64,000 nt of DNA. It comes from a virus. Made by a program: the position numbers and the translations under genes. Below the pieces are notes generated by a model. The model was not told the origin of the DNA, made no database searches, and was given only the letters and a program-made list of their open reading frames with translations. The stretch is taken from positions 11,321 through 75,320 of IMG/VR virus record IMGVR_UViG_3300006793_000021. One strand, given 5' to 3'. Shown here piece after piece: positions 1 to 64,000 of this stretch (positions within the stretch are counted from its first letter, which is position 1; every line of letters starts with the position of its first letter).

Positions 1-1
1 T

Positions 2-286
2 GAAACAATGCTGGAAAGCGGCGTTAAATTAGGTGTTTCCAGTAGGGGCTCTGGTAACGTTTCAGAAGACGGAGGCAATCAAGTCTCCGATTTTGAAATT
101 ATAACAGTTGATGTCGTGGCGCAACCAAGTGCGCCAGGCGCTTACCCAACACCAATCTACGAGCATTTAATGAATGCACGTGGCGGAATGAAGGCATACG
201 AAATGGCACAGGCAACAAAACAAGACCCAAAGGCACAAAAGTATCTAAAGGAATCGCTAGTGAATATCATTAGCAAACTCCAATAA
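2..286 (+). CDS. gp21: Prohead core protease, T4 gp21-like (5' truncated by window edge)
   Basis: LGVSSRGSG (catalytic Ser region) and DFEIITVDVVAQPSAPGAY motifs; lies directly upstream of scaffold and MCP; frame is open to the window start. Confidence 0.9.
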   Translation, partial: ETMLESGVKLGVSSRGSGNVSEDGGNQVSDFEIITVDVVAQPSAPGAYPTPIYEHLMNARGGMKAYEMAQATKQDPKAQKYLKESLVNIISKLQ

Positions 287-301
287 CGAGGAGAAAATAA
301 T

Positions 302-1411
302 ATGTTGGATGCACTAAAAACACTTTTCGAAAACGATGTAGTTACGGAAGAAGTGCGCAACGAAATTCAAGAAGCTTGGGACGCGAAGATCAAAGAGAAT
401 CGCCAGCAAGTAACATCAGAGCTACGTGAAGAATTTGCTAAGAAATATGAGCATGACAAAAGTACAATGGTTGAAGCCATTGATACACTTGTATCTGAAC
501 GTTTAGCAGAAGAAATTGCTGAGTTTGCGGATGACCGCAAAGCATTAGCAGAAGCCCGTGCAAAATATGCAGTTGCTCAGCGTGAAAACGCAGAGAAACT
601 AAAAGGATTTGTTATGGAGCAACTAACTAAAGAAGTTGGTGAGCTACATGAAGATCAAAAAGCAATGGCGGTTAACTTCGGCAAGCTAGAAGAATTTGTT
701 GTAGAAGCACTTGCAAAAGAACTTGCAGAGTTTAACGAAGACAAAAAAGATTTAGCAGAAACTAAAGTACGTTTAGTACGTGAAGCTAAATCACACTTCG
801 CTAAAGTTAAAACTAACTTTATCGAAAGAAGTGCTAAAGCAGTATCAGAAACAGTTGACAAAGCTCTTAAAGGAGAAATTGGTCAACTTAAAGAAGATAT
901 TGAAGAAGCACGTAGAAACGATTTTGGGCGTAAACTGTTTGAAGCATTTGCTTCAGAATACGCAGGAAGCTACCTAAATGAAGCGTCAGAAACAGCTAAA
1001 CTAATTAATGTTATCGCTATGAAAGATAAACAAATTAGTGAAGCAAAAACATTTGCTACTAAAGCTAAAGCATTAGCAGAATCTCAGGCAACTGAGAAGA
1101 AGCGTTTAGTAGAAGCGGCAGAAAGAAAAGACGTACTTAATGAACTTGTTGGACCTTTAAGCAAGGACCAAAAAGAGATTATGACAGACTTACTGGAATC
1201 TGTACAAACTGCAAAACTACGTTCTGCGTTTGACAAGTACCTACCGGCAGTAATAGACGGGAATACTCCAGCCAAAAAGGCAATTTTATCAGAAGGCAAA
1301 GAAGTTACAGGCAACCGTGAACAAAGTTCACAAACTAACGTTAGTAGACAAGCAGACGCAGAACAATTCAACAGAAATGTTGTAGACATTGTGCGTTTAG
1401 CTGGAATATAA
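302..1411 (+). CDS. gp22: Prohead core scaffold protein, T4 gp22-like
   Basis: 369 aa, E/K/A-rich coiled coil between protease and MCP; SD GAGGAG upstream. Confidence 0.8.
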   Translation: MLDALKTLFENDVVTEEVRNEIQEAWDAKIKENRQQVTSELREEFAKKYEHDKSTMVEAIDTLVSERLAEEIAEFADDRKALAEARAKYAVAQRENAEKLKGFVMEQLTKEVGELHEDQKAMAVNFGKLEEFVVEALAKELAEFNEDKKDLAETKVRLVREAKSHFAKVKTNFIERSAKAVSETVDKALKGEIGQLKEDIEEARRNDFGRKLFEAFASEYAGSYLNEASETAKLINVIAMKDKQISEAKTFATKAKALAESQATEKKRLVEAAERKDVLNELVGPLSKDQKEIMTDLLESVQTAKLRSAFDKYLPAVIDGNTPAKKAILSEGKEVTGNREQSSQTNVSRQADAEQFNRNVVDIVRLAGI

Positions 1412-1427
1412 TTTAAGGAGATATGAA

Positions 1428-2600
1428 ATGTCAGAACTACTAGAAAGTCGCTGGCAGGAGACCAAAGGTGCACTAGTTGAAGGATTAACAGGAAATAAGA
1501 AATCTGTTATGGAAGCAACACTTGAAAATACTCGCAAGTATTTGTCAGAGAGTGCAACAGCAGGTGCAACTTCTGCAGGCAACGTAGCAACTCTAAATAG
1601 AGTTATTTTACCAGTTATTAGACGTGTAATGCCAACTGTGATCGCGAACGAGATCGTTGGTGTTCAGCCTATGACAGGACCAGTGGGTCAAATCCACACA
1701 TTACGAGTACGTTACGCTGATGCCTTTACAGGTACAGCAGGCGGATCAGCGGCAGCAGGCGAAGAGGCTTTAAGCCCATTCAAAATTGCTGAAGGCTATT
1801 CAGGTAATGCAAATGGTAAAGCAGATCCAACAGCATCAAAAGAAGGTGTTGCTGGTAACAGACTAAGCATTCAGATTTTAAAGCAAACAGTCGAAGCTAA
1901 GACACGTAAATTGTCAGCTCGCTGGACGTTTGAATCTGCACAAGATGCGCAGTCACAACATGGTATTGATGTTGAAGCAGAAATCATGGCAGCTCTTGCA
2001 CAAGAGATCACTGCTGAGATTGATCAAGAAGTATTAACTTCATTAGCATCATTAGCAGGTACAGGTACTGATACTTACAACCAAGCTGGTGTAAGTGGTA
2101 CTGCAACATTCGTCGGTGACGAACATGCGGCATTAGCTGTATTAATTAACAGAGCGGCAAACAGAATTGCACAAAGAACACGTAGAGGCGCAGGTAACTG
2201 GGCTGTTGTTTCTCCAGCAATTTTAACTGTCCTTCAATCAGCAACAACTTCAGCGTTTGCAAGAACAACTGAAGGTACGTTTGAAGCACCAACTAACACT
2301 AAAATGGTTGGTACATTGAACAACGCTATGAAGATCTATGTTAATACATACGCGGCAGACGACGATGTACTAGTTGGCTACAAAGGCTCAAGTGAATCAG
2401 ATGCGGCAGCATTCTATTGCCCATACATTCCACTAATGAGCTCAGGTGTTGTACTAGACCCAACTTCATTCGAACCAGTTGTATCATTTATGACTAGATA
2501 CGGATATGTTGAGTTAAACAACACAGCGTCATCTTTAGGTAACGCGGCTGATTACGTTGAAAAAGTTGAAGTGAATAGCGGCAACTTATCATTCTCGTAA
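1428..2600 (+). CDS. gp23: Major capsid protein, T4 gp23 family
   Basis: RRVMPTVIANEIVGVQPMTGPVGQI, KTRKLSARWT, AFYCPYIPL and FMTRYG motifs; SD AAGGAG. Confidence 0.97.
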   Translation: MSELLESRWQETKGALVEGLTGNKKSVMEATLENTRKYLSESATAGATSAGNVATLNRVILPVIRRVMPTVIANEIVGVQPMTGPVGQIHTLRVRYADAFTGTAGGSAAAGEEALSPFKIAEGYSGNANGKADPTASKEGVAGNRLSIQILKQTVEAKTRKLSARWTFESAQDAQSQHGIDVEAEIMAALAQEITAEIDQEVLTSLASLAGTGTDTYNQAGVSGTATFVGDEHAALAVLINRAANRIAQRTRRGAGNWAVVSPAILTVLQSATTSAFARTTEGTFEAPTNTKMVGTLNNAMKIYVNTYAADDDVLVGYKGSSESDAAAFYCPYIPLMSSGVVLDPTSFEPVVSFMTRYGYVELNNTASSLGNAADYVEKVEVNSGNLSFS

Positions 2601-2625
2601 GCAGAATATAGTTTTTAACTATACT

Positions 2626-2653
2626 AAAGGGCGGCTTAGGTCGCCCTTTTTTT
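2626..2653 (+). terminator. Rho-independent terminator after MCP
   Basis: AAAGGGCGGC-TTAG-GTCGCCCTTT hairpin with T run. Confidence 0.9.
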
Positions 2654-2725
2654 ACGGCTGAAGATTCGATGTACGGTTAAATACCGCAGTAAGAACCCCT
2701 AACTATTTTCGAAAGGAAAATAAAA

Positions 2726-3742
2726 ATGAAACGGACTATAGTTATTCTGTCTGCTCTTTTCGCTTTGATATCATTTCAAGCATTTGCAGACACAAAGACC
2801 CTCGAAGAAAGAGTTGCTGATTTAGAAAAGTCAGCACCAACGTTACCAACAGGAATGTTTGTTAACGGAAACATTGAAGTATATTACGATTCAGATACTT
2901 ATGATTCAGATTTTGATACACGAGCAGAAGTGTTTGTAGGACTACAATCTCAATTAGACGGCCCTATTGATTGGGCAGGCGCAAGTACTAGATTTGACTC
3001 TCATTATTCTTTAGATACAACATTAAACAATAGCATTGTTGAAAAACAAATTGGCGTTGGTTTAGGAAATACTAGACTTTATGTAGGCGAAACAGATGCA
3101 CAAAGACTAGGATTTGCTAAAACAGCTAAAATTGGTTTACCACTTATTATTACAGAATCTAATAGTAGAATTGACCATAAAGAAAAACTTGTACTAACAT
3201 TTGGCGGATGGGAAAATAATAACGAATTTGATTTTGATGAGCATAGACTAAGCAGAGATTTACCAATTGGATTTACTGTAGGTTATGATGCAGAAGCAAG
3301 TACAGTATACTTAGGTGGTACTGTAAGTTTAGCAGGATTTGCAGAACTATCATATATGCAAATTGGTAATAAAAACAATATTACTGACAACGAACTAAAT
3401 CAACAAGGTGTTGCTGTAGGTTCACAAGTATTACGTAGATACGGCATTCCAGTAGGATTTGGTGTTGAAGTATGGGACGATAAGAATACAGGATTAGCAA
3501 AAGATGATCGTGTTGACCTTGGTCTTATGTACAACTATTCTAAAGAAACAATGTTTACTGCACATAGAGTATTAAACGATGACTTAGGAACTGACGGTAC
3601 ATATCTTGGTGTAGTACATACAGTAGGACCAGTAGAAACAGGTTTCTATTATCATACAGATGTTAAAAATACAAGTGTATGGACAGGTGCAACAACTGAG
3701 AGTGACGATAGTATTAAAGCTACTCTTAAGTACAAGTTTTAA
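2726..3742 (+). CDS. Outer-membrane porin-like beta-barrel protein
   Basis: Sec signal peptide MKRTIVILSALFALISFQAFA, short coiled coil LEERVADLEK, alternating amphipathic beta strands, C-terminal beta signal KATLKYKF. Confidence 0.8.
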   Translation: MKRTIVILSALFALISFQAFADTKTLEERVADLEKSAPTLPTGMFVNGNIEVYYDSDTYDSDFDTRAEVFVGLQSQLDGPIDWAGASTRFDSHYSLDTTLNNSIVEKQIGVGLGNTRLYVGETDAQRLGFAKTAKIGLPLIITESNSRIDHKEKLVLTFGGWENNNEFDFDEHRLSRDLPIGFTVGYDAEASTVYLGGTVSLAGFAELSYMQIGNKNNITDNELNQQGVAVGSQVLRRYGIPVGFGVEVWDDKNTGLAKDDRVDLGLMYNYSKETMFTAHRVLNDDLGTDGTYLGVVHTVGPVETGFYYHTDVKNTSVWTGATTESDDSIKATLKYKF

Positions 3743-3754
3743 TAAATAATATTA

Positions 3755-3797
3755 CGTTCAGCCAATAGGCCGGGAGTAGCACAAGCGAAGGAACGCA
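3755..3797 (+). ncRNA. Glutamine riboswitch-like element (glnA / Downstream-peptide class)
   Basis: CGTTCA-GCC AATA GGC-CGGGAGTAG-CACAAGC-GAAGGAACGC: closing stem CGTTC/GAACG, CGGRAGTAG and GAAGGAACGC E-loop-like segments; upstream of SD and a short ORF. Confidence 0.75.
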
Positions 3798-3822
3798 CTT
3801 AACCTTTAACAAGGAGAGTGTT

Positions 3823-3921
3823 ATGGATAATTACACGCTTTGGTGCTTTCAACGAATCATTAAACAGCACCATATAAAAAAAGTTAACTTTTTATTAAAA
3901 AAGAGGTTGACTTCTGCTTAA
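3823..3921 (+). CDS. 32-aa basic peptide downstream of riboswitch-like element (MDNYTLWCFQRIIKQHHIKKVNFLLKKRLTSA)
   Basis: SD AAGGAG at 3811-3816, ATG 3823, TAA 3919-3921; below the ORF-track size cutoff. Confidence 0.6.
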   Translation: MDNYTLWCFQRIIKQHHIKKVNFLLKKRLTSA

Positions 3922-3935
3922 TAGTTTGTTATATT
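3907..3935 (+). promoter_or_regulatory. Sigma70-type (early/host RNAP) promoter
   Basis: TTGACT-17 nt-TATATT with TG extended -10. Confidence 0.7.
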
Positions 3936-3941
3936 AAGTAC

Positions 3942-4184
3942 ATAAGTTAGACGACGGTGTAACTTAGATAGTGCAAGGAAGAGGAGTTACAGGCTCCGAA
4001 CTTGACTAGTAGCTGTAGTGGCATTGCGTGACTGTGGAGACACAGAGACGTATTTCCGAACGTAACTGTTTGGTGCGAGGTTTGCGGGAACGACAGACAG
4101 ACTGTTAACCGCATTGTTGGTATTCTGAAGTCCAACCTATCACTTTTATTAAAAGCTCGATACTTAATTGTGTCGGGCTTTTTT
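3942..4184 (+). ncRNA. Unidentified structured ncRNA (~240 nt) with putative pseudoknot
   Basis: Own promoter and terminator, no plausible + strand ORF, GC-richer than surroundings; several hairpins including a GAGA tetraloop; GATAG/CTATC closing helix. Confidence 0.65.
4151..4184 (+). terminator. Rho-independent terminator ending the ncRNA
   Basis: AAAAGCTCGATAC-TTAATT-GTGTCGGGCTTTTTT; G-U pairs support the + strand. Confidence 0.85.
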
Positions 4185-4193
4185 CTTTTATGA

Positions 4194-4297
4194 TAAATAC
4201 ATATGTCAAATAGTGTGCCGCAAGGCGGACTTATGCTGTTTAACCCACAGCGTAGCTCATAGAACGGGCATAGGACTACTTAAATAGGAGAAAACAA
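4194..4297 (+). promoter_or_regulatory. Late promoter plus structured 5' leader
   Basis: TAAATA at 4194-4199; three consecutive hairpins at 4212-4269 (one with GCAA tetraloop) before SD AGGAG. Confidence 0.55.
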
Positions 4298-4747
4298 ATG
4301 GGAAGACCACTTAATAAAAGATTATTCGGAACACCAACAGCTAATGGTTCTGAAGTTAAAGTAAACTTTCATAACGGCACAGCAGTTAAAGAAGGTTATA
4401 TCGTAAAGCAAAAAGGCTCAAAGAAATTTGTATGTGAAGAAATTGAAACAGCAGGCGAATTTACTTGTGTACTAACAACTGGTAAATTACCAGCGGCACT
4501 AGCGGCAGGCGAAATGTCAATTTCATTCAAAATGGATGATGCAGAAACATACACAGTAAGTAAAATTGCTGGACGTAAAGCAACATTATCAGCACCAAGT
4601 GCAACAGGTACTAACTTATATGACGGCAACAGTGTTGCTTGGAACTTTAGTACATCTGTAGCAGATGGAGCGGCACAAGTTGAAGAAGCAGGTGATGATA
4701 ACACATTAACTGGTACTGATGACGACGACTTTACAGAAGACGCATAA
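4298..4747 (+). CDS. Hypothetical virion-associated protein
   Basis: 149 aa, SD AGGAG, acidic tail, codon usage like the structural genes. Confidence 0.75.
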   Translation: MGRPLNKRLFGTPTANGSEVKVNFHNGTAVKEGYIVKQKGSKKFVCEEIETAGEFTCVLTTGKLPAALAAGEMSISFKMDDAETYTVSKIAGRKATLSAPSATGTNLYDGNSVAWNFSTSVADGAAQVEEAGDDNTLTGTDDDDFTEDA

Positions 4748-4758
4748 GGACTAATTTA

Positions 4759-5124
4759 ATGGGACATCCAGTAAATGTTTTTTGGGAACTTTTAAAGAAT
4801 CTAAAAGACTTGGTTGTTTCAGTAAAAATTGGAAGCTCTAAGGCAGTTCCACATGGTGCTGTTTTAGAGCAACTTAGCAATACAAAGTTTAAAGTTGAAG
4901 ACGGAGAAGGAAATCAAGGCGTGTGCGAACTAGTTAATAAAAATACAGAACAATTATTAGACAACGAAATGTCTATTCTTGGGTTTGTGTTAAACAGTTC
5001 AGCATTTGTATATATTGCTTCAATAGTTAACGACATTATGAATGACTTTACAAACAAAGAATATACTTGGCATTTAGATAATGATTCTACAACCAATGTA
5101 TTAATATTAACGGGAAAACTATAG
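4759..5124 (+). CDS. Hypothetical protein, diverged paralog of 4298..4747
   Basis: Shared MG.P.N start, KF, C.L and EMSI motifs in the same order. Confidence 0.65.
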   Translation: MGHPVNVFWELLKNLKDLVVSVKIGSSKAVPHGAVLEQLSNTKFKVEDGEGNQGVCELVNKNTEQLLDNEMSILGFVLNSSAFVYIASIVNDIMNDFTNKEYTWHLDNDSTTNVLILTGKL

Positions 5125-6177
5125 ATGTCAAAGTTTCTAAATATAGATGGCGACTATAAAATTTCAGTCACAGACGGTGGAGAGATTAGACTTGATCCAG
5201 GCACCGACGGTAAAGTAAAAATTATCGGTGACTTAGAAGTTGATGGTGACCAAACTATTATTAATAGTTCTACTCTTGTAGTAGATGATCCTTTTGTCAC
5301 AGTAAACCAAGGTGGCGTATCAGGCGGAGTAGTAAATAACTCCGAAGGCGATGTTGCAGGTATACAAATTGACAGAGGTGGAAGTGATGCATTTTGGGTA
5401 TACGATGAGCAAGGACTTGCTGACGCAGTATTCATAGGTAGACTCGGTAGTCCATCAACAGGAACTATTGTTGATCTTAGAACATCAAGAATACAAACAG
5501 GCGGTGCTGATCTTAAATTAATTAATGACGGTACTGGCATTGTTACTGTAGAAGGTTGTACAGATTATGAAAAACAAATATTCGAGTATGACGGATCATT
5601 AGTTGACTTTACTGTTAACCCAGTATTAAAAGCAAATCAACATGACACATTAATAAATGCAAAAGGTGTTGTTGATTATGTAGATGGCTTCTTTGTTGGT
5701 AAATTCCAAAACAAAATTGAATCATTAGACACATTTGTTGTTGTACATGATAGTGATGCATTTGCAATAGACGAAAGTGCTATTGAATTTACTATTGATA
5801 ATACACCAGCGGCAAAGTTCTTTAATAACAGAGCAGAGCTACAGCATTTAAGAATTCAAGACACAACAATCGAAACTACATCAAGTAATGCAGATTTAGT
5901 TTTAAGCGCACCTGGAACAGGTAATGTACAAGTCAATGACGTTTTGTATATTACGCAAGGTCCATATCAAGATGATGATGGAACAGGCGGCGGAGGTATA
6001 CCAAACTTTGGTGTAGATGCGGACACAGCCAATCCGGACGCTCCAACAGATGGTATTAAATTATACAGTAAAGCAGAAGGTGCGGCAGGCTCTAGCTTAT
6101 ATTTCATCAATGGTGGATCAGTACAAGATGAATTGGTAAGTAAAAAGAAAGCACTACTGTTTTCGATGATATTATAA
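5125..6177 (+). CDS. Structural protein (baseplate/fiber-type beta repeat)
   Basis: GDLEVDG..T.INS..L.V.D and AGIQIDRG motifs; IETTSSNADLVLSAPGTG repeat shared with the giant proteins downstream. Confidence 0.7.
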   Translation: MSKFLNIDGDYKISVTDGGEIRLDPGTDGKVKIIGDLEVDGDQTIINSSTLVVDDPFVTVNQGGVSGGVVNNSEGDVAGIQIDRGGSDAFWVYDEQGLADAVFIGRLGSPSTGTIVDLRTSRIQTGGADLKLINDGTGIVTVEGCTDYEKQIFEYDGSLVDFTVNPVLKANQHDTLINAKGVVDYVDGFFVGKFQNKIESLDTFVVVHDSDAFAIDESAIEFTIDNTPAAKFFNNRAELQHLRIQDTTIETTSSNADLVLSAPGTGNVQVNDVLYITQGPYQDDDGTGGGGIPNFGVDADTANPDAPTDGIKLYSKAEGAAGSSLYFINGGSVQDELVSKKKALLFSMIL

Positions 6178-6187
6178 AGGAACAAAA

Positions 6188-6556
6188 ATGGCAATAGTTA
6201 ATACACAAATTGGCGGTAGCTTTACAGACATACTAACAGTTCCTAGCTCATCTAGCGACCCTAACTACAATCTAGGTGGATTCGCTGTTACGACTATTAT
6301 GTTCTGTAATACAGCGCAAAACCCAGAGTTAGAACTCTACACAGACGGCGGAGACACATATTTAGATGTACATGTGTGTCCAGGCGGGATTGCCGCAGGA
6401 GACGGAAATATGATTTTAAATAATATTCCTATTCCAGCAGGCGAAACATTTTCAATGGACAGTGAGAAGTTGATTTTAGCACCAGGTGATATTGTAAGAT
6501 GTTCAACTACATCTCCAACTAATATTACTGCAACAGTAAGTTACATACCGGTATAA
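6188..6556 (+). CDS. Small structural protein (family also at 17912 and 33542)
   Basis: T.I.FCN ... IPAGET ... EKLIL.PGD pattern. Confidence 0.7.
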   Translation: MAIVNTQIGGSFTDILTVPSSSSDPNYNLGGFAVTTIMFCNTAQNPELELYTDGGDTYLDVHVCPGGIAAGDGNMILNNIPIPAGETFSMDSEKLILAPGDIVRCSTTSPTNITATVSYIPV

Positions 6557-7071
6557 TGAGATACGTTAGAAGACAAACAACCGCTAACAGGTTTATTAGA
6601 AACAACAGAGGCATACATATGACCGCTGTTGATAAAGAAATTATTCTTGACAGCGAAAACGTAGTTATGGTTCCAAAAGGCCGTACAGAAGATCGTCCGC
6701 AAAATCCAAAGAACGGGCATATGCGTTACAACACTGATGATAATAGGTTTGAAATATACGAAGCAGACGAATGGAACGGTATAAGAAATGCGGCTCCATC
6801 AGCTTACGCACCTATTACTGTACAAAACTTAGGCAACGGTGATGCAAGTGAAACTGTATTTGGTCCACTTAATAGTGGCGATCCTTTCTATCCTGTACCT
6901 GCCGCGGCGCAAAATGTTTTAGTATTTGCTGAAAACGTTTTTCAATTACCTATCACAAACTACACACTTGTACAAAATCCAGCAGGAAAAACAGCAGGTT
7001 ATTATTTACAATTTGCATCACCAGTTGATGCAGGCAAACCTGTAACAGTAATACATAACTTCGATAAGTAA
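6556..7071 (+). CDS. Structural protein (baseplate wedge/fiber-like)
   Basis: VPKGRTEDRP...GHMRYNTD...FE.Y...W motif plus NVLVF.ENVFQ.P...Y module; TAATG translational coupling. Confidence 0.7.
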   Translation: MRYVRRQTTANRFIRNNRGIHMTAVDKEIILDSENVVMVPKGRTEDRPQNPKNGHMRYNTDDNRFEIYEADEWNGIRNAAPSAYAPITVQNLGNGDASETVFGPLNSGDPFYPVPAAAQNVLVFAENVFQLPITNYTLVQNPAGKTAGYYLQFASPVDAGKPVTVIHNFDK

Positions 7072-7104
7072 ATTCAATAAATACTGTGTCAGGGAGATTA
7101 TTGA

Positions 7105-10100
7105 GTGGCACAAGTAGGTAGAATATCCGGTCCGTTATTAGAAGAAAACCTTTTAAGGCAAGGCATTGCCAACGGAACCCAAGCCAATTTAAGTTTTAAA
7201 AATACCAACAATGATACTACACTTTTAAAAGTTGATGTAGCAAACGGTCGTATTGGTGTAGACTTAGAAGCAGTTGCTAACGAACTACAAGTATCTCAAA
7301 CTATTCAAACAACTGATTTACTATCAACTACAAGTAATGCAGGTGTTGCTAACTTTACAATTATTGGCAACAATATTGATGCTATTAATAACCAAGCAAT
7401 TTATTTAGATGCTGGCGAACATATACAACTGAGTAATTTAGAAACAGAACAGTTTTATATTAGCGACAATTACATACTTACTAAAGACACGAATACTGAC
7501 ATTGATTTTAAATTTAATGGCACAGGTAAATTAGATATTAAATCTAATTTAGAAGTCTTTGGCGATATACATGCACAGGGTAATGTTACACTTGACGGCA
7601 ATATTACATTTGGTGATGCAGATACAGATAGTATAGATTTTAACGCAGATACTGCTGATGATATTATTCCTGATGTAACAGATAATTACATACTGGGTTC
7701 TACAGGATATAACTGGAACACCTTACATACAGAACTAGTTAACGGACAGTTAATTACTACAGGATTAGTTAATGTAGGAAATGTATTTCTTGATTCAAGA
7801 CAAGGAAACATATTTTATGTTGCCAAAGGCGGCAACGATACATACACTGGCGACCATCCACAAGCACCGTTACTAACCCTTAAAGAAGCACTTGATCGTT
7901 GTGATGCAAGTACAACAGGTCCTGTAACTGTGTTTATATATCCAGGTGAATACGAAGAAATATGTCCGTTAGAAGTTCCTGCCAATGTTAGTATTATGGG
8001 TAACGATTTAAGAAACGTTATTATTAAACCAACAGCAGGTACTAATGATAAAGATATTTTCTTACTAAATGATAGCTCTACAATTACAGAAATTACTGTA
8101 AAAGACTTTTACTACAATAGCACTAATAATACAGGACATGCATTTAGATTTGCTCCTGATGCTGTAATTACAAATAGAAGTCCCTACATAAAAGACGTAT
8201 CAGTAATTACAAAAGGTAGCGTAACAAGCGCAAGTGATCCAAGAGGATTTGCACAAGGCGATGCAGGTAAAGGCGCACTAGTAGATGGTGCTGATCTAAA
8301 TAGTGCTAGTATTGAAGGCAGTATGCTATTTCATAGTGCAACATTTATAACACCAAATGCAGATGCACTAACAATGACAAATGGTGTTAGAGTAGAATGG
8401 CTAAACTCATTTACATACTTTGCAAAAAGAGGTATGTATGCTGTTAGAGGATCTACAGGAAGAACAGCATATGGAACTACAAACTATGGTGCAGAATTAC
8501 GTTCTATAGGATCAGCAAACGTATATGGTACTAAAGGTGCTGAAGCAGATGGTGCTGATACATTAATGTATCTTATACAGCACAATATGGCATATATTGG
8601 CGCAGGCAAGTTTGTTGATAACGATCCTAGTAGGCTAATACAAGCAAATGAAATTACTGAATTAAACTCAGGTAAAATTCATTTTGTTACAACTGACCAA
8701 GGCGGTTCTTTTAGAATCGGCGACAACTTCTTTGTTGACTTTGAAACAGGTAATACAACAATTAACATTGATGATTTGTCAGTCAATCAATTTAATGCGT
8801 TAAGAATTAATACAGGTACAAACACAACAGTAATTGACGGTGCTTTTATAGATACCGGAAATTTAAGAATACAAAATAATATTATTCAAACTGATGTAGG
8901 TGATTTAATAATTGAATCAGCAGGTAAAATAAATCTTAATGATAATACAAATGTTACAGGTGATGTTGATATTATAGGTAATTTTAGTTATGGCGGTGCG
9001 TTAAATGTTAAAGGTAACGAACTAAGTGACGCACTAGTATTCAATGCAGAACTACAACAGAACTTCAATCCACATCAGAACTTAACTTTTAGTTTAGGAT
9101 CATTTAATAACAAATGGCTTATAGCACACTTATCAAGAATGGAAGTTGGCGACATAAGCATCTATGATAATGTTATTGAAACAAATGTATCAGACGCAGA
9201 CTTAGAGTTACGTGCTAACGGCACAGGCAAAATTCTTGCTCCAAACAATAATGTAGATGTTACAAATAATTTAAATGTTAATGGCCTTGCTACACTTGCT
9301 AATACAAATATTACAGGAACTGTAACACATGTAGGAACAACAAATCAAACTGGTAATACTAATATATCAGAAGATTTAAACGTAACAAGTACACTTGATG
9401 TAGACAGTAACGTCCAACTTGAAGAAATATTAATTGATAGTAACTTTATTACTACAACTACAAGTAATGCAGATTTAGAATTACGTGCCGCTGGAACAGG
9501 TATTGTTAATTTACAAGATAACGTTAATGTAACAGACAACGTTAGTGCTGATAATATACAAACTACAAGTGCAACATTTACAGCAAACGTTACTAGTGAT
9601 AATGCTAATATTGGAAATATTGAAATAAATGATAATAATATTAGTGCAACATCAACAGATTCTAATTTAATATTAAATGCTAACGATGAAGTTAGGGTTC
9701 TTGGAACTGATACGGTATTTGAACAAGACCTTACAGTATCAGGACTTAGTGTAATACCCAATACTAATATTACTGGAACTTTAACTCATACAGGTAATAG
9801 AGTAACTTCTCCAGGCAGTGATCTTACACTAAACGGCGAACTTACAGTTGATAATGTTTATATCGAAGATAACTTTATTACCACTACTACAGGTAATTTA
9901 TTATTAGAAGCAACAGGAGATATTGTTGCTGATACAAATAATGTTTCTATCACTAACGATCTAACAGTTAGTGGAGTAACAACACTAGACGACACTACAA
10001 TTAATTCAACCCTAACACATGTAGGTGATAATGTACAAACAGGAAATTTGGCTATTGGTGGCCGTTTGGATATCGACAGTATCAATATTGACACTAATGT

Positions 10101-12225
10101 TATTACTACTTCCGCAGTAGATACTGACCTTGATTTAAGATCAACAAACAGAATATATGTACCAAACGCAGACGTAGAAGTAACTAATAATACCACTGTT
10201 AGTGGTGTCACAGACCTGCGTACAACGTCTCTAAGCGGTAGTTTAACACACGTTGGTACTAGAACAATAACTAACGAAGAAACACGCTTAAAGGGCTTTA
10301 TATACGAACGAAATGTAAATCACTGGAGGAATTTTGGTGCTATTGACGGAAATAGTTCTGCTGTATATGACGGTGTAACATATAATGCAGGAAGCAATGT
10401 TCCTGAGATTAATATTGGCGGAGCCACATATGTTCAAGGTACTCTAGTCGATGTTGACGGGCCTAATTTTTATTTTACAATTCGAAAAGTAGGTGATACT
10501 GAAGTTGTAAATATTCCTTCACAATATACACAGGTTGGTAATTTAGATGTTACCGGACAAGTTGACTTCCAAGGAGATGTACAACTTACCGATGTTAATA
10601 TTAGTGACAATGTTATTACAACAACTATAGGTAATAATGATTTAGATTTACGTGCTTCAGGCACAGGTGAAGTTCTTATTGACGGCACCAATATGCGAGT
10701 TACACAAGACTTATTTGCCGCTAGTATAGCAACTAATGATATTTCAATTAACCAATCATTAGTACTTGATGAGCTTGTTATAACTGATAGTAATATTGAA
10801 ATTAATGAAAACTATATTAGTACTAAAGTATCTAATAGTGATTTACAATTACTTGCTACAGGCGATGTTACAGTAGCATCAAATGATGTTATACTTTCAC
10901 AGAACTTAACAGTTAACGGTACAACTACTCTTGCTAATACAAATATTACAGGTACACTTACACATGTTGGCGATAGAATACTCACAGGGGATTACAATCT
11001 TACTGGTAATTTAAATATCAGTTCTCTTGCTACAGATAGAGCTTTCCAATTTGATGATGTTAAAATAGAAGGTAATGTATTACAAACTACTTTGTCTAAT
11101 AGTAATTTAGATTTACGAGCCGCAGGTACAGGTGAAATATTATTTAATGAAGACTTGCATATTAATAAAAATTTAGATATAGGATCATTCAATGTTGATG
11201 CTGTTGCAGTAGACGATAATGTTTCATTAGAAGTTATTGAATTAAGTACAGATGTACAATTCTTTGATAATGTTATTACAACTACTAATTCAAATAGTGA
11301 TTTAGAATTACGCACAAATGGTACAGGTAGTGTATACCTTCAAGAACTAGATATCTTAGGCAACAACATATCAACTTCTGATTCAGCAATTACTATTGCA
11401 CCAACAGAAAATTTAAACATTACATCTACTACTGCTTTACTAATACCAAGAGGAACATCAGCTCAACGTGTACAAGATACAGGAAGCATATTAGATGGCG
11501 GATCAGCATTTAACAATGCATCTATACTAAGTGGTGGTAGTGCATCAACAGTATTTGATTCTGAATCAATAGTATATAATTCAGGTGCATCAATACTAGC
11601 AGATCAAGGAACTCCAGGAGCAATACGTTTTAACACTGACGATAATGTGTTTGAAGGAACTACGCAAAATACAGTAACATTTAATGGCGTTTATTCATCT
11701 GATAGATTAACTAGTGTACTTGCACATCCTACAAATGATACTATATTGTTTACTACAAATAGTGTAAGTGCTGGTGTTATAGATAGCACAGGAATTACAC
11801 TAAACGGCTTACAAGTAGACGATGTGTTTATTAATGATTCAACAATTACTACAAACGTTTCTAATAGTGATTTAGAATTAACACGTAACGGAAACGGAGA
11901 AGTAGTACTAAACAATATATCAATTATTGGAAATACTATTAAAAACAATACTAACAAAGGTGTTGTTAATATAGTAAATTCAGGATTTGGTTATACTAAA
12001 TTTACTGGTACTGGCGGTGTAGTTATTCCGTTTGGTGGCACAGCAACACAGCCTGATCCAGCAACAAATCCAATACCAGTAGGTGACACAAGATACAACA
12101 CTGATACTCAAATACTTGAAACTTGGGACGGCAACACGTACCTTACTTCAATGGGTCCTAACCCACCAATTACTCCAGCAGAGTTTAACGACTTGCTGTT
12201 GGAATACACTATTATCTTTGGGTAA
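7105..12225 (+). CDS. Giant repeat-rich virion structural protein (1706 aa, GTG start)
   Basis: GRISGPLL N-terminus, FYVAKGGND..G beta-helix entry motif, many (I)TT..SN.DLELRA.GTG repeats; TAAATA at 7078-7083 and SD GGGAG. Confidence 0.8.
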   Translation: MAQVGRISGPLLEENLLRQGIANGTQANLSFKNTNNDTTLLKVDVANGRIGVDLEAVANELQVSQTIQTTDLLSTTSNAGVANFTIIGNNIDAINNQAIYLDAGEHIQLSNLETEQFYISDNYILTKDTNTDIDFKFNGTGKLDIKSNLEVFGDIHAQGNVTLDGNITFGDADTDSIDFNADTADDIIPDVTDNYILGSTGYNWNTLHTELVNGQLITTGLVNVGNVFLDSRQGNIFYVAKGGNDTYTGDHPQAPLLTLKEALDRCDASTTGPVTVFIYPGEYEEICPLEVPANVSIMGNDLRNVIIKPTAGTNDKDIFLLNDSSTITEITVKDFYYNSTNNTGHAFRFAPDAVITNRSPYIKDVSVITKGSVTSASDPRGFAQGDAGKGALVDGADLNSASIEGSMLFHSATFITPNADALTMTNGVRVEWLNSFTYFAKRGMYAVRGSTGRTAYGTTNYGAELRSIGSANVYGTKGAEADGADTLMYLIQHNMAYIGAGKFVDNDPSRLIQANEITELNSGKIHFVTTDQGGSFRIGDNFFVDFETGNTTINIDDLSVNQFNALRINTGTNTTVIDGAFIDTGNLRIQNNIIQTDVGDLIIESAGKINLNDNTNVTGDVDIIGNFSYGGALNVKGNELSDALVFNAELQQNFNPHQNLTFSLGSFNNKWLIAHLSRMEVGDISIYDNVIETNVSDADLELRANGTGKILAPNNNVDVTNNLNVNGLATLANTNITGTVTHVGTTNQTGNTNISEDLNVTSTLDVDSNVQLEEILIDSNFITTTTSNADLELRAAGTGIVNLQDNVNVTDNVSADNIQTTSATFTANVTSDNANIGNIEINDNNISATSTDSNLILNANDEVRVLGTDTVFEQDLTVSGLSVIPNTNITGTLTHTGNRVTSPGSDLTLNGELTVDNVYIEDNFITTTTGNLLLEATGDIVADTNNVSITNDLTVSGVTTLDDTTINSTLTHVGDNVQTGNLAIGGRLDIDSINIDTNVITTSAVDTDLDLRSTNRIYVPNADVEVTNNTTVSGVTDLRTTSLSGSLTHVGTRTITNEETRLKGFIYERNVNHWRNFGAIDGNSSAVYDGVTYNAGSNVPEINIGGATYVQGTLVDVDGPNFYFTIRKVGDTEVVNIPSQYTQVGNLDVTGQVDFQGDVQLTDVNISDNVITTTIGNNDLDLRASGTGEVLIDGTNMRVTQDLFAASIATNDISINQSLVLDELVITDSNIEINENYISTKVSNSDLQLLATGDVTVASNDVILSQNLTVNGTTTLANTNITGTLTHVGDRILTGDYNLTGNLNISSLATDRAFQFDDVKIEGNVLQTTLSNSNLDLRAAGTGEILFNEDLHINKNLDIGSFNVDAVAVDDNVSLEVIELSTDVQFFDNVITTTNSNSDLELRTNGTGSVYLQELDILGNNISTSDSAITIAPTENLNITSTTALLIPRGTSAQRVQDTGSILDGGSAFNNASILSGGSASTVFDSESIVYNSGASILADQGTPGAIRFNTDDNVFEGTTQNTVTFNGVYSSDRLTSVLAHPTNDTILFTTNSVSAGVIDSTGITLNGLQVDDVFINDSTITTNVSNSDLELTRNGNGEVVLNNISIIGNTIKNNTNKGVVNIVNSGFGYTKFTGTGGVVIPFGGTATQPDPATNPIPVGDTRYNTDTQILETWDGNTYLTSMGPNPPITPAEFNDLLLEYTIIFG

Positions 12226-12249
12226 CAACACCCTTTTATCTTAAACGTA

Positions 12250-12388
12250 TAAATACTATTAATGCAAAGCAAGACCATTGTGGACCAACATATCTACAAG
12301 CTGAGCAGGACTAACTGTGGTTATCCGGCAAAGAGCGTGAGCTGAAAATTAGGGTAGAGGGACAGGATCCCCGTATTGAGGAGAAAAG
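12250..12388 (+). promoter_or_regulatory. Late promoter (TATAAATA) and long GC-richer leader
   Basis: TATAAATA at 12248-12255; ~130-nt leader with GGGA-CAGGA-TCCC hairpin before SD GAGGAG. Confidence 0.5.
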
Positions 12389-15300
12389 ATGAGCGCCATC
12401 GGTCGTATTAGCGGTCCGCTCTTAAAGTCGAATTTATTGCGTAACGGCATAGATTTAGCATTTGAGACGGATTTATTATATCTTGATGTAAACAATCAAC
12501 GCATCGGTATCAAAAACGCAACACCTCAATACGAGCTAGACATCACAGGTACAACACGTACAACAGATATAAGAGTTACAAATAGAGCAGACATTGGTGA
12601 TATCAATGTACTAGGTAATACTATTTGGAGCGACAACCAATACCTATACTTAGGTACAGTAGACAACATTGTTTACAACAACAAATTACGTGTAGATGAT
12701 ATTGACGTTGAAGGTAACGTTATTAGCACAAACACATCAAATTCAAACTTAGAATTACGTCCAAACGGAACAGGCGAAGTACATGTTTATTCAAACATGG
12801 AAGTGGACGGAAATATACATGCTACTGGAAATATTACAGCAGATGGTAATATTGTACTAGGTGATGCAGACACTGATAGTATTACTTTCAATGCAGATGT
12901 AGCATCAGATATTATACCAGATTTAGATAATACTTATAACTTAGGTTACAAAGGTACAGAGTATACACAAAATGCAGGTAACTTTGCATTAGGTGATGCT
13001 ACAATTACTGTTAGTAGCGGTACTGGAACACTTAACGTACCTGCAAGTGGTACTGCTTGGGCAGATGACGTTGTTAACACTACAGCAAACATTGCTGATA
13101 GTTTATTATTAGCATTACAGTCTACATCAGGAACACTACACAAAATTACAACAACTAGTGTTTGGACAGGAACAAATCCAAGACAAGCATCAATATCAGC
13201 ACCTAGCATTTTAGACGGAACTTACAACGTAGTTCAAGTTAACCTTGGTGCAAAACGTTGGGCTGATGTTTGGGTAGATAACATTGTAACTAACGGTATT
13301 AATACCGGAACTATTATTGTTGACGGAGTTGACCTAACACTACGCCAAGGTAACATTTTTTATGTTGCAGAAAATGGCGATGATACACATACAGGAACTC
13401 ATCAACAAGATCCTTTTGCAAGTATCAGTAAAGCACTTAGTGTTGCAAGTTCAGGAGATACAATTCATGTATATCCTGGTATATACACAGAAACATTTCC
13501 ACTAACTGTTCCAGTAGGAGTTACAGTTAAAGGACAAGGTATACGTGGCGTAACTATACAGCCAACAACAGCAACACGTTACAATGATGCATTTTTGCTC
13601 AATGGCGAAACGACTATTGAAGATTTAACAGTTAGTGATTTTTATAGTGGCGGAGCATTCCACGACACAACAGCGGCAAGCGCAGGATCTGCAACTTTAA
13701 ATGTTGGAACTGCACCATTTGCACACACGTATGTAAGTGGCGGAACAATTACATTTGGTGGCACTGATTATGCAATTACAAATGCTGTTTATACTCACGG
13801 AACTGGCGAATTAGTAATTACACACGCAGGACCAGATGCCGGCGTAGGAACAAATACATTTATTAAAGATATTGTGTTTAGTTGCAATGGCGGTAATAGA
13901 ACATTCCCAGACAACGGATATGCATTCCGTTTTGCTACAGACTTTGAAGTAACTAGTCGTTCACCATACATTAAAAATGTATCAGTAATTACAAAAGGTA
14001 GTGTAACAAGTGCAAGTGATCCAAGAGGCTTTGATGCAGGAGATGCAGGTAAAGGTGTATATGTAGATGGTGCATACGCAACTATAAATTCTAAAGAAGC
14101 GGCAATGTTATTTCATAGTGCAACATTTATTACTCCAGGAGTTGATGCACTTACAGCAACAAACGGTGCTAGAATAGAATGGTTAAACTCATTTACATAT
14201 TTTGCAAATAGATCAGCATACGCATTTGATAGTAACGATGGTCTAAAAGGCGAAGGTAAAACACGTATTAGATTAAGTGGTATCTCCGGCACATTTGCTG
14301 GCGGCGAAACAATTACATTTACATCTACAGATAATTCAACAGTAGTTACTAAAGTAATTAACAGTGTTGAAAACAGCGACACACTTGTTATTAATGGAAA
14401 AGACACAGGCTTATTAGGATTTGACTTTACTCCGTTAAGTATATCATCAAGTGGCGGAGCAAGTGCTACTGCTATTGAAAGTTTAGATCTAAGAGACTTT
14501 GGTGCTGAAATACGCATGATTGGTAGTGCTAGTGTTTACGGTAATAATGGCTTAGTAGGTGACGGACCAGGTGTATTAGTTTACGCTATTGGACACAACC
14601 TTGCATATATTGGTAATGGTAAAGCAGTTACTAATGATCCATCAACTGTAATACAATCACAAGAAGTTATTGAATCTAACGATGCACAAATACGTTATAA
14701 CTCAGTTGACCATAAAGGTGACTTTAGAGTTGGTGATTTATTTTATGTAAACCAAGAAACAGGTAGTGCTTCATTTAGTGTTAGTGATTTTGTAATTAAC
14801 ACAACTAACGGAGTTACATTTAACACAGGTAGCGACACTACTTTTGTTGATGGTTCAAAAATTGAAACTGGTGATTGGCGTATAAGTGGCAACACAATAC
14901 AAACACTAACACAAGATGCAAACTTTAATGCCGCTAGTGGTACAATTAAATTAAATGATAATGTAGATATTACAGGTAACCTTGATGTAACAGGTAATGT
15001 TACAATTGGCGGTAATATTACAATTGGTGACGAAGCAACAGATACAATAGAAATTGTTGCAGGAATTGATAGTGACATTATTCCTAAACTTAATGGTGTA
15101 TATAGCTTAGGTGAAGCAACTAAACAATGGAGCAATATTTGGGTCAATCAAGTTAACATTGATAGTATAAAAATACGTGATAACTTTATTGAAACTACAG
15201 AGTCAAATGCAGATTTAGAAATAAGAGCAAACGGCACTGGCAACATCTATATACCAAACAATAATGTACAAATTGATAATGCTCTTACAGTTGCAGGACT

Positions 15301-17905
15301 TGCAACACTTGCTAATACAAATATTACAGGTACAGTAACGCATGTAGGTACTACTAACCAAACTGGTACTACTAATGTTACAGGTAATGTTACTGTAACA
15401 CAAAACTTAGATGTAGGTGCCGCGGCACAGTTTGAAGAAATATTAATTGATGATAACTTTATTACTACAACTACAGGAAATACAGATTTAGAATTTCGCA
15501 CAAGCGGAACAGGTAATATTATTGTTCCAGATAATAATGTTAACATAACAAATGATTTAACAGTTGCAGGCGATATTAGTGCAAGTAACTTAACTGCTAG
15601 TGCAAATATAACAAGTGCAACAGCAAACATTGGCGATGTACAAATTAGCGGAACAACTGTAGAAGCAACGGCTTCAAATGCAGATTTAGAATTACGTGCT
15701 AACGGAACTGGAGATGTAACTGTTCCTACTAGTAATGTTGTGCTTGGCCAAGCACTTCAAGTTTTGGGTACTACTGACTTACAAAATGTAAACTTAGGTG
15801 GTGTTCTTACACATTTTGGTAATACTGTACAAACAGGTAACTTTACCCTTACTAACGGAGAGTTTACAAACGGCGATATTAAAATTGATGGTAATACAAT
15901 TGAAACAACTGCTTCAAGTTCAAACTTAGAACTACGTGCAAATGGTAGTGGTATTATTAGTATACCAACTAACAATGTTGCAATTACATTAAATTTAGAT
16001 GTTGACGGTGATACAGATTTACAAGCAACAAATATTACAGGTACACTTACGCACTTAGGCGATACTAACCAAACAGGAAATTATACTGTAACTGGTCAAG
16101 CAGATATTGATAGTGTACAAATTGATAGTAACTTTATTACTACTAATGTTTCTAATACAGATTTAGAATTACGTGCTAATGGCACAGGTAAAGTATTAAT
16201 ACCAAATAACAATGTACAGATTGATAACAATCTTACAGTAAGTGGCGACACAGATTTACAAGCAACAAATGTTACAGGTGCAATAACTCATGTAGGTAAT
16301 ACTACACAAACAGGTAATACTGATCTAGCAGGTAACTTTGATATTACTGGCACTGTTACTGTGTCAAGCGTAGCACAGTTTGAAAATGTAAACATTACAA
16401 ACAACGTTGTAACTACTACAGAATCAAACAGTGATTTAGAATTACGTGCGGCAGGAACAGGCGAAGTAATTGTTCCACAGAATGATGTACACATAACAAA
16501 TGATTTAATTGTAGACGGAACTATTACAGTAGGTGATATTAATAGTGCAGGTACTATTACAGCAAATCAATTTAGTACAGGCGACATATTAATTGATGAT
16601 AATTTCATTACTACAACAGCAAGTAATTCAGACTTAGAATTACGAGCAAGTGGTACAGGTGAAGTTGTAGTTCCTAGCAATGATGTTTTACTTTCACAAA
16701 ACTTAACAGTTGACGGATTAGCAACACTAAAAAATACAAATATTACAGGTACAGTAACACATACAGGTACTACTAACCAAACTGGTGATTTAAACTTAAC
16801 AGGTGCATTAGATGTTGACGGCGATATTACTATTGCTGGAGCAGTACAATTTGAAAATATACAAATTGCAGGCAATGTAGTTGAAACAACACATACAAAC
16901 AGTGATTTAGAGTTACGTGCTAATGGCACAGGCAAAGTTATTATTCCAACTAATGATGTTGAAGTTATTGGTAACTTAACAGTTGATGGAACACTAACAG
17001 TTGGCGATATTGTTAGTACAGGACAAATACAAGCAAACACATTTTATACAGGTGACATACGTGTAGACGATAACTTTATTACAACAACTACAAGTAATTC
17101 AGACTTAGAATTACGAGCAAGTGGTACAGGAAGTATTGTAATTGATACGCTTAGTATTAACGATAGCACAATATCATCTACAGGCGATCTTACTTTAGCA
17201 CCAAGTACAGAACAAGTTATTATAGATGCAACAGGATCTGTAAAACTACCAAGCGGTACAACAGCACAACGTCCAACAGGCGTAGCAGGACAGATTAGAT
17301 TTAACAGTCAATTATCACGCTTTGAAGGATATGACGGAACTAACTGGATTGTATTACACGGTGTAGAAGATTTAGACGGTGATACTAAAGTAACTGCTGA
17401 ACAAACAACAGGTGCAAATGACAACACTATTAGGTTTGATGTAGCAGGTAACACTATAGTTGATATAACAAATATTAGAATGTCAGCACCAAAAGTAACC
17501 GTTGATGACATCACTATTGACGGTAATGTGATAAGTACTACTACAACTAACACAGATATGATTCTGGGTGCAAATGGCACAGGTAGCGTTAAGATAGATA
17601 ATATTGCTTTTAGTGATAATACTATTACTAACACTTCGTCAAATGCTGTAACGCTGTTATCAAATACTGATAATGGCTATTTTAAGTTTGGTACAACTTA
17701 TGGTATGGTTTTACCAGGCGGAACGGCAGCTGAGAGACCACCTGTAGCATATACCGAACAAGGTATGATGCGTTATAACTCAGCTGACGGTCGTGTTGAA
17801 ATATGGGATGGATCAAACTGGGTATCTGTAGCAGGTGCGCAGTCAGGTGTAACAAGAGCTGAAGCAGAAGACATAGCACTCGAAATTGTATTGAGTTTAG
17901 GATAA
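12389..17905 (+). CDS. Giant repeat-rich virion structural protein (1838 aa), paralog of 7105..12225
   Basis: Same GRISGPLL start, RSPYIK.VSVITKGSVTSASDPRGF..GDAGKG block, and DLELRA.GTG repeats. Confidence 0.8.
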   Translation: MSAIGRISGPLLKSNLLRNGIDLAFETDLLYLDVNNQRIGIKNATPQYELDITGTTRTTDIRVTNRADIGDINVLGNTIWSDNQYLYLGTVDNIVYNNKLRVDDIDVEGNVISTNTSNSNLELRPNGTGEVHVYSNMEVDGNIHATGNITADGNIVLGDADTDSITFNADVASDIIPDLDNTYNLGYKGTEYTQNAGNFALGDATITVSSGTGTLNVPASGTAWADDVVNTTANIADSLLLALQSTSGTLHKITTTSVWTGTNPRQASISAPSILDGTYNVVQVNLGAKRWADVWVDNIVTNGINTGTIIVDGVDLTLRQGNIFYVAENGDDTHTGTHQQDPFASISKALSVASSGDTIHVYPGIYTETFPLTVPVGVTVKGQGIRGVTIQPTTATRYNDAFLLNGETTIEDLTVSDFYSGGAFHDTTAASAGSATLNVGTAPFAHTYVSGGTITFGGTDYAITNAVYTHGTGELVITHAGPDAGVGTNTFIKDIVFSCNGGNRTFPDNGYAFRFATDFEVTSRSPYIKNVSVITKGSVTSASDPRGFDAGDAGKGVYVDGAYATINSKEAAMLFHSATFITPGVDALTATNGARIEWLNSFTYFANRSAYAFDSNDGLKGEGKTRIRLSGISGTFAGGETITFTSTDNSTVVTKVINSVENSDTLVINGKDTGLLGFDFTPLSISSSGGASATAIESLDLRDFGAEIRMIGSASVYGNNGLVGDGPGVLVYAIGHNLAYIGNGKAVTNDPSTVIQSQEVIESNDAQIRYNSVDHKGDFRVGDLFYVNQETGSASFSVSDFVINTTNGVTFNTGSDTTFVDGSKIETGDWRISGNTIQTLTQDANFNAASGTIKLNDNVDITGNLDVTGNVTIGGNITIGDEATDTIEIVAGIDSDIIPKLNGVYSLGEATKQWSNIWVNQVNIDSIKIRDNFIETTESNADLEIRANGTGNIYIPNNNVQIDNALTVAGLATLANTNITGTVTHVGTTNQTGTTNVTGNVTVTQNLDVGAAAQFEEILIDDNFITTTTGNTDLEFRTSGTGNIIVPDNNVNITNDLTVAGDISASNLTASANITSATANIGDVQISGTTVEATASNADLELRANGTGDVTVPTSNVVLGQALQVLGTTDLQNVNLGGVLTHFGNTVQTGNFTLTNGEFTNGDIKIDGNTIETTASSSNLELRANGSGIISIPTNNVAITLNLDVDGDTDLQATNITGTLTHLGDTNQTGNYTVTGQADIDSVQIDSNFITTNVSNTDLELRANGTGKVLIPNNNVQIDNNLTVSGDTDLQATNVTGAITHVGNTTQTGNTDLAGNFDITGTVTVSSVAQFENVNITNNVVTTTESNSDLELRAAGTGEVIVPQNDVHITNDLIVDGTITVGDINSAGTITANQFSTGDILIDDNFITTTASNSDLELRASGTGEVVVPSNDVLLSQNLTVDGLATLKNTNITGTVTHTGTTNQTGDLNLTGALDVDGDITIAGAVQFENIQIAGNVVETTHTNSDLELRANGTGKVIIPTNDVEVIGNLTVDGTLTVGDIVSTGQIQANTFYTGDIRVDDNFITTTTSNSDLELRASGTGSIVIDTLSINDSTISSTGDLTLAPSTEQVIIDATGSVKLPSGTTAQRPTGVAGQIRFNSQLSRFEGYDGTNWIVLHGVEDLDGDTKVTAEQTTGANDNTIRFDVAGNTIVDITNIRMSAPKVTVDDITIDGNVISTTTTNTDMILGANGTGSVKIDNIAFSDNTITNTSSNAVTLLSNTDNGYFKFGTTYGMVLPGGTAAERPPVAYTEQGMMRYNSADGRVEIWDGSNWVSVAGAQSGVTRAEAEDIALEIVLSLG
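16620..17130 (+). repeat. Exact 40-nt direct repeat within a repeat gene (16620-16659 and 17091-17130)
   Basis: CAAGTAATTCAGACTTAGAATTACGAGCAAGTGGTACAGG at both sites. Confidence 0.85.
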
Positions 17906-17911
17906 GAAAAA

Positions 17912-18241
17912 ATGGCAACATTATTTAAGAATAAAGTAGTAAAAGAAATAGGTACGTTACCGGTTGACATATATGAAACTGATGCAAGTACACGAGCAAC
18001 CGTTATTGGTTTAAGTATTACAAATTTAACAACATCATTTGTTTATGTTGATGTTATTATATTTGATGATACAAGTGTTGCAGGTTTCTATTTAAAGGAT
18101 ACAGTGTTGCCAGCTAATACAGCACTAAGAGTTGTTAACCAAGGTGAAAAACTTATATTAGCGGCTAATAACAAATTACAAGTTCGAGCTAGTGTCGCAG
18201 ACAGTGTTGACGTAGTATTGAGCTTTGTGGAGATTGTGTAA
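17912..18241 (+). CDS. Small structural protein (family of 6188 and 33542)
   Basis: TVIGLSITN ... LPANT ... EKLILAANN pattern. Confidence 0.72.
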   Translation: MATLFKNKVVKEIGTLPVDIYETDASTRATVIGLSITNLTTSFVYVDVIIFDDTSVAGFYLKDTVLPANTALRVVNQGEKLILAANNKLQVRASVADSVDVVLSFVEIV

Positions 18242-18618
18242 TGACATATTATGTAGGTAATAACCCACAAGACGTTTTAGACGGGTTTATTAAAAGATAT
18301 TTTTACGGTATGCGTAGGAATGAAGATGGTGAATTATTTTTAATTCGTATTGACCAGCTTCAAGGACAAGAAAATGTTGCAGTAATTAACGACATTGGTG
18401 TATCAGCAAATAACTTTTTAGACTTTGAAGAAGGTATTGATTATTTAGATGGAGTAGACGCAGAGCATAATATTGTTTATGCAAACTTGCGATATCCACA
18501 GATTAGATGGGACGGACGTTCATTAGTCTATTATATTGATCCCACAGACGGACAATTTATAATGAGAATATCAGAAGGATATGACTACCCTGAGAATATT
18601 TCAGGACCAGGGTATTAA
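18241..18618 (+). CDS. Hypothetical protein
   Basis: 125-aa ORF, TAATG-coupled within the structural operon. Confidence 0.7.
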   Translation: MTYYVGNNPQDVLDGFIKRYFYGMRRNEDGELFLIRIDQLQGQENVAVINDIGVSANNFLDFEEGIDYLDGVDAEHNIVYANLRYPQIRWDGRSLVYYIDPTDGQFIMRISEGYDYPENISGPGY

Positions 18619-18629
18619 GGAGCAACTAA

Positions 18630-21600
18630 ATGGCAGAGTTTAAGTTAGATAGATTTAAGTATGTTTGGAAAGGTGATTGGACCCCAACTACTGACTATCG
18701 AAGAGACGACATTGTAAGAGTCGGCGGTAAAAGTTATGTGTGTATTGTTACACATACTTCAAGCGGAACGTTCCTTACAGACTTAGAAGCAACATTACCA
18801 GGATCAAGTCCACCACAACCATATCCACAATGGACGGTGATGACAAGTGGTAAATCTTTTGCTGGCACTTGGACACAAGGCGTTGCATATAACTTAGGTG
18901 ACATAGTACTTTATAACGGCTCTTTATATAAATGTAATGATTCACACAACAGCGGAAACTTTGCTTCAGAATATCCTTTTTGGGATCTGTTTGCATACGC
19001 ACAAGAATTTTTAAAAGATTGGACAACAGCAACAACATATGCACCTGGCGGCATTGTAAAATATAACGGTATAGTTTATATTTGTCATATACCACATACA
19101 TCAAGTTCATTACTAGAAAATAATATTAATGACTGGTTAGAATTTGGTAACGGTATTGAATACAAAAGCACATGGACTGCTGGCGTTGACTACAGAAAAA
19201 ATGACTTAATACGCTACGGTGCTAACATATTCCGTTGTACAACTAGTCATACAAGTGCAGGTTTAGCATTTGATCAAACTAAATTTCAAATTGAATTTCC
19301 AGGTACACAAGCAAACTTAGCTGTTTGGCAAGATACTGAATTTTACCAAGAAGGTGACGTTGTACGTTACGGTGGCTTTATTTACTTTGCAATAGCAAAT
19401 AGTATTGATGTTGATCCTAGTAGAAGTCAAGAAGATAGTACAGTAGCATGGATTGTACTTGCTAAAAACTCAAGTTTTGCAGGTGAGTTTGTTTCAGGCA
19501 CAGCATATAAAACAGGTGAACTAGTTTTACGTGGTGGTTATTTGTACAGAGCATTAACTGATGTTAACGTTGTTGATGGTACAGATAGTACTGTAGATTA
19601 TTTAGATAATAGCATTTGGGAAAAAGTTGCTGAAGGTAACAAGTGGTCAGAAGTATGGAAGGAAAACACTAACTACGCAGTTGGTGAAGTTGTTTACTAT
19701 AAAGGTAGTGCGTATGTTTGTACATTTGAACATGATGCTACACAAAGAGACAATCCAGAAAACGGTAGCGGATATAGTTATTGGGATCTACTTATTCAAG
19801 CAGGTCGTCCAGCAGGTATGGATACCAAAGGTGACTTACTTACATACAACACATTAGATGACGGCAGTTCACAAGGCGATATTGGACTACCAATTGGACA
19901 AGAACAACAAGCTCTATCAGTTGCTGACGATTATGAAGCATTTTGGAGAGACTTTGCTAATGATGCAGAAGCAGTGTATGTTGCACCAAAAGGATTTGAC
20001 TTACCTGGTTACGGCAAAGACTGGAAACAACCTTTTGCAACTATTAGACATGCTTGTGAATATATCGAAGATACATTTCCAGCACTAACTCCTGCAAAAA
20101 TATTTATTGCGGCAGGCAGATATGAAGAAGTTGGACCAATAGCAGTTCCAGCAGGTTGTGTTGTTATGGGAGATGAATTACGTGCAACAAACATAATTGC
20201 AACTCCTGCAATTCCAGAATACGAAGACAACTATCAATATGTAAAAGAAACAGATACTTATATTAGTGGATTTATTTTAGATCTTATACAAAATCAATTC
20301 TTAACACCTACAAGCGGAAATAGTGAACCACAAGTATTAGTAGGACCAGTATCAGATCAACCTACAGCACAAAGAATTTTAGAATTAATTGCTGAATATG
20401 AACAGTTTATTGAATTCCGTTTACCTACAGAATCAGGAGATGTTGATCCTGCTCAAACAACTGTATCAAACGATTTAACAACTAACTCAGCATTTAAAGC
20501 GGCATCAGAACAGTTGATGGCTAACAGAGAATTTATTGGTAACGAAGTGTATGCAAGACTAACACTAAACTTTCCAAGCGTTACATTTACTAAGAAATAT
20601 GTTTTAGCAGATGTAAGAGCAATGATTAGAGGTGTTGCACAAGACTTATTATACGAAGGCAATCATAGAACATTATATGCGGCAAGACGTTATACAAATA
20701 GTGCATTAGGCGGACAGTTTGATGACTTGTTTTATATGAGAGATACTACAGGACTAAGAAACTGTACAACTGAAGGTCTTACTGGAACACTAAATCCTCC
20801 AGGCGTGTTTGACTTATATCAACGTCCAACAGGTGGCGCACTTGTATCATTAGATCCAGGTTGGGGACCAGCAGACGAACGTGTTTGGATTAAAAATAGA
20901 TCACCATACATGCAAGGTGTAACAAACTTTGGCTTTGCTTGTGCAGGTATGAAAGTTGACGGAAACTTACATAATGGCGGCAACAAGTCAATGGTTGCAA
21001 ACGACTTTACACAAGTATTAAGCGACGGTGTTGGAGCATGGATTACTAATAATGCTAGAGCAGAACTTGTGTCAGTGTTTACATATTATTGTTCAGTTGG
21101 TTACTTGTCAGAAAATGGCGGCATTATACGTGCAACAAATGGTAACAACTCATATGGTAGATTTGGTAGTATTGCATCAGGTGGAGACACAACAGAAGTT
21201 CCACAATCAACTACATTAATGAATAGAAATAACGAAGCACAAGTTGATAAAGTATTTGCAGGTTTATCAGATGATAGAATCTTAGCATTTGAATTTAGTC
21301 ACACTGGTGAGAAATATACTAGTGCAACTTCAACAGTAACAGGTGCTGGATCAAGTGTTAGTACAGAATTTAGAGATTATAGAGCCGGTGCTTTATTCCA
21401 AGCAAGACTAGTTAATACTCAAGGATCAGGAAGCGAAGGCGGTAGTAATTATCTAGTAAGACAGGGTTACGCACAGGAAACACCAAATGCCGCAAGTACA
21501 CTAAAATTATCAACTACAGATGCAACACAGTTTTATAATGAAATTGAAGGCATGAGAGTTGTAGTTTTATCAGGACTAGGTGCAGGACAGTATGCATATA

Positions 21601-24125
21601 TTACTGCATATAATAGTGCAACTAGAGAAGCTACTTTGACAAAAGATTCAGATGGTACATTAGGGTGGGATCATATTATTCCAGGAACTCCTTTAGTAGC
21701 ATCATTTGACGCAACTACATATTATAGAATAGAACCAAGAGTAGTTGCAAGTGATCCAGGTTGGTTATCAGAAAATAAAACTATTGAACGTTTAGATTAC
21801 GTTAGTGCAGACTTTGGCGGAACAAGTCAGTTATATCCAAGTTTAGATGGTCAAGTAGGAACAGGCGAAACTTTTGGATTAGATCCAATTGCAAGTAATT
21901 GGCGTGTACAACGTTCAGGTAACATTTATACACTAACACTAGTAACTGGCGGTGCTGGTTATGCAGTTAACGATACAATTACACTAAGTGGTACAGACTT
22001 AGGAGGCGCAAGTCCTGCTAATGATATTTCAATTAGAGTAGCATCAGTTACAGACGATAGTTCAAATAGTGTTGCAACATTTACATATTCAGGTGAACCA
22101 GTAGGCGGATTATTTGTTGCTATCGATGATAAATCACAGGCGGCATACAGTGCAGATGGCAACACTTGGGTACAAGTTAATTTAAGTTTTGACGCTGGAA
22201 CTGATGAATACATAAAAATATTAGCAGAAGAAAATAAATTCTTAGCATTTGCTACAGGAATGAATACTTACAGTTATTCAGAAACAGCAACAAGTTGGAC
22301 TACTAGAGCATTGCCAATAACTAGAAATTGGACTGATGCGGCTTTTGGTAGCGGCACGTTTGTATTAGTTGCTTCAGGAACAGCAGATGCACTTTATAGT
22401 ACAGATGGACTAACATTTTCACAATCAGTATTACCACAAACAGATGACTGGGCGGCAGTACAATACGGTCAAGGAACATTTGTTGCAGTAACAAGTGGAG
22501 CAACACAAGACGTTGCTACATCACCAGATGGTATTACATGGACACTGAGAAACGCAGTATTACCAGCAGGAAGTAAAACTTGGACTAATGTATTATTTGG
22601 TAAAAATAGATTTGTTGCTATAGCAACTGATGGAACAACAGCATATTCATTAGACAAGGGTGTAACTTGGACAGCAGGTGGTAGTTGTAACGAAAGTGGA
22701 GCCTTTGTTGTTAAAAACGGCATATATTCGCAAGGTGTGTTTATGGCAGTTGGTTGGGCAACTACAGTTGGATCTGGCTTTACACTAGAAGGTTATGAAA
22801 ATGCATTAGTATCAGAAGACGGTATTACATGGACACCACAATCATTAAATTTAAGTTATAAGTGGGCGGCGATTGCTGAAGCACCATTAGACGGAACTCC
22901 AAAGTTCATGGTAATTGCACAAGATGCAGACGGTGGCTTACAACATGTAACAACAGGATGTAAAGCTCTTGTTAGAGCAAGTGTTAACCAAGGTAAATTC
23001 CAAGACTTATTGATATGGGATCCAGGCAGTGGTTATAATGATGCAAATCCTTTAACATTAACTGTTACAGATACGCAATTTGTATCAGAAGTTGAATTTG
23101 AAAATAGAATTGGTACAGGAGTGTTATCACAACCAGACTTTATTAATAGAGGTGGCGGTTATCGTATAACAAGTACAAACGTAACTATTGCAGGTGATGG
23201 TTATGCAGATATTGTACCAGAAGCGGCATTTATGACACTAGCAGGAGTTGCAACAATTCCTGGACCAGGTGTGCAAATTAAATTTGAAGGCTTATTAGAA
23301 GAAGCTACAGATGACCCAAATGATTTAAAATTATTCTCAGGTATTGAAATTACAGATTTAGGTGATGACGGTAGTGGCGCAGGAACAAGACTAGTTGCTT
23401 TTAAAGTTTCTCCAAGATTAAGAAACGAATATAATTTAGCACACGGTACAGTTGTAACACTACGTGAACGTTATAGTCAGTGTAGAATTAGTGGACACGA
23501 CTTCCTAGACATTGGTACAGGTAACTTTGTAAACACAAACTATCCTGACATATATGCAGGCGGAGCGTACTACACAGCGGCACCAGAAAATGAAGTATTA
23601 GAGCAAACAGGCGGAAGAGTATTTTATGTAAGTACTGACCAAGATGGTAACTTTAGAACAGGTGAATTATTCAGTGTACAACAGGCAACAGGTATTGTTA
23701 CTATTAGTGCTGAATTCTTTGACTTAGACGGTCTGTCAGAACTAGCACTTGGTGGTGTTAGATTAGGTGGTTCAGGTACAGTTGTTAATGAATTTAGTAC
23801 AGACCCAACTTTTGCGGCAGACTCCAATCAGGTTATTCCAACACAAAGAGCTATTGCTTCATTCTTAGCAGACAGACTAAGTGTTGGTGGTGAGAACTTA
23901 GAGACAAACGCAATACAGGCAGGACAAGTAAGAGTTGGTACAGTTGATAACGTTATAGAACATGCATCAGACGGCGCTATTGACATACCAATTGATGTTT
24001 CAATTGATGGAACATATACATCGACAGATGAGTTTGGTGTAGAGACAACAGAACAAGTTGCAATAAGTGGTACAATATACACTATGCAACAATTAATGAA
24101 AGGCCATGACGACTCTGTTCAATAA
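18630..24125 (+). CDS. Giant fiber/adhesin-like structural protein (1831 aa)
   Basis: N-terminal W...Y..GD.V.Y.G repeats (CBM5/12-like), beta-helix entry motif, Asp-box-like S.DG.TW propeller repeats, C-terminal GHDFLDIGTGNF block. Confidence 0.8.
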   Translation: MAEFKLDRFKYVWKGDWTPTTDYRRDDIVRVGGKSYVCIVTHTSSGTFLTDLEATLPGSSPPQPYPQWTVMTSGKSFAGTWTQGVAYNLGDIVLYNGSLYKCNDSHNSGNFASEYPFWDLFAYAQEFLKDWTTATTYAPGGIVKYNGIVYICHIPHTSSSLLENNINDWLEFGNGIEYKSTWTAGVDYRKNDLIRYGANIFRCTTSHTSAGLAFDQTKFQIEFPGTQANLAVWQDTEFYQEGDVVRYGGFIYFAIANSIDVDPSRSQEDSTVAWIVLAKNSSFAGEFVSGTAYKTGELVLRGGYLYRALTDVNVVDGTDSTVDYLDNSIWEKVAEGNKWSEVWKENTNYAVGEVVYYKGSAYVCTFEHDATQRDNPENGSGYSYWDLLIQAGRPAGMDTKGDLLTYNTLDDGSSQGDIGLPIGQEQQALSVADDYEAFWRDFANDAEAVYVAPKGFDLPGYGKDWKQPFATIRHACEYIEDTFPALTPAKIFIAAGRYEEVGPIAVPAGCVVMGDELRATNIIATPAIPEYEDNYQYVKETDTYISGFILDLIQNQFLTPTSGNSEPQVLVGPVSDQPTAQRILELIAEYEQFIEFRLPTESGDVDPAQTTVSNDLTTNSAFKAASEQLMANREFIGNEVYARLTLNFPSVTFTKKYVLADVRAMIRGVAQDLLYEGNHRTLYAARRYTNSALGGQFDDLFYMRDTTGLRNCTTEGLTGTLNPPGVFDLYQRPTGGALVSLDPGWGPADERVWIKNRSPYMQGVTNFGFACAGMKVDGNLHNGGNKSMVANDFTQVLSDGVGAWITNNARAELVSVFTYYCSVGYLSENGGIIRATNGNNSYGRFGSIASGGDTTEVPQSTTLMNRNNEAQVDKVFAGLSDDRILAFEFSHTGEKYTSATSTVTGAGSSVSTEFRDYRAGALFQARLVNTQGSGSEGGSNYLVRQGYAQETPNAASTLKLSTTDATQFYNEIEGMRVVVLSGLGAGQYAYITAYNSATREATLTKDSDGTLGWDHIIPGTPLVASFDATTYYRIEPRVVASDPGWLSENKTIERLDYVSADFGGTSQLYPSLDGQVGTGETFGLDPIASNWRVQRSGNIYTLTLVTGGAGYAVNDTITLSGTDLGGASPANDISIRVASVTDDSSNSVATFTYSGEPVGGLFVAIDDKSQAAYSADGNTWVQVNLSFDAGTDEYIKILAEENKFLAFATGMNTYSYSETATSWTTRALPITRNWTDAAFGSGTFVLVASGTADALYSTDGLTFSQSVLPQTDDWAAVQYGQGTFVAVTSGATQDVATSPDGITWTLRNAVLPAGSKTWTNVLFGKNRFVAIATDGTTAYSLDKGVTWTAGGSCNESGAFVVKNGIYSQGVFMAVGWATTVGSGFTLEGYENALVSEDGITWTPQSLNLSYKWAAIAEAPLDGTPKFMVIAQDADGGLQHVTTGCKALVRASVNQGKFQDLLIWDPGSGYNDANPLTLTVTDTQFVSEVEFENRIGTGVLSQPDFINRGGGYRITSTNVTIAGDGYADIVPEAAFMTLAGVATIPGPGVQIKFEGLLEEATDDPNDLKLFSGIEITDLGDDGSGAGTRLVAFKVSPRLRNEYNLAHGTVVTLRERYSQCRISGHDFLDIGTGNFVNTNYPDIYAGGAYYTAAPENEVLEQTGGRVFYVSTDQDGNFRTGELFSVQQATGIVTISAEFFDLDGLSELALGGVRLGGSGTVVNEFSTDPTFAADSNQVIPTQRAIASFLADRLSVGGENLETNAIQAGQVRVGTVDNVIEHASDGAIDIPIDVSIDGTYTSTDEFGVETTEQVAISGTIYTMQQLMKGHDDSVQ

Positions 24126-24177
24126 AATGCGCAGATATCATAGATGGATAAATACAGTAACTTGGAGTTAAGAACAA

Positions 24178-27100
24178 ATGGCAGAGTTTAAATTAGGTAG
24201 AATTAGATTCGTTTGGAAAGGTACATGGAGTACTGGCAGAACGTATTATCAAGACGATGTCGTCACAGTAGGCGGCAGAATGTACATATGTACGATTGGA
24301 CATGAAAGTGACGCAGACTTTTATAACGATTTCGATATAGTACCCCCAAAATGGAATCTTGTTTCAGATGGACAAGCATGGAAGGGTAACTGGTCCCCAA
24401 ATACAGCATACATTTACAATGATATTGTAAAATATGGCTCAGGACTTTATATTGCAAATACCAATCATACTTCTGCAAATACAACGGGCACAGGCTCTTT
24501 TGCAGTAACAATAGAAACAAATGCTTCTGCTCCAGGCAATAATGTTTTTGTTGTCGATGGTGTACAATATCCAAACTTACAACTTACTGCTGGTTACACT
24601 TATACTTTTGTACAAGATGATGAATCAAATGATACTCATCCGTTTTTATTCAGTGAAACAAAACACGGTACACACAACGGTGGAACTACATACGAAACAG
24701 GCGTTACTTACTACCTAGACGGCGCTGTAGTTGCTGATAAAGCAACTTATGTTGGAGGCTTTGATGCGGCAACAACACGTAAAATAGTAATTGCAGTTAC
24801 AGGCGCAACTCCAGATCCTTTATACTACTATTGTCATAACCATAACAACATGGCAATTGATGCAGAAATTGATATTCAACTTGTTGGATTAGAAAATGAC
24901 GAATCAAAATGGGATACCTTTACAAACGGTATTACTTGGAAAGGTGATTGGCAAACAGGCTTTGGTTATAAAGTAAATGACATTGTTAAATATGGCGGAA
25001 GTTCATATGTGTGTAATACAGCACATACTTCAGGATCATTATCCGATGGCTTAGAAGTAGACCAAGCAAAATGGGATTATCTAAACCAAGGTATTGAATA
25101 TAAGTCACAGTGGATTACTGGAACACGTTATAAAGTAAATGACGTAGTACGTTACGGTGCTAGTTTGTGGATTGCAACAGCACAGCATACAGGTTCAGCA
25201 TCATTTGGTACTGACAGTGCTAATTGGGAAAAATTTGTAGAAGGCTTCCAGTACGAAGGCGAATGGGATGCCTATAAAGATTATCAACCAGGTGATATTG
25301 TACAATATGGTGGTTACCAGTATATTGCAAAAACAGATCACATTGGAGAGTTTCCTTCAACAAGTACAGTAAACTGGGACTTGTTTAGTGAAGGATTTAA
25401 ATTCCAAGACGAATGGGGTGCTGATAGTACAGCACAAGAATATAGAGTAGGTGACGTTGTACGTTACGGTGGTTTTACATATCTATGTATTTTAGACCAC
25501 ACTAACCAAGAACCACCAAATGCTACTTACTGGAAAAAGTTTACTTCAGGATTAAACTGGAGAGCAGTATGGGCAGACGATGTAGAATACAAAGTTGGTG
25601 ATGTTGCACGTTACGGTGATAACTCATACATATGTATTAACGGACATTTATCAGATGGTGATAGCGCAGGCAGTGCAGGCTTTGCTATTAACTCAAGACC
25701 AGACCAAGACACTGGTGGCGTATATTGGCAAGTTATTGCTGTTGGTACAGAACAATCTGTGCTTACTACAAAAGGTGACTTAGTTTACTATAGTGGATCT
25801 GCTCCAACAAGATTACCAATTGGTGAAGATGGTCAAATTTTAACTGTTAACTCCGAAGGACTTCCTAACTGGGAATTCATAGGCGAAACAGATGATGTTT
25901 ATTATGTTGCAGGTCACGGTAAAGATAGCCCAGCACCAATATATGGTAAAACAATTGATAGACCTTTTAAAACTATTAGATATGCGGCACATCAAATTGA
26001 ACGTGGTGCAAAGAATCCTAATGCGGCAAAACTACTTGAACTAAACAGAAGATTTATTCAAAGAGAAATTGTTGAATTTACAGACAATCAAATTACAAAT
26101 AACGTTGCTCCATTTACAAGCAGTTTTGCATACGTTGCAGAAAAATGTGAAAGAGATATGGGTCTTATTGTAGACGCAGTTATTTGGGATATTAAACATG
26201 GCGGTAACGAACTTACATGGGACGCAATGTACGAGTATGTTAAAAATGCAACTAATTTTTACACACTAGGACAAGAAGCAGAAACAGTAGCAAGTATTAA
26301 CTACGGTGTAACTGTAATGACTGCTGTTTTAAATCAAACAGCACCAGCAGTAAATTATCAAACATTAAATGGTGATAACTCAACAGCGATTGTAGCACAA
26401 CATACAGATGCAAGTTTATCTGCTGAAACTGTAATTGACCATATTACAGCAAATGTTAAAATGATAACAGATGCAATTACAGCATCTAACCCAAATCAAG
26501 TGTTGCCTAAGAAAATTGTTCCAACAACATTAATTAAAGTTTCTACAGGATACTACTACGAAGTACTTCCAATTATTGTACCAGCTGAATGTTGTATTAT
26601 GGGAGACGAATTACGTGCAACAAACGTACAGCCTCGCAAAGCAACAAATGCTACACTAACACCAAAACAAGATATACCATTTAGTTTTGAAGGACTTTCT
26701 CGTGTAGAAGAAGTTGTTGCAGATATTGTTGAAGGTGTTGCAGTTTCCAAAACAACAGCAAATGCATTAACACAAGACCAAACATGGCCTTATGCAGAAA
26801 CTGATGTAGTTGGTCCGCAAGTACAAAAATTAGCACGTACTATACGTAGACAAATTGATAGTTCAACAGGTACTAAAGTTGAAGCAATTTATACACCTAT
26901 ATACGAAATGACTGATCCAAATTTTGGACGTTCAAGAGATTTATTCTTACAAAACAAAGCATTTATACAAGCAGAAATAATTGCTTACATTGAAGAAAAC
27001 TATCCAGGACTAAGTTACAGTAAAACAAAATGTAAAAATGATGTTGGCTTAATTATGGACAATGTTGCGTATGACTTAACATACGGCGGTAACTGGATGA

Positions 27101-30100
27101 GTGTTGAAGCAGGTAAAGCATACTTCAACGGTAATACAAATACATTACAAATTAACAGTACTGAAAAAACAGCAACGTTAGCGGCATACGCACAACTTAA
27201 ATCATTACTACAAACAGTTGGACGTAATATTGTAGTTAACCCAACTAGTCAAACACCAGATGATGCGGCAGACGTATCAACTGTTGCAGTTCCTCAAATT
27301 GCAGGTACAGGTGGTAGTGTTGCAGTTTCAACAGAAATAGGTAACTTACTAGACGATGTAATTTACACAATTGATAACGGATATGACAATGCTCCGGCAA
27401 TTACATATCCAACAATTCCAGCAACATCGGATGCACAGTTAGTACAAACTCAAACTACTACTGACTTACTAGGAATACAAACTGGGACTATTGACTTTAT
27501 TAGTAAGAACTTTGGTTCATTCAAATATAATAGTGCAACTTGCCGCAGAGATTTAACAAATATTATTACAGATGTTGCATATGATGTAGCATTAGGTACA
27601 AACTATAACGGTGTGTTTAGTGGTATTGCTTATCAGCGTCCAACTAACTCATATAACTTAACATCACAGCGTATTGAAACAATTGGTGCATTACGTTTTG
27701 CAAGAGATGAGCTAAAAGCAGACATTACTGATGCAACAGCAGAAGCAAGAATGGTTGCGGCATTTAATGAAATAGTTGATATTATTGATAACGGACTAGC
27801 GGCGGCAGATGCAAATGTATATCCAACACCAAGTTCATTACCAACAACAAATGCTGATGATGCGTTTGCAGACTTAAATGCAAACATTGCATTTATAAAA
27901 GCAGAAATTAATGCTTGGATTGATGATCAAGTTTTATTAAACACAACTACAACACCAGATCCAAACAGTATTTGGTTTAACTTTACATATGATGCAACTA
28001 AGTGTGCAAGAGATGTAGGCTATATTATTGAAGCAATGAAGTATGATATACTTTATGGCGGTACAATGGGAGCATCAAGAATTGCTGAATCCTACTTTGG
28101 AATTTACGGCGATACTTATCCTGCAGGCCAAACAGCACAAACTGCGGCGGCATATGATAGACTTGCTACAGTATTAGATCAAATTGCAAGAGAAGCATCA
28201 GTAACTAAATCTTCAGGTAACGCATTGAACCAAACACAATTAGGTTCAGCGGCAACTTCAACTGAAGGTAATGCATTACTTGCAAACATGCAAATTATTG
28301 AAGATGTATTAACAGCAGGAAATGCTAACGGCATGCCAGCAGTAGTATATCCAGACTTAGCATCATTAGGTGTATCAGCTACATTGCAAACTGAAAAAGG
28401 CGCAATGGATACTGCTAGAGCACAAACAATACTAGATGTTATCCAATATATTTCAGATACTTACAATGACTTTAATTACAATCATGCTAAGTGTTCAAGA
28501 GATGTTGGATTAATTATAACTGCTTTTGTATACGACTATGCATTGAATACTAACTATGCTAGTATGTTTGCGGCGCAGTCATACTTAAGAGCACCAAGTA
28601 AAAATGTTGTTAACGATCAAAAAACTGCAAGTATTGCGGCATTTGAATTTGCAAGAACTAAAGTATTAGAATCAGTAGTTACAGCAGGTGGCTTTGCTCC
28701 AGCAGTACAAGCAGTAAACAATACTTGGGAATGGATTGATGATACAATCTTTAATGCTACAGCAGAAGGTGGTAAATCTAACAGCGATCAAGAAGTATGG
28801 AACGCAGTAAGACACTTAGAACTTAATAAAGAATTTATTGTAGAAGAAGTTGTTGCACACGTTGATGATTGGTTCAAGATAGCAGTTTCCAAAACTGATC
28901 AAGCATCAAGCGTATTAACAGTAGCAGACACAAGTTGGTTAAAAGCAAATCAAAAAGTGCTTGCACAAAACATGGATGACTCTGCAGACGCAGTAACAGA
29001 CGCAAACCTTGCAGTAAGTACAACTTACTATGTTAAAGATATTTTAAGCGATACAACACTTACATTATCTGCAACACCAGGTGGTTCAGCTGTTGCATTA
29101 TACGACACTGATTCAATTGTAGTACAATTAGATGAAGGTAAATTACGCAACGATATGTCTGATATAGTTGAAGGCATTGCATTTGATGCAGTTCTTAATA
29201 CTAACTACAACCAAGTAGCATTAGGCTTAGATTTTGTAACAGGCGACAATGCATCAATAACTGCACTAGGTAAAACACAAATTGCGGCAGGTATATCATA
29301 TGCTAAAGGACTAGTTGCAGGAATAAAAGAGTTTAGAACAAATGCAACTTACTTGTCAAGATCAAATGCAGGATTTGACGAAGTTACTGATATTGTAAAC
29401 AACGGTGCAGGCAATGCAAACGCATTAACTTTCACAGGCACAAACAATGCAGTTGACCAAGTAGCAAACAATGAAGCATTTATAGCAACAGAAGTATTAG
29501 AATGGATTAACCAAAACTATAATTCAATTTACACAGCAATGGACACTACACAGTTTACAACTGAAATAGGGTACATAGTTGATGCTTTAAGATATGACTT
29601 ATTAAATGGTGGTAACAGTGCAACACATAGACTTGCTACAAGATACTTTACAAGTACAGAGTTTAAAGCTAACCTTGGTAATAATGCTACTGCAAGTGGA
29701 CTTGCATTTAACTACTTACAATCGTTTATTGATAACATTGTATTAGATAATACAGCAGGTTGGTCAAAATTAAGCGGCGGAACACAAGATACATCTGCTT
29801 CAGCTGGTACAGCAACTCAAGCAACAACAGCACAAGCATTAGTAGGAATAATAGAATCAGTTGCAGGCGGTAACGCGGCAGGTGTTAAAAATTATCCAAC
29901 AATGACACTAGCAAGTGCTACATCAGTAAGTAATGTTATAGCACATGCTTCTAAAATTGGAGTTAAAGCAGTACGTAGTGTAAGTAATACTTACAGAGCA
30001 TCGTTTGAATTAAAAGCAGATTATGCTTACAATAAAACATTATGTAAACGTGATGTACGTGAATACATTGAAGCAATGAAATGGGATATGACTAACACTC

Positions 30101-33100
30101 AAGAGTGGGCAAGAACATATACTGACAACATTAGCTTTAATAGACCGGGTGCTTATAAATCAAGACTAGCGGCACGTTACTATGTTAATAATGTAATAGG
30201 ATCACAAGAAGAAGATTTCTACTACTTACGTAACGGTACAGGTTTAAGATTACAAACAATGGAAGGCCTACAAGGCGACCTAAGTCCAGAAAATGCTTAC
30301 GGAACAAGACGTCCAACAGCAGGTGCATATGCATCATTAGATCCAGGCTATGGTCCAGACGATGTAAGAGTTTGGATTAGTGCAAGATCACCGTACATAC
30401 AAAACTGTACAACATTTGGATTTGGTGCAATAGGACAAAAAATTGACGGTGCCCTACACAACGGTGGTAACGACTCAATGGTATCAAATGACTTTACACA
30501 AGTTATTAGTGATGGTATTGGTGCATGGATTACAAACAACGGTAGAGCAGAACTTGTGTCAGTGTTTACATACTATTCACATGTAGGTTATCTTGCAGAG
30601 AACGGCGGACGTATACGTGCAACAAATGGTAACAACTCTTACGGTGCATTTGGATCAGTAGCAGAAGGTACTGACCCAGAAGAAATAGCAGTAACAGGTA
30701 TCATTGATAATAAATTCCAGTATAACGCTACTGTAGCAACTGTTAATACAGATGCAGATCAGTTACTAGCATTAGAATACTCACATGCTGGTAATGACTA
30801 TACTGAAGCAAAACTAGACTTCTTTGGACCAGGTTCAAACGAAGAAACAGTATCAGATGAATTTAGAGACGGTGCAGTTTATCAAGTTGGTATTGGTAAT
30901 ACAGTAAATGTTACAGACGGTGGTAAAGGTTACTTAGTTGTTACTAATACTGCACAAGCAGGTAGTACTACAAGTCTTACAATATCAGCAACAGACGGTA
31001 ACATTAGTTCAGCATACATTGGTATGAGAGTACAAATTGTTGGCGGTGCTGGTGCAGGTTTATTTGGTATAATTGACACATACAATGCAGGTTCTAAAGT
31101 AGCAACTGTTGAAAGAGAAAGCGACGGAGTTGCAGGTTGGGATCATGTACTTCCAGGATTTACTTGGGAAGAACCTAACTCAACTTCAACATATTTGATT
31201 GAACCAGCAGTTTCGTTTACTGCTCCAACTAACACTTCAGGTGATAGTACGCTACCAACATCAACAACTTGGTATGCAAACGAGTTTATTGAAACAGCGG
31301 CTCAATATACAGGAGTTGCTTCTGAAACTGAATCAGACGGTAATGGTGCAACATTTGATGTTACACGTAACGGTAGCAAATACTATGTTACAGTTAATGC
31401 CGCAGGTACAGGTTATGTTAGAAACGCAACTGTAACAATTAAAGGTTCTAACTTAGGTGGCGTAGATATAACACACGATATAACAATAACATTAACATCA
31501 CTTAATGCTAATGGTGCAGTTGTAGACTTTGACTTTATTGGTCAAGGACGCAAAGGATTCTTCCTTGGCGCAGGCGCAGGTAGTAACGGTGCAATTAGTT
31601 ATGATGGTATTACATGGCAGTCACAAAATATTACAGCACCAGGTGCAGGTAATTGGTCAGACATTGCTCAAGGTTTACTTGATGATGGATCAACTACATT
31701 CCACCCAAGCTCAATAATTATTGTTGGTGACGGAACTAACGACATAGCACGTTCCGGAGACGGCGATACTTGGACAGCTGGTACTTTACCAGGTGCAATG
31801 AGTAGTGCAGGTGAAAAGAGTGTTGCATTTGGTAACGTTGACGTTGCAGTTAATAGATACGTTGTTATTTCAGATGATGACAGAGATGTTGCTTATTCAG
31901 AAGATGCAGGTCAAAACTGGACATTAACATCAAGTGCATTATCAGCAGTAGGCTTTGATAGTATTACATACGGAGCAGGATTATATGTTGCTGTACGTTC
32001 AGGAACAACAAGCATAAGTTACTCAACAAATGGTGTTGTTTGGACTGATGTTACTGCACCAGGAACAATATCAGGACCAGTAGTTTGGGGTAACGGACGT
32101 TTTGTTGTAACAGGCGGAACAGTTGGTGTAATGTACAGTTTAGATGGTATTACATGGGCAGATCCAGCATACCCAGGCGGTGCAAACGTAAGTACACTTG
32201 CTGGAACAGAACGTAACTTAGCATATGGACACGGTGTGTTTATTTTAACATCAGATGATACAGACGGAGTTCTTTATTCAGAAGATGCAATAGTTTGGAC
32301 ACTACAATCATTAGGATCTGCTGTAACAGGTGGATTTAATGCAGTTGCATTTGGTAACCCTGAGAAGATGGGAGTGTTTAGTATACTTCCTAATGCTACA
32401 GGTACAAGTGCAAAATACGCTAAGATTGGTGCTAGAACAAAAGCAAGAGCAGGTTTAGCAAATGAACAAATATTTGAGTTTAGAATTTATGAACCAGGTT
32501 CAGGCTACACAAGCGCACCAACTATTACTGTAACAGATCCAAATAACATTGAAGATGTTACACCAGTAGTAAGATTAGGAACAGGAGTACTTGGACAACC
32601 AACATTTATTAATAGAGGTAGTGGCTTTACAACTGCAACTGCATCAATTGATGCATTAAACAGTAACGGTAATGCAGACTTCTTACAAAGTGGATCGTAT
32701 ATTGCTGTAAGAAGACTTACTGCAAGACCAGTTAACGGATCTAATGTTGAGTTTGCAGGACTTCCAGGACAATTCTTTAAGTTGGTTAGTACAGTATCGT
32801 TTATTGGTAGTAATGATGGATCGTATACAACGTTCTTACAAGTTTCACCAGCAATAACTACAGCAAATATTCCATCAGATGGAGATGCTGTAAATATGCG
32901 TATCAGATTTAGTCAAGTACGTCTAACAGGACATGACTTCCTAGATATTGGTACAGGTAACTTTGCAGATACTAACTATCCAGGTGTACCAGTTAACGTA
33001 CCTAACCAGGATAGAGAAACACAAGATGCTAATGGTGGTAGAGTGTTCTACACAGCAACTGACCAAGACGGTAACTTTAGAGTTGGTGACTTGTTTAGTG

Positions 33101-33474
33101 TTGAACAGGCAACTGGTGTTGCAACATTGAACGCTGAAGCGTTTAACATTGCAGGTCTACAAGAACTATCATTGGGTGAAGTTACACTAGGTGGTAACTC
33201 AGCAAGTATTACTGAATTTAGTACAGATCCATTCTTTACTGCAAACAGTGATACGATTGTTCCAACACAGCGAGCGATTAAGGCATACATTGAATCACAA
33301 ATTGGTGGTGGTGGTGCTACGCTAGTTGTTAACAGTGTTACAGCAGGTGATATATTCATAGGCGGAACACAAATTACAACAGTGTCAGGTAGCCCAATAA
33401 CAATTAAAGCGAACATTGTGTTCAGTGGTACAGTGCTAGGATATCCTCTAGCATGGAATTATTACCAGAGATAA
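24178..33474 (+). CDS. Giant fiber/adhesin-like structural protein (3098 aa), paralog of 18630..24125 with extra helical repeats and a cupredoxin-like insert
   Basis: Same MAEFKL.R..WKG.W start and C-terminal blocks; eight KCxRDxG-type repeats; HPF...YYCHNHNNM motif; TAAATA at 24149-24154. Confidence 0.8.
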   Translation: MAEFKLGRIRFVWKGTWSTGRTYYQDDVVTVGGRMYICTIGHESDADFYNDFDIVPPKWNLVSDGQAWKGNWSPNTAYIYNDIVKYGSGLYIANTNHTSANTTGTGSFAVTIETNASAPGNNVFVVDGVQYPNLQLTAGYTYTFVQDDESNDTHPFLFSETKHGTHNGGTTYETGVTYYLDGAVVADKATYVGGFDAATTRKIVIAVTGATPDPLYYYCHNHNNMAIDAEIDIQLVGLENDESKWDTFTNGITWKGDWQTGFGYKVNDIVKYGGSSYVCNTAHTSGSLSDGLEVDQAKWDYLNQGIEYKSQWITGTRYKVNDVVRYGASLWIATAQHTGSASFGTDSANWEKFVEGFQYEGEWDAYKDYQPGDIVQYGGYQYIAKTDHIGEFPSTSTVNWDLFSEGFKFQDEWGADSTAQEYRVGDVVRYGGFTYLCILDHTNQEPPNATYWKKFTSGLNWRAVWADDVEYKVGDVARYGDNSYICINGHLSDGDSAGSAGFAINSRPDQDTGGVYWQVIAVGTEQSVLTTKGDLVYYSGSAPTRLPIGEDGQILTVNSEGLPNWEFIGETDDVYYVAGHGKDSPAPIYGKTIDRPFKTIRYAAHQIERGAKNPNAAKLLELNRRFIQREIVEFTDNQITNNVAPFTSSFAYVAEKCERDMGLIVDAVIWDIKHGGNELTWDAMYEYVKNATNFYTLGQEAETVASINYGVTVMTAVLNQTAPAVNYQTLNGDNSTAIVAQHTDASLSAETVIDHITANVKMITDAITASNPNQVLPKKIVPTTLIKVSTGYYYEVLPIIVPAECCIMGDELRATNVQPRKATNATLTPKQDIPFSFEGLSRVEEVVADIVEGVAVSKTTANALTQDQTWPYAETDVVGPQVQKLARTIRRQIDSSTGTKVEAIYTPIYEMTDPNFGRSRDLFLQNKAFIQAEIIAYIEENYPGLSYSKTKCKNDVGLIMDNVAYDLTYGGNWMSVEAGKAYFNGNTNTLQINSTEKTATLAAYAQLKSLLQTVGRNIVVNPTSQTPDDAADVSTVAVPQIAGTGGSVAVSTEIGNLLDDVIYTIDNGYDNAPAITYPTIPATSDAQLVQTQTTTDLLGIQTGTIDFISKNFGSFKYNSATCRRDLTNIITDVAYDVALGTNYNGVFSGIAYQRPTNSYNLTSQRIETIGALRFARDELKADITDATAEARMVAAFNEIVDIIDNGLAAADANVYPTPSSLPTTNADDAFADLNANIAFIKAEINAWIDDQVLLNTTTTPDPNSIWFNFTYDATKCARDVGYIIEAMKYDILYGGTMGASRIAESYFGIYGDTYPAGQTAQTAAAYDRLATVLDQIAREASVTKSSGNALNQTQLGSAATSTEGNALLANMQIIEDVLTAGNANGMPAVVYPDLASLGVSATLQTEKGAMDTARAQTILDVIQYISDTYNDFNYNHAKCSRDVGLIITAFVYDYALNTNYASMFAAQSYLRAPSKNVVNDQKTASIAAFEFARTKVLESVVTAGGFAPAVQAVNNTWEWIDDTIFNATAEGGKSNSDQEVWNAVRHLELNKEFIVEEVVAHVDDWFKIAVSKTDQASSVLTVADTSWLKANQKVLAQNMDDSADAVTDANLAVSTTYYVKDILSDTTLTLSATPGGSAVALYDTDSIVVQLDEGKLRNDMSDIVEGIAFDAVLNTNYNQVALGLDFVTGDNASITALGKTQIAAGISYAKGLVAGIKEFRTNATYLSRSNAGFDEVTDIVNNGAGNANALTFTGTNNAVDQVANNEAFIATEVLEWINQNYNSIYTAMDTTQFTTEIGYIVDALRYDLLNGGNSATHRLATRYFTSTEFKANLGNNATASGLAFNYLQSFIDNIVLDNTAGWSKLSGGTQDTSASAGTATQATTAQALVGIIESVAGGNAAGVKNYPTMTLASATSVSNVIAHASKIGVKAVRSVSNTYRASFELKADYAYNKTLCKRDVREYIEAMKWDMTNTQEWARTYTDNISFNRPGAYKSRLAARYYVNNVIGSQEEDFYYLRNGTGLRLQTMEGLQGDLSPENAYGTRRPTAGAYASLDPGYGPDDVRVWISARSPYIQNCTTFGFGAIGQKIDGALHNGGNDSMVSNDFTQVISDGIGAWITNNGRAELVSVFTYYSHVGYLAENGGRIRATNGNNSYGAFGSVAEGTDPEEIAVTGIIDNKFQYNATVATVNTDADQLLALEYSHAGNDYTEAKLDFFGPGSNEETVSDEFRDGAVYQVGIGNTVNVTDGGKGYLVVTNTAQAGSTTSLTISATDGNISSAYIGMRVQIVGGAGAGLFGIIDTYNAGSKVATVERESDGVAGWDHVLPGFTWEEPNSTSTYLIEPAVSFTAPTNTSGDSTLPTSTTWYANEFIETAAQYTGVASETESDGNGATFDVTRNGSKYYVTVNAAGTGYVRNATVTIKGSNLGGVDITHDITITLTSLNANGAVVDFDFIGQGRKGFFLGAGAGSNGAISYDGITWQSQNITAPGAGNWSDIAQGLLDDGSTTFHPSSIIIVGDGTNDIARSGDGDTWTAGTLPGAMSSAGEKSVAFGNVDVAVNRYVVISDDDRDVAYSEDAGQNWTLTSSALSAVGFDSITYGAGLYVAVRSGTTSISYSTNGVVWTDVTAPGTISGPVVWGNGRFVVTGGTVGVMYSLDGITWADPAYPGGANVSTLAGTERNLAYGHGVFILTSDDTDGVLYSEDAIVWTLQSLGSAVTGGFNAVAFGNPEKMGVFSILPNATGTSAKYAKIGARTKARAGLANEQIFEFRIYEPGSGYTSAPTITVTDPNNIEDVTPVVRLGTGVLGQPTFINRGSGFTTATASIDALNSNGNADFLQSGSYIAVRRLTARPVNGSNVEFAGLPGQFFKLVSTVSFIGSNDGSYTTFLQVSPAITTANIPSDGDAVNMRIRFSQVRLTGHDFLDIGTGNFADTNYPGVPVNVPNQDRETQDANGGRVFYTATDQDGNFRVGDLFSVEQATGVATLNAEAFNIAGLQELSLGEVTLGGNSASITEFSTDPFFTANSDTIVPTQRAIKAYIESQIGGGGATLVVNSVTAGDIFIGGTQITTVSGSPITIKANIVFSGTVLGYPLAWNYYQR

Positions 33475-33541
33475 CAGTAACGGATAAATATTAGTAAGAT
33501 AAAATGTTGAAATATCTAGCATATAACAGGAGATTAAGATA

Positions 33542-33868
33542 ATGGCAAACGGAGTACTAGGATCAGCGGATTTAGCCGCGACAACGTATACTAACATATA
33601 CGATGTACCCGATGGAAACTTTTCTGTAGTGTCGGTTAGCATTTGTAATAAAAATGCAACATCGATTACAGTAAGGCTTGCATTGGCAAAACCAGGGCAG
33701 TCACTACCACAGGCAGATGACTATATAGAATACGAAACAGAGATATTACCAAATGGTGTACTTGAAAGAACAGGTGTTGTTCTTGAAGCAGACCGTAAAG
33801 TATTTGCTCGTTCGTCAGCAACACAGACAACTGTAGTAGTTTACGGTATAGAAACAGCAACAGTATAA
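33542..33868 (+). CDS. Small structural protein (family of 6188 and 17912)
   Basis: IY.VP...SVVSVSICN ... ILPNGVLERTGVVL pattern; SD AGGAG; TAAATA at 33485-33490. Confidence 0.72.
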   Translation: MANGVLGSADLAATTYTNIYDVPDGNFSVVSVSICNKNATSITVRLALAKPGQSLPQADDYIEYETEILPNGVLERTGVVLEADRKVFARSSATQTTVVVYGIETATV

Positions 33869-33879
33869 GGAAATAGATT

Positions 33880-34788
33880 ATGGCTAGAAGAATTTCAACA
33901 GGAAAACTAGGAAGACCAATACTAGGAAACATTAGTGTTGAAGATAGCACTTTTGGTTCAGTGATAGCCAATGCAGATGTTGTTTTAGAACCTAACGGTA
34001 CAGGTATTGCTCGTTCTACAAAAGACTTTAGAGTAGATAGTGCAAACTCTTTACGTTTAGGAGACAGTGATAACACTAACTACGTTGCTTTTAAATCTCC
34101 AGCGGCAGTAGCTAGTAATGTTACATGGACGTTGCCAGGCGCAGACGGAACAGCAAACTATCTATTAGCAACAGACGGATCAGGAACATTAAGTTGGGCT
34201 TCACCGTCATTGGCACTAGCAAGTGATACAGCAAGTGGTAACATCAATGTTGTACTTACAGCTGATGCAGGATCAAGTTTTTCAAACGCAAAACGTTCAT
34301 CAAGAATACAGTTTGCACCCAACTCAGGTAATTTAACAATTACTGGTGAGCTAGGTGGAGCAACTGGTAACTTTAGTGGAACAGTCACAGCAGGCGGATT
34401 TGCAACTACAGGTGGTGCAAGTTTTGGTAGTGATTTAACAATTACAGGAACATTAACAGCAGGTACAGTTGCGTCAACAGGCGACATTACAGCGGCTGGC
34501 GATATTACTTCTAACTCAGATATTAGATTGAAATCTAATATTATTGGTATCAAAGATGCTTTAGCAAAAGTATTAAAATTAAATGGTAAACAATATACAA
34601 TGAATGGCAAGGACAATCAAATTGGTTTGCTTGCACAAGAAGTTGAAGAAGTATTACCACAAATGGTTCATACAGCAAACGATGATATGGGTACTAAAGC
34701 AATTAACTACCAAAACATGGTAGCACTACTAGTTGAAGCTGTAAAAGAATTACAGCAGGAAATAAAAGGTTTAAAGGGGACAGCATAA
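33880..34788 (+). CDS. Tail fiber protein with C-terminal intramolecular chaperone (Peptidase S74)
   Basis: SDIRLKSNI cleavage motif, IGLLAQEVEEVLP, INYQNMVALLVEAVKEL; TWTLPGADG...LATDGSGTLSW fiber motif. Confidence 0.88.
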   Translation: MARRISTGKLGRPILGNISVEDSTFGSVIANADVVLEPNGTGIARSTKDFRVDSANSLRLGDSDNTNYVAFKSPAAVASNVTWTLPGADGTANYLLATDGSGTLSWASPSLALASDTASGNINVVLTADAGSSFSNAKRSSRIQFAPNSGNLTITGELGGATGNFSGTVTAGGFATTGGASFGSDLTITGTLTAGTVASTGDITAAGDITSNSDIRLKSNIIGIKDALAKVLKLNGKQYTMNGKDNQIGLLAQEVEEVLPQMVHTANDDMGTKAINYQNMVALLVEAVKELQQEIKGLKGTA

Positions 34789-35931
34789 ATGGCTTTCTTT
34801 GTAGGAGCAACTGAAGTAGTTCCAGTACCACCCGGAAATGATTCCACTCGCGGAGGAGAATTAATGTCCGATGGCGATGGAACAGCATTCTGGGGATATA
34901 TGGGTGCGGCAAGCGGCGATCCGGCAGCAGTTGACACAGGTCAATGGCGATATAGATCTATATATACACATGGATACTTAGCGGCTGGCTACAAAGGTTC
35001 CAATCCTTGGAGAAGTGTTAATAAAACTTGGCACAATACAGATACAACATTATACTGCGGCGAGCAGTTAGCAAGTACACAAGCATATACAAACGGTGTA
35101 TGGAGTGATCATCATGCATATGTAATGACTGGTGGTGGCTTTAGTGGTACTAGTTCAGCAATATCAAGTTATAGTTTAGCAAATGGTTCGATTAGAATGT
35201 TTACATCAGATGGATTTTCATCTAGTGGTGTTAGCTACGGCTATGTAGGAAATGATCCAAAGAATGAAGGACTAGGTTATGGTACATCAGGATATGGTAA
35301 CCACGTAGGTGGTATGAGAATGCACGTTAACCGTTATGACTTTCCTGCGGCAAATGACATTAAAGGTCAAAGTGGTTGGATTAACGGCGGCGGCAGTGCA
35401 GATACATCACGTATGCACTTTCCAACAGAAGTTATGTACAGTGGATGGAATTCAGGTACAGATGGATACGGCTGTGGCGGGCATGGAGAAAACAGAGGAT
35501 ACTTTGCTTGGACATCTACTTATAGATACGTGACATGGGCAAACTCAACATGGTCAGGAACAGGATCATGGGGTGGATATAGTAAAGACAGACATTGTAA
35601 AATACAATCAACAAAATGGGGACACCATTATATTGGTACAGGTAACAATGTTACAGCTGGTAAAGCAAGATTTAGTGATGCAACAGGTTCAACTGTAGCA
35701 AACTTTAACAAAGTAAGAAGTTACGGAGAAGATAATTCAGAAGACGGTCAAGATCATGGATATATTATGGGACACTTTGACGGTCAACAAAATAACCACA
35801 CTATTAAACAAACACACTCAAGTGATTCAGAAGTAACTATGGGCGCAGGGTGTATGCCTAAAGGACATTATGGACAAAGTTCCGGAGCATGTTCAACAGG
35901 TGCGGCAAGTATTTTAGGGGGTGTAGGCTAA
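34789..35931 (+). CDS. Gly/aromatic-rich beta-propeller-like fiber protein, paralog 1 of 3
   Basis: WRYRSIYTHGYLAAGYKGS, MHFPTEVMY, GH.DGQQNNHT and MPKGHYGQSSGACS blocks shared by the three tandem genes. Confidence 0.75.
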   Translation: MAFFVGATEVVPVPPGNDSTRGGELMSDGDGTAFWGYMGAASGDPAAVDTGQWRYRSIYTHGYLAAGYKGSNPWRSVNKTWHNTDTTLYCGEQLASTQAYTNGVWSDHHAYVMTGGGFSGTSSAISSYSLANGSIRMFTSDGFSSSGVSYGYVGNDPKNEGLGYGTSGYGNHVGGMRMHVNRYDFPAANDIKGQSGWINGGGSADTSRMHFPTEVMYSGWNSGTDGYGCGGHGENRGYFAWTSTYRYVTWANSTWSGTGSWGGYSKDRHCKIQSTKWGHHYIGTGNNVTAGKARFSDATGSTVANFNKVRSYGEDNSEDGQDHGYIMGHFDGQQNNHTIKQTHSSDSEVTMGAGCMPKGHYGQSSGACSTGAASILGGVG

Positions 35932-37085
35932 TGGCATTTAAAATAGGAAATACAGAATTAGAATTTTTACCACAAGGTAGTGATAGTTCACGTGGTGCAA
36001 AACTTATTTCAAATGGATCAGATGGTTCGTTTTGGGGATATATGGGCTATACAGGCGCAGGCTCTGTACAAGGCGGCGGAGCATGGAGATATAGATCTAT
36101 ATACACACATGGTTATTTGGCCGCAGGGTACAAAGGTTCTAACCCATGGCGTTCAGTAAACAAAACATGGCATGCTACAGATAGTACTTTGTACTGTGGA
36201 GAACAAATTTCAGGACCTCAATCATACTGTGACGGTTTTTATTCAGACTATAATGGTTATATTCAAGCAGGTCCTACAGGTAGAGCATTTAACGCTGGTG
36301 GCGATTGGATGGCAAGTTACGGATTAGCAAACGGTACTATACGTATGTTTACAGCAGATGGTTTTTCATCAGCTGGACTGAGTTACGGTTATCAGGGTAA
36401 CGATCCAAAGAATGAAGGCTTAACATACGGTAGTGGTGGTTTTACAAATCACGTAGGTGGTATGAGATTAAGTACATCAATAGTTGATGCGGCAGGAACA
36501 CAAGACATTAAAGGTCAAGGTGGTTGGATGAATGGTGGTGGTACTAGTACAACACACCGTATGCATTTTCCAACAGAGGTTATGTATACTGGATGGGATA
36601 GTGGTAACTCAGGAAGAGGTACAGCGGCCGCAGGCGAAAGTCGTGGTTATTTCCAATGGTCCGGCACTAACTACAAATATGTAACTTGGAGTAACAGCAC
36701 TTGGACATCTAACTGGCCACAAGGCGGCGGCTGGGGTAAAGATAACCACTGTAAAATACAATCAACAAAATGGGGTCATCATTACATCGGTACAGGAAAT
36801 AATGTTACATCAGGTAAAGCACGTTTCAGCGATGCTACTGGTGCTACGTTAGCAAACTTTAGTAAAGTTAGATCCTATGGCGAAGACAATCCAATGGACG
36901 GACAAGATTGGGGTTACATCATGGGACACTATGATGGACAGCAAAACAATCATACTATTAAACAAACACACTCAAGTGATTCAGAAGTAACACTTGGAGC
37001 GAATGCAATGCCTAAAGGACACTATGGACAGAGTTCCGGAGCGTGTTCAACAGCGGCGGCAACGGTTATCGGAGGAGGAATGTAA
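35931..37085 (+). CDS. Gly/aromatic-rich beta-propeller-like fiber protein, paralog 2 of 3
   Basis: Likely start MAFKIG at 35931 (TAATG coupling), matching the MAFF starts of its paralogs. Confidence 0.75.
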   Translation: MAFKIGNTELEFLPQGSDSSRGAKLISNGSDGSFWGYMGYTGAGSVQGGGAWRYRSIYTHGYLAAGYKGSNPWRSVNKTWHATDSTLYCGEQISGPQSYCDGFYSDYNGYIQAGPTGRAFNAGGDWMASYGLANGTIRMFTADGFSSAGLSYGYQGNDPKNEGLTYGSGGFTNHVGGMRLSTSIVDAAGTQDIKGQGGWMNGGGTSTTHRMHFPTEVMYTGWDSGNSGRGTAAAGESRGYFQWSGTNYKYVTWSNSTWTSNWPQGGGWGKDNHCKIQSTKWGHHYIGTGNNVTSGKARFSDATGATLANFSKVRSYGEDNPMDGQDWGYIMGHYDGQQNNHTIKQTHSSDSEVTLGANAMPKGHYGQSSGACSTAAATVIGGGM

Positions 37086-38230
37086 TGGCGTTTTTCTTAG
37101 GAGCAAATGAAGTAAAACCGGTACCACCGACTAGTACAGCAGATACAGGTGCAAAACTTATTTCAGACGGTAGCACAGGTGCAGGTTGGGGATATATGGG
37201 AGGCGGCTTCACACAGTTAGATAATAACCAGTGGAGATATAGATCTATATATACACACGGATACTTAGCAGGTGGTTATAAAGGTTCAACTCCGTGGCGC
37301 TCAGTAAATAAAATTTGGCACAATACAGATACTACTGTTTATTGTGGAGAACAACTTTCTAACTTTTGTGCATATACAAATGGCTTTTGGAGCGATTATC
37401 ATGCATATATTTGTTCAACTAACGGTTACAATAATGCACACGATCAAATTTGTTCATACAGTTTAACAAACGGATCAATTAGAATGTTTACATCAGATGG
37501 TTTTTCATCATCTGGAATTGGTTATGGTTACGTAGGTAATGATCCTAAAAACCAAGGACTAGGTTATGGTACAGCAGGTTTTGGTAACCACGTAGGTGGT
37601 ATGAAAATGAATGTAAACAGAGTTGATGCACTTGCATGTGAAGATATCAAAGGCCAAAGTGGTTGGATATCAGGCGGTGGTGATACAAGTACTAACCGTA
37701 TGCACTTCCCAACAGAAGTTATGTATACTGGTTGGGATTCAGGAATGTCCGGGCGTGGAGATGCAGTTAGTGGTGAAAATCGCGGTTACTTTAATGGTAA
37801 CGGTAACCAGTATAAGTACGTTACTTGGGCAACAACAACATGGACAAACGGTTGGGACCAGGGTGGCAACTATGGTAAGACAAGTTACCAAACTAAGAAC
37901 TTAGGTTCTAAATGGGGACATCTTTACGCATTTACAGGTAACAATGTTACATCAGGTATTGCAAGATTTAGTGACGCAACCGGCGCCACATTAGCAAACT
38001 TCAGTAAGGTTAGATCTTATGGAGAAGAAAACTCCATGGAAGGTCAGGACTGGGGATACGTAATGGGTCATTACGATGGCCAACAAAACAATCATACAGT
38101 AAAACAATCATATAGCAGTGATAGTCAGACTACAATGGGAGCGGCGGCAATGCCTAAAGGGCATTACGGTCAAAGCTCAGGAGCATGTAGCACTGGAGCT
38201 GCCACAGTTATAGCGGGAGCAGGATTCTAA
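37085..38230 (+). CDS. Gly/aromatic-rich beta-propeller-like fiber protein, paralog 3 of 3
   Basis: Likely start MAFFLG at 37085 (TAATG coupling); same conserved blocks. Confidence 0.75.
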   Translation: MAFFLGANEVKPVPPTSTADTGAKLISDGSTGAGWGYMGGGFTQLDNNQWRYRSIYTHGYLAGGYKGSTPWRSVNKIWHNTDTTVYCGEQLSNFCAYTNGFWSDYHAYICSTNGYNNAHDQICSYSLTNGSIRMFTSDGFSSSGIGYGYVGNDPKNQGLGYGTAGFGNHVGGMKMNVNRVDALACEDIKGQSGWISGGGDTSTNRMHFPTEVMYTGWDSGMSGRGDAVSGENRGYFNGNGNQYKYVTWATTTWTNGWDQGGNYGKTSYQTKNLGSKWGHLYAFTGNNVTSGIARFSDATGATLANFSKVRSYGEENSMEGQDWGYVMGHYDGQQNNHTVKQSYSSDSQTTMGAAAMPKGHYGQSSGACSTGAATVIAGAGF

Positions 38231-38231
38231 A

Positions 38232-39059
38232 ATGAAATATATAATTACAAAGACAGAAGCGATGAGACCATATTTTGGTATGTCTGAAAACGATCCAAAC
38301 ATGTACTGCAAAGACATGTACACCTTATTTGATTTAAGTTGTGTAGAAATTGCAGAACCTTTATTTGATACAATATATCCAACTATACCAGCAGGTTACG
38401 AAGAAGTATCAGCAACTGAAGCTAAGTACGGAACGTTGTTTTTCTCAGAAGTAAGAGATACTGTTAAGATTTGGAATAACGAATATGGATGGGCAGAAAC
38501 TGCTGATATTCCAGAAGAGCAAAAAGTTCCTTTTACACTTACTCCCGAGATTAAGGAAATGATACGTACATTTATGTACCGCTTTGCAAAAGAAATTATT
38601 GAAACAGAATACAATTATAGATTCCGCCACTTGCATAATACTACTGAATTAGAAAAAGCAAGTTGGGAAATACAAAAGCACGAAGCTCGTGAATGGTTAA
38701 CTTACGCTGACGATCCTGCACACGTAACACCATTCCTTGATTATCTTGCTGTACAAAGATCAATGGATAAAACTACTCTTGCAAATAAAATTTTAGAAAA
38801 GTCTGAACAGTATCAAGATAACTTATCTACTATGCTAGTTGAATACCAATCACTAATTAAGCAGTTTAAAAACTCAGGAAGTATTTGGGATATAAACATA
38901 TTATACGAAAAATACCTTGGTATTATGATGCCAGCGGCACAAGCTATGTCATTAGGACTTATGGATGTAGGCGGTGTACGTATATTTGAAGACCCAGATA
39001 CTGGTGAAACAATGGTAGATCAAAACAATCCTAAATTTGGTAACAAGCTCAATTTCTAA
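38232..39059 (+). CDS. Tail-fiber-associated (assembly chaperone-like) protein
   Basis: E..SW..Q..EA..W...TPFLD.LA..R.....LA.KIL.K motif, of a type found next to phage fiber genes. Confidence 0.55.
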   Translation: MKYIITKTEAMRPYFGMSENDPNMYCKDMYTLFDLSCVEIAEPLFDTIYPTIPAGYEEVSATEAKYGTLFFSEVRDTVKIWNNEYGWAETADIPEEQKVPFTLTPEIKEMIRTFMYRFAKEIIETEYNYRFRHLHNTTELEKASWEIQKHEAREWLTYADDPAHVTPFLDYLAVQRSMDKTTLANKILEKSEQYQDNLSTMLVEYQSLIKQFKNSGSIWDINILYEKYLGIMMPAAQAMSLGLMDVGGVRIFEDPDTGETMVDQNNPKFGNKLNF

Positions 39060-39125
39060 CTGTTAGAAATAGCATCTAAGTAAATAAGTATAGTCAAAAG
39101 ACTAACTATTTCTTAGGAGAAAAAA

Positions 39126-39998
39126 ATGAGTGAACAAGCAAATAATGCTGAGAAAAATAATGCCAATGCGCATATGGCATTAGAAACTAGAGTAAATCCA
39201 TACGACGGATTTGAAGAATTTTTTAAGTTATCAGAACAAGACAGTAAAATACTGGACGGTGCATTAAACTTAAATAGTGGACAATCAGCGTATCAGTCAG
39301 AGCATTTTGTTGCTGACTCGCAACTTACCCCATATAGAAAATTAAAACAGTGTTTGTTAGAATTAGAAACAAGACACCACTCTTGGCATAATATTAACAA
39401 CAGTTTAAAACGTAAACTAGTTGAAGTTAAAATTGCAAAAAGAGACTATGATGCATGTCAAGATGAATTACAAAAAGAACTAATTGCAGTTGACATTGAA
39501 GACATGGAACATGATGTTAAAGTATGGAACCGTAAAATTAGACAAGCGGCAGAAGAAGTACAAACATACTTAAACTTAACAAAGAAGATTGCTGGTGATG
39601 ATAATGAATTATTAGACAAAGCAATGTCATACGATCATGAAGAAGAAAGAAAATATTGGGTAACACGTATGGCTAAACAAGCGGCTATGGATATGGTATC
39701 CTACGGACGCATTGGTTCAGGTAATATGGATTCAATTGCTATGATGCCAGAAGAAGATCAAATCGAAGCATTGGCAACAACTATACAGTACAATGAAAGA
39801 TTACAAAATGGACTTGCACAAATTGCAGGTGCAGTTAATGAAGGCCTTTTAGAAAATAAAAATGCTATTCCAAACTATGACGTACCAAGTGTAACAGATA
39901 AGTTAATGGCAACACAAATCTTAAGCGGCAAATCTAAAGACAAGGAATCAAATGTTCAGCATACCCCTGAATCCAAAACTGGACCAGAAACAGTTTGA
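39126..39998 (+). CDS. Hypothetical coiled-coil protein
   Basis: 290 aa, helical; TAAATA at 39081-39086, SD AGGAG. Confidence 0.7.
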   Translation: MSEQANNAEKNNANAHMALETRVNPYDGFEEFFKLSEQDSKILDGALNLNSGQSAYQSEHFVADSQLTPYRKLKQCLLELETRHHSWHNINNSLKRKLVEVKIAKRDYDACQDELQKELIAVDIEDMEHDVKVWNRKIRQAAEEVQTYLNLTKKIAGDDNELLDKAMSYDHEEERKYWVTRMAKQAAMDMVSYGRIGSGNMDSIAMMPEEDQIEALATTIQYNERLQNGLAQIAGAVNEGLLENKNAIPNYDVPSVTDKLMATQILSGKSKDKESNVQHTPESKTGPETV

Positions 39999-41010
39999 GG
40001 AATTCTATCAGTTTCTGATTGATTATAAAAGTTACATATACGATGTATACATAACTACTCGTATACCTCCTTTTGATCAGGATGCGATGGGAGATATTTT
40101 TGTAAATGACCCGAATGACTTGATTGAAAACTCACTCATTATTCAAGACAAGTTAGGCATTCCAGTGTCTGCTACATTTAATAATACTCTTGTGCGACCT
40201 GATCAAAAGAACTTAGATTTATGGATTGAAAACTTTAAAAGTCTATATCATCATAAAGGCATTAGGTCTGCTACTATCCCACATACACACTGGGTAATGA
40301 CAGGGCAAATACAAAAAGAATTCCCTCAATTAATGATTAAAAATACTATATTACGTGAAGTAAACACTGCGGCTGATGTTGCAAAACAAGCAGAAGCAGG
40401 ATTTCATTACATTAATATTGACAGAGATTTAGTACGTGATAGAGATACTTTAAAGAAAATAAAACAAGTTAAAGAAAAGTATAATGTTAAAATAGCAATA
40501 CTAGGCAATGAAGGTTGTGTAGGTAGTTGTCCTGTAATGCCAGAACATTTTGAATTTAATAATTCAAGAACATCAACAGGACCACAATATTTTAATGATG
40601 CTATTAGTCGTATAAGTTGCCCTAAGTGGGATATTACAGAACCAGTAACAGCATTAAAAACAGCAAACATTCCGCCTTGGAGACAAGATTGGTATGAGAT
40701 GTTATACTATGTTGATGTTATTAAGATGCACGGCAGAGAAAGTGTAGCACAGTTATTTTCTACAATGGATATTGTTAAGAAATATGCAAAAGGAGAAGAA
40801 ATATTATTTTCTGATTTTGATGAATATATTTACGATAAAAATTTAGAAGGTAAGCCCATCCAAGCATGGAGAGAATTTATTAAGAATTGTAAGTTTGATT
40901 GTTGGGATTGCAATAAATGCGATAACTTATATGAAGCAAAAAATGGTAAGCCTCAACTAACAATTAAAAATATAATAGTGGAGTCAATATGTGGCGCATA
41001 CACGGACTAA
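39952..41010 (+). CDS. Peptidase U32-family-like Fe-S protein (putative O2-independent hydroxylase)
   Basis: INIDRDL.RD...L..I, LGNEGCVGSCP...H, ISCPKW, VDVIKMHGRE, C-terminal CKFDCWDCNKC Cys cluster. Confidence 0.7.
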   Translation: MFSIPLNPKLDQKQFEEFYQFLIDYKSYIYDVYITTRIPPFDQDAMGDIFVNDPNDLIENSLIIQDKLGIPVSATFNNTLVRPDQKNLDLWIENFKSLYHHKGIRSATIPHTHWVMTGQIQKEFPQLMIKNTILREVNTAADVAKQAEAGFHYINIDRDLVRDRDTLKKIKQVKEKYNVKIAILGNEGCVGSCPVMPEHFEFNNSRTSTGPQYFNDAISRISCPKWDITEPVTALKTANIPPWRQDWYEMLYYVDVIKMHGRESVAQLFSTMDIVKKYAKGEEILFSDFDEYIYDKNLEGKPIQAWREFIKNCKFDCWDCNKCDNLYEAKNGKPQLTIKNIIVESICGAYTD

Positions 41011-41579
41011 CAAGTCACAAAGTACAAATGCTACTAAATCAGTTATGTCGTTGCGGGCAATCTTATTTAGAAGTAGGTTGCTATTTAGGTGCAACAGCGG
41101 CAGCCGCACTAGACGGTAATAAACTAAAAGCATACTTTGTAGATCATTGGGAAGAGCAAGTACAGCCCTTAAGAGATGATCTACCACCATTACCAGAAAA
41201 TAGTAAAGAAGACTTTGTTAAAAATATCAAGTACTATAAAGGCGAAAACAAAATTAAAGTATTTGATTCAGATTTGTTTGATGTAGATCTTGACCAAATT
41301 GATCCGATTGATATTTTCTTTTATGACGGTCCTCATGGTCCGCAAATGACATTTAATGCTGTAAAGTACTATGCAACAGTACTAGCTGATCAAGCTATAG
41401 TAGTAATAGATGATGCTAATTTTGAAGGTAGTGTTAGTGGAGCAAAAGCCGCACTTAAAGAGCATGGTTTTAGCATATCATTTGAACGTCTTATACTTGA
41501 GGAAGAGCCCGAAAACGCCGAAGGTTGGTGGAACGGAGTTTTGATATTAGGTGTCTCTCGTCCTTCACTTTCTAAATAA
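40989..41579 (+). CDS. Class I SAM-dependent methyltransferase (Methyltransf_24-like)
   Basis: YLEVGCYLGAT motif I, VDHW, IDIFFYDGPH, IVVIDD; GGAG 5 nt before ATG. Confidence 0.85.
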   Translation: MWRIHGLTSHKVQMLLNQLCRCGQSYLEVGCYLGATAAAALDGNKLKAYFVDHWEEQVQPLRDDLPPLPENSKEDFVKNIKYYKGENKIKVFDSDLFDVDLDQIDPIDIFFYDGPHGPQMTFNAVKYYATVLADQAIVVIDDANFEGSVSGAKAALKEHGFSISFERLILEEEPENAEGWWNGVLILGVSRPSLSK

Positions 41580-41605
41580 ATACAATATAAGTTTAGGAGA
41601 TTACA

Positions 41606-42745
41606 GTGGCAGGATCAAGTTCAGCACCAATTGTTGATAGATTAAGAATCATACCAAGAGCAGACGACTTTCTTGATAGAAATGTTGGCTCTAGTGGAGA
41701 AGTATTCTTTTCAAGAGACACAAACACATTAAGAGTTTACAGTGGTAAAGACGTATCAGGCTTTGAAATGGCAAGAGCTGATTTAAACAATGTAGACTTA
41801 ACTTCATTTTTACGAACATCTACTTTAGCAACTACAAGCGTATCAGCACTAAGTGATGTAAATTATGTATCTACACCTACAGTAGGACAAATACTATCTT
41901 GGGATGATACTTATCAAGCATTTATTCCAACAGACGCTGACTTGTCAGGTGGTAATTCATCTATTGACGTATCAGAAACTGCTCCAACAACACCGGCATC
42001 AGGTAACTTATGGTTAAACACTGCTACAGGTAAATTATACATTTATATCGATGATGGTACAAGTACACAGTGGATTGAACCAGCAACAACTGGCGGTGGC
42101 GGCAGTAGTAATGCTACTACACTTGCAGGACAATCAGCAAGTTATTATTTAGACTATAATAACATTACTAACACACCAACTATTCCAACTGATATTAATA
42201 GTTTAAGTAATGTAACAGCAACAGGTCCGTCAGATGGACAAATACTAAAATGGAGTACATCAAACAGTGCTTGGGAATTAGCAAGTGATCTTGTAGGTGG
42301 CGCAGGCGGCGTACAACTTTCAGACTTTAGTATTACTGCAAATGCAGTAGGAACAGCCGCACTATCATATGATAATACAACAGGTGTGTTTACATATACA
42401 CCACCAGATTTAAGTTCTTATCTAACAAGTTATTCAGAGACATCAGGATTAAATGATGTTGTTTCTAGAGGGTCAACTACAGCACAAGCAGTAACTATTA
42501 ATAATACATTAACAGTAGGAAATGTAGTTACAAACGGTTCGGGCACACCGGAAATAGTAAGTACAAGTACAATTACACTAGATGCTCCAGATGGAACTAT
42601 AGTACAAAGCGGTCCATTTAGATTGCCAAGTTTTACTACAGCACAAAAGAATGCTCAGTCATCAGTTAATGGTGATATGGTATACGATAGTACACTTAAC
42701 AAAGCACAAGTGTATGAAAACGGTGCGTGGGCTAACTTAGCATAA
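41606..42745 (+). CDS. Tail fiber-like structural protein (GTG start)
   Basis: LSDV...GQIL.W, P...GNLWLNT.TGKLYIY, LSYDNTTGVFTYTPP and GDMVYDSTLNK motifs; SD AGGAG. Confidence 0.75.
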   Translation: MAGSSSAPIVDRLRIIPRADDFLDRNVGSSGEVFFSRDTNTLRVYSGKDVSGFEMARADLNNVDLTSFLRTSTLATTSVSALSDVNYVSTPTVGQILSWDDTYQAFIPTDADLSGGNSSIDVSETAPTTPASGNLWLNTATGKLYIYIDDGTSTQWIEPATTGGGGSSNATTLAGQSASYYLDYNNITNTPTIPTDINSLSNVTATGPSDGQILKWSTSNSAWELASDLVGGAGGVQLSDFSITANAVGTAALSYDNTTGVFTYTPPDLSSYLTSYSETSGLNDVVSRGSTTAQAVTINNTLTVGNVVTNGSGTPEIVSTSTITLDAPDGTIVQSGPFRLPSFTTAQKNAQSSVNGDMVYDSTLNKAQVYENGAWANLA

Positions 42746-44574
42746 TGGAAAAAGAATACGCAGTCATAGTTAGACGTGATCAAAATATTAGCGAAGTAGA
42801 AGCTGATATTATTGCTTCTACTGGAAGCGGTCCAATACCTAACAGAAGCGTGGAAGTTGCTAACCCTAGACTAGGGTCAACTCGTATAACACATTTTATG
42901 CTTACTGATAAAGAAGCAGATAATTTATCAACAGATCCAAGAATACTAGCAGTAGAAATACCACCTGATCAAAGAGACGATATTGAAATAGGTCTTAATT
43001 CTAGACAAGCAGGTAATTACTGGAGAGGAACATTTAACAATGCTAATGATCTTAATTGGGGACTTAGACGTTGTATAGATGCAACAAATCAATACGGTAC
43101 AAGTACAACAATTTCAGGAGACTACCTTTATACGTTAACGGGCGCAGGAGTTGATATTGTAATACAAGATAGTGGCATACAACCAGGACACCCTGAATGG
43201 GAAGATGAAAACGGAGTTACTAGACTAGTACAACATGATTGGTACGGAGTAAGTGGAATAGCAGGAACACAAAATGCTAACCATTACAGAGATAGAGATG
43301 GACACGGTACACATTGTGCAGGTATTGCCGCAGGTAAAACATATGGTTGGGCAAAACATGCAACTATATATTCACAAAAATTAGCAGGACTAGAATTGAT
43401 AGGTGCTACTGACGGCACTGGTATTCCAGTTGCAGATGCATTTGATAGTATTAGATTATGGCACAATAATAAAGTAAGTGGCAAACCAACTGTGGTAAAC
43501 ATGAGTTGGGGATATAGAAGTACTTCAAGTGTTGATCCTTCAAGTGGTACGTATAGAGGAACTCCATGGACATTTTCAACACAAACTGATGCACAATTAT
43601 TTGCAGACTACGGTATAGTTACACCTAACGGAAATGGGGACAGAACATTCCCTGCACAAAATGCTTTTGCTGATGCAGAAGTTGAAGATATGATTGATGC
43701 TGGAATTCATGTTGTTATTGCCGCAGGTAATGATAGTTACAAAGCAGATGTTTCAACAGGTAATGATTGGAATAATTTTGTTTCTGTAAGTGGAGTATCA
43801 AGACTATATCATAGACCTAGTTCACCTTATTCTGACAGAGCATTTAATGTTGGCAACATTAGTTACGTTACTAATGGCGGCACTGATCAATCAGCAAATT
43901 CTAGTAAAAAAGGACCTGGTGTAAACATATGGGCACCTGGTACTGAAATAATGAGTTCATCAAGTAATGAAGCTGATTCTGGATATACAACTTATGATTA
44001 TCCAGGTAATAGTAATTACAAAATCATGAAGATAAGCGGTACGTCAATGGCAGCACCTCAAATAGCAGGACTAGCGGCATTACACTTACAAGCAAACTCA
44101 TTACAAACCCCAGAACAATTAGTTACATTAATGACTAGTGTTAGTAAAAGTGTTGTTTATGAAACAGCAAATAATGATACAGATTATGATAATACTAGAA
44201 GTATTTTAGGTTCACCAAATAGAATGATGTTTAGTAGATACGGCGTAGAACGTCCGTATAGAACAAATGGATCTATGACGTTTACTAATTCACTAGCAGT
44301 ACTAAATGAAGACGGACCTCAATTAGAAACTAATGCTTGGTTAGATGACAATGGTACAAATGTATCAGTATCTAGTATTATTTCAGGAGTTGCTTTACAA
44401 GTTAATGCTGTACTTGCAACCAATCCATCAACACCATTTAATATACAAGGACGTTTAAGCGGTGCTACAACAACTGTATCTGCTATAAGTGCTAATACAG
44501 GAACTATATTAGAAATAGACGTCAACAATTCATTTGGATTTCAAGTAGGAGAAGGGCTGAACATTATTGCATAA
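42745..44574 (+). CDS. Subtilisin-like serine protease (S8), probably virion-associated
   Basis: IVIQDSG (Asp), DGHGTHCAG (His), VIAAGN (oxyanion Asn), SGTSMAAP (Ser); N-terminal prodomain-like region. Confidence 0.92.
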   Translation: MEKEYAVIVRRDQNISEVEADIIASTGSGPIPNRSVEVANPRLGSTRITHFMLTDKEADNLSTDPRILAVEIPPDQRDDIEIGLNSRQAGNYWRGTFNNANDLNWGLRRCIDATNQYGTSTTISGDYLYTLTGAGVDIVIQDSGIQPGHPEWEDENGVTRLVQHDWYGVSGIAGTQNANHYRDRDGHGTHCAGIAAGKTYGWAKHATIYSQKLAGLELIGATDGTGIPVADAFDSIRLWHNNKVSGKPTVVNMSWGYRSTSSVDPSSGTYRGTPWTFSTQTDAQLFADYGIVTPNGNGDRTFPAQNAFADAEVEDMIDAGIHVVIAAGNDSYKADVSTGNDWNNFVSVSGVSRLYHRPSSPYSDRAFNVGNISYVTNGGTDQSANSSKKGPGVNIWAPGTEIMSSSSNEADSGYTTYDYPGNSNYKIMKISGTSMAAPQIAGLAALHLQANSLQTPEQLVTLMTSVSKSVVYETANNDTDYDNTRSILGSPNRMMFSRYGVERPYRTNGSMTFTNSLAVLNEDGPQLETNAWLDDNGTNVSVSSIISGVALQVNAVLATNPSTPFNIQGRLSGATTTVSAISANTGTILEIDVNNSFGFQVGEGLNIIA

Positions 44575-44599
44575 ATATTGTAACAGCAAGGATTAATAT

Positions 44600-46246
44600 A
44601 TGGCTTTAAATTTTCCAGACGCACCTAATGCAGACGATACTTATACCGAAGGTAGTGTAACCTGGGTATATGACGGCACTGTATGGAACATACAAGCAAG
44701 TTCTGCATCATCAGATCAAAACTTATTTGATACAATTAATGCAGATACAGGAACAGTAACAGCATCTAATACAACTGATGCATTAACAGTTGCTGGCGGT
44801 ACAAATGTAACTACTGCTATTGTTGGAAAGACGCTTACTATTAATTCTAGCGCAGTAGGAGGATCGTCAGATGTTATTAAAACAGTTACTACTGATGACG
44901 GATCGTATACAGCAAGTGGAGAAGATACTTTAAAAATATTAGGTAGAACAAATATTTCTACAGAGCTTACTACAAATACAAATGAATTACATATTGATTT
45001 AGACTCACACAGTATTGACTTTTTAAGTGATGTTGATACAACAACTTCTGCGCCAGCAGTTGGGCAAGTGTTAAAGTGGGATGGTGTACAATGGGCACCA
45101 GGCTTTGACTCTACAACAGGCGGCGGTGGTACTGATGCAGATACTTTTGATGGATTTGACAGTACCTACTTTTTAAACTATAATAACTTAACCAATACAC
45201 CAACTGTTGCTACACTATCAGACTTTAGTGTAGGCAATGAAAGAACACCAGACGGTAATGGTGCTATTGAATATGATAATACAACAGGTGTGTTTAGATA
45301 TACACCACCAACACCGGGCGGTATTGGTGCATTAAGTGCAGAAGTAAATGATTTATCTGATGCAGTTACTTGGGCAGATGTACCAGATGCAAATATTACA
45401 CAATCAAGTGTTACACAACACCAAGCCGCACTAAGCGTAACAGAATCACAAATTAGCGACTTAGGTAGTTATATTACAGACTACACAGTAGTTGCTAATG
45501 ACTTAAATGCTATTAGCGTGGGCGCACTTAGCGATGTTGATCTTACTGGAGTTAGTAACGGAGAAGTGTTAGCATGGAACAATACTAACAGTAGATTTGA
45601 ACCAGCATCTCCTGCAGGATCAGGCGGTATTGCACTAACAGATTTAAGTGTAACATCAAATACGCCAAGCGGCACAGGCACACTTACGTATGACAATGCT
45701 ACTGGAGCATTTAGTTACACACCACCTGTTACAGGTGCAACTGAAATTGACGATTTAAGTGATGTTAGTATTGCTTGGGTTGGTAACTTACCATTAGATA
45801 ATAAAGGACAGTTATTAAGTTGGACTGGTAGTACATTTATTAACTATACAGGTACTACTATTGATAAGATTACAGAAAACACATTAGTAGAATTTCAAGT
45901 TGGTAATGTAGGTACACAGTCTTACAATTTCTTTCCACATTATTCAGGACAAAATCCAACAATATATGTAATGTCAGGCACAACAGTTTCGTTTAAATTA
46001 GACGGAGCTCAAGGACATCCATTTGCTATTCAAGATCCTACAGGAACTACAATTACAGATGCTACACAAATTTTCCATGTACAAACTAATGGTAATAAAA
46101 CTACTGGCTCATTAGCACAAGGTAGATCAGAAGGTGTATTGTATTGGAGAATACCTGAAAGTTATTCAGGTGGTTATAGATATCAGTGTACTGCTCACCC
46201 TGCTATGGTTGGATCAATTCAAATAAAAAGATTTAGTCAAATTTAA
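44600..46246 (+). CDS. Tail fiber-like protein with C-terminal cupredoxin-like domain
   Basis: MALNFPD.P start, LSDVD...GQVL.W repeats, YDN.TG.F.YTPP, GHPF...YQCTAHPAM.G.I; TAAATA at 44572-44577. Confidence 0.75.
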   Translation: MALNFPDAPNADDTYTEGSVTWVYDGTVWNIQASSASSDQNLFDTINADTGTVTASNTTDALTVAGGTNVTTAIVGKTLTINSSAVGGSSDVIKTVTTDDGSYTASGEDTLKILGRTNISTELTTNTNELHIDLDSHSIDFLSDVDTTTSAPAVGQVLKWDGVQWAPGFDSTTGGGGTDADTFDGFDSTYFLNYNNLTNTPTVATLSDFSVGNERTPDGNGAIEYDNTTGVFRYTPPTPGGIGALSAEVNDLSDAVTWADVPDANITQSSVTQHQAALSVTESQISDLGSYITDYTVVANDLNAISVGALSDVDLTGVSNGEVLAWNNTNSRFEPASPAGSGGIALTDLSVTSNTPSGTGTLTYDNATGAFSYTPPVTGATEIDDLSDVSIAWVGNLPLDNKGQLLSWTGSTFINYTGTTIDKITENTLVEFQVGNVGTQSYNFFPHYSGQNPTIYVMSGTTVSFKLDGAQGHPFAIQDPTGTTITDATQIFHVQTNGNKTTGSLAQGRSEGVLYWRIPESYSGGYRYQCTAHPAMVGSIQIKRFSQI

Positions 46247-46487
46247 GTAGACTATTTAACTCACGTCTTAGATCAACAGTTTCTTTAATAAGCGAATTAA
46301 TATTGCCTAGTTTAGCAAAGCCTCTACTAGACGAATGTACTGTATCTATACTTTCTATTTTATCTTTAAGGGTTGCAAGTAACTGTTCGCAATGTAGTTT
46401 TCCTTTTGGGTTAGTTACTTGTGTAATTGCTTGTTCCCAACGTAAAATATCATTTACGTAGTCGTTATGCTGTGCTAGTGTTCGCAA
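46233..46487 (-). CDS. Hypothetical protein
   Basis: 84-aa ORF at the end of the minus-strand operon; AGGAG upstream. Confidence 0.55.
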   Translation of the reverse strand: MRTLAQHNDYVNDILRWEQAITQVTNPKGKLHCEQLLATLKDKIESIDTVHSSSRGFAKLGNINSLIKETVDLRRELNSLLKFD

Positions 46488-46839
46488 GTTCTTCTCCTGT
46501 TGGAGTTAAGTTATATGTGTCAGCATCATCGTCAATATCGCCGACTTCAGTAAAACTACCACTAGGACTTAAACATTCAATACTTGCAGGCATAAGTGCT
46601 GGTACATTAAATACTTGTCCTTCTTTTAGATTTGATTCAAATAGTTGTCCTGTTGCAGTATCAATATAATTTAGTCTAAAATTACCATCGTTAATAAACC
46701 AACTTTTATTTTTAACTTTATGAAAGTGCATACTAGTTTTATTAGGTTTGTTAAAGCCTACAATTTTACTATAATATGAATCTGTTTTAGCCCATATTGC
46801 TTCGTAACCGTAGGACGTTTGTTTTACATTCTCTGTCAT
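46465..46839 (-). CDS. Cupin-domain protein (mannose-6-phosphate isomerase C-terminal-like)
   Basis: YGYE.IW, TSMHFH..K..SW...G, L.EG....VP...P, EV motifs. Confidence 0.7.
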   Translation of the reverse strand: MTENVKQTSYGYEAIWAKTDSYYSKIVGFNKPNKTSMHFHKVKNKSWFINDGNFRLNYIDTATGQLFESNLKEGQVFNVPALMPASIECLSPSGSFTEVGDIDDDADTYNLTPTGEELANTSTA

Positions 46840-47277
46840 TTATTCCTCTAGTAAATCTATAACTTGAAATACTGTTTCTAATTTAGAAAGGTTAGTTTTA
46901 TTTTGCAGTGTATTTCGTAGTCCTTGATGTAATGTCTTTGGCCAACAACCAAAGTCAACCCACGCATATCCGCTGTGTTCATCGTTAAGAATAGGAATAA
47001 ACTCTCCTTTACAGCACACAAGGTATGTATGAAAATTGAACTTTGCATCGTTAGATACAAAAGTTTCTAACGGAATAGTTTTTACAATAGGAGTTGTTTC
47101 AGATACTTCCTCAGCAATTTCTCTCTTTAGAGCTTCAAATGGTGTTTCACCATTTTCGTTACCGCCGCCAACAAGTCCCCAAGTCCCAGCAGTTTTACCA
47201 CCAGCTCTATGTAAAAATAAAAAACGTTTAGTGTCAAGAGCATAGAATAGTTCTCCACTACAAATTATCTTGTTCAT
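46840..47277 (-). CDS. NUDIX hydrolase
   Basis: WGLVGG..E.GETPFEALKREIAEE Nudix box; LNDEHSGYAW. Confidence 0.9.
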   Translation of the reverse strand: MNKIICSGELFYALDTKRFLFLHRAGGKTAGTWGLVGGGNENGETPFEALKREIAEEVSETTPIVKTIPLETFVSNDAKFNFHTYLVCCKGEFIPILNDEHSGYAWVDFGCWPKTLHQGLRNTLQNKTNLSKLETVFQVIDLLEE

Positions 47278-47285
47278 ACTAGTAA

Positions 47286-48803
47286 TTAGCCGTCTAGGTT
47301 AATTGACCAGTCACCTTTGGCATATTCACCGTCTACACTTAGTAGCCATTGATCGCCGTCCCAGTAGTATTGTACACCTGTATTAAGATTTGTAGTATAT
47401 AAAGTAGTAATTACTTCATCGTTGTATATAAGTTTATCAGCACTTGCATCAAATACTATTTGCCATGCAGTGCCGTCCCATTCAATAATATCATTAGAGT
47501 TTGCAACAAAGTCTGTTCCGTTTGCATTTTTCCAAGCATCAGCACCATCTGTATTTGTTGTACTACCAATGCTACCTAATAATAACAGTCTTAGTCCTGC
47601 TACTTTAGCAGTAGTTGGGTCATAACGTAATGGATCAATAATGTAGTCTATACTTGAATATTGATTTGCATTACGTGCAGGGCCTTGTACAGTACTATTA
47701 CTAGGTAATGTATCTCTATCAAAGTCAATTGTAAGTTTAGTTTCGTCTAATGGATTAATAGTAATACGTCCTGCAAGCATTCCGTTTATATCAGGCTTTC
47801 TAAAATATGCAATACTTAACCCTGCTCTGTAAGATCCTAATAATGCATCAAAATGGTCTCCCCATTTTATATTACTAGGCAATCCGTTTTTAAGAATTTG
47901 TGCTTGACCATTTAAAATTAATACTCTATGTTGTGTGTAATTTTTTACTACTTCTTTAGTATGTCTAGTTTTTTGTTTTCTAGGATTCATTATGCCGTCA
48001 CCATCACTAGGTGCCGCACCTGTGTCAACAACATTAGTAGTGTTATCTAATGTATCTTGTACAACAGGTTCAGTCATTCCGCCCATACTAAACAAATTAG
48101 TACCTTGTAACATCTGTTCAAAATCAACATATCCGTCACCGTCAAAGATGCTTGTAACAATATTTGTAACAACGCCTAAACGTTTTACTTTTGCTGGAGG
48201 ACTAATATAAATTGGAGTACTAAATGTCATTGATCCAACATCTATTTCGCTATCAACACCTGTTGGTATTGAACGACTACTAAAGTTAACACTATCAAGC
48301 ATAATAGTTGTTAAACTAGTCCAGTCTAAATAGTTGTCAGTTGTTTGTATATCTAAACTTGGATTAAAGAGCATTAATATTTGCTCCATAATTTGTAATT
48401 TCATATCTGTGTTTGTTGACCATAGATCAACATTTACAGTTAGCCTGTATGGTGTTGGCATCAAACGTTCTACAGTATATTGTTTACCTGCTTCATCATT
48501 ATAGGCGCCCGCACTATCTTTTCCACGTTCTCTAATATGTCTTTTGTTTACATAACTGGAATCACTAGTACGATCTCTATCTAGTTCTAGTCCTGTAATG
48601 TAAACAGCCATACGTGGCGCACTAGGTATTTTATTTTCTGAATTATCTCTTAATATTGAGCCTACTTGTCTAGTAAGATCTCCGTACAATACAGGTACTT
48701 GCTTTTCAGTGCCATCACCTGTTTGATAACTGAAGTTACTAAACAGACGCATCATCTGTACAAGATACTTTCTTATTTGTCCGTCATAAAAATGTTCAGC
48801 CAT
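47286..48803 (-). CDS. gp15: Tail terminator / sheath stabilizer, T4 gp15-like, with C-terminal extension
   Basis: HFYDGQIRKY, VPVLYG, PRMAV.ITGL..D..R, MPTPY.L...VDLW.....QIMEQIL..FNP. Confidence 0.75.
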   Translation of the reverse strand: MAEHFYDGQIRKYLVQMMRLFSNFSYQTGDGTEKQVPVLYGDLTRQVGSILRDNSENKIPSAPRMAVYITGLELDRDRTSDSSYVNKRHIRERGKDSAGAYNDEAGKQYTVERLMPTPYRLTVNVDLWSTNTDMKLQIMEQILMLFNPSLDIQTTDNYLDWTSLTTIMLDSVNFSSRSIPTGVDSEIDVGSMTFSTPIYISPPAKVKRLGVVTNIVTSIFDGDGYVDFEQMLQGTNLFSMGGMTEPVVQDTLDNTTNVVDTGAAPSDGDGIMNPRKQKTRHTKEVVKNYTQHRVLILNGQAQILKNGLPSNIKWGDHFDALLGSYRAGLSIAYFRKPDINGMLAGRITINPLDETKLTIDFDRDTLPSNSTVQGPARNANQYSSIDYIIDPLRYDPTTAKVAGLRLLLLGSIGSTTNTDGADAWKNANGTDFVANSNDIIEWDGTAWQIVFDASADKLIYNDEVITTLYTTNLNTGVQYYWDGDQWLLSVDGEYAKGDWSINLDG

Positions 48804-50203
48804 TAGTTATCTGCCTTAGGTTTTAATACTTGTGAAAGAGCTTGACGTTGTTGCGTTCTTTCATTGTAAAGTGTTATTGTATGCAGTCCTGCATTTTTAA
48901 TAGCAGTAGCACTTGGTAAAGTTAATTTTACAAGTTGTGTACTGCCGTCTTGACTTGTATATGGCTTTAGTATTCCAGGATAGTTAGTAGCACTATTCAT
49001 TGGATAGTCTACAACTGCATAACTAACTACATCGATGCCATCTCTAGTGTCACTAGTGTGTTCTATTCTTATATATTTTGCTGACATATCAGCAATGTCT
49101 GTTAGCAACTCAGTTTGTCCAATAGTTAATTGCATAAAGTCTGTTGCTATAGGAGTATCGTATAGATAAGTGTCTACATCATTAATAAACGATCCTCTTA
49201 GTGTATCTTTAGTTCCATTATTCATTGGAGCTCTCTTAACATCATGTACTTTTATCCAACGATTTTTTTCGTATCTAAATAACCTTTGAGGTAAAAAGTC
49301 TGTTCGCATAAAGTAGTCACCGTCTACAGAGTTAACTGGAAAACTTATACCGCTACCAAACTGACTTCCGTTAGGTGCAAATTCATCACCTATCAATAGT
49401 CCATCATAACCGTGTCCTCTAGGTGTTGCTTTGTCAGTTATTGTACTGCCGTCATCAGCAACTTGTTCTACTGCGGCTCTACCTGTATCTTCATCTACTG
49501 CAAGTGTATATAATGCTGTATCTGTATCATACCCGCTTTTAGGAGTATTAGTATTTGCTTCTGCAACTACAGCATTGTTAACATTCATTTCTGCTTCGAA
49601 TGTTGATAATACATCACGTAGTGTACCATCTTCTGGATAGTCTTCACTTGCTGGTAAGTCAAGTATATCTTTGTACTCTTGACTGTCTACTATTTGTTTT
49701 AATTTAAGTCTATATAAGTGTGGATACCAAGTTGGTGAAAAGCCTTCTGCGGCTCTATTAATATCTTCAATAACATAAAAACGTTTTAGTGCAACACTAA
49801 AATCATTCATTGCAAATTCATCTTTTAAATGAGGAAGCTCTATAACATCGCCAGGCATAAGTTTACGCCCAACTGTTTGTACTGATGTATTAATATGTAC
49901 TGTCATAAACAAAGTATCGTTGCTTAAGAACAAACCAAATTGGCTTAGATCAAAGTCAATGTCCTGTACATTGTAAATACCTCTGATAGTGTAGATATCT
50001 TTATCATACTTTCTATCTCTATTTTCTAAAAACAACATATCTTGGATCTGTGTATGATCCTTTTCTGTTGTTCCGTCATTCGTACCGATATACTTATGGA
50101 CAAACAGGTCTGTTCCTCCAATATCGAACATTTCATTTATCTGGCGGTCTAAGAATTGAAAGTCTTTTCCGCGTTCTGGTTTATATAAACTTAACTTTGG
50201 CAT
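48803..50203 (-). CDS. gp14: Neck / head-tail connector protein, T4 gp14-like
   Basis: Likely start MPKLSLYKP at 50203 just after TAAATA; D.LFLENRDRKY, LSQFGLFL..D.LF, PGDVIELPH, WYPHLYRL; sits between gp13-like and gp15-like genes. Confidence 0.7.
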   Translation of the reverse strand: MPKLSLYKPERGKDFQFLDRQINEMFDIGGTDLFVHKYIGTNDGTTEKDHTQIQDMLFLENRDRKYDKDIYTIRGIYNVQDIDFDLSQFGLFLSNDTLFMTVHINTSVQTVGRKLMPGDVIELPHLKDEFAMNDFSVALKRFYVIEDINRAAEGFSPTWYPHLYRLKLKQIVDSQEYKDILDLPASEDYPEDGTLRDVLSTFEAEMNVNNAVVAEANTNTPKSGYDTDTALYTLAVDEDTGRAAVEQVADDGSTITDKATPRGHGYDGLLIGDEFAPNGSQFGSGISFPVNSVDGDYFMRTDFLPQRLFRYEKNRWIKVHDVKRAPMNNGTKDTLRGSFINDVDTYLYDTPIATDFMQLTIGQTELLTDIADMSAKYIRIEHTSDTRDGIDVVSYAVVDYPMNSATNYPGILKPYTSQDGSTQLVKLTLPSATAIKNAGLHTITLYNERTQQRQALSQVLKPKADN

Positions 50204-50208
50204 ATACA

Positions 50209-50241
50209 TATTTATCGTAACGATAGTAACTACGATAAATA
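50209..50241. promoter_or_regulatory. Back-to-back late promoters forming a perfect 11-bp inverted repeat
   Basis: TATTTATCGTA (50209-50219), 11-nt spacer, TACGATAAATA (50231-50241). Confidence 0.8.
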
Positions 50242-50260
50242 CTATGACGGAGAAAACTAA

Positions 50261-51247
50261 ATGGCAGTTAACCAAACACAAAAACAAGCAATATTTGACT
50301 ATGTAAACGCCTTCCTGGGCGGTGGTATGGTTGATGTAGAACTGGATCCAATCCACTATGAAACTGCTTTATCTAAAGCACTTAGTAAATTTAGACAAAG
50401 GTCTGATAATTCAGTTGAAGAATCTTACTTGTTTATGCCTACTGTAGTTGATCAGAACGAATATGTATTACCAAATGAAGTAGTTGAAGTACGTAAACTG
50501 TTTCGCAGAAGCATTGGTTCAAGACCTGCTACATCTGCATCAGGAGGTCCTATATTTACTACGTCACATGTTGCCACAGTTTCAAAAAATCAAACATTTA
50601 GTACAAACTATAATTTAAATTCTATTGCAACTGTTGTTGTAAAAGTAAATGGACAAGCAACTACTGATTATGCAATTGACTACACAACTAGAACAATAAC
50701 TTTTAATTCTGTACAAGCAGTTGGTAATGTTATTGGTATAGAATTATATGAATCAGGAGAAGCAGGTGGCGGATCATTATTTGAACCGTTTAACTTAGCA
50801 TACACAAATGCATACCTATTATCAAGTTCAAACATGGGCGGACTAGCAACATACGATATGTTTAGTCAGTACCAAGAACTAGTAGGAAGAATGTTTGGAT
50901 CATTTATTGAATTTAAATGGAATACTACAAGTAAAAAATTAACATTACTACAACGCCCAAGAGCTGAAGAAGAAATATTAATTTACGCATATAACCATAG
51001 ACCAGATAGTGAACTACTTAATGACTATCTTGCCAATCAGTGGATCAAAGATTATACACTAGCAAGTTGCAAATACATGCTAGGTGAAGCACGTAGTAAG
51101 TTTGCTACAATCGCAGGACCACAAGGCGGCTCAGCACTTAACGGTGATGCTCTTAAACAAGAAGCCGCGGCTGAAATGGAAAAACTTGAAATGGATGTAA
51201 TTAACCAAGTTGCTGGTGGCGTAGGTTACGGATTCACAATAGGCTAA
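50261..51247 (+). CDS. gp13: Neck protein, T4 gp13-like
   Basis: LGGGMVDVELD, WIKDYTLA.CK..LGEARSKF..I.GP.GG..LNG..L..EA..EME.L. Confidence 0.85.
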   Translation: MAVNQTQKQAIFDYVNAFLGGGMVDVELDPIHYETALSKALSKFRQRSDNSVEESYLFMPTVVDQNEYVLPNEVVEVRKLFRRSIGSRPATSASGGPIFTTSHVATVSKNQTFSTNYNLNSIATVVVKVNGQATTDYAIDYTTRTITFNSVQAVGNVIGIELYESGEAGGGSLFEPFNLAYTNAYLLSSSNMGGLATYDMFSQYQELVGRMFGSFIEFKWNTTSKKLTLLQRPRAEEEILIYAYNHRPDSELLNDYLANQWIKDYTLASCKYMLGEARSKFATIAGPQGGSALNGDALKQEAAAEMEKLEMDVINQVAGGVGYGFTIG

Positions 51248-51314
51248 AAACCACCTAAGTTAACGCTAACGATTTTGGTTCCTTGTAAATACAATATAAC
51301 AAGGAGGTCCCACA

Positions 51315-51557
51315 ATGTGCTCACCAGAAGTGCGTAAAGAAGCCAACCGTTTAAATTGGATTATCAAAGGTAAACTTATTGATCTATCCTGGAGCGACAT
51401 AGAAGTCGAAAAAACTTACCATTCATATTTTAAAAGACTTTGGGGAAATAACGAAAGTTATATCCATGAAGACGGATTTGAAGAAGCATGGAAAATTCGT
51501 CAAGAAGAAATGCTGTCTGAAGAAATGGTAACTGTTGCCAATTTAGGCTACGATTAA
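51315..51557 (+). CDS. Hypothetical protein
   Basis: 80 aa, strong SD AAGGAGGT, TAAATA at 51286-51291. Confidence 0.65.
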   Translation: MCSPEVRKEANRLNWIIKGKLIDLSWSDIEVEKTYHSYFKRLWGNNESYIHEDGFEEAWKIRQEEMLSEEMVTVANLGYD

Positions 51558-51559
51558 GG

Positions 51560-51588
51560 TTGACATTAACTTTGTAATAGTATATACT
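51560..51588 (+). promoter_or_regulatory. Sigma70-type promoter for dNMP kinase
   Basis: TTGACA-17 nt-TATACT. Confidence 0.8.
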
Positions 51589-51616
51589 GTAAAGTATATT
51601 CAATAAGGAGTTATGT

Positions 51617-52177
51617 GTGTTACCTAAACTATTAGTTGTTGGACACGGCCGACACGGTAAAGATACTGTATGTGAAATGTTAGAAGCATACGGATATACG
51701 TTCCAATCATCAAGCAAATTTTGTTCAGAACTTTTTATCTATAATGATTTGAAAGATCAATACGGATATGCTAATGAAGAAGAGTGCTATGCAGATAGGC
51801 ACAATCATCGTACTGAGTGGTATGATATGATACACAACTATTGTAGCGATGACCTAGCACGTTTAGGACGTAACTTATTTGATCAGCATGATATCTATTG
51901 TGGACTACGTAACAAGCGTGAATTCTTTGCAATGCAAAATGAAGTAATATTTGACCATGCTATTTGGGTAGACAGAACAGATCATTTGCCCTTAGAAAGT
52001 TATAGCTCTATGAGTATTGAACAATGGATGTGCGACTACACTATTGACAATAATGGTACACTAGATAGACTAGAAAAAAATGTTAACGTGCTTATTAAAA
52101 CAATATTTAAAAATCGGGGACTAAGTCTCCCTGCTTCCACACAACTCCCTCTTTTTGCAGAATTCTCTGACAGTTAG
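51617..52177 (+). CDS. Deoxynucleoside monophosphate kinase-like P-loop protein (GTG start)
   Basis: LLVVGHGRHGKDT P-loop, GLR..RE, DYTIDNNGTL..L; SD AAGGAG. Confidence 0.75.
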   Translation: MLPKLLVVGHGRHGKDTVCEMLEAYGYTFQSSSKFCSELFIYNDLKDQYGYANEEECYADRHNHRTEWYDMIHNYCSDDLARLGRNLFDQHDIYCGLRNKREFFAMQNEVIFDHAIWVDRTDHLPLESYSSMSIEQWMCDYTIDNNGTLDRLEKNVNVLIKTIFKNRGLSLPASTQLPLFAEFSDS

Positions 52178-52442
52178 CACATATTGTTTTTAAGTTTTGT
52201 GGACGGCAGTTTTCTAAATTTCCGTCTATATGAAACACATTAAACTGTTCTGAGTGTTTAGATTTATAATTACACTTCTCGCAACTGCTCTTTTTCTCAT
52301 AGCCTCTTTGCTTCCATTTAGGTATTCCATGACCTGCTCCATTACGTAAGCAACGCTCACACAATGACCTATAGTAAGTTCTACCATCTTTTTTATAGTT
52401 TATAGCCGCAGGACGTTGTCCGCATTTGCATAAAGGTCTCAT
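52107..52442 (-). CDS. HNH-type Zn-binding nuclease-like protein
   Basis: CKC, CERC, CEKC, HIDGN..N....NL.TICANC; TAAATA 4 nt before ATG. Confidence 0.7.
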   Translation of the reverse strand: MRPLCKCGQRPAAINYKKDGRTYYRSLCERCLRNGAGHGIPKWKQRGYEKKSSCEKCNYKSKHSEQFNVFHIDGNLENCRPQNLKTICANCQRILQKEGVVWKQGDLVPDF

Positions 52443-52558
52443 ACTGTATTTACCTCACCTTTTCGGTACCTTTTTTTATGGTATATTACAGGTGAATTAT
52501 TCTTAAACTGCTAAATAACTATAACAAAGACTCATTCATTATTAATAGGAGAAATATA

Positions 52559-55500
52559 ATGGCACTAACATCACCAGGAGTACAGGTTAGCGTAGTAGAC
52601 GAAAGTTTTTACACACCCGCTGAACCAGGTACAGTACCAATGATATTCGTTGCCACCGCCGCAAATAAAACAAATGGCGCTGGTACCGGTATTGCTCCAG
52701 GATCACTGAAAGCAAACGCAGGTAAGCCTTACTTACTAACATCACAGCGTGACCTTACAGAGACATTTGGAGATCCAGTATTTTATACTGATACAAACAA
52801 CAATCCAATTCATGCTGGAGAGCTTAATGAATATGGATTACAAGCGGCTTATTCATTATTAGGTGTAAGCAACAGAGCATTTGTTGTAAGAGCAGATGTT
52901 GACTTAGGCGCTTTACAAGCAACAGCAGATGCGCCAAGCGGTGCACCAGCAGATGGCGCACTTTGGACAGATACTGCATCAACAGCATTTGGTATATTTG
53001 AATGGAACGGTGCGGCAGCATCAACTACAGGCGGACAGAGCTTTGCAGTTAAAACTCCTATTATAATTACAGACGCAACAAAAACTAGCGGCTCAACTCC
53101 ATATACACCAAAAGGTTCAATAGGCGCAATAGGCGACTATGCTATAACTGCTGGCTTATCAACAATTTACAGAGTATGGTACAAAAACACTTCAGGTAAC
53201 TGGGTACAAGTTGGTTCAACAGCATGGACTGGAAGTACACCAAGTGCAACTGGAACAGTTGTTGTAACAGGCGGAACTACATTATTAGATTCTGATACTT
53301 TAGTACTTGACGTAGCTGGTTCTAACTATACACTAACAGCGGCGACCAGCGGTGGATCTGCTACTTCGTTAGATGATATAGTTTCAAACAGTAACACAGT
53401 ACTTTCAGGTACAGGTGTTAGTGTAGCAAATCTTAACAATCAATTAGTAATTTACAATGATGGTTCAACAGACACAGAAATTACTCTTGCAGAAGGTGCT
53501 GGTAGCCCAGGACTAGCAGAGAAATTAGGCTTTACAGTTGGAAACTATTCTATTCCAGCATTAGCAATTGATCCACATACAAGTGTTCCACAATGGAAGT
53601 CAACAGGCTCAGGTCAAGTTGCTCGTCCAAGTGGAAGTGTATGGCTAAAAACTACAGAACCAAATAGTGGTGCAAGATGGAGAGTAAAATCTTACAATGC
53701 AGACACAGCACTTTGGGACTTAGTAGACGCACCAATACATGCTTCAAATCACAGTGCATTATATGCATTAGATAAAGCAGGCGGTGGCGCTAACTTAGCA
53801 AAAGACGCATTGTATGTACAATCTAACTTTACAGAAGCATCAAGCAAATTAGGTGATTTTGTATTATTTAAAAGAGCGGCGGCAGGTGCAACTACAATTA
53901 AAACTGCGGCAATAGCGGCTCAACTTTCAGCAACAGACTATACATTTAAAATAGCAGAGAGTGTTGTAGGTAGTGCGGCATTAGCAACAGCAATAGAAGT
54001 AGCATTTACTGCAACAGGTGCAAGTACTGACTCCGACGAAATGGCAGATGGTATTAACAGCGCAGGCTTTACTAACATTGTTGCTTCAGTAGACTCAGAC
54101 AACAAAGTTGTAATTGAACACAAATTAGGTGGCGACTTTAGACTTGACAATGGTTCAGGTACAAGCCCACTTACATTAGTAGGTTTAACTAACGCGGCAA
54201 CTAACGTATATGATGCTCCAACAGGCGATTCAACTAATGAACTAGTTGCTTCAAACTGGATGCCAGTAACATCAAGTGCTTCACAAGTGTACGTAGCATC
54301 AGCTAACGCACCAACAAGCACAACAGCAGATGGTACATTATGGTACAGTAGTGTTATTGACGAAGTTGACATGATGGTACACAATGGTACAACATGGGTT
54401 GGTTACAAATCATTATATGGTTCAAGTAACGGTACAACAGTATCAGCAACACAACCAAGTACTCCAGCAGATCAGGATCTTTGGGTTGACACATCAGACT
54501 TAGAAAACTATCCAACAATTTACCGTTGGAACAATGGTGCTCAAGAATGGCAGTTAGTTGACAAATCAGATCAAACTACTGAAGATGGTGTATTGTTTGC
54601 AGATGCACGTTATGGTACATCAGGCGGAACAACAACAGTTGCTCCAGCAGGTAGTATTGAAGACTTATTAACAAGTGACTACTTAGACCCAGATGCTCCA
54701 GATCCAGCACTTTACCCACGTGGTATGCTACTTTGGAACACACGTAGAAGCGGCTTTAACGTTAAGAAATTTGTACGTAACGCAATTGATGTTACTGCTG
54801 ATAACGCAAGAGCAGGTGATGCAAGTATGGCAAGTTACTATCCACACAGATGGGTAACTGAGTCAGCTAACCAAGAAGATGGTTCAGGTAGCTTTGGACG
54901 TAAAGCACAGCGTAAAGTTGTTGTACAACAGTTACAAGCTACAATGAATAGCAATGATGATATTAGAGATGATGAATCAAGACTATTCAACTTACTAGCA
55001 ACTCCAGGTTATCCAGAGTTAATTGGTGAAATGGTTTCACTAAACTTTGATAGAGGATTAAGTGCATTTATCGTAGGTGATTCACCAGCAAGATTAACAT
55101 CAGACGCTACTTCATTAAATGAATGGGGTCAGAACGTTGCACTAGCAGTTGAAGATAACGATGACGGACTTGTAAGCAGAGATGAATACTTAGGTGTATT
55201 TTATCCATGGGGCTTTACAAGTGACAACGCAGGTAACAATGTAGTTGTTCCACCAAGTCACATGATGCTAAGAACTATTGCGCTAAGTGACCAAGTTAGC
55301 TATCCATGGTTTGCACCAGCAGGTACAAGACGTGGCGGCATTACAAATGCTACAGCAACAGGGTTTATTGATAACGAAGGCGAATTTAATTCAATAGCAT
55401 TAAACGAAGGACAGCGCGATACACTTTATGCAGTAAGCGTTAACCCAATTACATTCATTAACGGCGCAGGCTTAGTTGCATACGGTCAAAAGACTCGTGC

Positions 55501-55837
55501 AAGAGGTGCAAGCTCATTAGATAGAATTAACGTAGCACGTTTGGTAATTTACTTACGTGGACAGTTAAACAAATTAGCTAAACCATATATCTTTGAACCA
55601 AATGATAAGATCACACGTGATCAGATCAAACAGGCCGCAGAGAGCTTATGTTTAGAGTTAGTTGGTGCAAGAGCATTATATGACTTCTTAGTTGTATGTG
55701 ACGAAAGCAACAACACTCCAGCTAGAATCGATCGTAACGAGCTTTACTTAGATATAGCAATAGAACCAGTCAAAGCAGTAGAGTTTGTTTACATTCCGCT
55801 ACGTTTGAAAAATACTGGTGAGATAGCAGGCTTGTAA
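52559..55837 (+). CDS. gp18: Contractile tail sheath protein, T4 gp18-like
   Basis: L.SPGV.V...DES, PWFAPAG.RRG, RD.LY...VNPI, GQKT, SSLDRINVARL, FEPND, P.KAVEFVY. Confidence 0.95.
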   Translation: MALTSPGVQVSVVDESFYTPAEPGTVPMIFVATAANKTNGAGTGIAPGSLKANAGKPYLLTSQRDLTETFGDPVFYTDTNNNPIHAGELNEYGLQAAYSLLGVSNRAFVVRADVDLGALQATADAPSGAPADGALWTDTASTAFGIFEWNGAAASTTGGQSFAVKTPIIITDATKTSGSTPYTPKGSIGAIGDYAITAGLSTIYRVWYKNTSGNWVQVGSTAWTGSTPSATGTVVVTGGTTLLDSDTLVLDVAGSNYTLTAATSGGSATSLDDIVSNSNTVLSGTGVSVANLNNQLVIYNDGSTDTEITLAEGAGSPGLAEKLGFTVGNYSIPALAIDPHTSVPQWKSTGSGQVARPSGSVWLKTTEPNSGARWRVKSYNADTALWDLVDAPIHASNHSALYALDKAGGGANLAKDALYVQSNFTEASSKLGDFVLFKRAAAGATTIKTAAIAAQLSATDYTFKIAESVVGSAALATAIEVAFTATGASTDSDEMADGINSAGFTNIVASVDSDNKVVIEHKLGGDFRLDNGSGTSPLTLVGLTNAATNVYDAPTGDSTNELVASNWMPVTSSASQVYVASANAPTSTTADGTLWYSSVIDEVDMMVHNGTTWVGYKSLYGSSNGTTVSATQPSTPADQDLWVDTSDLENYPTIYRWNNGAQEWQLVDKSDQTTEDGVLFADARYGTSGGTTTVAPAGSIEDLLTSDYLDPDAPDPALYPRGMLLWNTRRSGFNVKKFVRNAIDVTADNARAGDASMASYYPHRWVTESANQEDGSGSFGRKAQRKVVVQQLQATMNSNDDIRDDESRLFNLLATPGYPELIGEMVSLNFDRGLSAFIVGDSPARLTSDATSLNEWGQNVALAVEDNDDGLVSRDEYLGVFYPWGFTSDNAGNNVVVPPSHMMLRTIALSDQVSYPWFAPAGTRRGGITNATATGFIDNEGEFNSIALNEGQRDTLYAVSVNPITFINGAGLVAYGQKTRARGASSLDRINVARLVIYLRGQLNKLAKPYIFEPNDKITRDQIKQAAESLCLELVGARALYDFLVVCDESNNTPARIDRNELYLDIAIEPVKAVEFVYIPLRLKNTGEIAGL

Positions 55838-55875
55838 AGATGATAAATATATATAACAAATTAGGAGCAAAGTAA

Positions 55876-56514
55876 ATGGCTATTTCATCATTATCAAAAA
55901 TCACAGTTCCATTAGCTTCGGATGCAAGTAACTCTACACAAGGGTTGCTTATGCCAAAACTCCAGTATCGCTTTAGAGTGTCACTGGAAAACTTTGGTGT
56001 AAGTGCAGGCGAAGTTACTGAACTAACAAAACAGGTTCAGGATGTTACTAGACCAAACGTAAGCTTCGAGACAATGACTGTTGACGTATACAACTCAAGA
56101 GTTTATCTTGCAGGTAAACATACCTGGGAAGCTATTACACTTACTTTAAGAGACGATGCTACTGGTGCTGTACAAAAACTAGTTGGTGAACAACTACAAA
56201 GACAGTTCGACTTTATGGAACAGTCAAGTGCGGCAAGCGGAATTGATTATAAGTTTGTAACTAGAATTGAAATTCTAGACGGTGGTAACGGTAACTATGC
56301 ACCTGAAACACTAGAAACTTTTGAACTATACGGTTGTTACTTAGAAAGTGCAAATTACAATTCATTAGCATACAGTGCTAACGAACCAGTAACAGTTGCA
56401 TTAACAGTTAAGTACGACAATGCTATCCAAACATCAGGCGCAAGCGGTGGTGGAGTAGGTACTGCTATTGGAAGATCAGTAGCGGCTATAGCAAGTACAA
56501 CTGGCGCAAGCTAA
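55876..56514 (+). CDS. gp19: Tail tube protein, T4 gp19-like
   Basis: Follows the sheath; PKLQYRFRV, V.RP...F, Y.AGK..WE.IT.T.RDD, ELYGCY...Y..L.Y, LT..YDNA. Confidence 0.88.
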   Translation: MAISSLSKITVPLASDASNSTQGLLMPKLQYRFRVSLENFGVSAGEVTELTKQVQDVTRPNVSFETMTVDVYNSRVYLAGKHTWEAITLTLRDDATGAVQKLVGEQLQRQFDFMEQSSAASGIDYKFVTRIEILDGGNGNYAPETLETFELYGCYLESANYNSLAYSANEPVTVALTVKYDNAIQTSGASGGGVGTAIGRSVAAIASTTGAS

Positions 56515-56543
56515 GTTACTTAATAGTACAACAAATTAGGATT

Positions 56544-56565
56544 AGGGGCTTCATTGCCCCTTTTT
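56544..56565 (+). terminator. Rho-independent terminator after tail tube
   Basis: AGGGGC-TTCATT-GCCCCT plus T run. Confidence 0.85.
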
Positions 56566-56604
56566 CATTTTATACGCAGTTAATAACATTGGATAAATAT
56601 TAGT

Positions 56605-58020
56605 ATGGCGAACATATTCAATGGATTCTTAGATAACTTAGTAAACGGCGCACTTAGTCCAAAGGGCGACATGGCCGACTATTCACATGCGGCACGTTTA
56701 TTCACAGACGACAACTTTCGTTTAGCTCCCAAACAAAAGTTTCTATATCATGTAACACTTAACTTAAACGACAACGTAGTAAACAAAGTATTACCAGGTT
56801 GGGTTAGCAGACATACTAATGAAGTTAATATGCTTGTTAAGAGTGTAACTATGCCTAGTTTTGATATTACAACTGAAACTAAGAACAAATACAATCGTAA
56901 AAAGAATGTACAAACACGTATAGATTACGGTCCTGTAAATATTATATTCCATGATGATAACAATAGCATAACAACACAGTTATGGACAGCATACTATAAC
57001 TATATGTTTAGAGATGGTACATATGGTAGTAGAGATGGCGCAGGTGCACCAAATCAAACTGCAAGACCATATGATAGATTTAATACGTATAAAGGTAGTA
57101 CACAAAACGGCGACCGCTTTGGTTTAGATAACAATCAATACGAACCGTTTTTTACAAGTATACAAATATCACAGTTAGCAAGACATCAATATCTTACACT
57201 AACATTAGTAAATCCAATAATTGAAAAATGGTCACATGACACACTTGATAATTCAGCAAGTGCTGAGCCTGTGCAGAATACAATGACAGTAGCATACGAA
57301 AGCGTATTCTATGCAGACGGTGCTGTAGCAGAAGGATCAACACCTAAAGGATTTGCAACAGAACATTATGATTCGACACCTAGTCCAATTGCCGCAGGTA
57401 GTGGTGGAGGACTATTTGGTAGCTCGGGTATATTAGCAGGCGGTGTTAGTGTACTAGGAGATTTAGCAGGCGGTAAAGCAGACTTAGGTACATTACTTAC
57501 AGCGGCACGTACAGTTAAAAACGCTAAGAAACTTACTAAAGAAGGTTTACGTAATGAAGCATATCAAGTTGCAGGACAAACTATTAGAACAGCAACAGGA
57601 ACAAATGTAAGCGGACTTGCTAATACTAGTTTTCCAAAATCAGGTGGTAACGGTACACAAACAACTGAAGCAAAACCAATTACAACTATTAGGCAATCTA
57701 AACAATTAGATACAGCAGACTTACAAACAGCATTAGATAACAATACAGAACTAAAAGACTTAGTTGCAGAAAGAGCTGTTGCAATAGGTGCAGTAAGTAC
57801 ACTGTCAGGTTATAATGTAGGTAATGCCGCAGGACTTGGTGCATATGATAACCTTACTGTAAATGAAAAAACAATAGTTAGAAACGAAGTTGATCAATTA
57901 CTAAGTAATGAAGATCCCAAGATGCTATCCATTACCAACTCCATAGTCACTAAATACAGAGAAGCACAATCAGGCAGTAGTACTATTGCCGCACAAAAGA
58001 ATCCATTAGGAAACGTATAA
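56605..58020 (+). CDS. Tube-fold baseplate protein (tail tube initiator/cap-like)
   Basis: LVKSV.MP.F......N.YNRK, I.FHDDN, L.NP.I..W.HD.LD, MT..YE.V motifs resemble the tube fold. Confidence 0.6.
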   Translation: MANIFNGFLDNLVNGALSPKGDMADYSHAARLFTDDNFRLAPKQKFLYHVTLNLNDNVVNKVLPGWVSRHTNEVNMLVKSVTMPSFDITTETKNKYNRKKNVQTRIDYGPVNIIFHDDNNSITTQLWTAYYNYMFRDGTYGSRDGAGAPNQTARPYDRFNTYKGSTQNGDRFGLDNNQYEPFFTSIQISQLARHQYLTLTLVNPIIEKWSHDTLDNSASAEPVQNTMTVAYESVFYADGAVAEGSTPKGFATEHYDSTPSPIAAGSGGGLFGSSGILAGGVSVLGDLAGGKADLGTLLTAARTVKNAKKLTKEGLRNEAYQVAGQTIRTATGTNVSGLANTSFPKSGGNGTQTTEAKPITTIRQSKQLDTADLQTALDNNTELKDLVAERAVAIGAVSTLSGYNVGNAAGLGAYDNLTVNEKTIVRNEVDQLLSNEDPKMLSITNSIVTKYREAQSGSSTIAAQKNPLGNV

Positions 58021-58021
58021 T

Positions 58022-58390
58022 ATGGCAAATAATTTACCAGCAGTTAAAGCACAAGATAGTGGTGCTGAAGTTAAAGAATTTTTCAATCAATACTTAACAG
58101 AAAAAACTTCTTATCCAGCAAATGATGTTGACGCAGTAATAGGCTTTTTTGAAAACAGAGGCTTTGAAAAATCAAGTGCTATTGCAGTAGGTACAGCAAT
58201 CTTAAATCAAGCAAAAGTAGATGACATAAATGTATTTGAACTTATTGATACACTAAAAGGTATAAATGCAACACAAATGAGTGATATCATTGCTAACATA
58301 CTAAACTACAGTAGAGAAAAAACAAGCACACTTGGTTTTAAAGTAACTTCAAATTACGAAAAAATTGAAAAGCGAAACATCATATACTAA
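58022..58390 (+). CDS. Hypothetical protein
   Basis: 122-aa ORF in the structural operon. Confidence 0.7.
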   Translation: MANNLPAVKAQDSGAEVKEFFNQYLTEKTSYPANDVDAVIGFFENRGFEKSSAIAVGTAILNQAKVDDINVFELIDTLKGINATQMSDIIANILNYSREKTSTLGFKVTSNYEKIEKRNIIY

Positions 58391-58396
58391 AATGCC

Positions 58397-58834
58397 ATGG
58401 GAAGATTTGCACAGGGAAAATATAGTCTCAAAAATCCTGAGAAGTATATAGGTACAAAAACACCAACTTATAGAAGTAGTTGGGAGTTTACGTTTATGCG
58501 TTTTTGCGACGAACACCCAAGTGTTGCTAAGTGGGCTAGTGAAGCAATTAAAATACCATACAAAAATCCATTAACCGGAAAGCATACAATATATGTTCCG
58601 GACTTCTTTATTGCATATGCAGACCGTAAAGGCAAGCAACGTGTAGAACTAATAGAAGTAAAACCAGAGAATCAAGCAGTAAAAGAAAAACTAGGTCGAA
58701 GTAAGCATAACCAAGCATCTTGGGTCGTTAACCAAGCAAAATGGGAAGCCGCAAGGGCATATTGTAAACAAAAAGGTATATTTTTTAGAGTTATAACAGA
58801 ACAAGATATATTCCATAACGGCAAAAGACGATAA
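58397..58834 (+). CDS. gp4: Head completion protein, T4 gp4-like (TnsA-like nuclease fold)
   Basis: KNPEKY.G, YRSSWE..FM..CD, WASE.I.IPY, Y.PDF, IEVKP, NQAKWEAA..YC, F.VITE. Confidence 0.88.
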   Translation: MGRFAQGKYSLKNPEKYIGTKTPTYRSSWEFTFMRFCDEHPSVAKWASEAIKIPYKNPLTGKHTIYVPDFFIAYADRKGKQRVELIEVKPENQAVKEKLGRSKHNQASWVVNQAKWEAARAYCKQKGIFFRVITEQDIFHNGKRR

Positions 58835-58864
58835 ATAATAGTAGCATATAATGGTATAGGACAC

Positions 58865-59365
58865 ATGACCAAAAAACTAGAAGATTTACTCAACATGCCT
58901 GATTCGAAAGAAATTATACAACAGGCAGAAAAACAAGAAAAAGCGCAAGCTAAACACGAAGTAGCTCATGAAGATAGTTTTCGTGATATAGCAGAGTTTG
59001 ATAAAATTACTAGTGCATTACCAGCCGTTAAAGGCTTAGGTGATAAAGCAGATAGTGAGCTAAATGAAATAGCAGATAAAGCACTTGAAGCATATGATGA
59101 TTTAATGAATCTTGGTATGAATGTAGAAAGTCGTTATAGCGGTAGAGTATTTGAAGTTGCTGGCGGACTACTTAAAACAGGACTAGATGCAAAGGTAGCA
59201 AAACTTAATAATAAGTTAAAAATGGTTGAACTACAACTTAGAAAAGAAAAGCAAGATAAAGACAGCGGTGTTACAGAAGACGGTATGATTGCTGGAGAAG
59301 GCTATGTTGTAACAGATCGCAACAGCCTCTTAGAAAAGCTCAAAGGACTCGATAAGGATAAATAA
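58865..59365 (+). CDS. Hypothetical protein, possible terminase small subunit
   Basis: Helical protein with YDDLMNLG..VE.RY.GRVFEVA..LL and C-terminal DRNSLL..L; close to the large terminase. Confidence 0.45.
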   Translation: MTKKLEDLLNMPDSKEIIQQAEKQEKAQAKHEVAHEDSFRDIAEFDKITSALPAVKGLGDKADSELNEIADKALEAYDDLMNLGMNVESRYSGRVFEVAGGLLKTGLDAKVAKLNNKLKMVELQLRKEKQDKDSGVTEDGMIAGEGYVVTDRNSLLEKLKGLDKDK

Positions 59366-59375
59366 CTTATATAGG

Positions 59376-59897
59376 ATGGATAATATGGAAACACGATTTC
59401 AAGAATTGCTAAACGAGTCTAAAAAGACTTATGCATTTAAAATAGGTATTGCAGGTAATTTACCTGAAGGTTGCGAAGACAGCATCAAAACATGCTTACA
59501 AAAGTATGATGTTGCTAGTATGAGCAAAGGTAAAAAGACCCCTATTACAGAACGTCCGTTAGATTTTCCACAATTAGAAAACATGGAAGTTACATACTTC
59601 GAAGTTGAACTTAACTATCCTTCCACACAACAAGTATTACAAGAGTATATTGGACAGTGCTGTAACATAGATCAAGCACATATCATTGTAAGAAATCCAT
59701 TAGAGATGCAAGAGAAGTATCAGGAAATGCCTGAAGACACTGTGTATCAAGCAAAGTTAACAACAGAAGACATGGGTGGCGAAAGCGCACAAGATTCAGT
59801 TGGTGAAAACAGAGTAATGGAATTGTTAAAAGAACTTGAAAAAGTAAAAACAGAACGTGAGCACGATCCAAGTGCGGCGGTATCGGAGACAAAATAA
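59376..59897 (+). CDS. Hypothetical protein
   Basis: 173-aa ORF after TAAATA 59359-59364; start could be 59385; F...L.ES motif near N-terminus. Confidence 0.7.
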   Translation: MDNMETRFQELLNESKKTYAFKIGIAGNLPEGCEDSIKTCLQKYDVASMSKGKKTPITERPLDFPQLENMEVTYFEVELNYPSTQQVLQEYIGQCCNIDQAHIIVRNPLEMQEKYQEMPEDTVYQAKLTTEDMGGESAQDSVGENRVMELLKELEKVKTEREHDPSAAVSETK

Positions 59898-60571
59898 TGA
59901 ATATGAAAAAGTTAATAGAGTCGATTGATGTTGCACAGGAAGGCTTACCAATGCCTATGCCTAGTCCAGCACCAGAGATGGACAAAGGTAACCCAGTAAC
60001 AATGAATGTATCAATGAATGCAAGCGGCAAAGAACATGTTGCAGATTTAATTGATATGATGAAAAACGCAGGCATGGAAGGCGCTAAAGAAGTTGACGCT
60101 GATATTATGCCAATGCGTAGAGACATGGAAAGATTACGTGACATAGTTAAAGGTCCAGATATGGATAAAGATATGGACGATCTTAAACCAGGCGTACAAG
60201 ACGAACCATGTGATAATTGCGGTAAGCAACATGTTGGTGCAAGTAGTTGTATGGACGATATTGAAGCTGATGAAGCATATGCTAACGAACCAGATGAAAA
60301 ATACGGTGCGATTGACGATGTAATTAATTCAGGTGATGATTTACATAAGTCTAAAGCGGCATATCCTGCAACACAGGGTGGCGACAATCCAATGGCGTTA
60401 CAAGACGAAATTAAAGAAAAATTAGCGGCTAGACTCAAAGAGTTAATGGCTGGCGATGTAGAAGAAGCAGGCGACCACGATCATGATGATGACGAAGAAC
60501 ATGATTGTCCAGAATGCGGTGCTCCAGGCAAAAAGAAATTAATGGCTTGCGGCTCTTGCGGCTGTAGCTAA
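59897..60571 (+). CDS. Acidic Met-rich protein with CxxC clusters (possible internal head protein)
   Basis: MKKLIES start, YANEPDE, CDNC..H....C, C-terminal HDHD..HDCPEC...CGSCGC. Confidence 0.65.
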   Translation: MNMKKLIESIDVAQEGLPMPMPSPAPEMDKGNPVTMNVSMNASGKEHVADLIDMMKNAGMEGAKEVDADIMPMRRDMERLRDIVKGPDMDKDMDDLKPGVQDEPCDNCGKQHVGASSCMDDIEADEAYANEPDEKYGAIDDVINSGDDLHKSKAAYPATQGGDNPMALQDEIKEKLAARLKELMAGDVEEAGDHDHDDDEEHDCPECGAPGKKKLMACGSCGCS

Positions 60572-60584
60572 AATACACAAATTC

Positions 60585-60611
60585 AATAGGGCTTCCGGGC
60601 CCTATTTTTTT
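60585..60611 (+). terminator. Rho-independent terminator
   Basis: AATAGGGC-TTCCGG-GCCCTATT plus T run. Confidence 0.85.
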
Positions 60612-60624
60612 GAGTAAATACAGT

Positions 60625-62205
60625 ATGAGCAAGAGTTTAGACGGTGTCCTTACCAAAAAGGCCAATCAAACAGAAACATTTAGCGAAGCACAAATTGCTG
60701 ACTTACTAGCATGTACAGATCCTAACGAAGGTTACTTGTACTTTGCTAAGAAGTTTGCTTACATACAACACCCTGTACAAGGTAAGTTGTTGTTTGATCC
60801 TTATGAGTATCAGTTGCGTTTGATGCACAGTTATCACAACTATCGCTTTAATATAAACATGATGCCTAGACAAACAGGTAAAACTACATGTGCGGCAATA
60901 TACCTAGCATGGTATGCAATGTTTGTACCTGATCAAACTATACTAATTGCGGCACACAAGTACACAGGTGCTCAAGAGATTATGGCACGTATACGTTACA
61001 TATATGAAACGTGTGAAGATCATATTAGAGCAGGTGTTACAAGTTATAATAAAGGCTCAATTGAATTTGAAAATGGTAGTAGAATTGTATCACAAACAAC
61101 TACTGGAAATACTGGACGTGGTATGTCCATATCATTACTATACTGTGACGAGTTTGCATTTGTGCAACCTAACATCGCAGAAGAGTTTTGGACATCAATA
61201 TCACCTACACTAGCAACAGGTGGTCGTGCTATTATTACTAGCACACCTAACAGTGATGAAGATACATTTGCTACTATTTGGAAACAAGCAGAAGAAAAGT
61301 TTGATGCACATGGCAATGAGCAAGAACTAGGATCAAATGGCTTTCATAGTTTTGTTGCAGAATGGCAAGAACATCCAGACAGAGACGAAGAGTGGAAAGA
61401 AGCAGAAATTGGACGTATAGGCGAAGAAAAGTTTAGACGTGAGTATGGTTGTGAATTCCTAGTATTTGACGAAACACTTATTAACAGTATTAAGTTGGCC
61501 GCAATGGATGGTAAAAATCCTATATTAAATATGGGTCAGACTCGCTGGTATAAAAAGCCAAGCTCAGAGTTTACATATGCAGTTGCACTAGATCCAAGTA
61601 TGGGTACAGGCGGAGATAATGCCGCAATCGAAGTATTTGAATTACCTAGTTATGAACAAGTAGCAGAGTGGCAACATAACCAAACAGGCATTCCAGGACA
61701 AGTTAGAGTATTAAGCGATATATGTAATTACATTGCTACTGAAACTAAGTCTGATACTAATGTATATTGGAGTGTAGAAAACAATGGTATAGGTGAAGCC
61801 GCGCTTATTGTTATCAATGACTTTGGTGAAGAAAACATACCAGGACTATTTGTAAGTGAACCTATACGTAAAGGACATGTACGTAAGTTCCGCAAAGGCT
61901 TTAATACTACACACGGTACAAAAATTACTGCATGTAGTAGACTTAAAACTATGATAGAAAACGATAAAATGTCTATAACAAGTAAACCTTTATTATCAGA
62001 ACTAAAAGGATTTGTTGCAACAGGATCAAGTTTCCAAGCAAAATCAGGAATGACAGATGATCTAGTAAGTGCTACATTACTTGCTATAAGAATGATGGCT
62101 GTTCTCAAAGACTGGGATCCAAGAGTGTATAATACATTCAATCAAGCCGAACAAGATGAAGATTATGAAGCACCAATGCCGATCTTCATTAGTAGTAACT
62201 ATTGA
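60625..62205 (+). CDS. gp17: Terminase large subunit, T4 gp17-like
   Basis: PRQTGKTT Walker A, LLYCDEFAF Walker B, ITSTPN, ALDPSMG.GGD and DDLV nuclease motifs; ATG at 60625 preferred over TTG at 60610. Confidence 0.96.
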   Translation: MSKSLDGVLTKKANQTETFSEAQIADLLACTDPNEGYLYFAKKFAYIQHPVQGKLLFDPYEYQLRLMHSYHNYRFNINMMPRQTGKTTCAAIYLAWYAMFVPDQTILIAAHKYTGAQEIMARIRYIYETCEDHIRAGVTSYNKGSIEFENGSRIVSQTTTGNTGRGMSISLLYCDEFAFVQPNIAEEFWTSISPTLATGGRAIITSTPNSDEDTFATIWKQAEEKFDAHGNEQELGSNGFHSFVAEWQEHPDRDEEWKEAEIGRIGEEKFRREYGCEFLVFDETLINSIKLAAMDGKNPILNMGQTRWYKKPSSEFTYAVALDPSMGTGGDNAAIEVFELPSYEQVAEWQHNQTGIPGQVRVLSDICNYIATETKSDTNVYWSVENNGIGEAALIVINDFGEENIPGLFVSEPIRKGHVRKFRKGFNTTHGTKITACSRLKTMIENDKMSITSKPLLSELKGFVATGSSFQAKSGMTDDLVSATLLAIRMMAVLKDWDPRVYNTFNQAEQDEDYEAPMPIFISSNY

Positions 62206-62216
62206 TAAATACATTT

Positions 62217-64000
62217 ATGCAGAATTTAGACGTAACAGCAGAAGAACTATTTAATAAGATACGTGGACGCTTTCCAAGTATTACAATTGGTGATGCTGAA
62301 GGCAATGTAACTAACGAACCTAAACTAGGTAGATACTTTGATTTTGACTTTGTAAATGAAGGTCGTCCAATTGGTAAAGTTAGTGTAAGTCTAGATGAAA
62401 AAAGTGTGGCAGTAGTATACGGTGGCGACTTAGTTGCTACTGAGTCTGATATAGCAAAAAAAGGCTGGTACGATTTCTTAAAAGAACTACGCATGTTTGC
62501 AAGAAAACGAACACTAGAATTTGACACAAGAGACATAACAAAATCTAATTTAGATCAAAGAGATTACAAATTTTTGGCAAAGAATCGTGACGGGGATAAC
62601 GGAATGAACGAATCAAAATTATATGGCACATCAAGACAGTCTTATCAAGACTTTGATGGAGCACGTTTAATGATCAAACATACAGAAGGTGTTGATCAAG
62701 AAGCCAGTGCAGGACGCACTAGAAAAATTGGCGCAATATATGTTGAAAGCTCAGAAGGTGAAAGATTTAAATATCCTTTCAAACATCTTACTGGTGCAAG
62801 AGCAATGGCAAGACATGTATCAGAAGGCGGAGTACCGCATGATGAGTTTGGTAAGCATATTGTAAGTATGTCAGAAGAAATGAATAAACTACGTAAGTTT
62901 AAATCTTACATGGGTCGTTCAGCAGTAATGGCAGAAAGCCTTGCAGAGTATGTAGATGTTGTTAAGCAACGTGTAGGTACAATTAAGAAAACACTAGAAT
63001 CATTACAGAAGCCAGCATATTATAAAGAAACATTTGAAGCATTTGAAACCCCTGTACTTGAAGATGTTCCTACTGATGTTGCTGAAAATTGGATTGATCA
63101 ACTTACTATTAAACAGTTCAATGAAGAACTATCAGATGTATTCCCCTACATTTATAAATTAGTAAGTGAAGCAAACAAAGCTGAAGAATTAACTGCTGAA
63201 GATTTAATGGCAGAAGTAGCAGGACCAGACAAGTGCTGGCCTGGACACAGAAAAGTTGGTACACAAGCAGGTACTGGCAAGAACAAAGGCAAACGTGTAA
63301 ACAAATGTAAAAAAATTGAAGGTGCAGAAGATCGCGCCCGTTATAATGCAGATGAAACTCCACGTGGTGAGAAGAAGAAAAAAGTTAGTCTTAAAAAAGC
63401 ACCGTGGGAAAAAGATGACGAAGAAGTAGAAGAGTCAGGCTTACAACGTTACACAGGTATTAAGAAGTACGGCAAAAAAGGTTTTGAAGCATTACAAAAA
63501 GCTGGACGTGAAGGTGCAAGCGAAGAAGAAAAAGGCGCAATCAAAGACAAGTATCTAAGTAAAGAAGAAATGGAAATTGAATCAGCGTTTGAAGCAATGA
63601 TGGGACAGTTTGCTGAAACACCTACTAACGAAGCAGATGAAGGCAAAGTAGGAACTATGGCGTTATTTGTTACTGATCAAGATGGCGGCGAACACGAAGT
63701 AGAAGTTCAAGTTAAAATTGTAAATGGTAAGCCAGAGATTGATCCTAATACATTACCTGGACCAGAAGATATGCTTTATTGGGATGATGCTGATATTGAG
63801 CAACAAGCAATGGATGCAATGCGCGACGGTGATATTGAGTTTGACGAAGGCAATGCATACGCACACGCTGTAAAGAAAGCCAAAATGAATGGCAAGAAAA
63901 AAGGCGATAAGATAGACGGTCCAGACGGCGACGAAATAACACTTGAAAAGGACGAAAAGACACCATTAGGCGAGTTTATACTTTCTTACTACGATAAAGA
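62217..64000 (+). CDS. Large hypothetical protein, 3' truncated (absent from the ORF track because it has no stop in the window)
   Basis: MQNLDVTAEELFNKIRGRF...WYDFLKELRMFARKR...GERFKYPFKHLTGARAMARHV..., open to the window end; TAAATA at 62206-62211. Confidence 0.8.
   Translation, partial: MQNLDVTAEELFNKIRGRFPSITIGDAEGNVTNEPKLGRYFDFDFVNEGRPIGKVSVSLDEKSVAVVYGGDLVATESDIAKKGWYDFLKELRMFARKRTLEFDTRDITKSNLDQRDYKFLAKNRDGDNGMNESKLYGTSRQSYQDFDGARLMIKHTEGVDQEASAGRTRKIGAIYVESSEGERFKYPFKHLTGARAMARHVSEGGVPHDEFGKHIVSMSEEMNKLRKFKSYMGRSAVMAESLAEYVDVVKQRVGTIKKTLESLQKPAYYKETFEAFETPVLEDVPTDVAENWIDQLTIKQFNEELSDVFPYIYKLVSEANKAEELTAEDLMAEVAGPDKCWPGHRKVGTQAGTGKNKGKRVNKCKKIEGAEDRARYNADETPRGEKKKKVSLKKAPWEKDDEEVEESGLQRYTGIKKYGKKGFEALQKAGREGASEEEKGAIKDKYLSKEEMEIESAFEAMMGQFAETPTNEADEGKVGTMALFVTDQDGGEHEVEVQVKIVNGKPEIDPNTLPGPEDMLYWDDADIEQQAMDAMRDGDIEFDEGNAYAHAVKKAKMNGKKKGDKIDGPDGDEITLEKDEKTPLGEFILSYYDK

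Follow-up and report, generated by a model that had tools for sequence, protein, structure and literature searches.

The window analysed here is a stretch of 64,000 nucleotides from a 75-kb IMG/VR virus record, the completeness of which is estimated at 21% (CheckV). An ORF at 1428-2600 encodes the major head protein (match to phrog_138). This protein is 67-71% identical to the capsid proteins of jumbo myoviruses, including Vibrio phage 2.275.O (349 kb), the PA5oct-like Pseudomonas phages and others. The carrier is a marine jumbo myovirus and not a T4-like cyanophage. A 555-nt non-coding stretch with three RNA elements separates a 338-aa ORF (2726-3742) from a 149-aa ORF (4298-4747). A default Rfam scan names two of the three elements, a glutamine riboswitch and a freshwater-2 RNA. 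The third is a structured RNA with a promoter and a terminator of its own. The features of the stretch, all on the plus strand, are as follows.

3753-3799 (+): glutamine riboswitch aptamer (RF01739, 42.3 bits, cut-off 35)
3823-3921 (+): conserved 32-aa ORF, 3' of the glutamine riboswitch; its end overlaps the promoter of the third RNA
3907-3935 (+): sigma70-type promoter, TTGACT-17-TATATT, TG-extended; conserved, ending 7 nt 5' of helix P1
3943-4146 (+): core of the third RNA, very probably of the manA family, with helices P1-P9 (RF01745 match 3944-4146; covariance model R1 3943-4150; covariation)
4151-4189 (+): intrinsic terminator with A-tract, 13-pair hairpin and T-run, 10 nt 3' of the closing helix; hairpin with T-run at 4151-4182
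4192-4200 (+): GATAAATAC motif, similar to a T4 late promoter, seen in the comparison of related loci
4214-4300 (+): freshwater-2 RNA leader (RF02980, 67.9 bits, cut-off 49.9), extending into the start codon of the 149-aa ORF

The position among phage structural genes, which the initial annotation had described as the late region, is borne out. In those of the related loci compared that lie directly upstream of the 149-aa gene, the conserved GATAAATAC motif stands 3' of the terminator and is followed by the freshwater-2 leader; it resembles the T4 late promoter, TATAAATA. The freshwater-2 leader is kept in 19 of 20 scanned related loci, with or without the third RNA. The same 32-aa ORF is also found in two relatives (L016 and L221). 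Pfam and PHROGs gave no function for the neighbouring 338-, 149-, 121- and 32-aa ORFs, so that the gene context does not suggest what a ligand or partner might be. ARAGORN found neither a tRNA nor a tmRNA in the window, in agreement with the hallmarks reported as absent. A blastn search of 3700-4350 against isolate phages had no match to the third RNA itself. It matched the glutamine riboswitch part alone, in four Methylophilales phage Melnitz records in which that part is annotated as SsrA.

The third RNA had been described as one that could not be assigned to a known class. This description, and with it the novelty of the class, falls with a permissive Rfam scan of 3700-4350 (651 nt), in which the manA model (RF01745) aligns to 3944-4146 on the plus strand over its full length (model positions 1-192 of 192) with 40.8 bits and an E-value of 4.4e-9. 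The gathering cut-off of this family is 55.2 bits, and the default scan misses the match for that reason. Relatives do exceed the cut-off. The Rfam model was run on 50 representative records, with eight further representatives left out, and matched 24 of the 50 at 25 to 61 bits (E <= 0.01), six of them above the cut-off. Syntenic relatives of the window RNA score between 38 and 61.1 bits, and L003 (61.1 bits) and L028 (58.6 bits) carry manA at the syntenic place. An unbroken series of homologues thus links the window RNA to manA members above the cut-off. A single covariance model, R1, recovers all syntenic copies together with a copy in Pelagibacter phage Mosig (64 bits with the Rfam model). 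The marine phage origin of the family is shared, since the window belongs to an IMG/VR virus record with capsid and other structural genes. We conclude that 3943-4146 very probably encodes a diverged manA-family RNA.

Relatives were gathered in two ways. A set of 98 related viral loci was found through the neighbouring proteins, and 23 copies of the RNA were aligned with MAFFT without fitting to a structure (alignment A1). RNAalifold recovered only 29 pairs from this raw alignment because the variable helices are misaligned. The manA-derived structure of the window RNA was therefore mapped onto A1 by hand, and R1 was then built; according to this model, 55 of 99 sources contain the RNA. The alignment fitted to the model is called A2. 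A pattern search with the invariant core gave at least 120 further viral stretches, and 80 loci among them were taken; in this set R1 has 78 matches in 82 sources. The pooled set comprises 77 distinct RNAs with usable flanks. Among cultured phages, a blastn search with the RNAs of two relatives matched Pelagibacter phage Mosig only. The manA copies of cyanophages P-SSM4 and P-SSM2 score 184.1 and 181.6 bits, and no manA match was found in Syn9 and S-PM2.

The plus strand folds at -79.8 kcal/mol (z -3.57), a value reached by none of 200 shuffles, and the minus strand gives z -2.14. In A1, 86.3% of cells pair in the manA-derived structure vs 33-45% when partners are slid by one to three columns, and 32 of 61 pairs show changes on both sides. 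The values in A2 are 87.6% and 36 of 61, and slid controls range from 33 to 46% overall. Five measures were compared with 500 shuffles of A1. For four of them no shuffle equals the value of the real alignment; the number of further pair types, the fifth measure, is reached by 416 of the 500. The check on homologues that had been proposed for the RNA thus supports the manA consensus structure by compensatory change. The helices are as follows.

3943-3966 (+): P1, 5' hairpin, TAAGTTA..TAACTTA with inner AC/GT; both-side change in 6 of 9 pairs
3967-3971 / 4137-4141 (+): P2, GATAG/CTATC, closes the multiloop; 93.6% of cells paired
3974-4004 (+): P3, CAAG/CTTG enclosing the GGAGTT/GGCTCC hairpin; inner helix with both-side change in 4 of 5 pairs
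4006-4079 (+): P4, CTAGTA/TGCGAG, encloses P5, P6 and P7; 89.4% paired, both-side change in 3 of 6 pairs
4012-4022 (+): P5, hairpin with loop L5 TAGT (4016-4019), proposed to pair with L7
4025-4052 (+): P6, extended hairpin, TGCGT..ACGTA and CTGTG..CACAG; both-side change in 8 of 10 pairs
4056-4073 (+): P7, hairpin CCGAA..TTTGG with loop L7 ACTG (4065-4068); 95.7% paired, both-side change in 4 of 5 pairs
4083-4113 (+): P8, TGCGG..CCGCA enclosing ACAG..CTGT, with loop L8 CAGA (4098-4101); outer helix 95.7% paired, 5 of 5 pairs covary
4116-4136 (+): P9, hairpin GTTGG..CCAAC with loop L9 TCTG (4124-4127); 100% paired, one pair covaries

The loop of P6, L6, is a GNRA tetraloop (GAGA at 4037-4040), and GAGA or GAAA is present in most relatives. 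Only 68% of cells pair in the inner helix of P3 because the alignment is poor there. The ATAG/CTAT of P2, the outer four pairs of P3 and most of P9 are invariant, so that covariation says nothing on them. The junction nucleotides ATAGTGCAAGGAA, AACTTG and CCTAT are likewise invariant among relatives.

Most helices of the initial annotation match the manA consensus, namely the 5' hairpin, GATAG/CTATC, CAAG/CTTG, GGAG/CTCC, TGCGT/ACGTA with CTGTG-GAGA-CACAG, and GTTGG/CCAAC. The helix CTGTTTG/CAGACAG (4066-4072 / 4094-4100) was rejected: 45.9% of its cells pair vs 33.5-45.9% in the slid controls, and conservation instead favours CCGAA/TTTGG (P7) and ACAG/CTGT. The pairing of TGCGG with CCGCA had been proposed as a pseudoknot. 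The pairing itself is confirmed as the outer helix of P8, but it is nested and encloses the ACAG/CTGT hairpin. Tertiary pairing between loops does exist (L5-L7 and L8-L9), at positions other than those proposed. Overall, the real structured RNA between a promoter and a terminator stands; one helix, the pseudoknot and the claim on the class do not.

We also considered that the fold might have arisen by chance, or that the minus strand might encode a small protein. A 62-aa ORF with a TTG start is present on the minus strand (3947-4135). Among the relatives the open frame shifts in strand, frame and length, RNA lengths differ by 1-5 nt, and the relatives compared have no conserved open reading frame across the RNA. 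The substitutions in the helices are compensatory, and covariance-model E-values are about 1e-9 or lower with RF01745 and R1. The compensatory changes together with the unstable frame reduce this explanation to a negligible probability.

The promoter and terminator make the window RNA a candidate for a transcription unit of its own, as had been suggested. By itself, a scan for the promoter consensus gives no excess over chance (7 promoter-like sites vs 8.6+/-3.4 expected), and the argument for the promoter therefore rests on conservation. The pattern TTGAC-N16-18-TAnnnT is kept 7-13 nt before P1 in 20 of 20 distinct related loci. The strict pattern is also found in 51 of 61 further distinct RNAs of the wider set; seven of the other ten keep TTG-N3 and an extended -10, and three are without a promoter. 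TTGACA-17-TATAAT stands directly upstream of manA in P-SSM4 and P-SSM2. Because the promoter abuts P1 both in the window relatives and in the canonical cyanophage copies, it can be regarded as a trait of the family.

The terminator is persistent in position at this locus and variable in sequence. It is found within about 15 nt after P2 in 19 of 20 distinct loci, and the stems are unrelated to each other. In the pooled set terminators lie 3' of 50 of the 77 distinct RNAs and form 43 different hairpins. The manA family carries a "Cis-reg" label that is based on location in 5' UTRs. The window RNA has no such location: it is followed by the terminator at 4151-4189 and then by the promoter-like motif and freshwater-2 leader of the next gene.

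These features bear on the reading of manA as a transcription-terminating riboswitch, in which the manA fold would be the aptamer, the hairpin at 4151-4189 would be the expression platform, and a ligand would gate read-through from the sigma70 promoter into the 149-aa gene. Weinberg et al. (2010, Genome Biol 11:R31, PMC2864571), whose description of manA drew on marine metagenomes and T4-like cyanophages, rated it as a probable cis-regulatory riboswitch candidate in 5' UTRs and marked a questionable pseudoknot. The invariant junction nucleotides would suit an aptamer. The family also mixes the terminator-bearing copies with copies 12-22 nt before a start codon, as do many riboswitch classes. 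Against this, no antiterminator was found: the 5' arms of the terminators pair with the 3' part of their RNAs no better than shuffled arms (duplex energies with mean z -0.32 in 50 RNAs; window z +1.1), which argues against an expression platform. A single invariant 3' end is followed by 43 unrelated hairpins, and the gene downstream keeps a promoter-like motif and a leader of its own in loci with and without manA. In G014 manA is followed by a convergent gene, and in L124 and L111 by a tRNA gene. No ligand for manA was found in the literature searched. We consider a riboswitch at this locus unlikely, and less likely than an RNA that acts in trans.

The organisation of the locus in relatives is informative in this respect. 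In G014 a cassette of small ORF, promoter, manA (59.8 bits) and terminator occupies another place in the genome, and the convergent gene that comes next matches phrog_13024. The tRNA gene of L124 and L111 is a tRNA-Gly that starts 2 nt after the end of the R1 match, and the terminator is 3' of the tRNA. The manA slot is filled by three tRNAs in L016 and by one tRNA in L054. L082 encodes a 338-aa protein with 93% identity to that of the window and lacks the sequence equivalent to 3743-4136, which reaches from the stop codon of this ORF into P9. What is left is the terminator, preceded by the final bases of the RNA (CCTATCAC...). This natural deletion indicates that the cassette is dispensable in nature. 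The cassette is best described as accessory, since some relatives have lost it and in others its slot holds tRNA genes. Other members of the family are classical leaders. The unannotated copy of Pelagibacter phage Mosig ends about 25 nt before the start codon of a rubrerythrin gene with no terminator between them, and the P-SSM2 copy precedes purL, also without a terminator. Judging from these copies, members of the family may also act in cis.

Alternatively, the RNA could be the structured 3' part of a transcript that begins with the glutamine riboswitch and the 32-aa ORF, either as a stabilising 3' UTR or as a processing product, with the promoter being secondary. The series from the glutamine riboswitch through the small ORF, promoter and manA to the terminator is found as a unit at two genomic places (the window and G014), and it was lost as one block in L082. 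There is no terminator between the small ORF and manA. A glutamine-riboswitch-like core is present within 500 nt upstream of 17 of 76 distinct manA RNAs. However, the other 59 of the 76 have no such core, yet nearly all of them keep the promoter 5-15 nt from P1, as do the canonical cyanophage copies. The conserved promoter is left unexplained by a 3' UTR, which we find an improbable account, more so than the riboswitch.

A stand-alone RNA gene thus fits the flanks of the window RNA best, and its loops suggest what the product may do. Loop L5 (TAGT) is complementary to L7 (ACTG), and 95.5% of 88 cells pair across the relatives, vs as many as 79.5% in the control slid by -3. The second pair switches between A-U (12), G-C (6) and G-U (4). 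A permutation test of L5-L7 was not significant (1175 of 5000), so that the support comes from this one covarying pair, and the sequence evidence for an L5-L7 contact is modest. The pairing of L8 (CAGA) with L9 (TCTG) is much better supported. There are 48 distinct loop-pair types across the relatives, with solutions such as GAGAG:TTCTC, ATGA:TCAT, AATGAT:ATCATT, AGGAT:ATCCT, GCTGAT:ATCAGT and ATGGAAT:ATTCCAT. With true partners the longest complementary run has a mean of 3.97, which none of 5000 permutations attains; with mismatched partners the mean is 3.20. Read by eye, the L8 and L9 loops of the P-SSM4 and P-SSM2 copies are also complementary (CTGT:ACAG). Covariation of this kind does not separate pairing within one molecule from pairing between molecules.

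Pairing between molecules has been described for relatives. A preprint of July 2026 reports cryo-EM structures of manA RNAs as closed assemblies built from pentamers, namely octamers, decamers and an icosahedral-like cage of 60 subunits (bioRxiv 10.64898/2026.07.01.735769). In one set of manA RNAs the pentamers form through the intermolecular kissing loops L5-L7' and L8-L9'; in another set an L6 GNRA-receptor contact is combined with L5-L7' and L3-L8'. Assembly was in vitro and used a high RNA concentration, Mg2+ and heat annealing. The preprint still terms manA a putative cis-regulatory 5' UTR element. Numbering the hairpins of the window RNA from 5' to 3', and taking the GNRA loop as L6, we infer that its loop pairs are the L5-L7 and L8-L9 of the preprint. 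With this numbering the window RNA has both complementary pairs, TAGT:ACTG and CAGA:TCTG, as well as the GNRA loop GAGA.

Public sequencing runs offer a weak hint of expression. Matches came from 24 runs, each of which contains only a small share of the stretch; 19 of the runs are recorded as RNA. Contigs of four of the runs were placed on the stretch. The marine metatranscriptome X8 has a 216-nt contig (depth 120, 97% identity) that covers only 3943-4155; such contigs prove neither transcript ends nor transcription, and DNA may be present in an RNA library. The contig spans the interval from the predicted transcript start to the foot of the terminator. In the metatranscriptomes X1, X3 and X4 there is little or no contig cover over 4058-4150 and the shares of sampled words are <=0.18, from contigs that give no ends, strand or level.

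We propose, with a probability of roughly 0.6, that the window encodes a discrete phage RNA that acts in trans and probably assembles with itself. Host RNA polymerase would transcribe an RNA of about 245 nt, from about 3941 to about 4189. Judging from the type of promoter, expression would come before, or be independent of, that of the surrounding late structural genes. The released RNA would act in trans, without switching the downstream gene in cis. By analogy with the relatives seen by cryo-EM, it would associate with itself through L5 TAGT-L7 ACTG and L8 CAGA-L9 TCTG, with a contribution from the GNRA loop L6. The products may be pentamer-based closed oligomers or cages, like those that relatives form in vitro. 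Such an assembly might enclose or present other molecules, as suggested by analogy with the ROOL and GOLLD RNAs. The locus fits the self-assembling manA RNAs better than the older view of a switch in an mRNA leader.

A broader proposal concerns the family and is put forward tentatively, as something possible rather than probable. The manA RNAs may be a widespread class of phage RNA genes that are transcribed by the host polymerase and assemble into RNA-only cages in infected cells, and that are not riboswitches. The kissing-loop interfaces seen in vitro would then be kept by compensatory evolution. Each gene would be an accessory module of the tRNA type, with its own promoter and terminator, that trades places with tRNA genes and at times shares a transcript with a tRNA. 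The family would be a small counterpart of ROOL and GOLLD.

Three points are new with respect to the literature searched. A manA subfamily falls below the Rfam cut-off, and manA is consequently under-annotated outside cyanophages. RNAs of the family occur in jumbo phages and pelagiphages. Many copies appear, from their flanks and loops, to be stand-alone RNA genes with covarying kissing loops. No paper was found that presents manA as a promoter-to-terminator gene; promoters, terminators or the pseudoknot may be mentioned in Additional files 1-3 of Weinberg et al. (2010) or in Figures S13-17 of the preprint. The role of manA was still termed unverified in a cyanophage paper of 2023 (PMC9964418), and in databases manA is entered as a candidate cis-regulatory riboswitch without a known ligand. 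The window locus and its 76 distinct relatives indicate instead that many copies are self-contained genes running from promoter to terminator. If the loop numbering is correct, the pairs that hold the cages of the preprint together covary in natural phage populations. This would be genomic support, from nature, for a biological meaning of the manA assemblies. These ideas are testable in Pelagibacter phage Mosig, whose host is in culture, and with synthetic transcripts of the window RNA.

The window RNA can be compared with several known systems. Like the terminator-type transcriptional riboswitches, it has a conserved complex fold with an intrinsic terminator close behind; unlike them, manA has no detectable alternative pairing of an antiterminator. 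The likeness to RF01745 extends over the whole model and includes the nine-helix architecture, the marine phage origin, the sigma70-type promoter directly 5' of P1 in P-SSM4, P-SSM2 and the window, and the complementary L8 and L9 loops of all three copies. The window RNA differs in its junction (GUGCAAGGAA vs the consensus GUGaCUGAAUAA), in a longer P6 that is GNRA-capped, in a score below the gathering cut-off, in its carrier (a jumbo myovirus vs a T4-like cyanophage), and in the intrinsic terminator at its 3' side, which sets it apart from a 5' UTR of the next gene.

With the manA cages (10.64898/2026.07.01.735769) the window RNA shares interface features of the A0F1 type (L5/L7, L8/L9 and a GNRA L6), and it is predicted to fall in the A0F1 set. 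The ROOL and GOLLD RNAs are nanocages of phages and prophages that are encoded near tRNA genes and form closed assemblies of RNA only (Nature 2025, PMC12286853). The window RNA has no sequence or structure relation to them and no Rfam match to either. ROOL is far longer than manA. A manA RNA has about 200 nt vs more than 800 nt in many GOLLD members (PMC12286853). RNAs of the window type are, like ROOL and GOLLD, phage-borne and located near, or interchanged with, tRNA genes. The proposed cages would make the window RNA the same kind of molecule as ROOL and GOLLD.

A glutamine riboswitch with a small ORF lies upstream of the manA-family RNA (3943-4146, plus strand) in the window, and a freshwater-2 RNA lies downstream of it (scores are those of the Rfam covariance models).

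Window 3753-3921: glutamine riboswitch (42.3 bits), then a conserved 32-aa ORF
Window 4192-4300: conserved GATAAATAC motif, then freshwater-2 RNA (67.9 bits)

The 32-aa ORF has the sequence pattern MDNYTLWCF..QHH.KK.. and is also carried by the related viral loci L016 and L221. A riboswitch-like core was found no more than 500 nt upstream of 17 of the 76 distinct manA RNAs, and thus the riboswitch and manA often move as a single cassette. Among isolate phages, Methylophilales phage Melnitz (MZ577095-MZ577098, e.g. 45147-45219) provides the sole match to window 3754-3825, which comprises the glutamine riboswitch and the start of the small ORF. The matching region in Melnitz falls under a feature annotated as SsrA; this annotation may cover the riboswitch in addition to, or in place of, a tmRNA.

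The freshwater-2 RNA begins right behind GATAAATAC, which is similar to a T4 late promoter. Its 3' end extends into the translation start of the 149-aa ORF (4298-4747), both ribosome-binding site and start codon. The RNA is found in 19 of the 20 related marine phage loci and thus, contrary to what its name suggests, appears to serve marine jumbo phages as the leader of a late structural gene that is highly conserved.

In some relatives the position of manA upstream of the 149-aa gene is occupied by tRNA genes, and in another the whole cassette has been lost.

L016, 2656-2884: tRNA genes (Trp, Gln, Cys) replacing manA
L054, 2790-2863: tRNA-Gly replacing manA
L082, 4010-4075: natural loss of the whole cassette (equivalent of window 3743-4136 absent)

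In L016 the promoter is unchanged in position, but what it transcribes is an ORF of 20 codons and a terminator. The deletion in L082 took the glutamine riboswitch, the small ORF, the promoter and manA. Its junction is a shared AA, and the final bases of manA and the terminator are retained, abutting the stop codon of the 338-aa ORF.

Four manA copies (L117, L175, L113 and L165) lack a terminator, and conserved non-coding sequence occupies the first ~100 nt 3' of each; L117 and L175, for instance, have TATATGGGAACAACCTG.ACACAAGGCAGTTCATCCGAAGGC there. Such sequence may be a further structured RNA co-transcribed with manA. The viral contig L113 carries a tmRNA call in addition to manA.

L113, 12895-13351: tmRNA with tag peptide ANDNRAPAMAIAA (ARAGORN; the reported end exceeds the 13275 bases of the locus, the call being cut by the end of the stretch)

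Two further copies are found in isolate phages.

MT647606.1 (Pelagibacter phage Mosig), 108164-108371, minus strand: unannotated manA (64 bits; cut-off 55.2)
L228 (Prochlorococcus phage P-SSM4), 585-758, equal to AY940168.2 164884-165057: hypothetical CDS PSSM4_169.1

The Mosig manA has the promoter TTGACA-17-TATATT, and a putative rubrerythrin gene lies directly 3' of it. In P-SSM4, the annotated CDS PSSM4_169.1 lies nearly entirely within the manA RNA (164829-165014; 184 bits) and is probably a spurious gene call.

Follow-up and report, generated by a model that had tools for sequence, protein, structure and literature searches.

Phycobiliprotein relatives are known outside the antennae. BBAG-1 and BBAG-3 are phycobiliprotein paralogues of this kind that carry a CXRD motif, and in the excerpts of the source used here their function is given as unknown and the BBAG globins with CXRD are described as attaching bilins without a lyase (Rockwell, Martin and Lagarias 2023, PMC10151467). 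In phages, the purpose of hemO/FDBR cassettes has been termed "enigmatic", and in the portions of that report drawn on here the authors only speculate, naming a bilin-binding globin as a possible acceptor for the phage bilin (PMC11480375). A light-sensitive tail fibre, with no candidate named, has been proposed for light-dependent cyanophage adsorption (PMC6628666).

Here we describe repeated modules in a giant phage protein encoded in the window, by which we mean the whole 64,000-nucleotide stretch analysed (positions 11,321 to 75,320 of IMG/VR record IMGVR_UViG_3300006793_000021). The repeats are true phycobiliprotein relatives, that is, bilin-binding globins of the PF00502 type, with a globin-like core and with the Cys-x-Arg-Asp signature kept. 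Whether the tail fibre is also pigmented, through bilin held covalently on these phycobiliprotein-derived domains, is in our estimate an evenly balanced question.

The giant fibre protein and its modules

By its sequence and surroundings, the product of the ORF at 24178-33474 is a tail-fibre or baseplate protein, probably part of the virion, from an uncultured jumbo myovirus. It matched the PHROG tail-fibre families phrog_9851 (E 7.2e-188), phrog_4527 and phrog_5342, and the neighbouring genes were those of baseplate wedge, fibre, sheath and tube. Toward the N-terminus, six stretches matched PF02839 (E 9.6e-29; the best at aa 258-285), and the middle third of the 3098-aa protein (aa ~590-2015) was found to be a string of eight helical modules of ~150 aa each. 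The features are as follows.

24178..33474, + strand: giant tail-fibre/baseplate protein P0001, 3098 aa (ORF list, translation, PHROG families, gene block)
24178..25737, + strand: CBM_5_12-like repeats of the N-terminal region (Pfam PF02839; limits approximate, estimated from sequence)
25939..26628, + strand: R1, K-C-E-R-D, Cys657 (codon 26146); profile envelope E 2.6e-40
26848..27474, + strand: R2, K-C-K-N-D, Cys952 (codon 27031), Asn for Arg; profile E 6.8e-57
27424..27858, + strand: R3, T-C-R-R-D, Cys1122 (codon 27541); profile E 5.4e-37
27826..28434, + strand: R4, K-C-A-R-D, Cys1276 (codon 28003), folded by AlphaFold; profile E 6e-47
28354..28794, + strand: R5, K-C-S-R-D, Cys1439 (codon 28492); profile E 5.2e-35
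28765..29445, + strand: R6, without Cys, split; profile matches E 2.2e-4 and 4.9e-16
29416..30003, + strand: R7, F-T-T-E for C-x-R-D, without Cys; profile E 2.3e-33, alignment
29899..30216, + strand: R8, L-C-K-R-D, Cys1956 (codon 30043); profile E 3.5e-07, profile positions 34-100
20409..20714, + strand: lone degenerate module of the fibre paralogue (ORF 18630-24125); profile E 1.7e-15, translation

The modules were detected with a profile of 1584 relatives, and since the domain E-values of the eight in this ORF ran from 6.8e-57 to 3.5e-07, the repeats lie far beyond chance. An extra, orphan first helix was picked up by the same profile at aa 1532-1579. The initial annotation had listed eight helical repeats, six of them with Cys, and all six motif strings were located on the + strand of ORF 24178-33474, the Cys codons falling exactly where it had placed them (26146 TGT, 27031 TGT, 27541 TGC, 28003 TGT, 28492 TGT and 30043 TGT). 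Its two Cys-less copies are real as well, namely R6 (L-R-N-D) and R7 (F-T-T-E), in the latter of which Phe1793 aligns with the Cys. C-x-R-D is thus present in five of the eight modules, C-x-N-D in one, and no Cys in two. The whole protein contains 14 Cys residues, six of which belong to a KCxRDxG-type motif.

Among aligned orthologues, the Cys was kept in 16/16 copies of R1 and 19/19 of R2, where the Arg position varies (N/Q/K/R), and Cys, Arg and Asp were each kept in 19/19 copies of R3, R5 and R8. R6 consists of a first helix (28765-28908), an insertion of ~80 aa and the L-R-N-D core (28951-29445; L-R-N-D at aa 1656); its site reads Cys-x-Arg-Asp in 4/15 aligned orthologues, and its loss is therefore recent. 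R8 comprises only the N-terminal two-thirds of a module and runs into a beta-rich region. Evidently, the fold can persist once the site is lost, given that the Cys is missing from two of the eight modules and the Arg from another. The paralogue at 18630, said earlier to have one degenerate copy, indeed yielded a single module, in which Val stands in place of Cys and Ala in place of Arg.

Relationship to phycobiliproteins

The alpha-phycocyanin bilin-site motif that the initial annotation had quoted agrees with PDB chains, such as 1f99_A at residues 73-104. When a profile of the eight repeats was searched against PDB sequences, alpha-phycocyanin chains were the only matches (9/9 at E<10, best E 0.025), and a 127-module profile gave 29 alpha-phycocyanin chains among 32 matches (best E 5.4e-4), its positions 10-69 aligning with phycocyanin residues 34-104 and the module Cys falling on Cys84. 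From 8 to 127 rows, therefore, the similarity strengthened from E 0.025 to 5.4e-4 and the aligned stretch grew from 32 to ~60 positions. A single-sequence search of the PDB returned no match, and the 3098-aa protein taken alone stays below the Pfam PF00502 threshold. Among the matches listed, PF00502 was precomputed on 30 of 120 homologues, and a rescan of eight relatives, picked for already bearing that flag, gave all eight scores of 29.3-50.1 bits (best E 3.9e-13) against a cut-off of 22.2 bits, the longest match running from position 14 to position 141 of the 155 in the profile.

The family is large, with 1271 cluster representatives at E<=0.001 and 2 to 36 copies per module-bearing protein. 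It had been asked whether the Cys is conserved in homologues: across 1584 near-full modules from 258 proteins it was present in 96%, with Arg(+2) in 95% and Asp(+3) in 99%, and in 19 orthologues no aligned copy of R1-R5 or R8 lacked it. Two further polar residues in the same helix and the next were invariant, Asp(+14) at 100% and Tyr(+30) at 99%, and the modules were otherwise ~17-30% identical.

Fold prediction by AlphaFold followed by structure searches, as the initial annotation had suggested, returned phycobiliproteins as the best matches. R4 (window 27859-28374) was modelled template-free from a 127-row alignment (pLDDT 93.6, pTM 0.89). In Foldseek against the PDB, all but one of the matches listed were phycobiliproteins (E 0.018-0.13, TM 0.41-0.58), at E-values that all lie above 0.001. 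With VIA-align against 48,161 PDB representatives, the top eight were phycobiliproteins or ApcE (Z 12.3-10.0, where helical models may reach Z ~13-14 from arrangement alone; 111-134 residues aligned, rmsd 2.0-3.2), and globin sensors ranked after them (Z<=9.8). The proposal of globin- or phycobiliprotein-like modules carrying a tetrapyrrole thus stands in its structural half, through the profile searches, the Pfam matches of relatives and the predicted fold; the tetrapyrrole half stays a proposal.

Residues 1-152 of the R4 model align with phycobiliprotein residues ~37/39-160 (VIA-align), and no counterpart of residues 1-36, the N-terminal X/Y helices, was seen in it. Classification as a light-harvesting phycobiliprotein proper, an alpha or beta subunit, was considered and rejected, since the X/Y helix pair, which serves the alpha-beta monomer and the building of discs, is missing from the R4 model and the modules adjoin one another directly along the fibre chain.

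Phage lineage and bilin-synthesis genes

A cyanophage virion setting, implied by the initial annotation, did not hold, the window capsid and terminase being closest to those of jumbo myoviruses of heterotrophs. Both proteins place the phage among jumbo phages, in a clade close to PA5oct and Vibrio phage 2.275.O, and on such sequence grounds it is a ~350-kb jumbo myovirus and not a T4-like cyanophage. It shares 83-86% capsid-protein identity with four ~330-365-kb genomes that have both modules and reductase. No heme oxygenase, bilin reductase or PF00502 match was found on the window's own 75-kb record (21% complete), and none of its 11 nearest relatives picked by capsid (16-49% complete) had the reductase. 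Capsid gene and reductase are 128-210 kb apart in complete genomes.

Among 20 viral records picked by their modules, six carried both PF05996 and PF01126, 0.2-2 kb apart, and heme oxygenase and bilin reductase were present in all three of the module-picked records at least 90% complete. Conversely, modules were found in 8/21 records picked by reductase alone and in 4/4 of those at least 90% complete. Either modules or reductase had been the selection criterion for four of the seven double-positive genomes. These counts ignore kinship, and few independent events are represented, since co-occurrence is confined to few lineages (one ~350-kb clade and one ~200-kb T4-like group). Neither modules nor reductase were found in five cultured jumbo relatives. 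A reductase without modules occurred in three phages, namely P-SSM2, S-PRM1 and Pelagibacter phage Mosig. It was noted that psbA was absent from all 25 module- or reductase-bearing records (0/20 and 0/5), and that CpeT, CpeS and the PHY domain were absent from these genomes too.

cpeT and light-dependent adsorption in cyanophages

Across 17 cyanophage genomes, the presence of modules and of cpeT agreed in 16, cpeT being found in 11/12 genomes with modules vs 0/5 without (Fisher exact test, kinship ignored; p 0.00097). The exception was ACG-2014f, which has modules and no cpeT. The reductase showed no association with modules in the same 17 genomes (4/12 vs 2/5; p 1.0). The cyanophage CpeT gene sits inside the tail gene cluster, and in S-PM2, S-RSM4, Syn1 and S-CAM1 it lies 0.7-1.5 kb upstream of the module-bearing fibre gene. 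T-type lyases are said, in the portion of the source used here, to serve Cys153 and not Cys84-type sites (PMC10452541). We also found that modules matched reported light-dependent adsorption in 5/5 phages, being present in S-PM2, P-HM1 and P-HM2, whose adsorption needs light, and absent from two that adsorb in darkness, P-SSM2 and P-SSP7.

A possible pigment and the alternatives

If the modules are pigmented, a linear tetrapyrrole would occupy, in the infected cell, a cleft of each module next to its second helix, thioether-linked to the conserved Cys and held by the Arg and Asp as in phycocyanin. In the clade of the window phage this bilin would be made by a phage heme oxygenase and a ferredoxin-dependent bilin reductase; in cyanophages the host would supply it. 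Attachment might be autocatalytic, as in the BBAG-1/3 globins with the same CXRD motif, or aided by CpeT in cyanophages, and the virion would then bear rods of at least six bilins per chain (up to ~36 in relatives). More speculatively, the pigment may cause light-dependent fibre behaviour. The co-occurrence with bilin genes, the association and synteny with cpeT and the 5/5 adsorption match lend circumstantial support to a bound pigment. A further step, in which the fibre is a photoreceptive or pigmented organelle of the virion, its bilins phage-made (HemO with PcyX/PcyA) or host-derived and loaded by CpeT, and in which the state of the bilin gates fibre function, appears unlikely to us.

It is possible, if somewhat doubtful, that the modules are instead colourless, stackable helical spacers derived from a phycobiliprotein or BBAG-like globin, with Cys-x-Arg-Asp serving the fold or inter-domain contacts and the co-occurrence with bilin genes reflecting shared lineage. 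The wide range of copy number is what a length setter would be expected to show, R6, R7 and the paralogue's module are still recognisable after losing the Cys, and the X/Y helices, through which phycobiliproteins assemble, are missing; P-SSM2, S-PRM1 and Mosig have bilin genes without modules, and the lineages with co-occurrence are few. A spacer, however, gives no reason for the 96/95/99% conservation of bilin-binding residues over so divergent a family, a lone Cys per domain is unexpected in an extracellular protein, and neither the heme oxygenase and reductase of psbA-less module phages (vs neither in the five cultured relatives) nor the placing of cpeT a short way upstream of the fibre gene in four cyanophages is explained.

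The one strongly conserved Cys per module would also suit other chemistry, such as a metal or redox site, or an inter-chain or inter-module disulfide locking the assembled fibre, with the likeness to a bilin site inherited and repurposed; nor does the phycobiliprotein alignment account for Asp(+14) and Tyr(+30). We judge this improbable. A single Cys leaves nothing to pair with inside a module, no partner Cys is conserved, and because the Arg and Asp are as conserved as the neighbouring Cys a bilin site fits better than a disulfide. It might be argued that these helical repeats are unrelated to phycocyanin and resemble it only through a short motif, by chance or convergence; in favour are the sub-threshold PF00502 score of the window protein, the empty single-sequence PDB search and the weak Foldseek E-values. 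Such an origin is nevertheless highly improbable, as the similarity rises with profile depth, relatives give reciprocal Pfam matches, the longest over most of the profile, and a template-free model independently finds phycobiliproteins over ~110-134 aligned residues.

For phage-made bilins, a phage-encoded protein whose CXRD globin domains can number in the dozens offers a concrete acceptor candidate, and such fibre modules may explain the heme oxygenase and bilin reductase genes of phages, including those of non-photosynthetic hosts. Three questions now become directly testable: the phage bilin genes, the role of cyanophage CpeT, and the need of adsorption for light independently of host photosynthesis. 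Were the photoreceptive organelle real, the fibre arrays would provide the "enigmatic" bilin genes in phages of heterotrophs with their missing acceptor, and would give cyanophage CpeT its real job and light-dependent adsorption a molecular basis. If the modules bind bilins, they would also supply new fluorescent protein scaffolds that are compact and can be arrayed in tandem. Whatever the cofactor, a large unannotated branch is added to the phycobiliprotein/BBAG superfamily, which bears on the origin of phycobiliproteins.

Comparison with known systems

The best and almost sole PDB sequence match of the modules is the alpha subunit of C-phycocyanin (CpcA; PF00502; 6jpr_A, 1f99_A), with which they share the stretch from helix B to helix E, a globin-like core and the signature K-C-x-R-D-[IV]-G-Y...Y....G-G-[TN], its Cys on Cys84. 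CpcA is a free subunit of 162 aa, whereas the modules stand as eight (elsewhere up to 36) tandem copies in a virion protein; it has the N-terminal X/Y helices, which the module model lacks, aligning from phycobiliprotein residue ~37-39, and the invariant Asp(+14) and Tyr(+30) of the modules have no CpcA counterpart in the alignment.

The BBAGs, according to the excerpts used here, come from genomes that encode heme oxygenase and FDBR. Among relatives of the window phage such an association was seen at genome level in the near-complete records (3/3 and 4/4), with the counter-examples given above and with none of these genes on the window's own record. BBAGs are small stand-alone bacterial proteins beside the FDBR, whereas the phage modules are in tandem in a structural protein with the FDBR 100-200 kb away. 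The bilin-binding domain of ApcE (4xxi_A, 7eyd_19; Z 11.0-10.1) is, as in the phage, a phycobiliprotein domain inside a large multidomain protein. ApcE, however, has one such domain followed by linker repeats in the intracellular phycobilisome, and the phage protein has many in the virion.

The same module is borne by giant fibre or baseplate proteins of T4-like cyanophages, with nine copies in S-PM2 and five in P-HM2. These proteins, annotated as tail fibre or baseplate wedge, are S-PM2 p091, a 3779-aa 'short tail fiber' CDS, P-HM2 gp7 and Syn1_032, and they are 22-36% identical to the window protein, over parts only. The phages concerned belong to the Kyanoviridae and have cpeT and a psbA-type gene content, whereas the window phage belongs to the jumbo clade described above.

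Repeat architecture of the giant fibre protein

We show that the window protein P0001, a 3098-aa giant tail-fibre or baseplate protein, is a member of a very large family of phage fibre proteins with tandem phycobiliprotein-like globin domains in which the bilin-attachment signature has been kept, that it carries eight copies of this domain, and that the family is one without prior annotation. In the open full-text literature, no earlier description of phycobiliprotein-like domains in structural proteins of phages was found. The two fibre genes under study, as read from the ORF list and translation, are as follows:

24178-33474 (+), window protein of 3098 aa with modules R1 to R8
18630-24125, second giant fibre protein (paralogue)

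The initial annotation had described eight helical repeats in the first of these, six of them with a motif Cys, and this observation was confirmed in every particular. All six motif strings were found, with Cys codons exactly at 26146, 27031, 27541, 28003, 28492 and 30043, and a profile of related modules matched eight repeats in the ORF (domain E 6.8e-57 to 3.5e-07) plus an orphan first helix, part of the insertion-split module R6. The two copies reported as Cys-less are R6 (L-R-N-D) and R7 (F-T-T-E), R2 has Asn in place of Arg, and six of the 14 Cys in the protein lie inside the motif. The paralogue was likewise found by profile and translation to carry the single degenerate module attributed to it, which has Val at the Cys position and Ala at the Arg position. 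When units of ~150-170 aa were aligned around the motifs, the consensus was seen to begin with N-x-A-F-I-x-x-E...[YFW]-I and the loop F-x-Y, and to continue with K-C-x-R-D-V-G-x-I-I-x-A-x-x-Y-D-x-x-x-G-G-N and three more helices.

The R6 insertion (window 28909-28950 and flanks, aa ~1579-1640) comprises ~80 apparently beta-rich residues between the first and second helix; since it precedes the Cys helix, the loop before that helix tolerates a whole inserted domain. Both giant fibre proteins open with CBM_5_12-like (chitin- or carbohydrate-binding) repeats (window 24178-25737 and 18630-~20200) and have phrog_9851 in common, and the CBM_5_12-like repeats suggest that the part ahead of the globin modules may be glycan-binding. 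It was also noted that three consecutive, slightly overlapping paralogous ORFs (34789-38230; 380, 398 and 395 aa), all phrog_1417 (E ~1e-51 to 1e-54), lie immediately downstream of the gene for a small fibre-tip-like protein (33880-34788).

Relationship to phycobiliproteins in sequence and predicted fold

The homologue search for the window protein gave 1255 relatives at E<=0.001 among 7996 proteins scored, and when all 1.84 billion cluster representatives were scanned, 1271 matched at E<=0.001, 913 of them at E<=1e-10 and 491 at E<=1e-30, with up to 36 matched stretches in a single protein. Compared with all PDB chain sequences, a profile HMM built on the eight repeats matched alpha-phycocyanin alone at E<10 (9 of 9 matches, best E 0.025), centred on its Cys84 helix. 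We then used a 127-row alignment (A2) of six window modules and 121 diverse modules, the latter thinned with a k-mer filter from 927 module references on viral contigs. Its profile returned 32 PDB matches at E<10, 29 of which were alpha-phycocyanin chains (best E 5.4e-4), the others being a pilin, Crov588 and Dad2, and the alignment was longer, with profile positions 10-69 set against phycocyanin residues 34-104.

A precomputed flag for PF00502 (Phycobilisome protein) was present on 30 of the 120 homologues listed. Eight relatives picked for their flag were rescanned, and all eight exceeded the 22.2-bit cut-off (29.3-50.1 bits), the best with E 3.9e-13 over one stretch; in P0010, a relative that shares 57% identity with the window protein across the query region (residues 900-1500), the match spans PF00502 positions 14-141 of 155. 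Pfam scans of the whole window protein and of each of its eight repeats gave no PF00502 above threshold, their sole matches being sub-threshold and unrelated (Lipocalin_7, Wzy and others), and a six-frame PF00502 search of the window's own record gave nothing at E<=10. A phmmer search with the 1500-aa region matched no PDB sequence at E<=1, in contrast to the profile matches, so the relationship is visible to profiles only. Megablast of the region against phage records gave no match, and BLAST of the window protein on itself returned the identity match only.

Module R4 (window 27859-28374) was folded with AlphaFold2 from A2 without templates, giving five main helices at a mean pLDDT of 93.6 and a pTM of 0.89. 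The comparison of this model with PDB structures placed phycobiliproteins best and globin-type domains next, in line with the globin/phycobiliprotein-like modules inferred in the initial annotation. With VIA-align against 48,161 PDB representatives, the top eight were phycobiliproteins or ApcE bilin-binding domains (Z 12.3-10.0, rmsd 2.0-3.2 over 111-134 aligned residues), followed by globin-coupled-sensor-type domains and photocobilin globins (Z 9.8-8.6); helical models can reach such Z from arrangement alone, and the fold result therefore counts only jointly with the sequence result. Foldseek against PDB gave nothing at E<=0.001, and the rows shown were phycobiliprotein or cryptophyte biliprotein subunits (E 0.018-0.13, TM 0.41-0.58, ~155-165 columns), with the exception of one entry titled 'bacterial fluorescent protein'. 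An ESM Atlas look-up of R4 reached a best score of 0.83, below the meaningful level of the tool. From profiles and model together, we conclude that the modules are homologues of the phycobiliprotein and bilin-binding-globin superfamily.

Conservation of the Cys-x-Arg-Asp site

In phycobiliproteins, the motif Cys is the thioether attachment point of the bilin, which is held by the Arg-Asp pair. Overall identity between modules is only ~17-30%, and the site was examined in the near-full-length modules.

Residues at the Cys-x-Arg-Asp site in 1584 near-full-length modules out of 3691 domain matches in 258 proteins (figures inflated somewhat, as the motif is present in the collecting profile)
Position -1: Lys, 60%
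Position 0 (Cys): Cys, 96%
Position +2: Arg, 95%
Position +3: Asp, 99%
Position +14: Asp, 100%
Position +30: Tyr, 99%

C-x-[RK]-D was present in 100 of the 121 modules of the diverse set. It was further noted that Asp(+14) and Tyr(+30), for example window aa 1290 and ~1306 in R4, are conserved above the Cys itself and have no counterpart in the phycocyanin alignments obtained here.

Phage identity and bilin genes in related genomes

Structural genes form a block in the window, encoding the major head protein, baseplate wedge proteins, fibres, sheath, tube and terminase; the viral record from which it comes has 75,320 bp and an estimated completeness of 21%. The capsid protein shares 66-71% and the terminase 43-54% identity with those of jumbo myoviruses of heterotrophs, among them Vibrio phage 2.275.O, Sinorhizobium Phosso, Pseudomonas PA5oct and Erwinia/Serratia/Yersinia phages, and four uncultured genomes of 330-365 kb encode a capsid protein with 83-86% identity to that of the window. 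Among cultured phages the module is almost confined to T4-like cyanophages; 252 of the 265 records matched by P0095, whose non-module ends give part of the matches, are named Synechococcus, Cyanophage or Prochlorococcus. That the window itself comes from a T4-like cyanophage is ruled out by this capsid and terminase kinship and by the absence of psbA from the two sets of related records checked, of 20 and 5.

Genes for bilin synthesis were examined in both directions. In the forward test, with 20 viral records reached via their module proteins, a ferredoxin-dependent bilin reductase (PF05996) and a heme oxygenase (PF01126) lay 0.2-2 kb apart in six, including all three records at least 90% complete (222, 330 and 364 kb) and two at 79-80%; both were absent from module-picked records 72% and 66% complete, and psbA (PF00124) and CpeT from all 20. 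Pfam upheld the cassettes on their ORFs. In the reverse test, modules were found in 8 of 21 records (>=60 kb) picked by reductase alone, including 4 of 4 at least 90% complete, and were absent from one 69% complete; psbA was found in none of the five checked. The double-positive genomes represent few lineages, namely one ~350-kb clade and one ~200-kb T4-like group, with 45% identity between the reductases of the two, and selection on one of the two traits accounts for four of the seven. Neither modules nor reductase were found in the complete genomes of five cultured jumbo relatives.

Five near-complete cassette-bearing genomes contained no CpeS or PHY domain, and their PF00502-like signal was sub-threshold only and inside giant ORFs. 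CpeT, CpeS and phytochrome were considered as partners in the jumbo clade, and none was found in the related records searched. In the 364-kb genome (G011 262000-278000), two fatty-acid desaturase genes lie between the bilin reductase and the heme oxygenase, with ClpS, Hsp20 and Hsp70 genes next, placing the bilin genes within a stress/chaperone and lipid cluster.

Modules do not occur in every reductase-bearing phage, as Mosig, P-SSM2 and S-PRM1 are all module-less. Pelagibacter phage Mosig, cultured on a heterotroph, has no module at E<=0.001 and carries ferrochelatase, heme oxygenase and PcyX-like reductase genes beside neck and sheath-stabiliser genes (MT647606.1 35662-44228), along with four 2OG-Fe(II) oxygenase genes, several of which flank the heme oxygenase. 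As a cultured phage, it may be useful for testing what role phage bilins have without the module.

Modules and cpeT in cyanophages

We scanned 17 cultured cyanophage genomes with the module profile and the Pfam models CpeT and Fe_bilin_red.

Modules and cpeT in 17 cultured cyanophages
Module-positive (12): P-HM2, P-HM1, S-PM2, S-RSM4, S-WAM2, S-CAM1, Syn1, S-SCSM1, ACG-2014f, S-CAM7, P-SSM4, Syn9; cpeT in 11 of 12 (not ACG-2014f)
Module-negative (5): P-SSM2, P-SSP7, S-PRM1, S-CAM9, S-B05; cpeT in 0 of 5

Modules and cpeT were associated (Fisher p 0.00097, without phylogenetic correction), and reductase and modules were not (4/12 vs 2/5, p 1.0). In S-PM2, S-RSM4, Syn1 and S-CAM1, cpeT lies 0.7-1.5 kb upstream of the module-bearing giant fibre gene on the same strand, an arrangement that S-WAM2 probably has too, and in P-HM2 it lies between gp5 and the tail-fibre genes. 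The S-PM2 locus (NC_006820.1) reads:

163952-164479, cpeT
165307-165888, 2OG-Fe(II) oxygenase gene
165928-177267, module-bearing fibre gene

The 2OG-Fe(II) oxygenase neighbourhood thus recurs at this locus and at the Mosig heme oxygenase locus. RefSeq lists 16 tRNA features, which all have a single locus tag, inside the S-PM2 'short tail fiber' CDS of 3779 aa, where a six-frame search gives a stop-free open frame of 3792 aa; the record seems to have misplaced coordinates for these tRNAs. In P-SSM4, a 148-aa ORF (NC_006884.2 16642-17064) matches Pfam CpeT above cut-off (37.4 bits), contrary to the statement in a 2010 review that cpeT is absent from this phage (PMC2984593).

Possible bilin binding and light dependence

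The initial annotation had proposed a pigmented, light- or redox-responsive appendage. We put at about even the chances that the domains carry a covalently bound bilin, made by phage heme oxygenase and reductase or taken from the host. The main rival, a colourless spacer in which ancestral residues are retained, we judge to be somewhat less probable. Across 19 window-protein orthologues (47-100% identical), every aligned sequence retains the motif Cys in R1-R5 and R8, and in four of the orthologues the R6 position is still Cys-x-Arg-Asp. On the window side, no reductase was found on its own record or on 11 relatives picked by capsid (16-49% complete), 9 of which have modules; in complete genomes, 128-210 kb separate the cassette from the capsid gene. 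T-type lyases serve Cys153 according to a review (PMC10452541), which counts against a direct role of CpeT. The authors who characterised phage bilin cassettes call their purpose 'still enigmatic' and write for alphaproteobacteria phages that 'we can only speculate', naming a phytochrome or BBAG-type (bilin biosynthesis-associated) globin as one possibility (PMC11480375).

That such a pigment makes the fibre light-responsive is speculative and, in our view, rather unlikely. Neither phycobiliproteins nor BBAGs are known to act as photoswitches. The BBAG-1 (POZ53552) and BBAG-2 holoproteins tested were described as photoinactive or photoinert (PMC10151467). Adsorption is reported not to occur in the dark for P-HM1 and P-HM2 (Liu et al. 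2019, PMC6628666) and to be light-dependent and independent of host photosynthesis for S-PM2 (PMC6628666, there citing Jia et al. 2010), and to occur in the dark for P-SSM2, at a lower level than in light, and for P-SSP7 (PMC6628666). With 5, 5, 9, 0 and 0 modules in P-HM1, P-HM2, S-PM2, P-SSM2 and P-SSP7, respectively, modules agree with published light dependence in 5 of 5, a tiny sample confounded by relatedness and morphotype.

Comparison with known bilin-binding globins

Phycobiliproteins use their X and Y helices to form alpha-beta monomers. Residues 1-152 of the R4 model align to phycobiliprotein residues ~37/39 to ~160, and because the alignment starts there, the module, unlike a phycobiliprotein, is predicted to be a globin core without these helices. 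We conclude that the modules are not light-harvesting subunits. The CXRD motif is common to the modules and the BBAG-1/3 globins, for which attachment of bilins without a lyase is described (Rockwell et al., PMC10151467).
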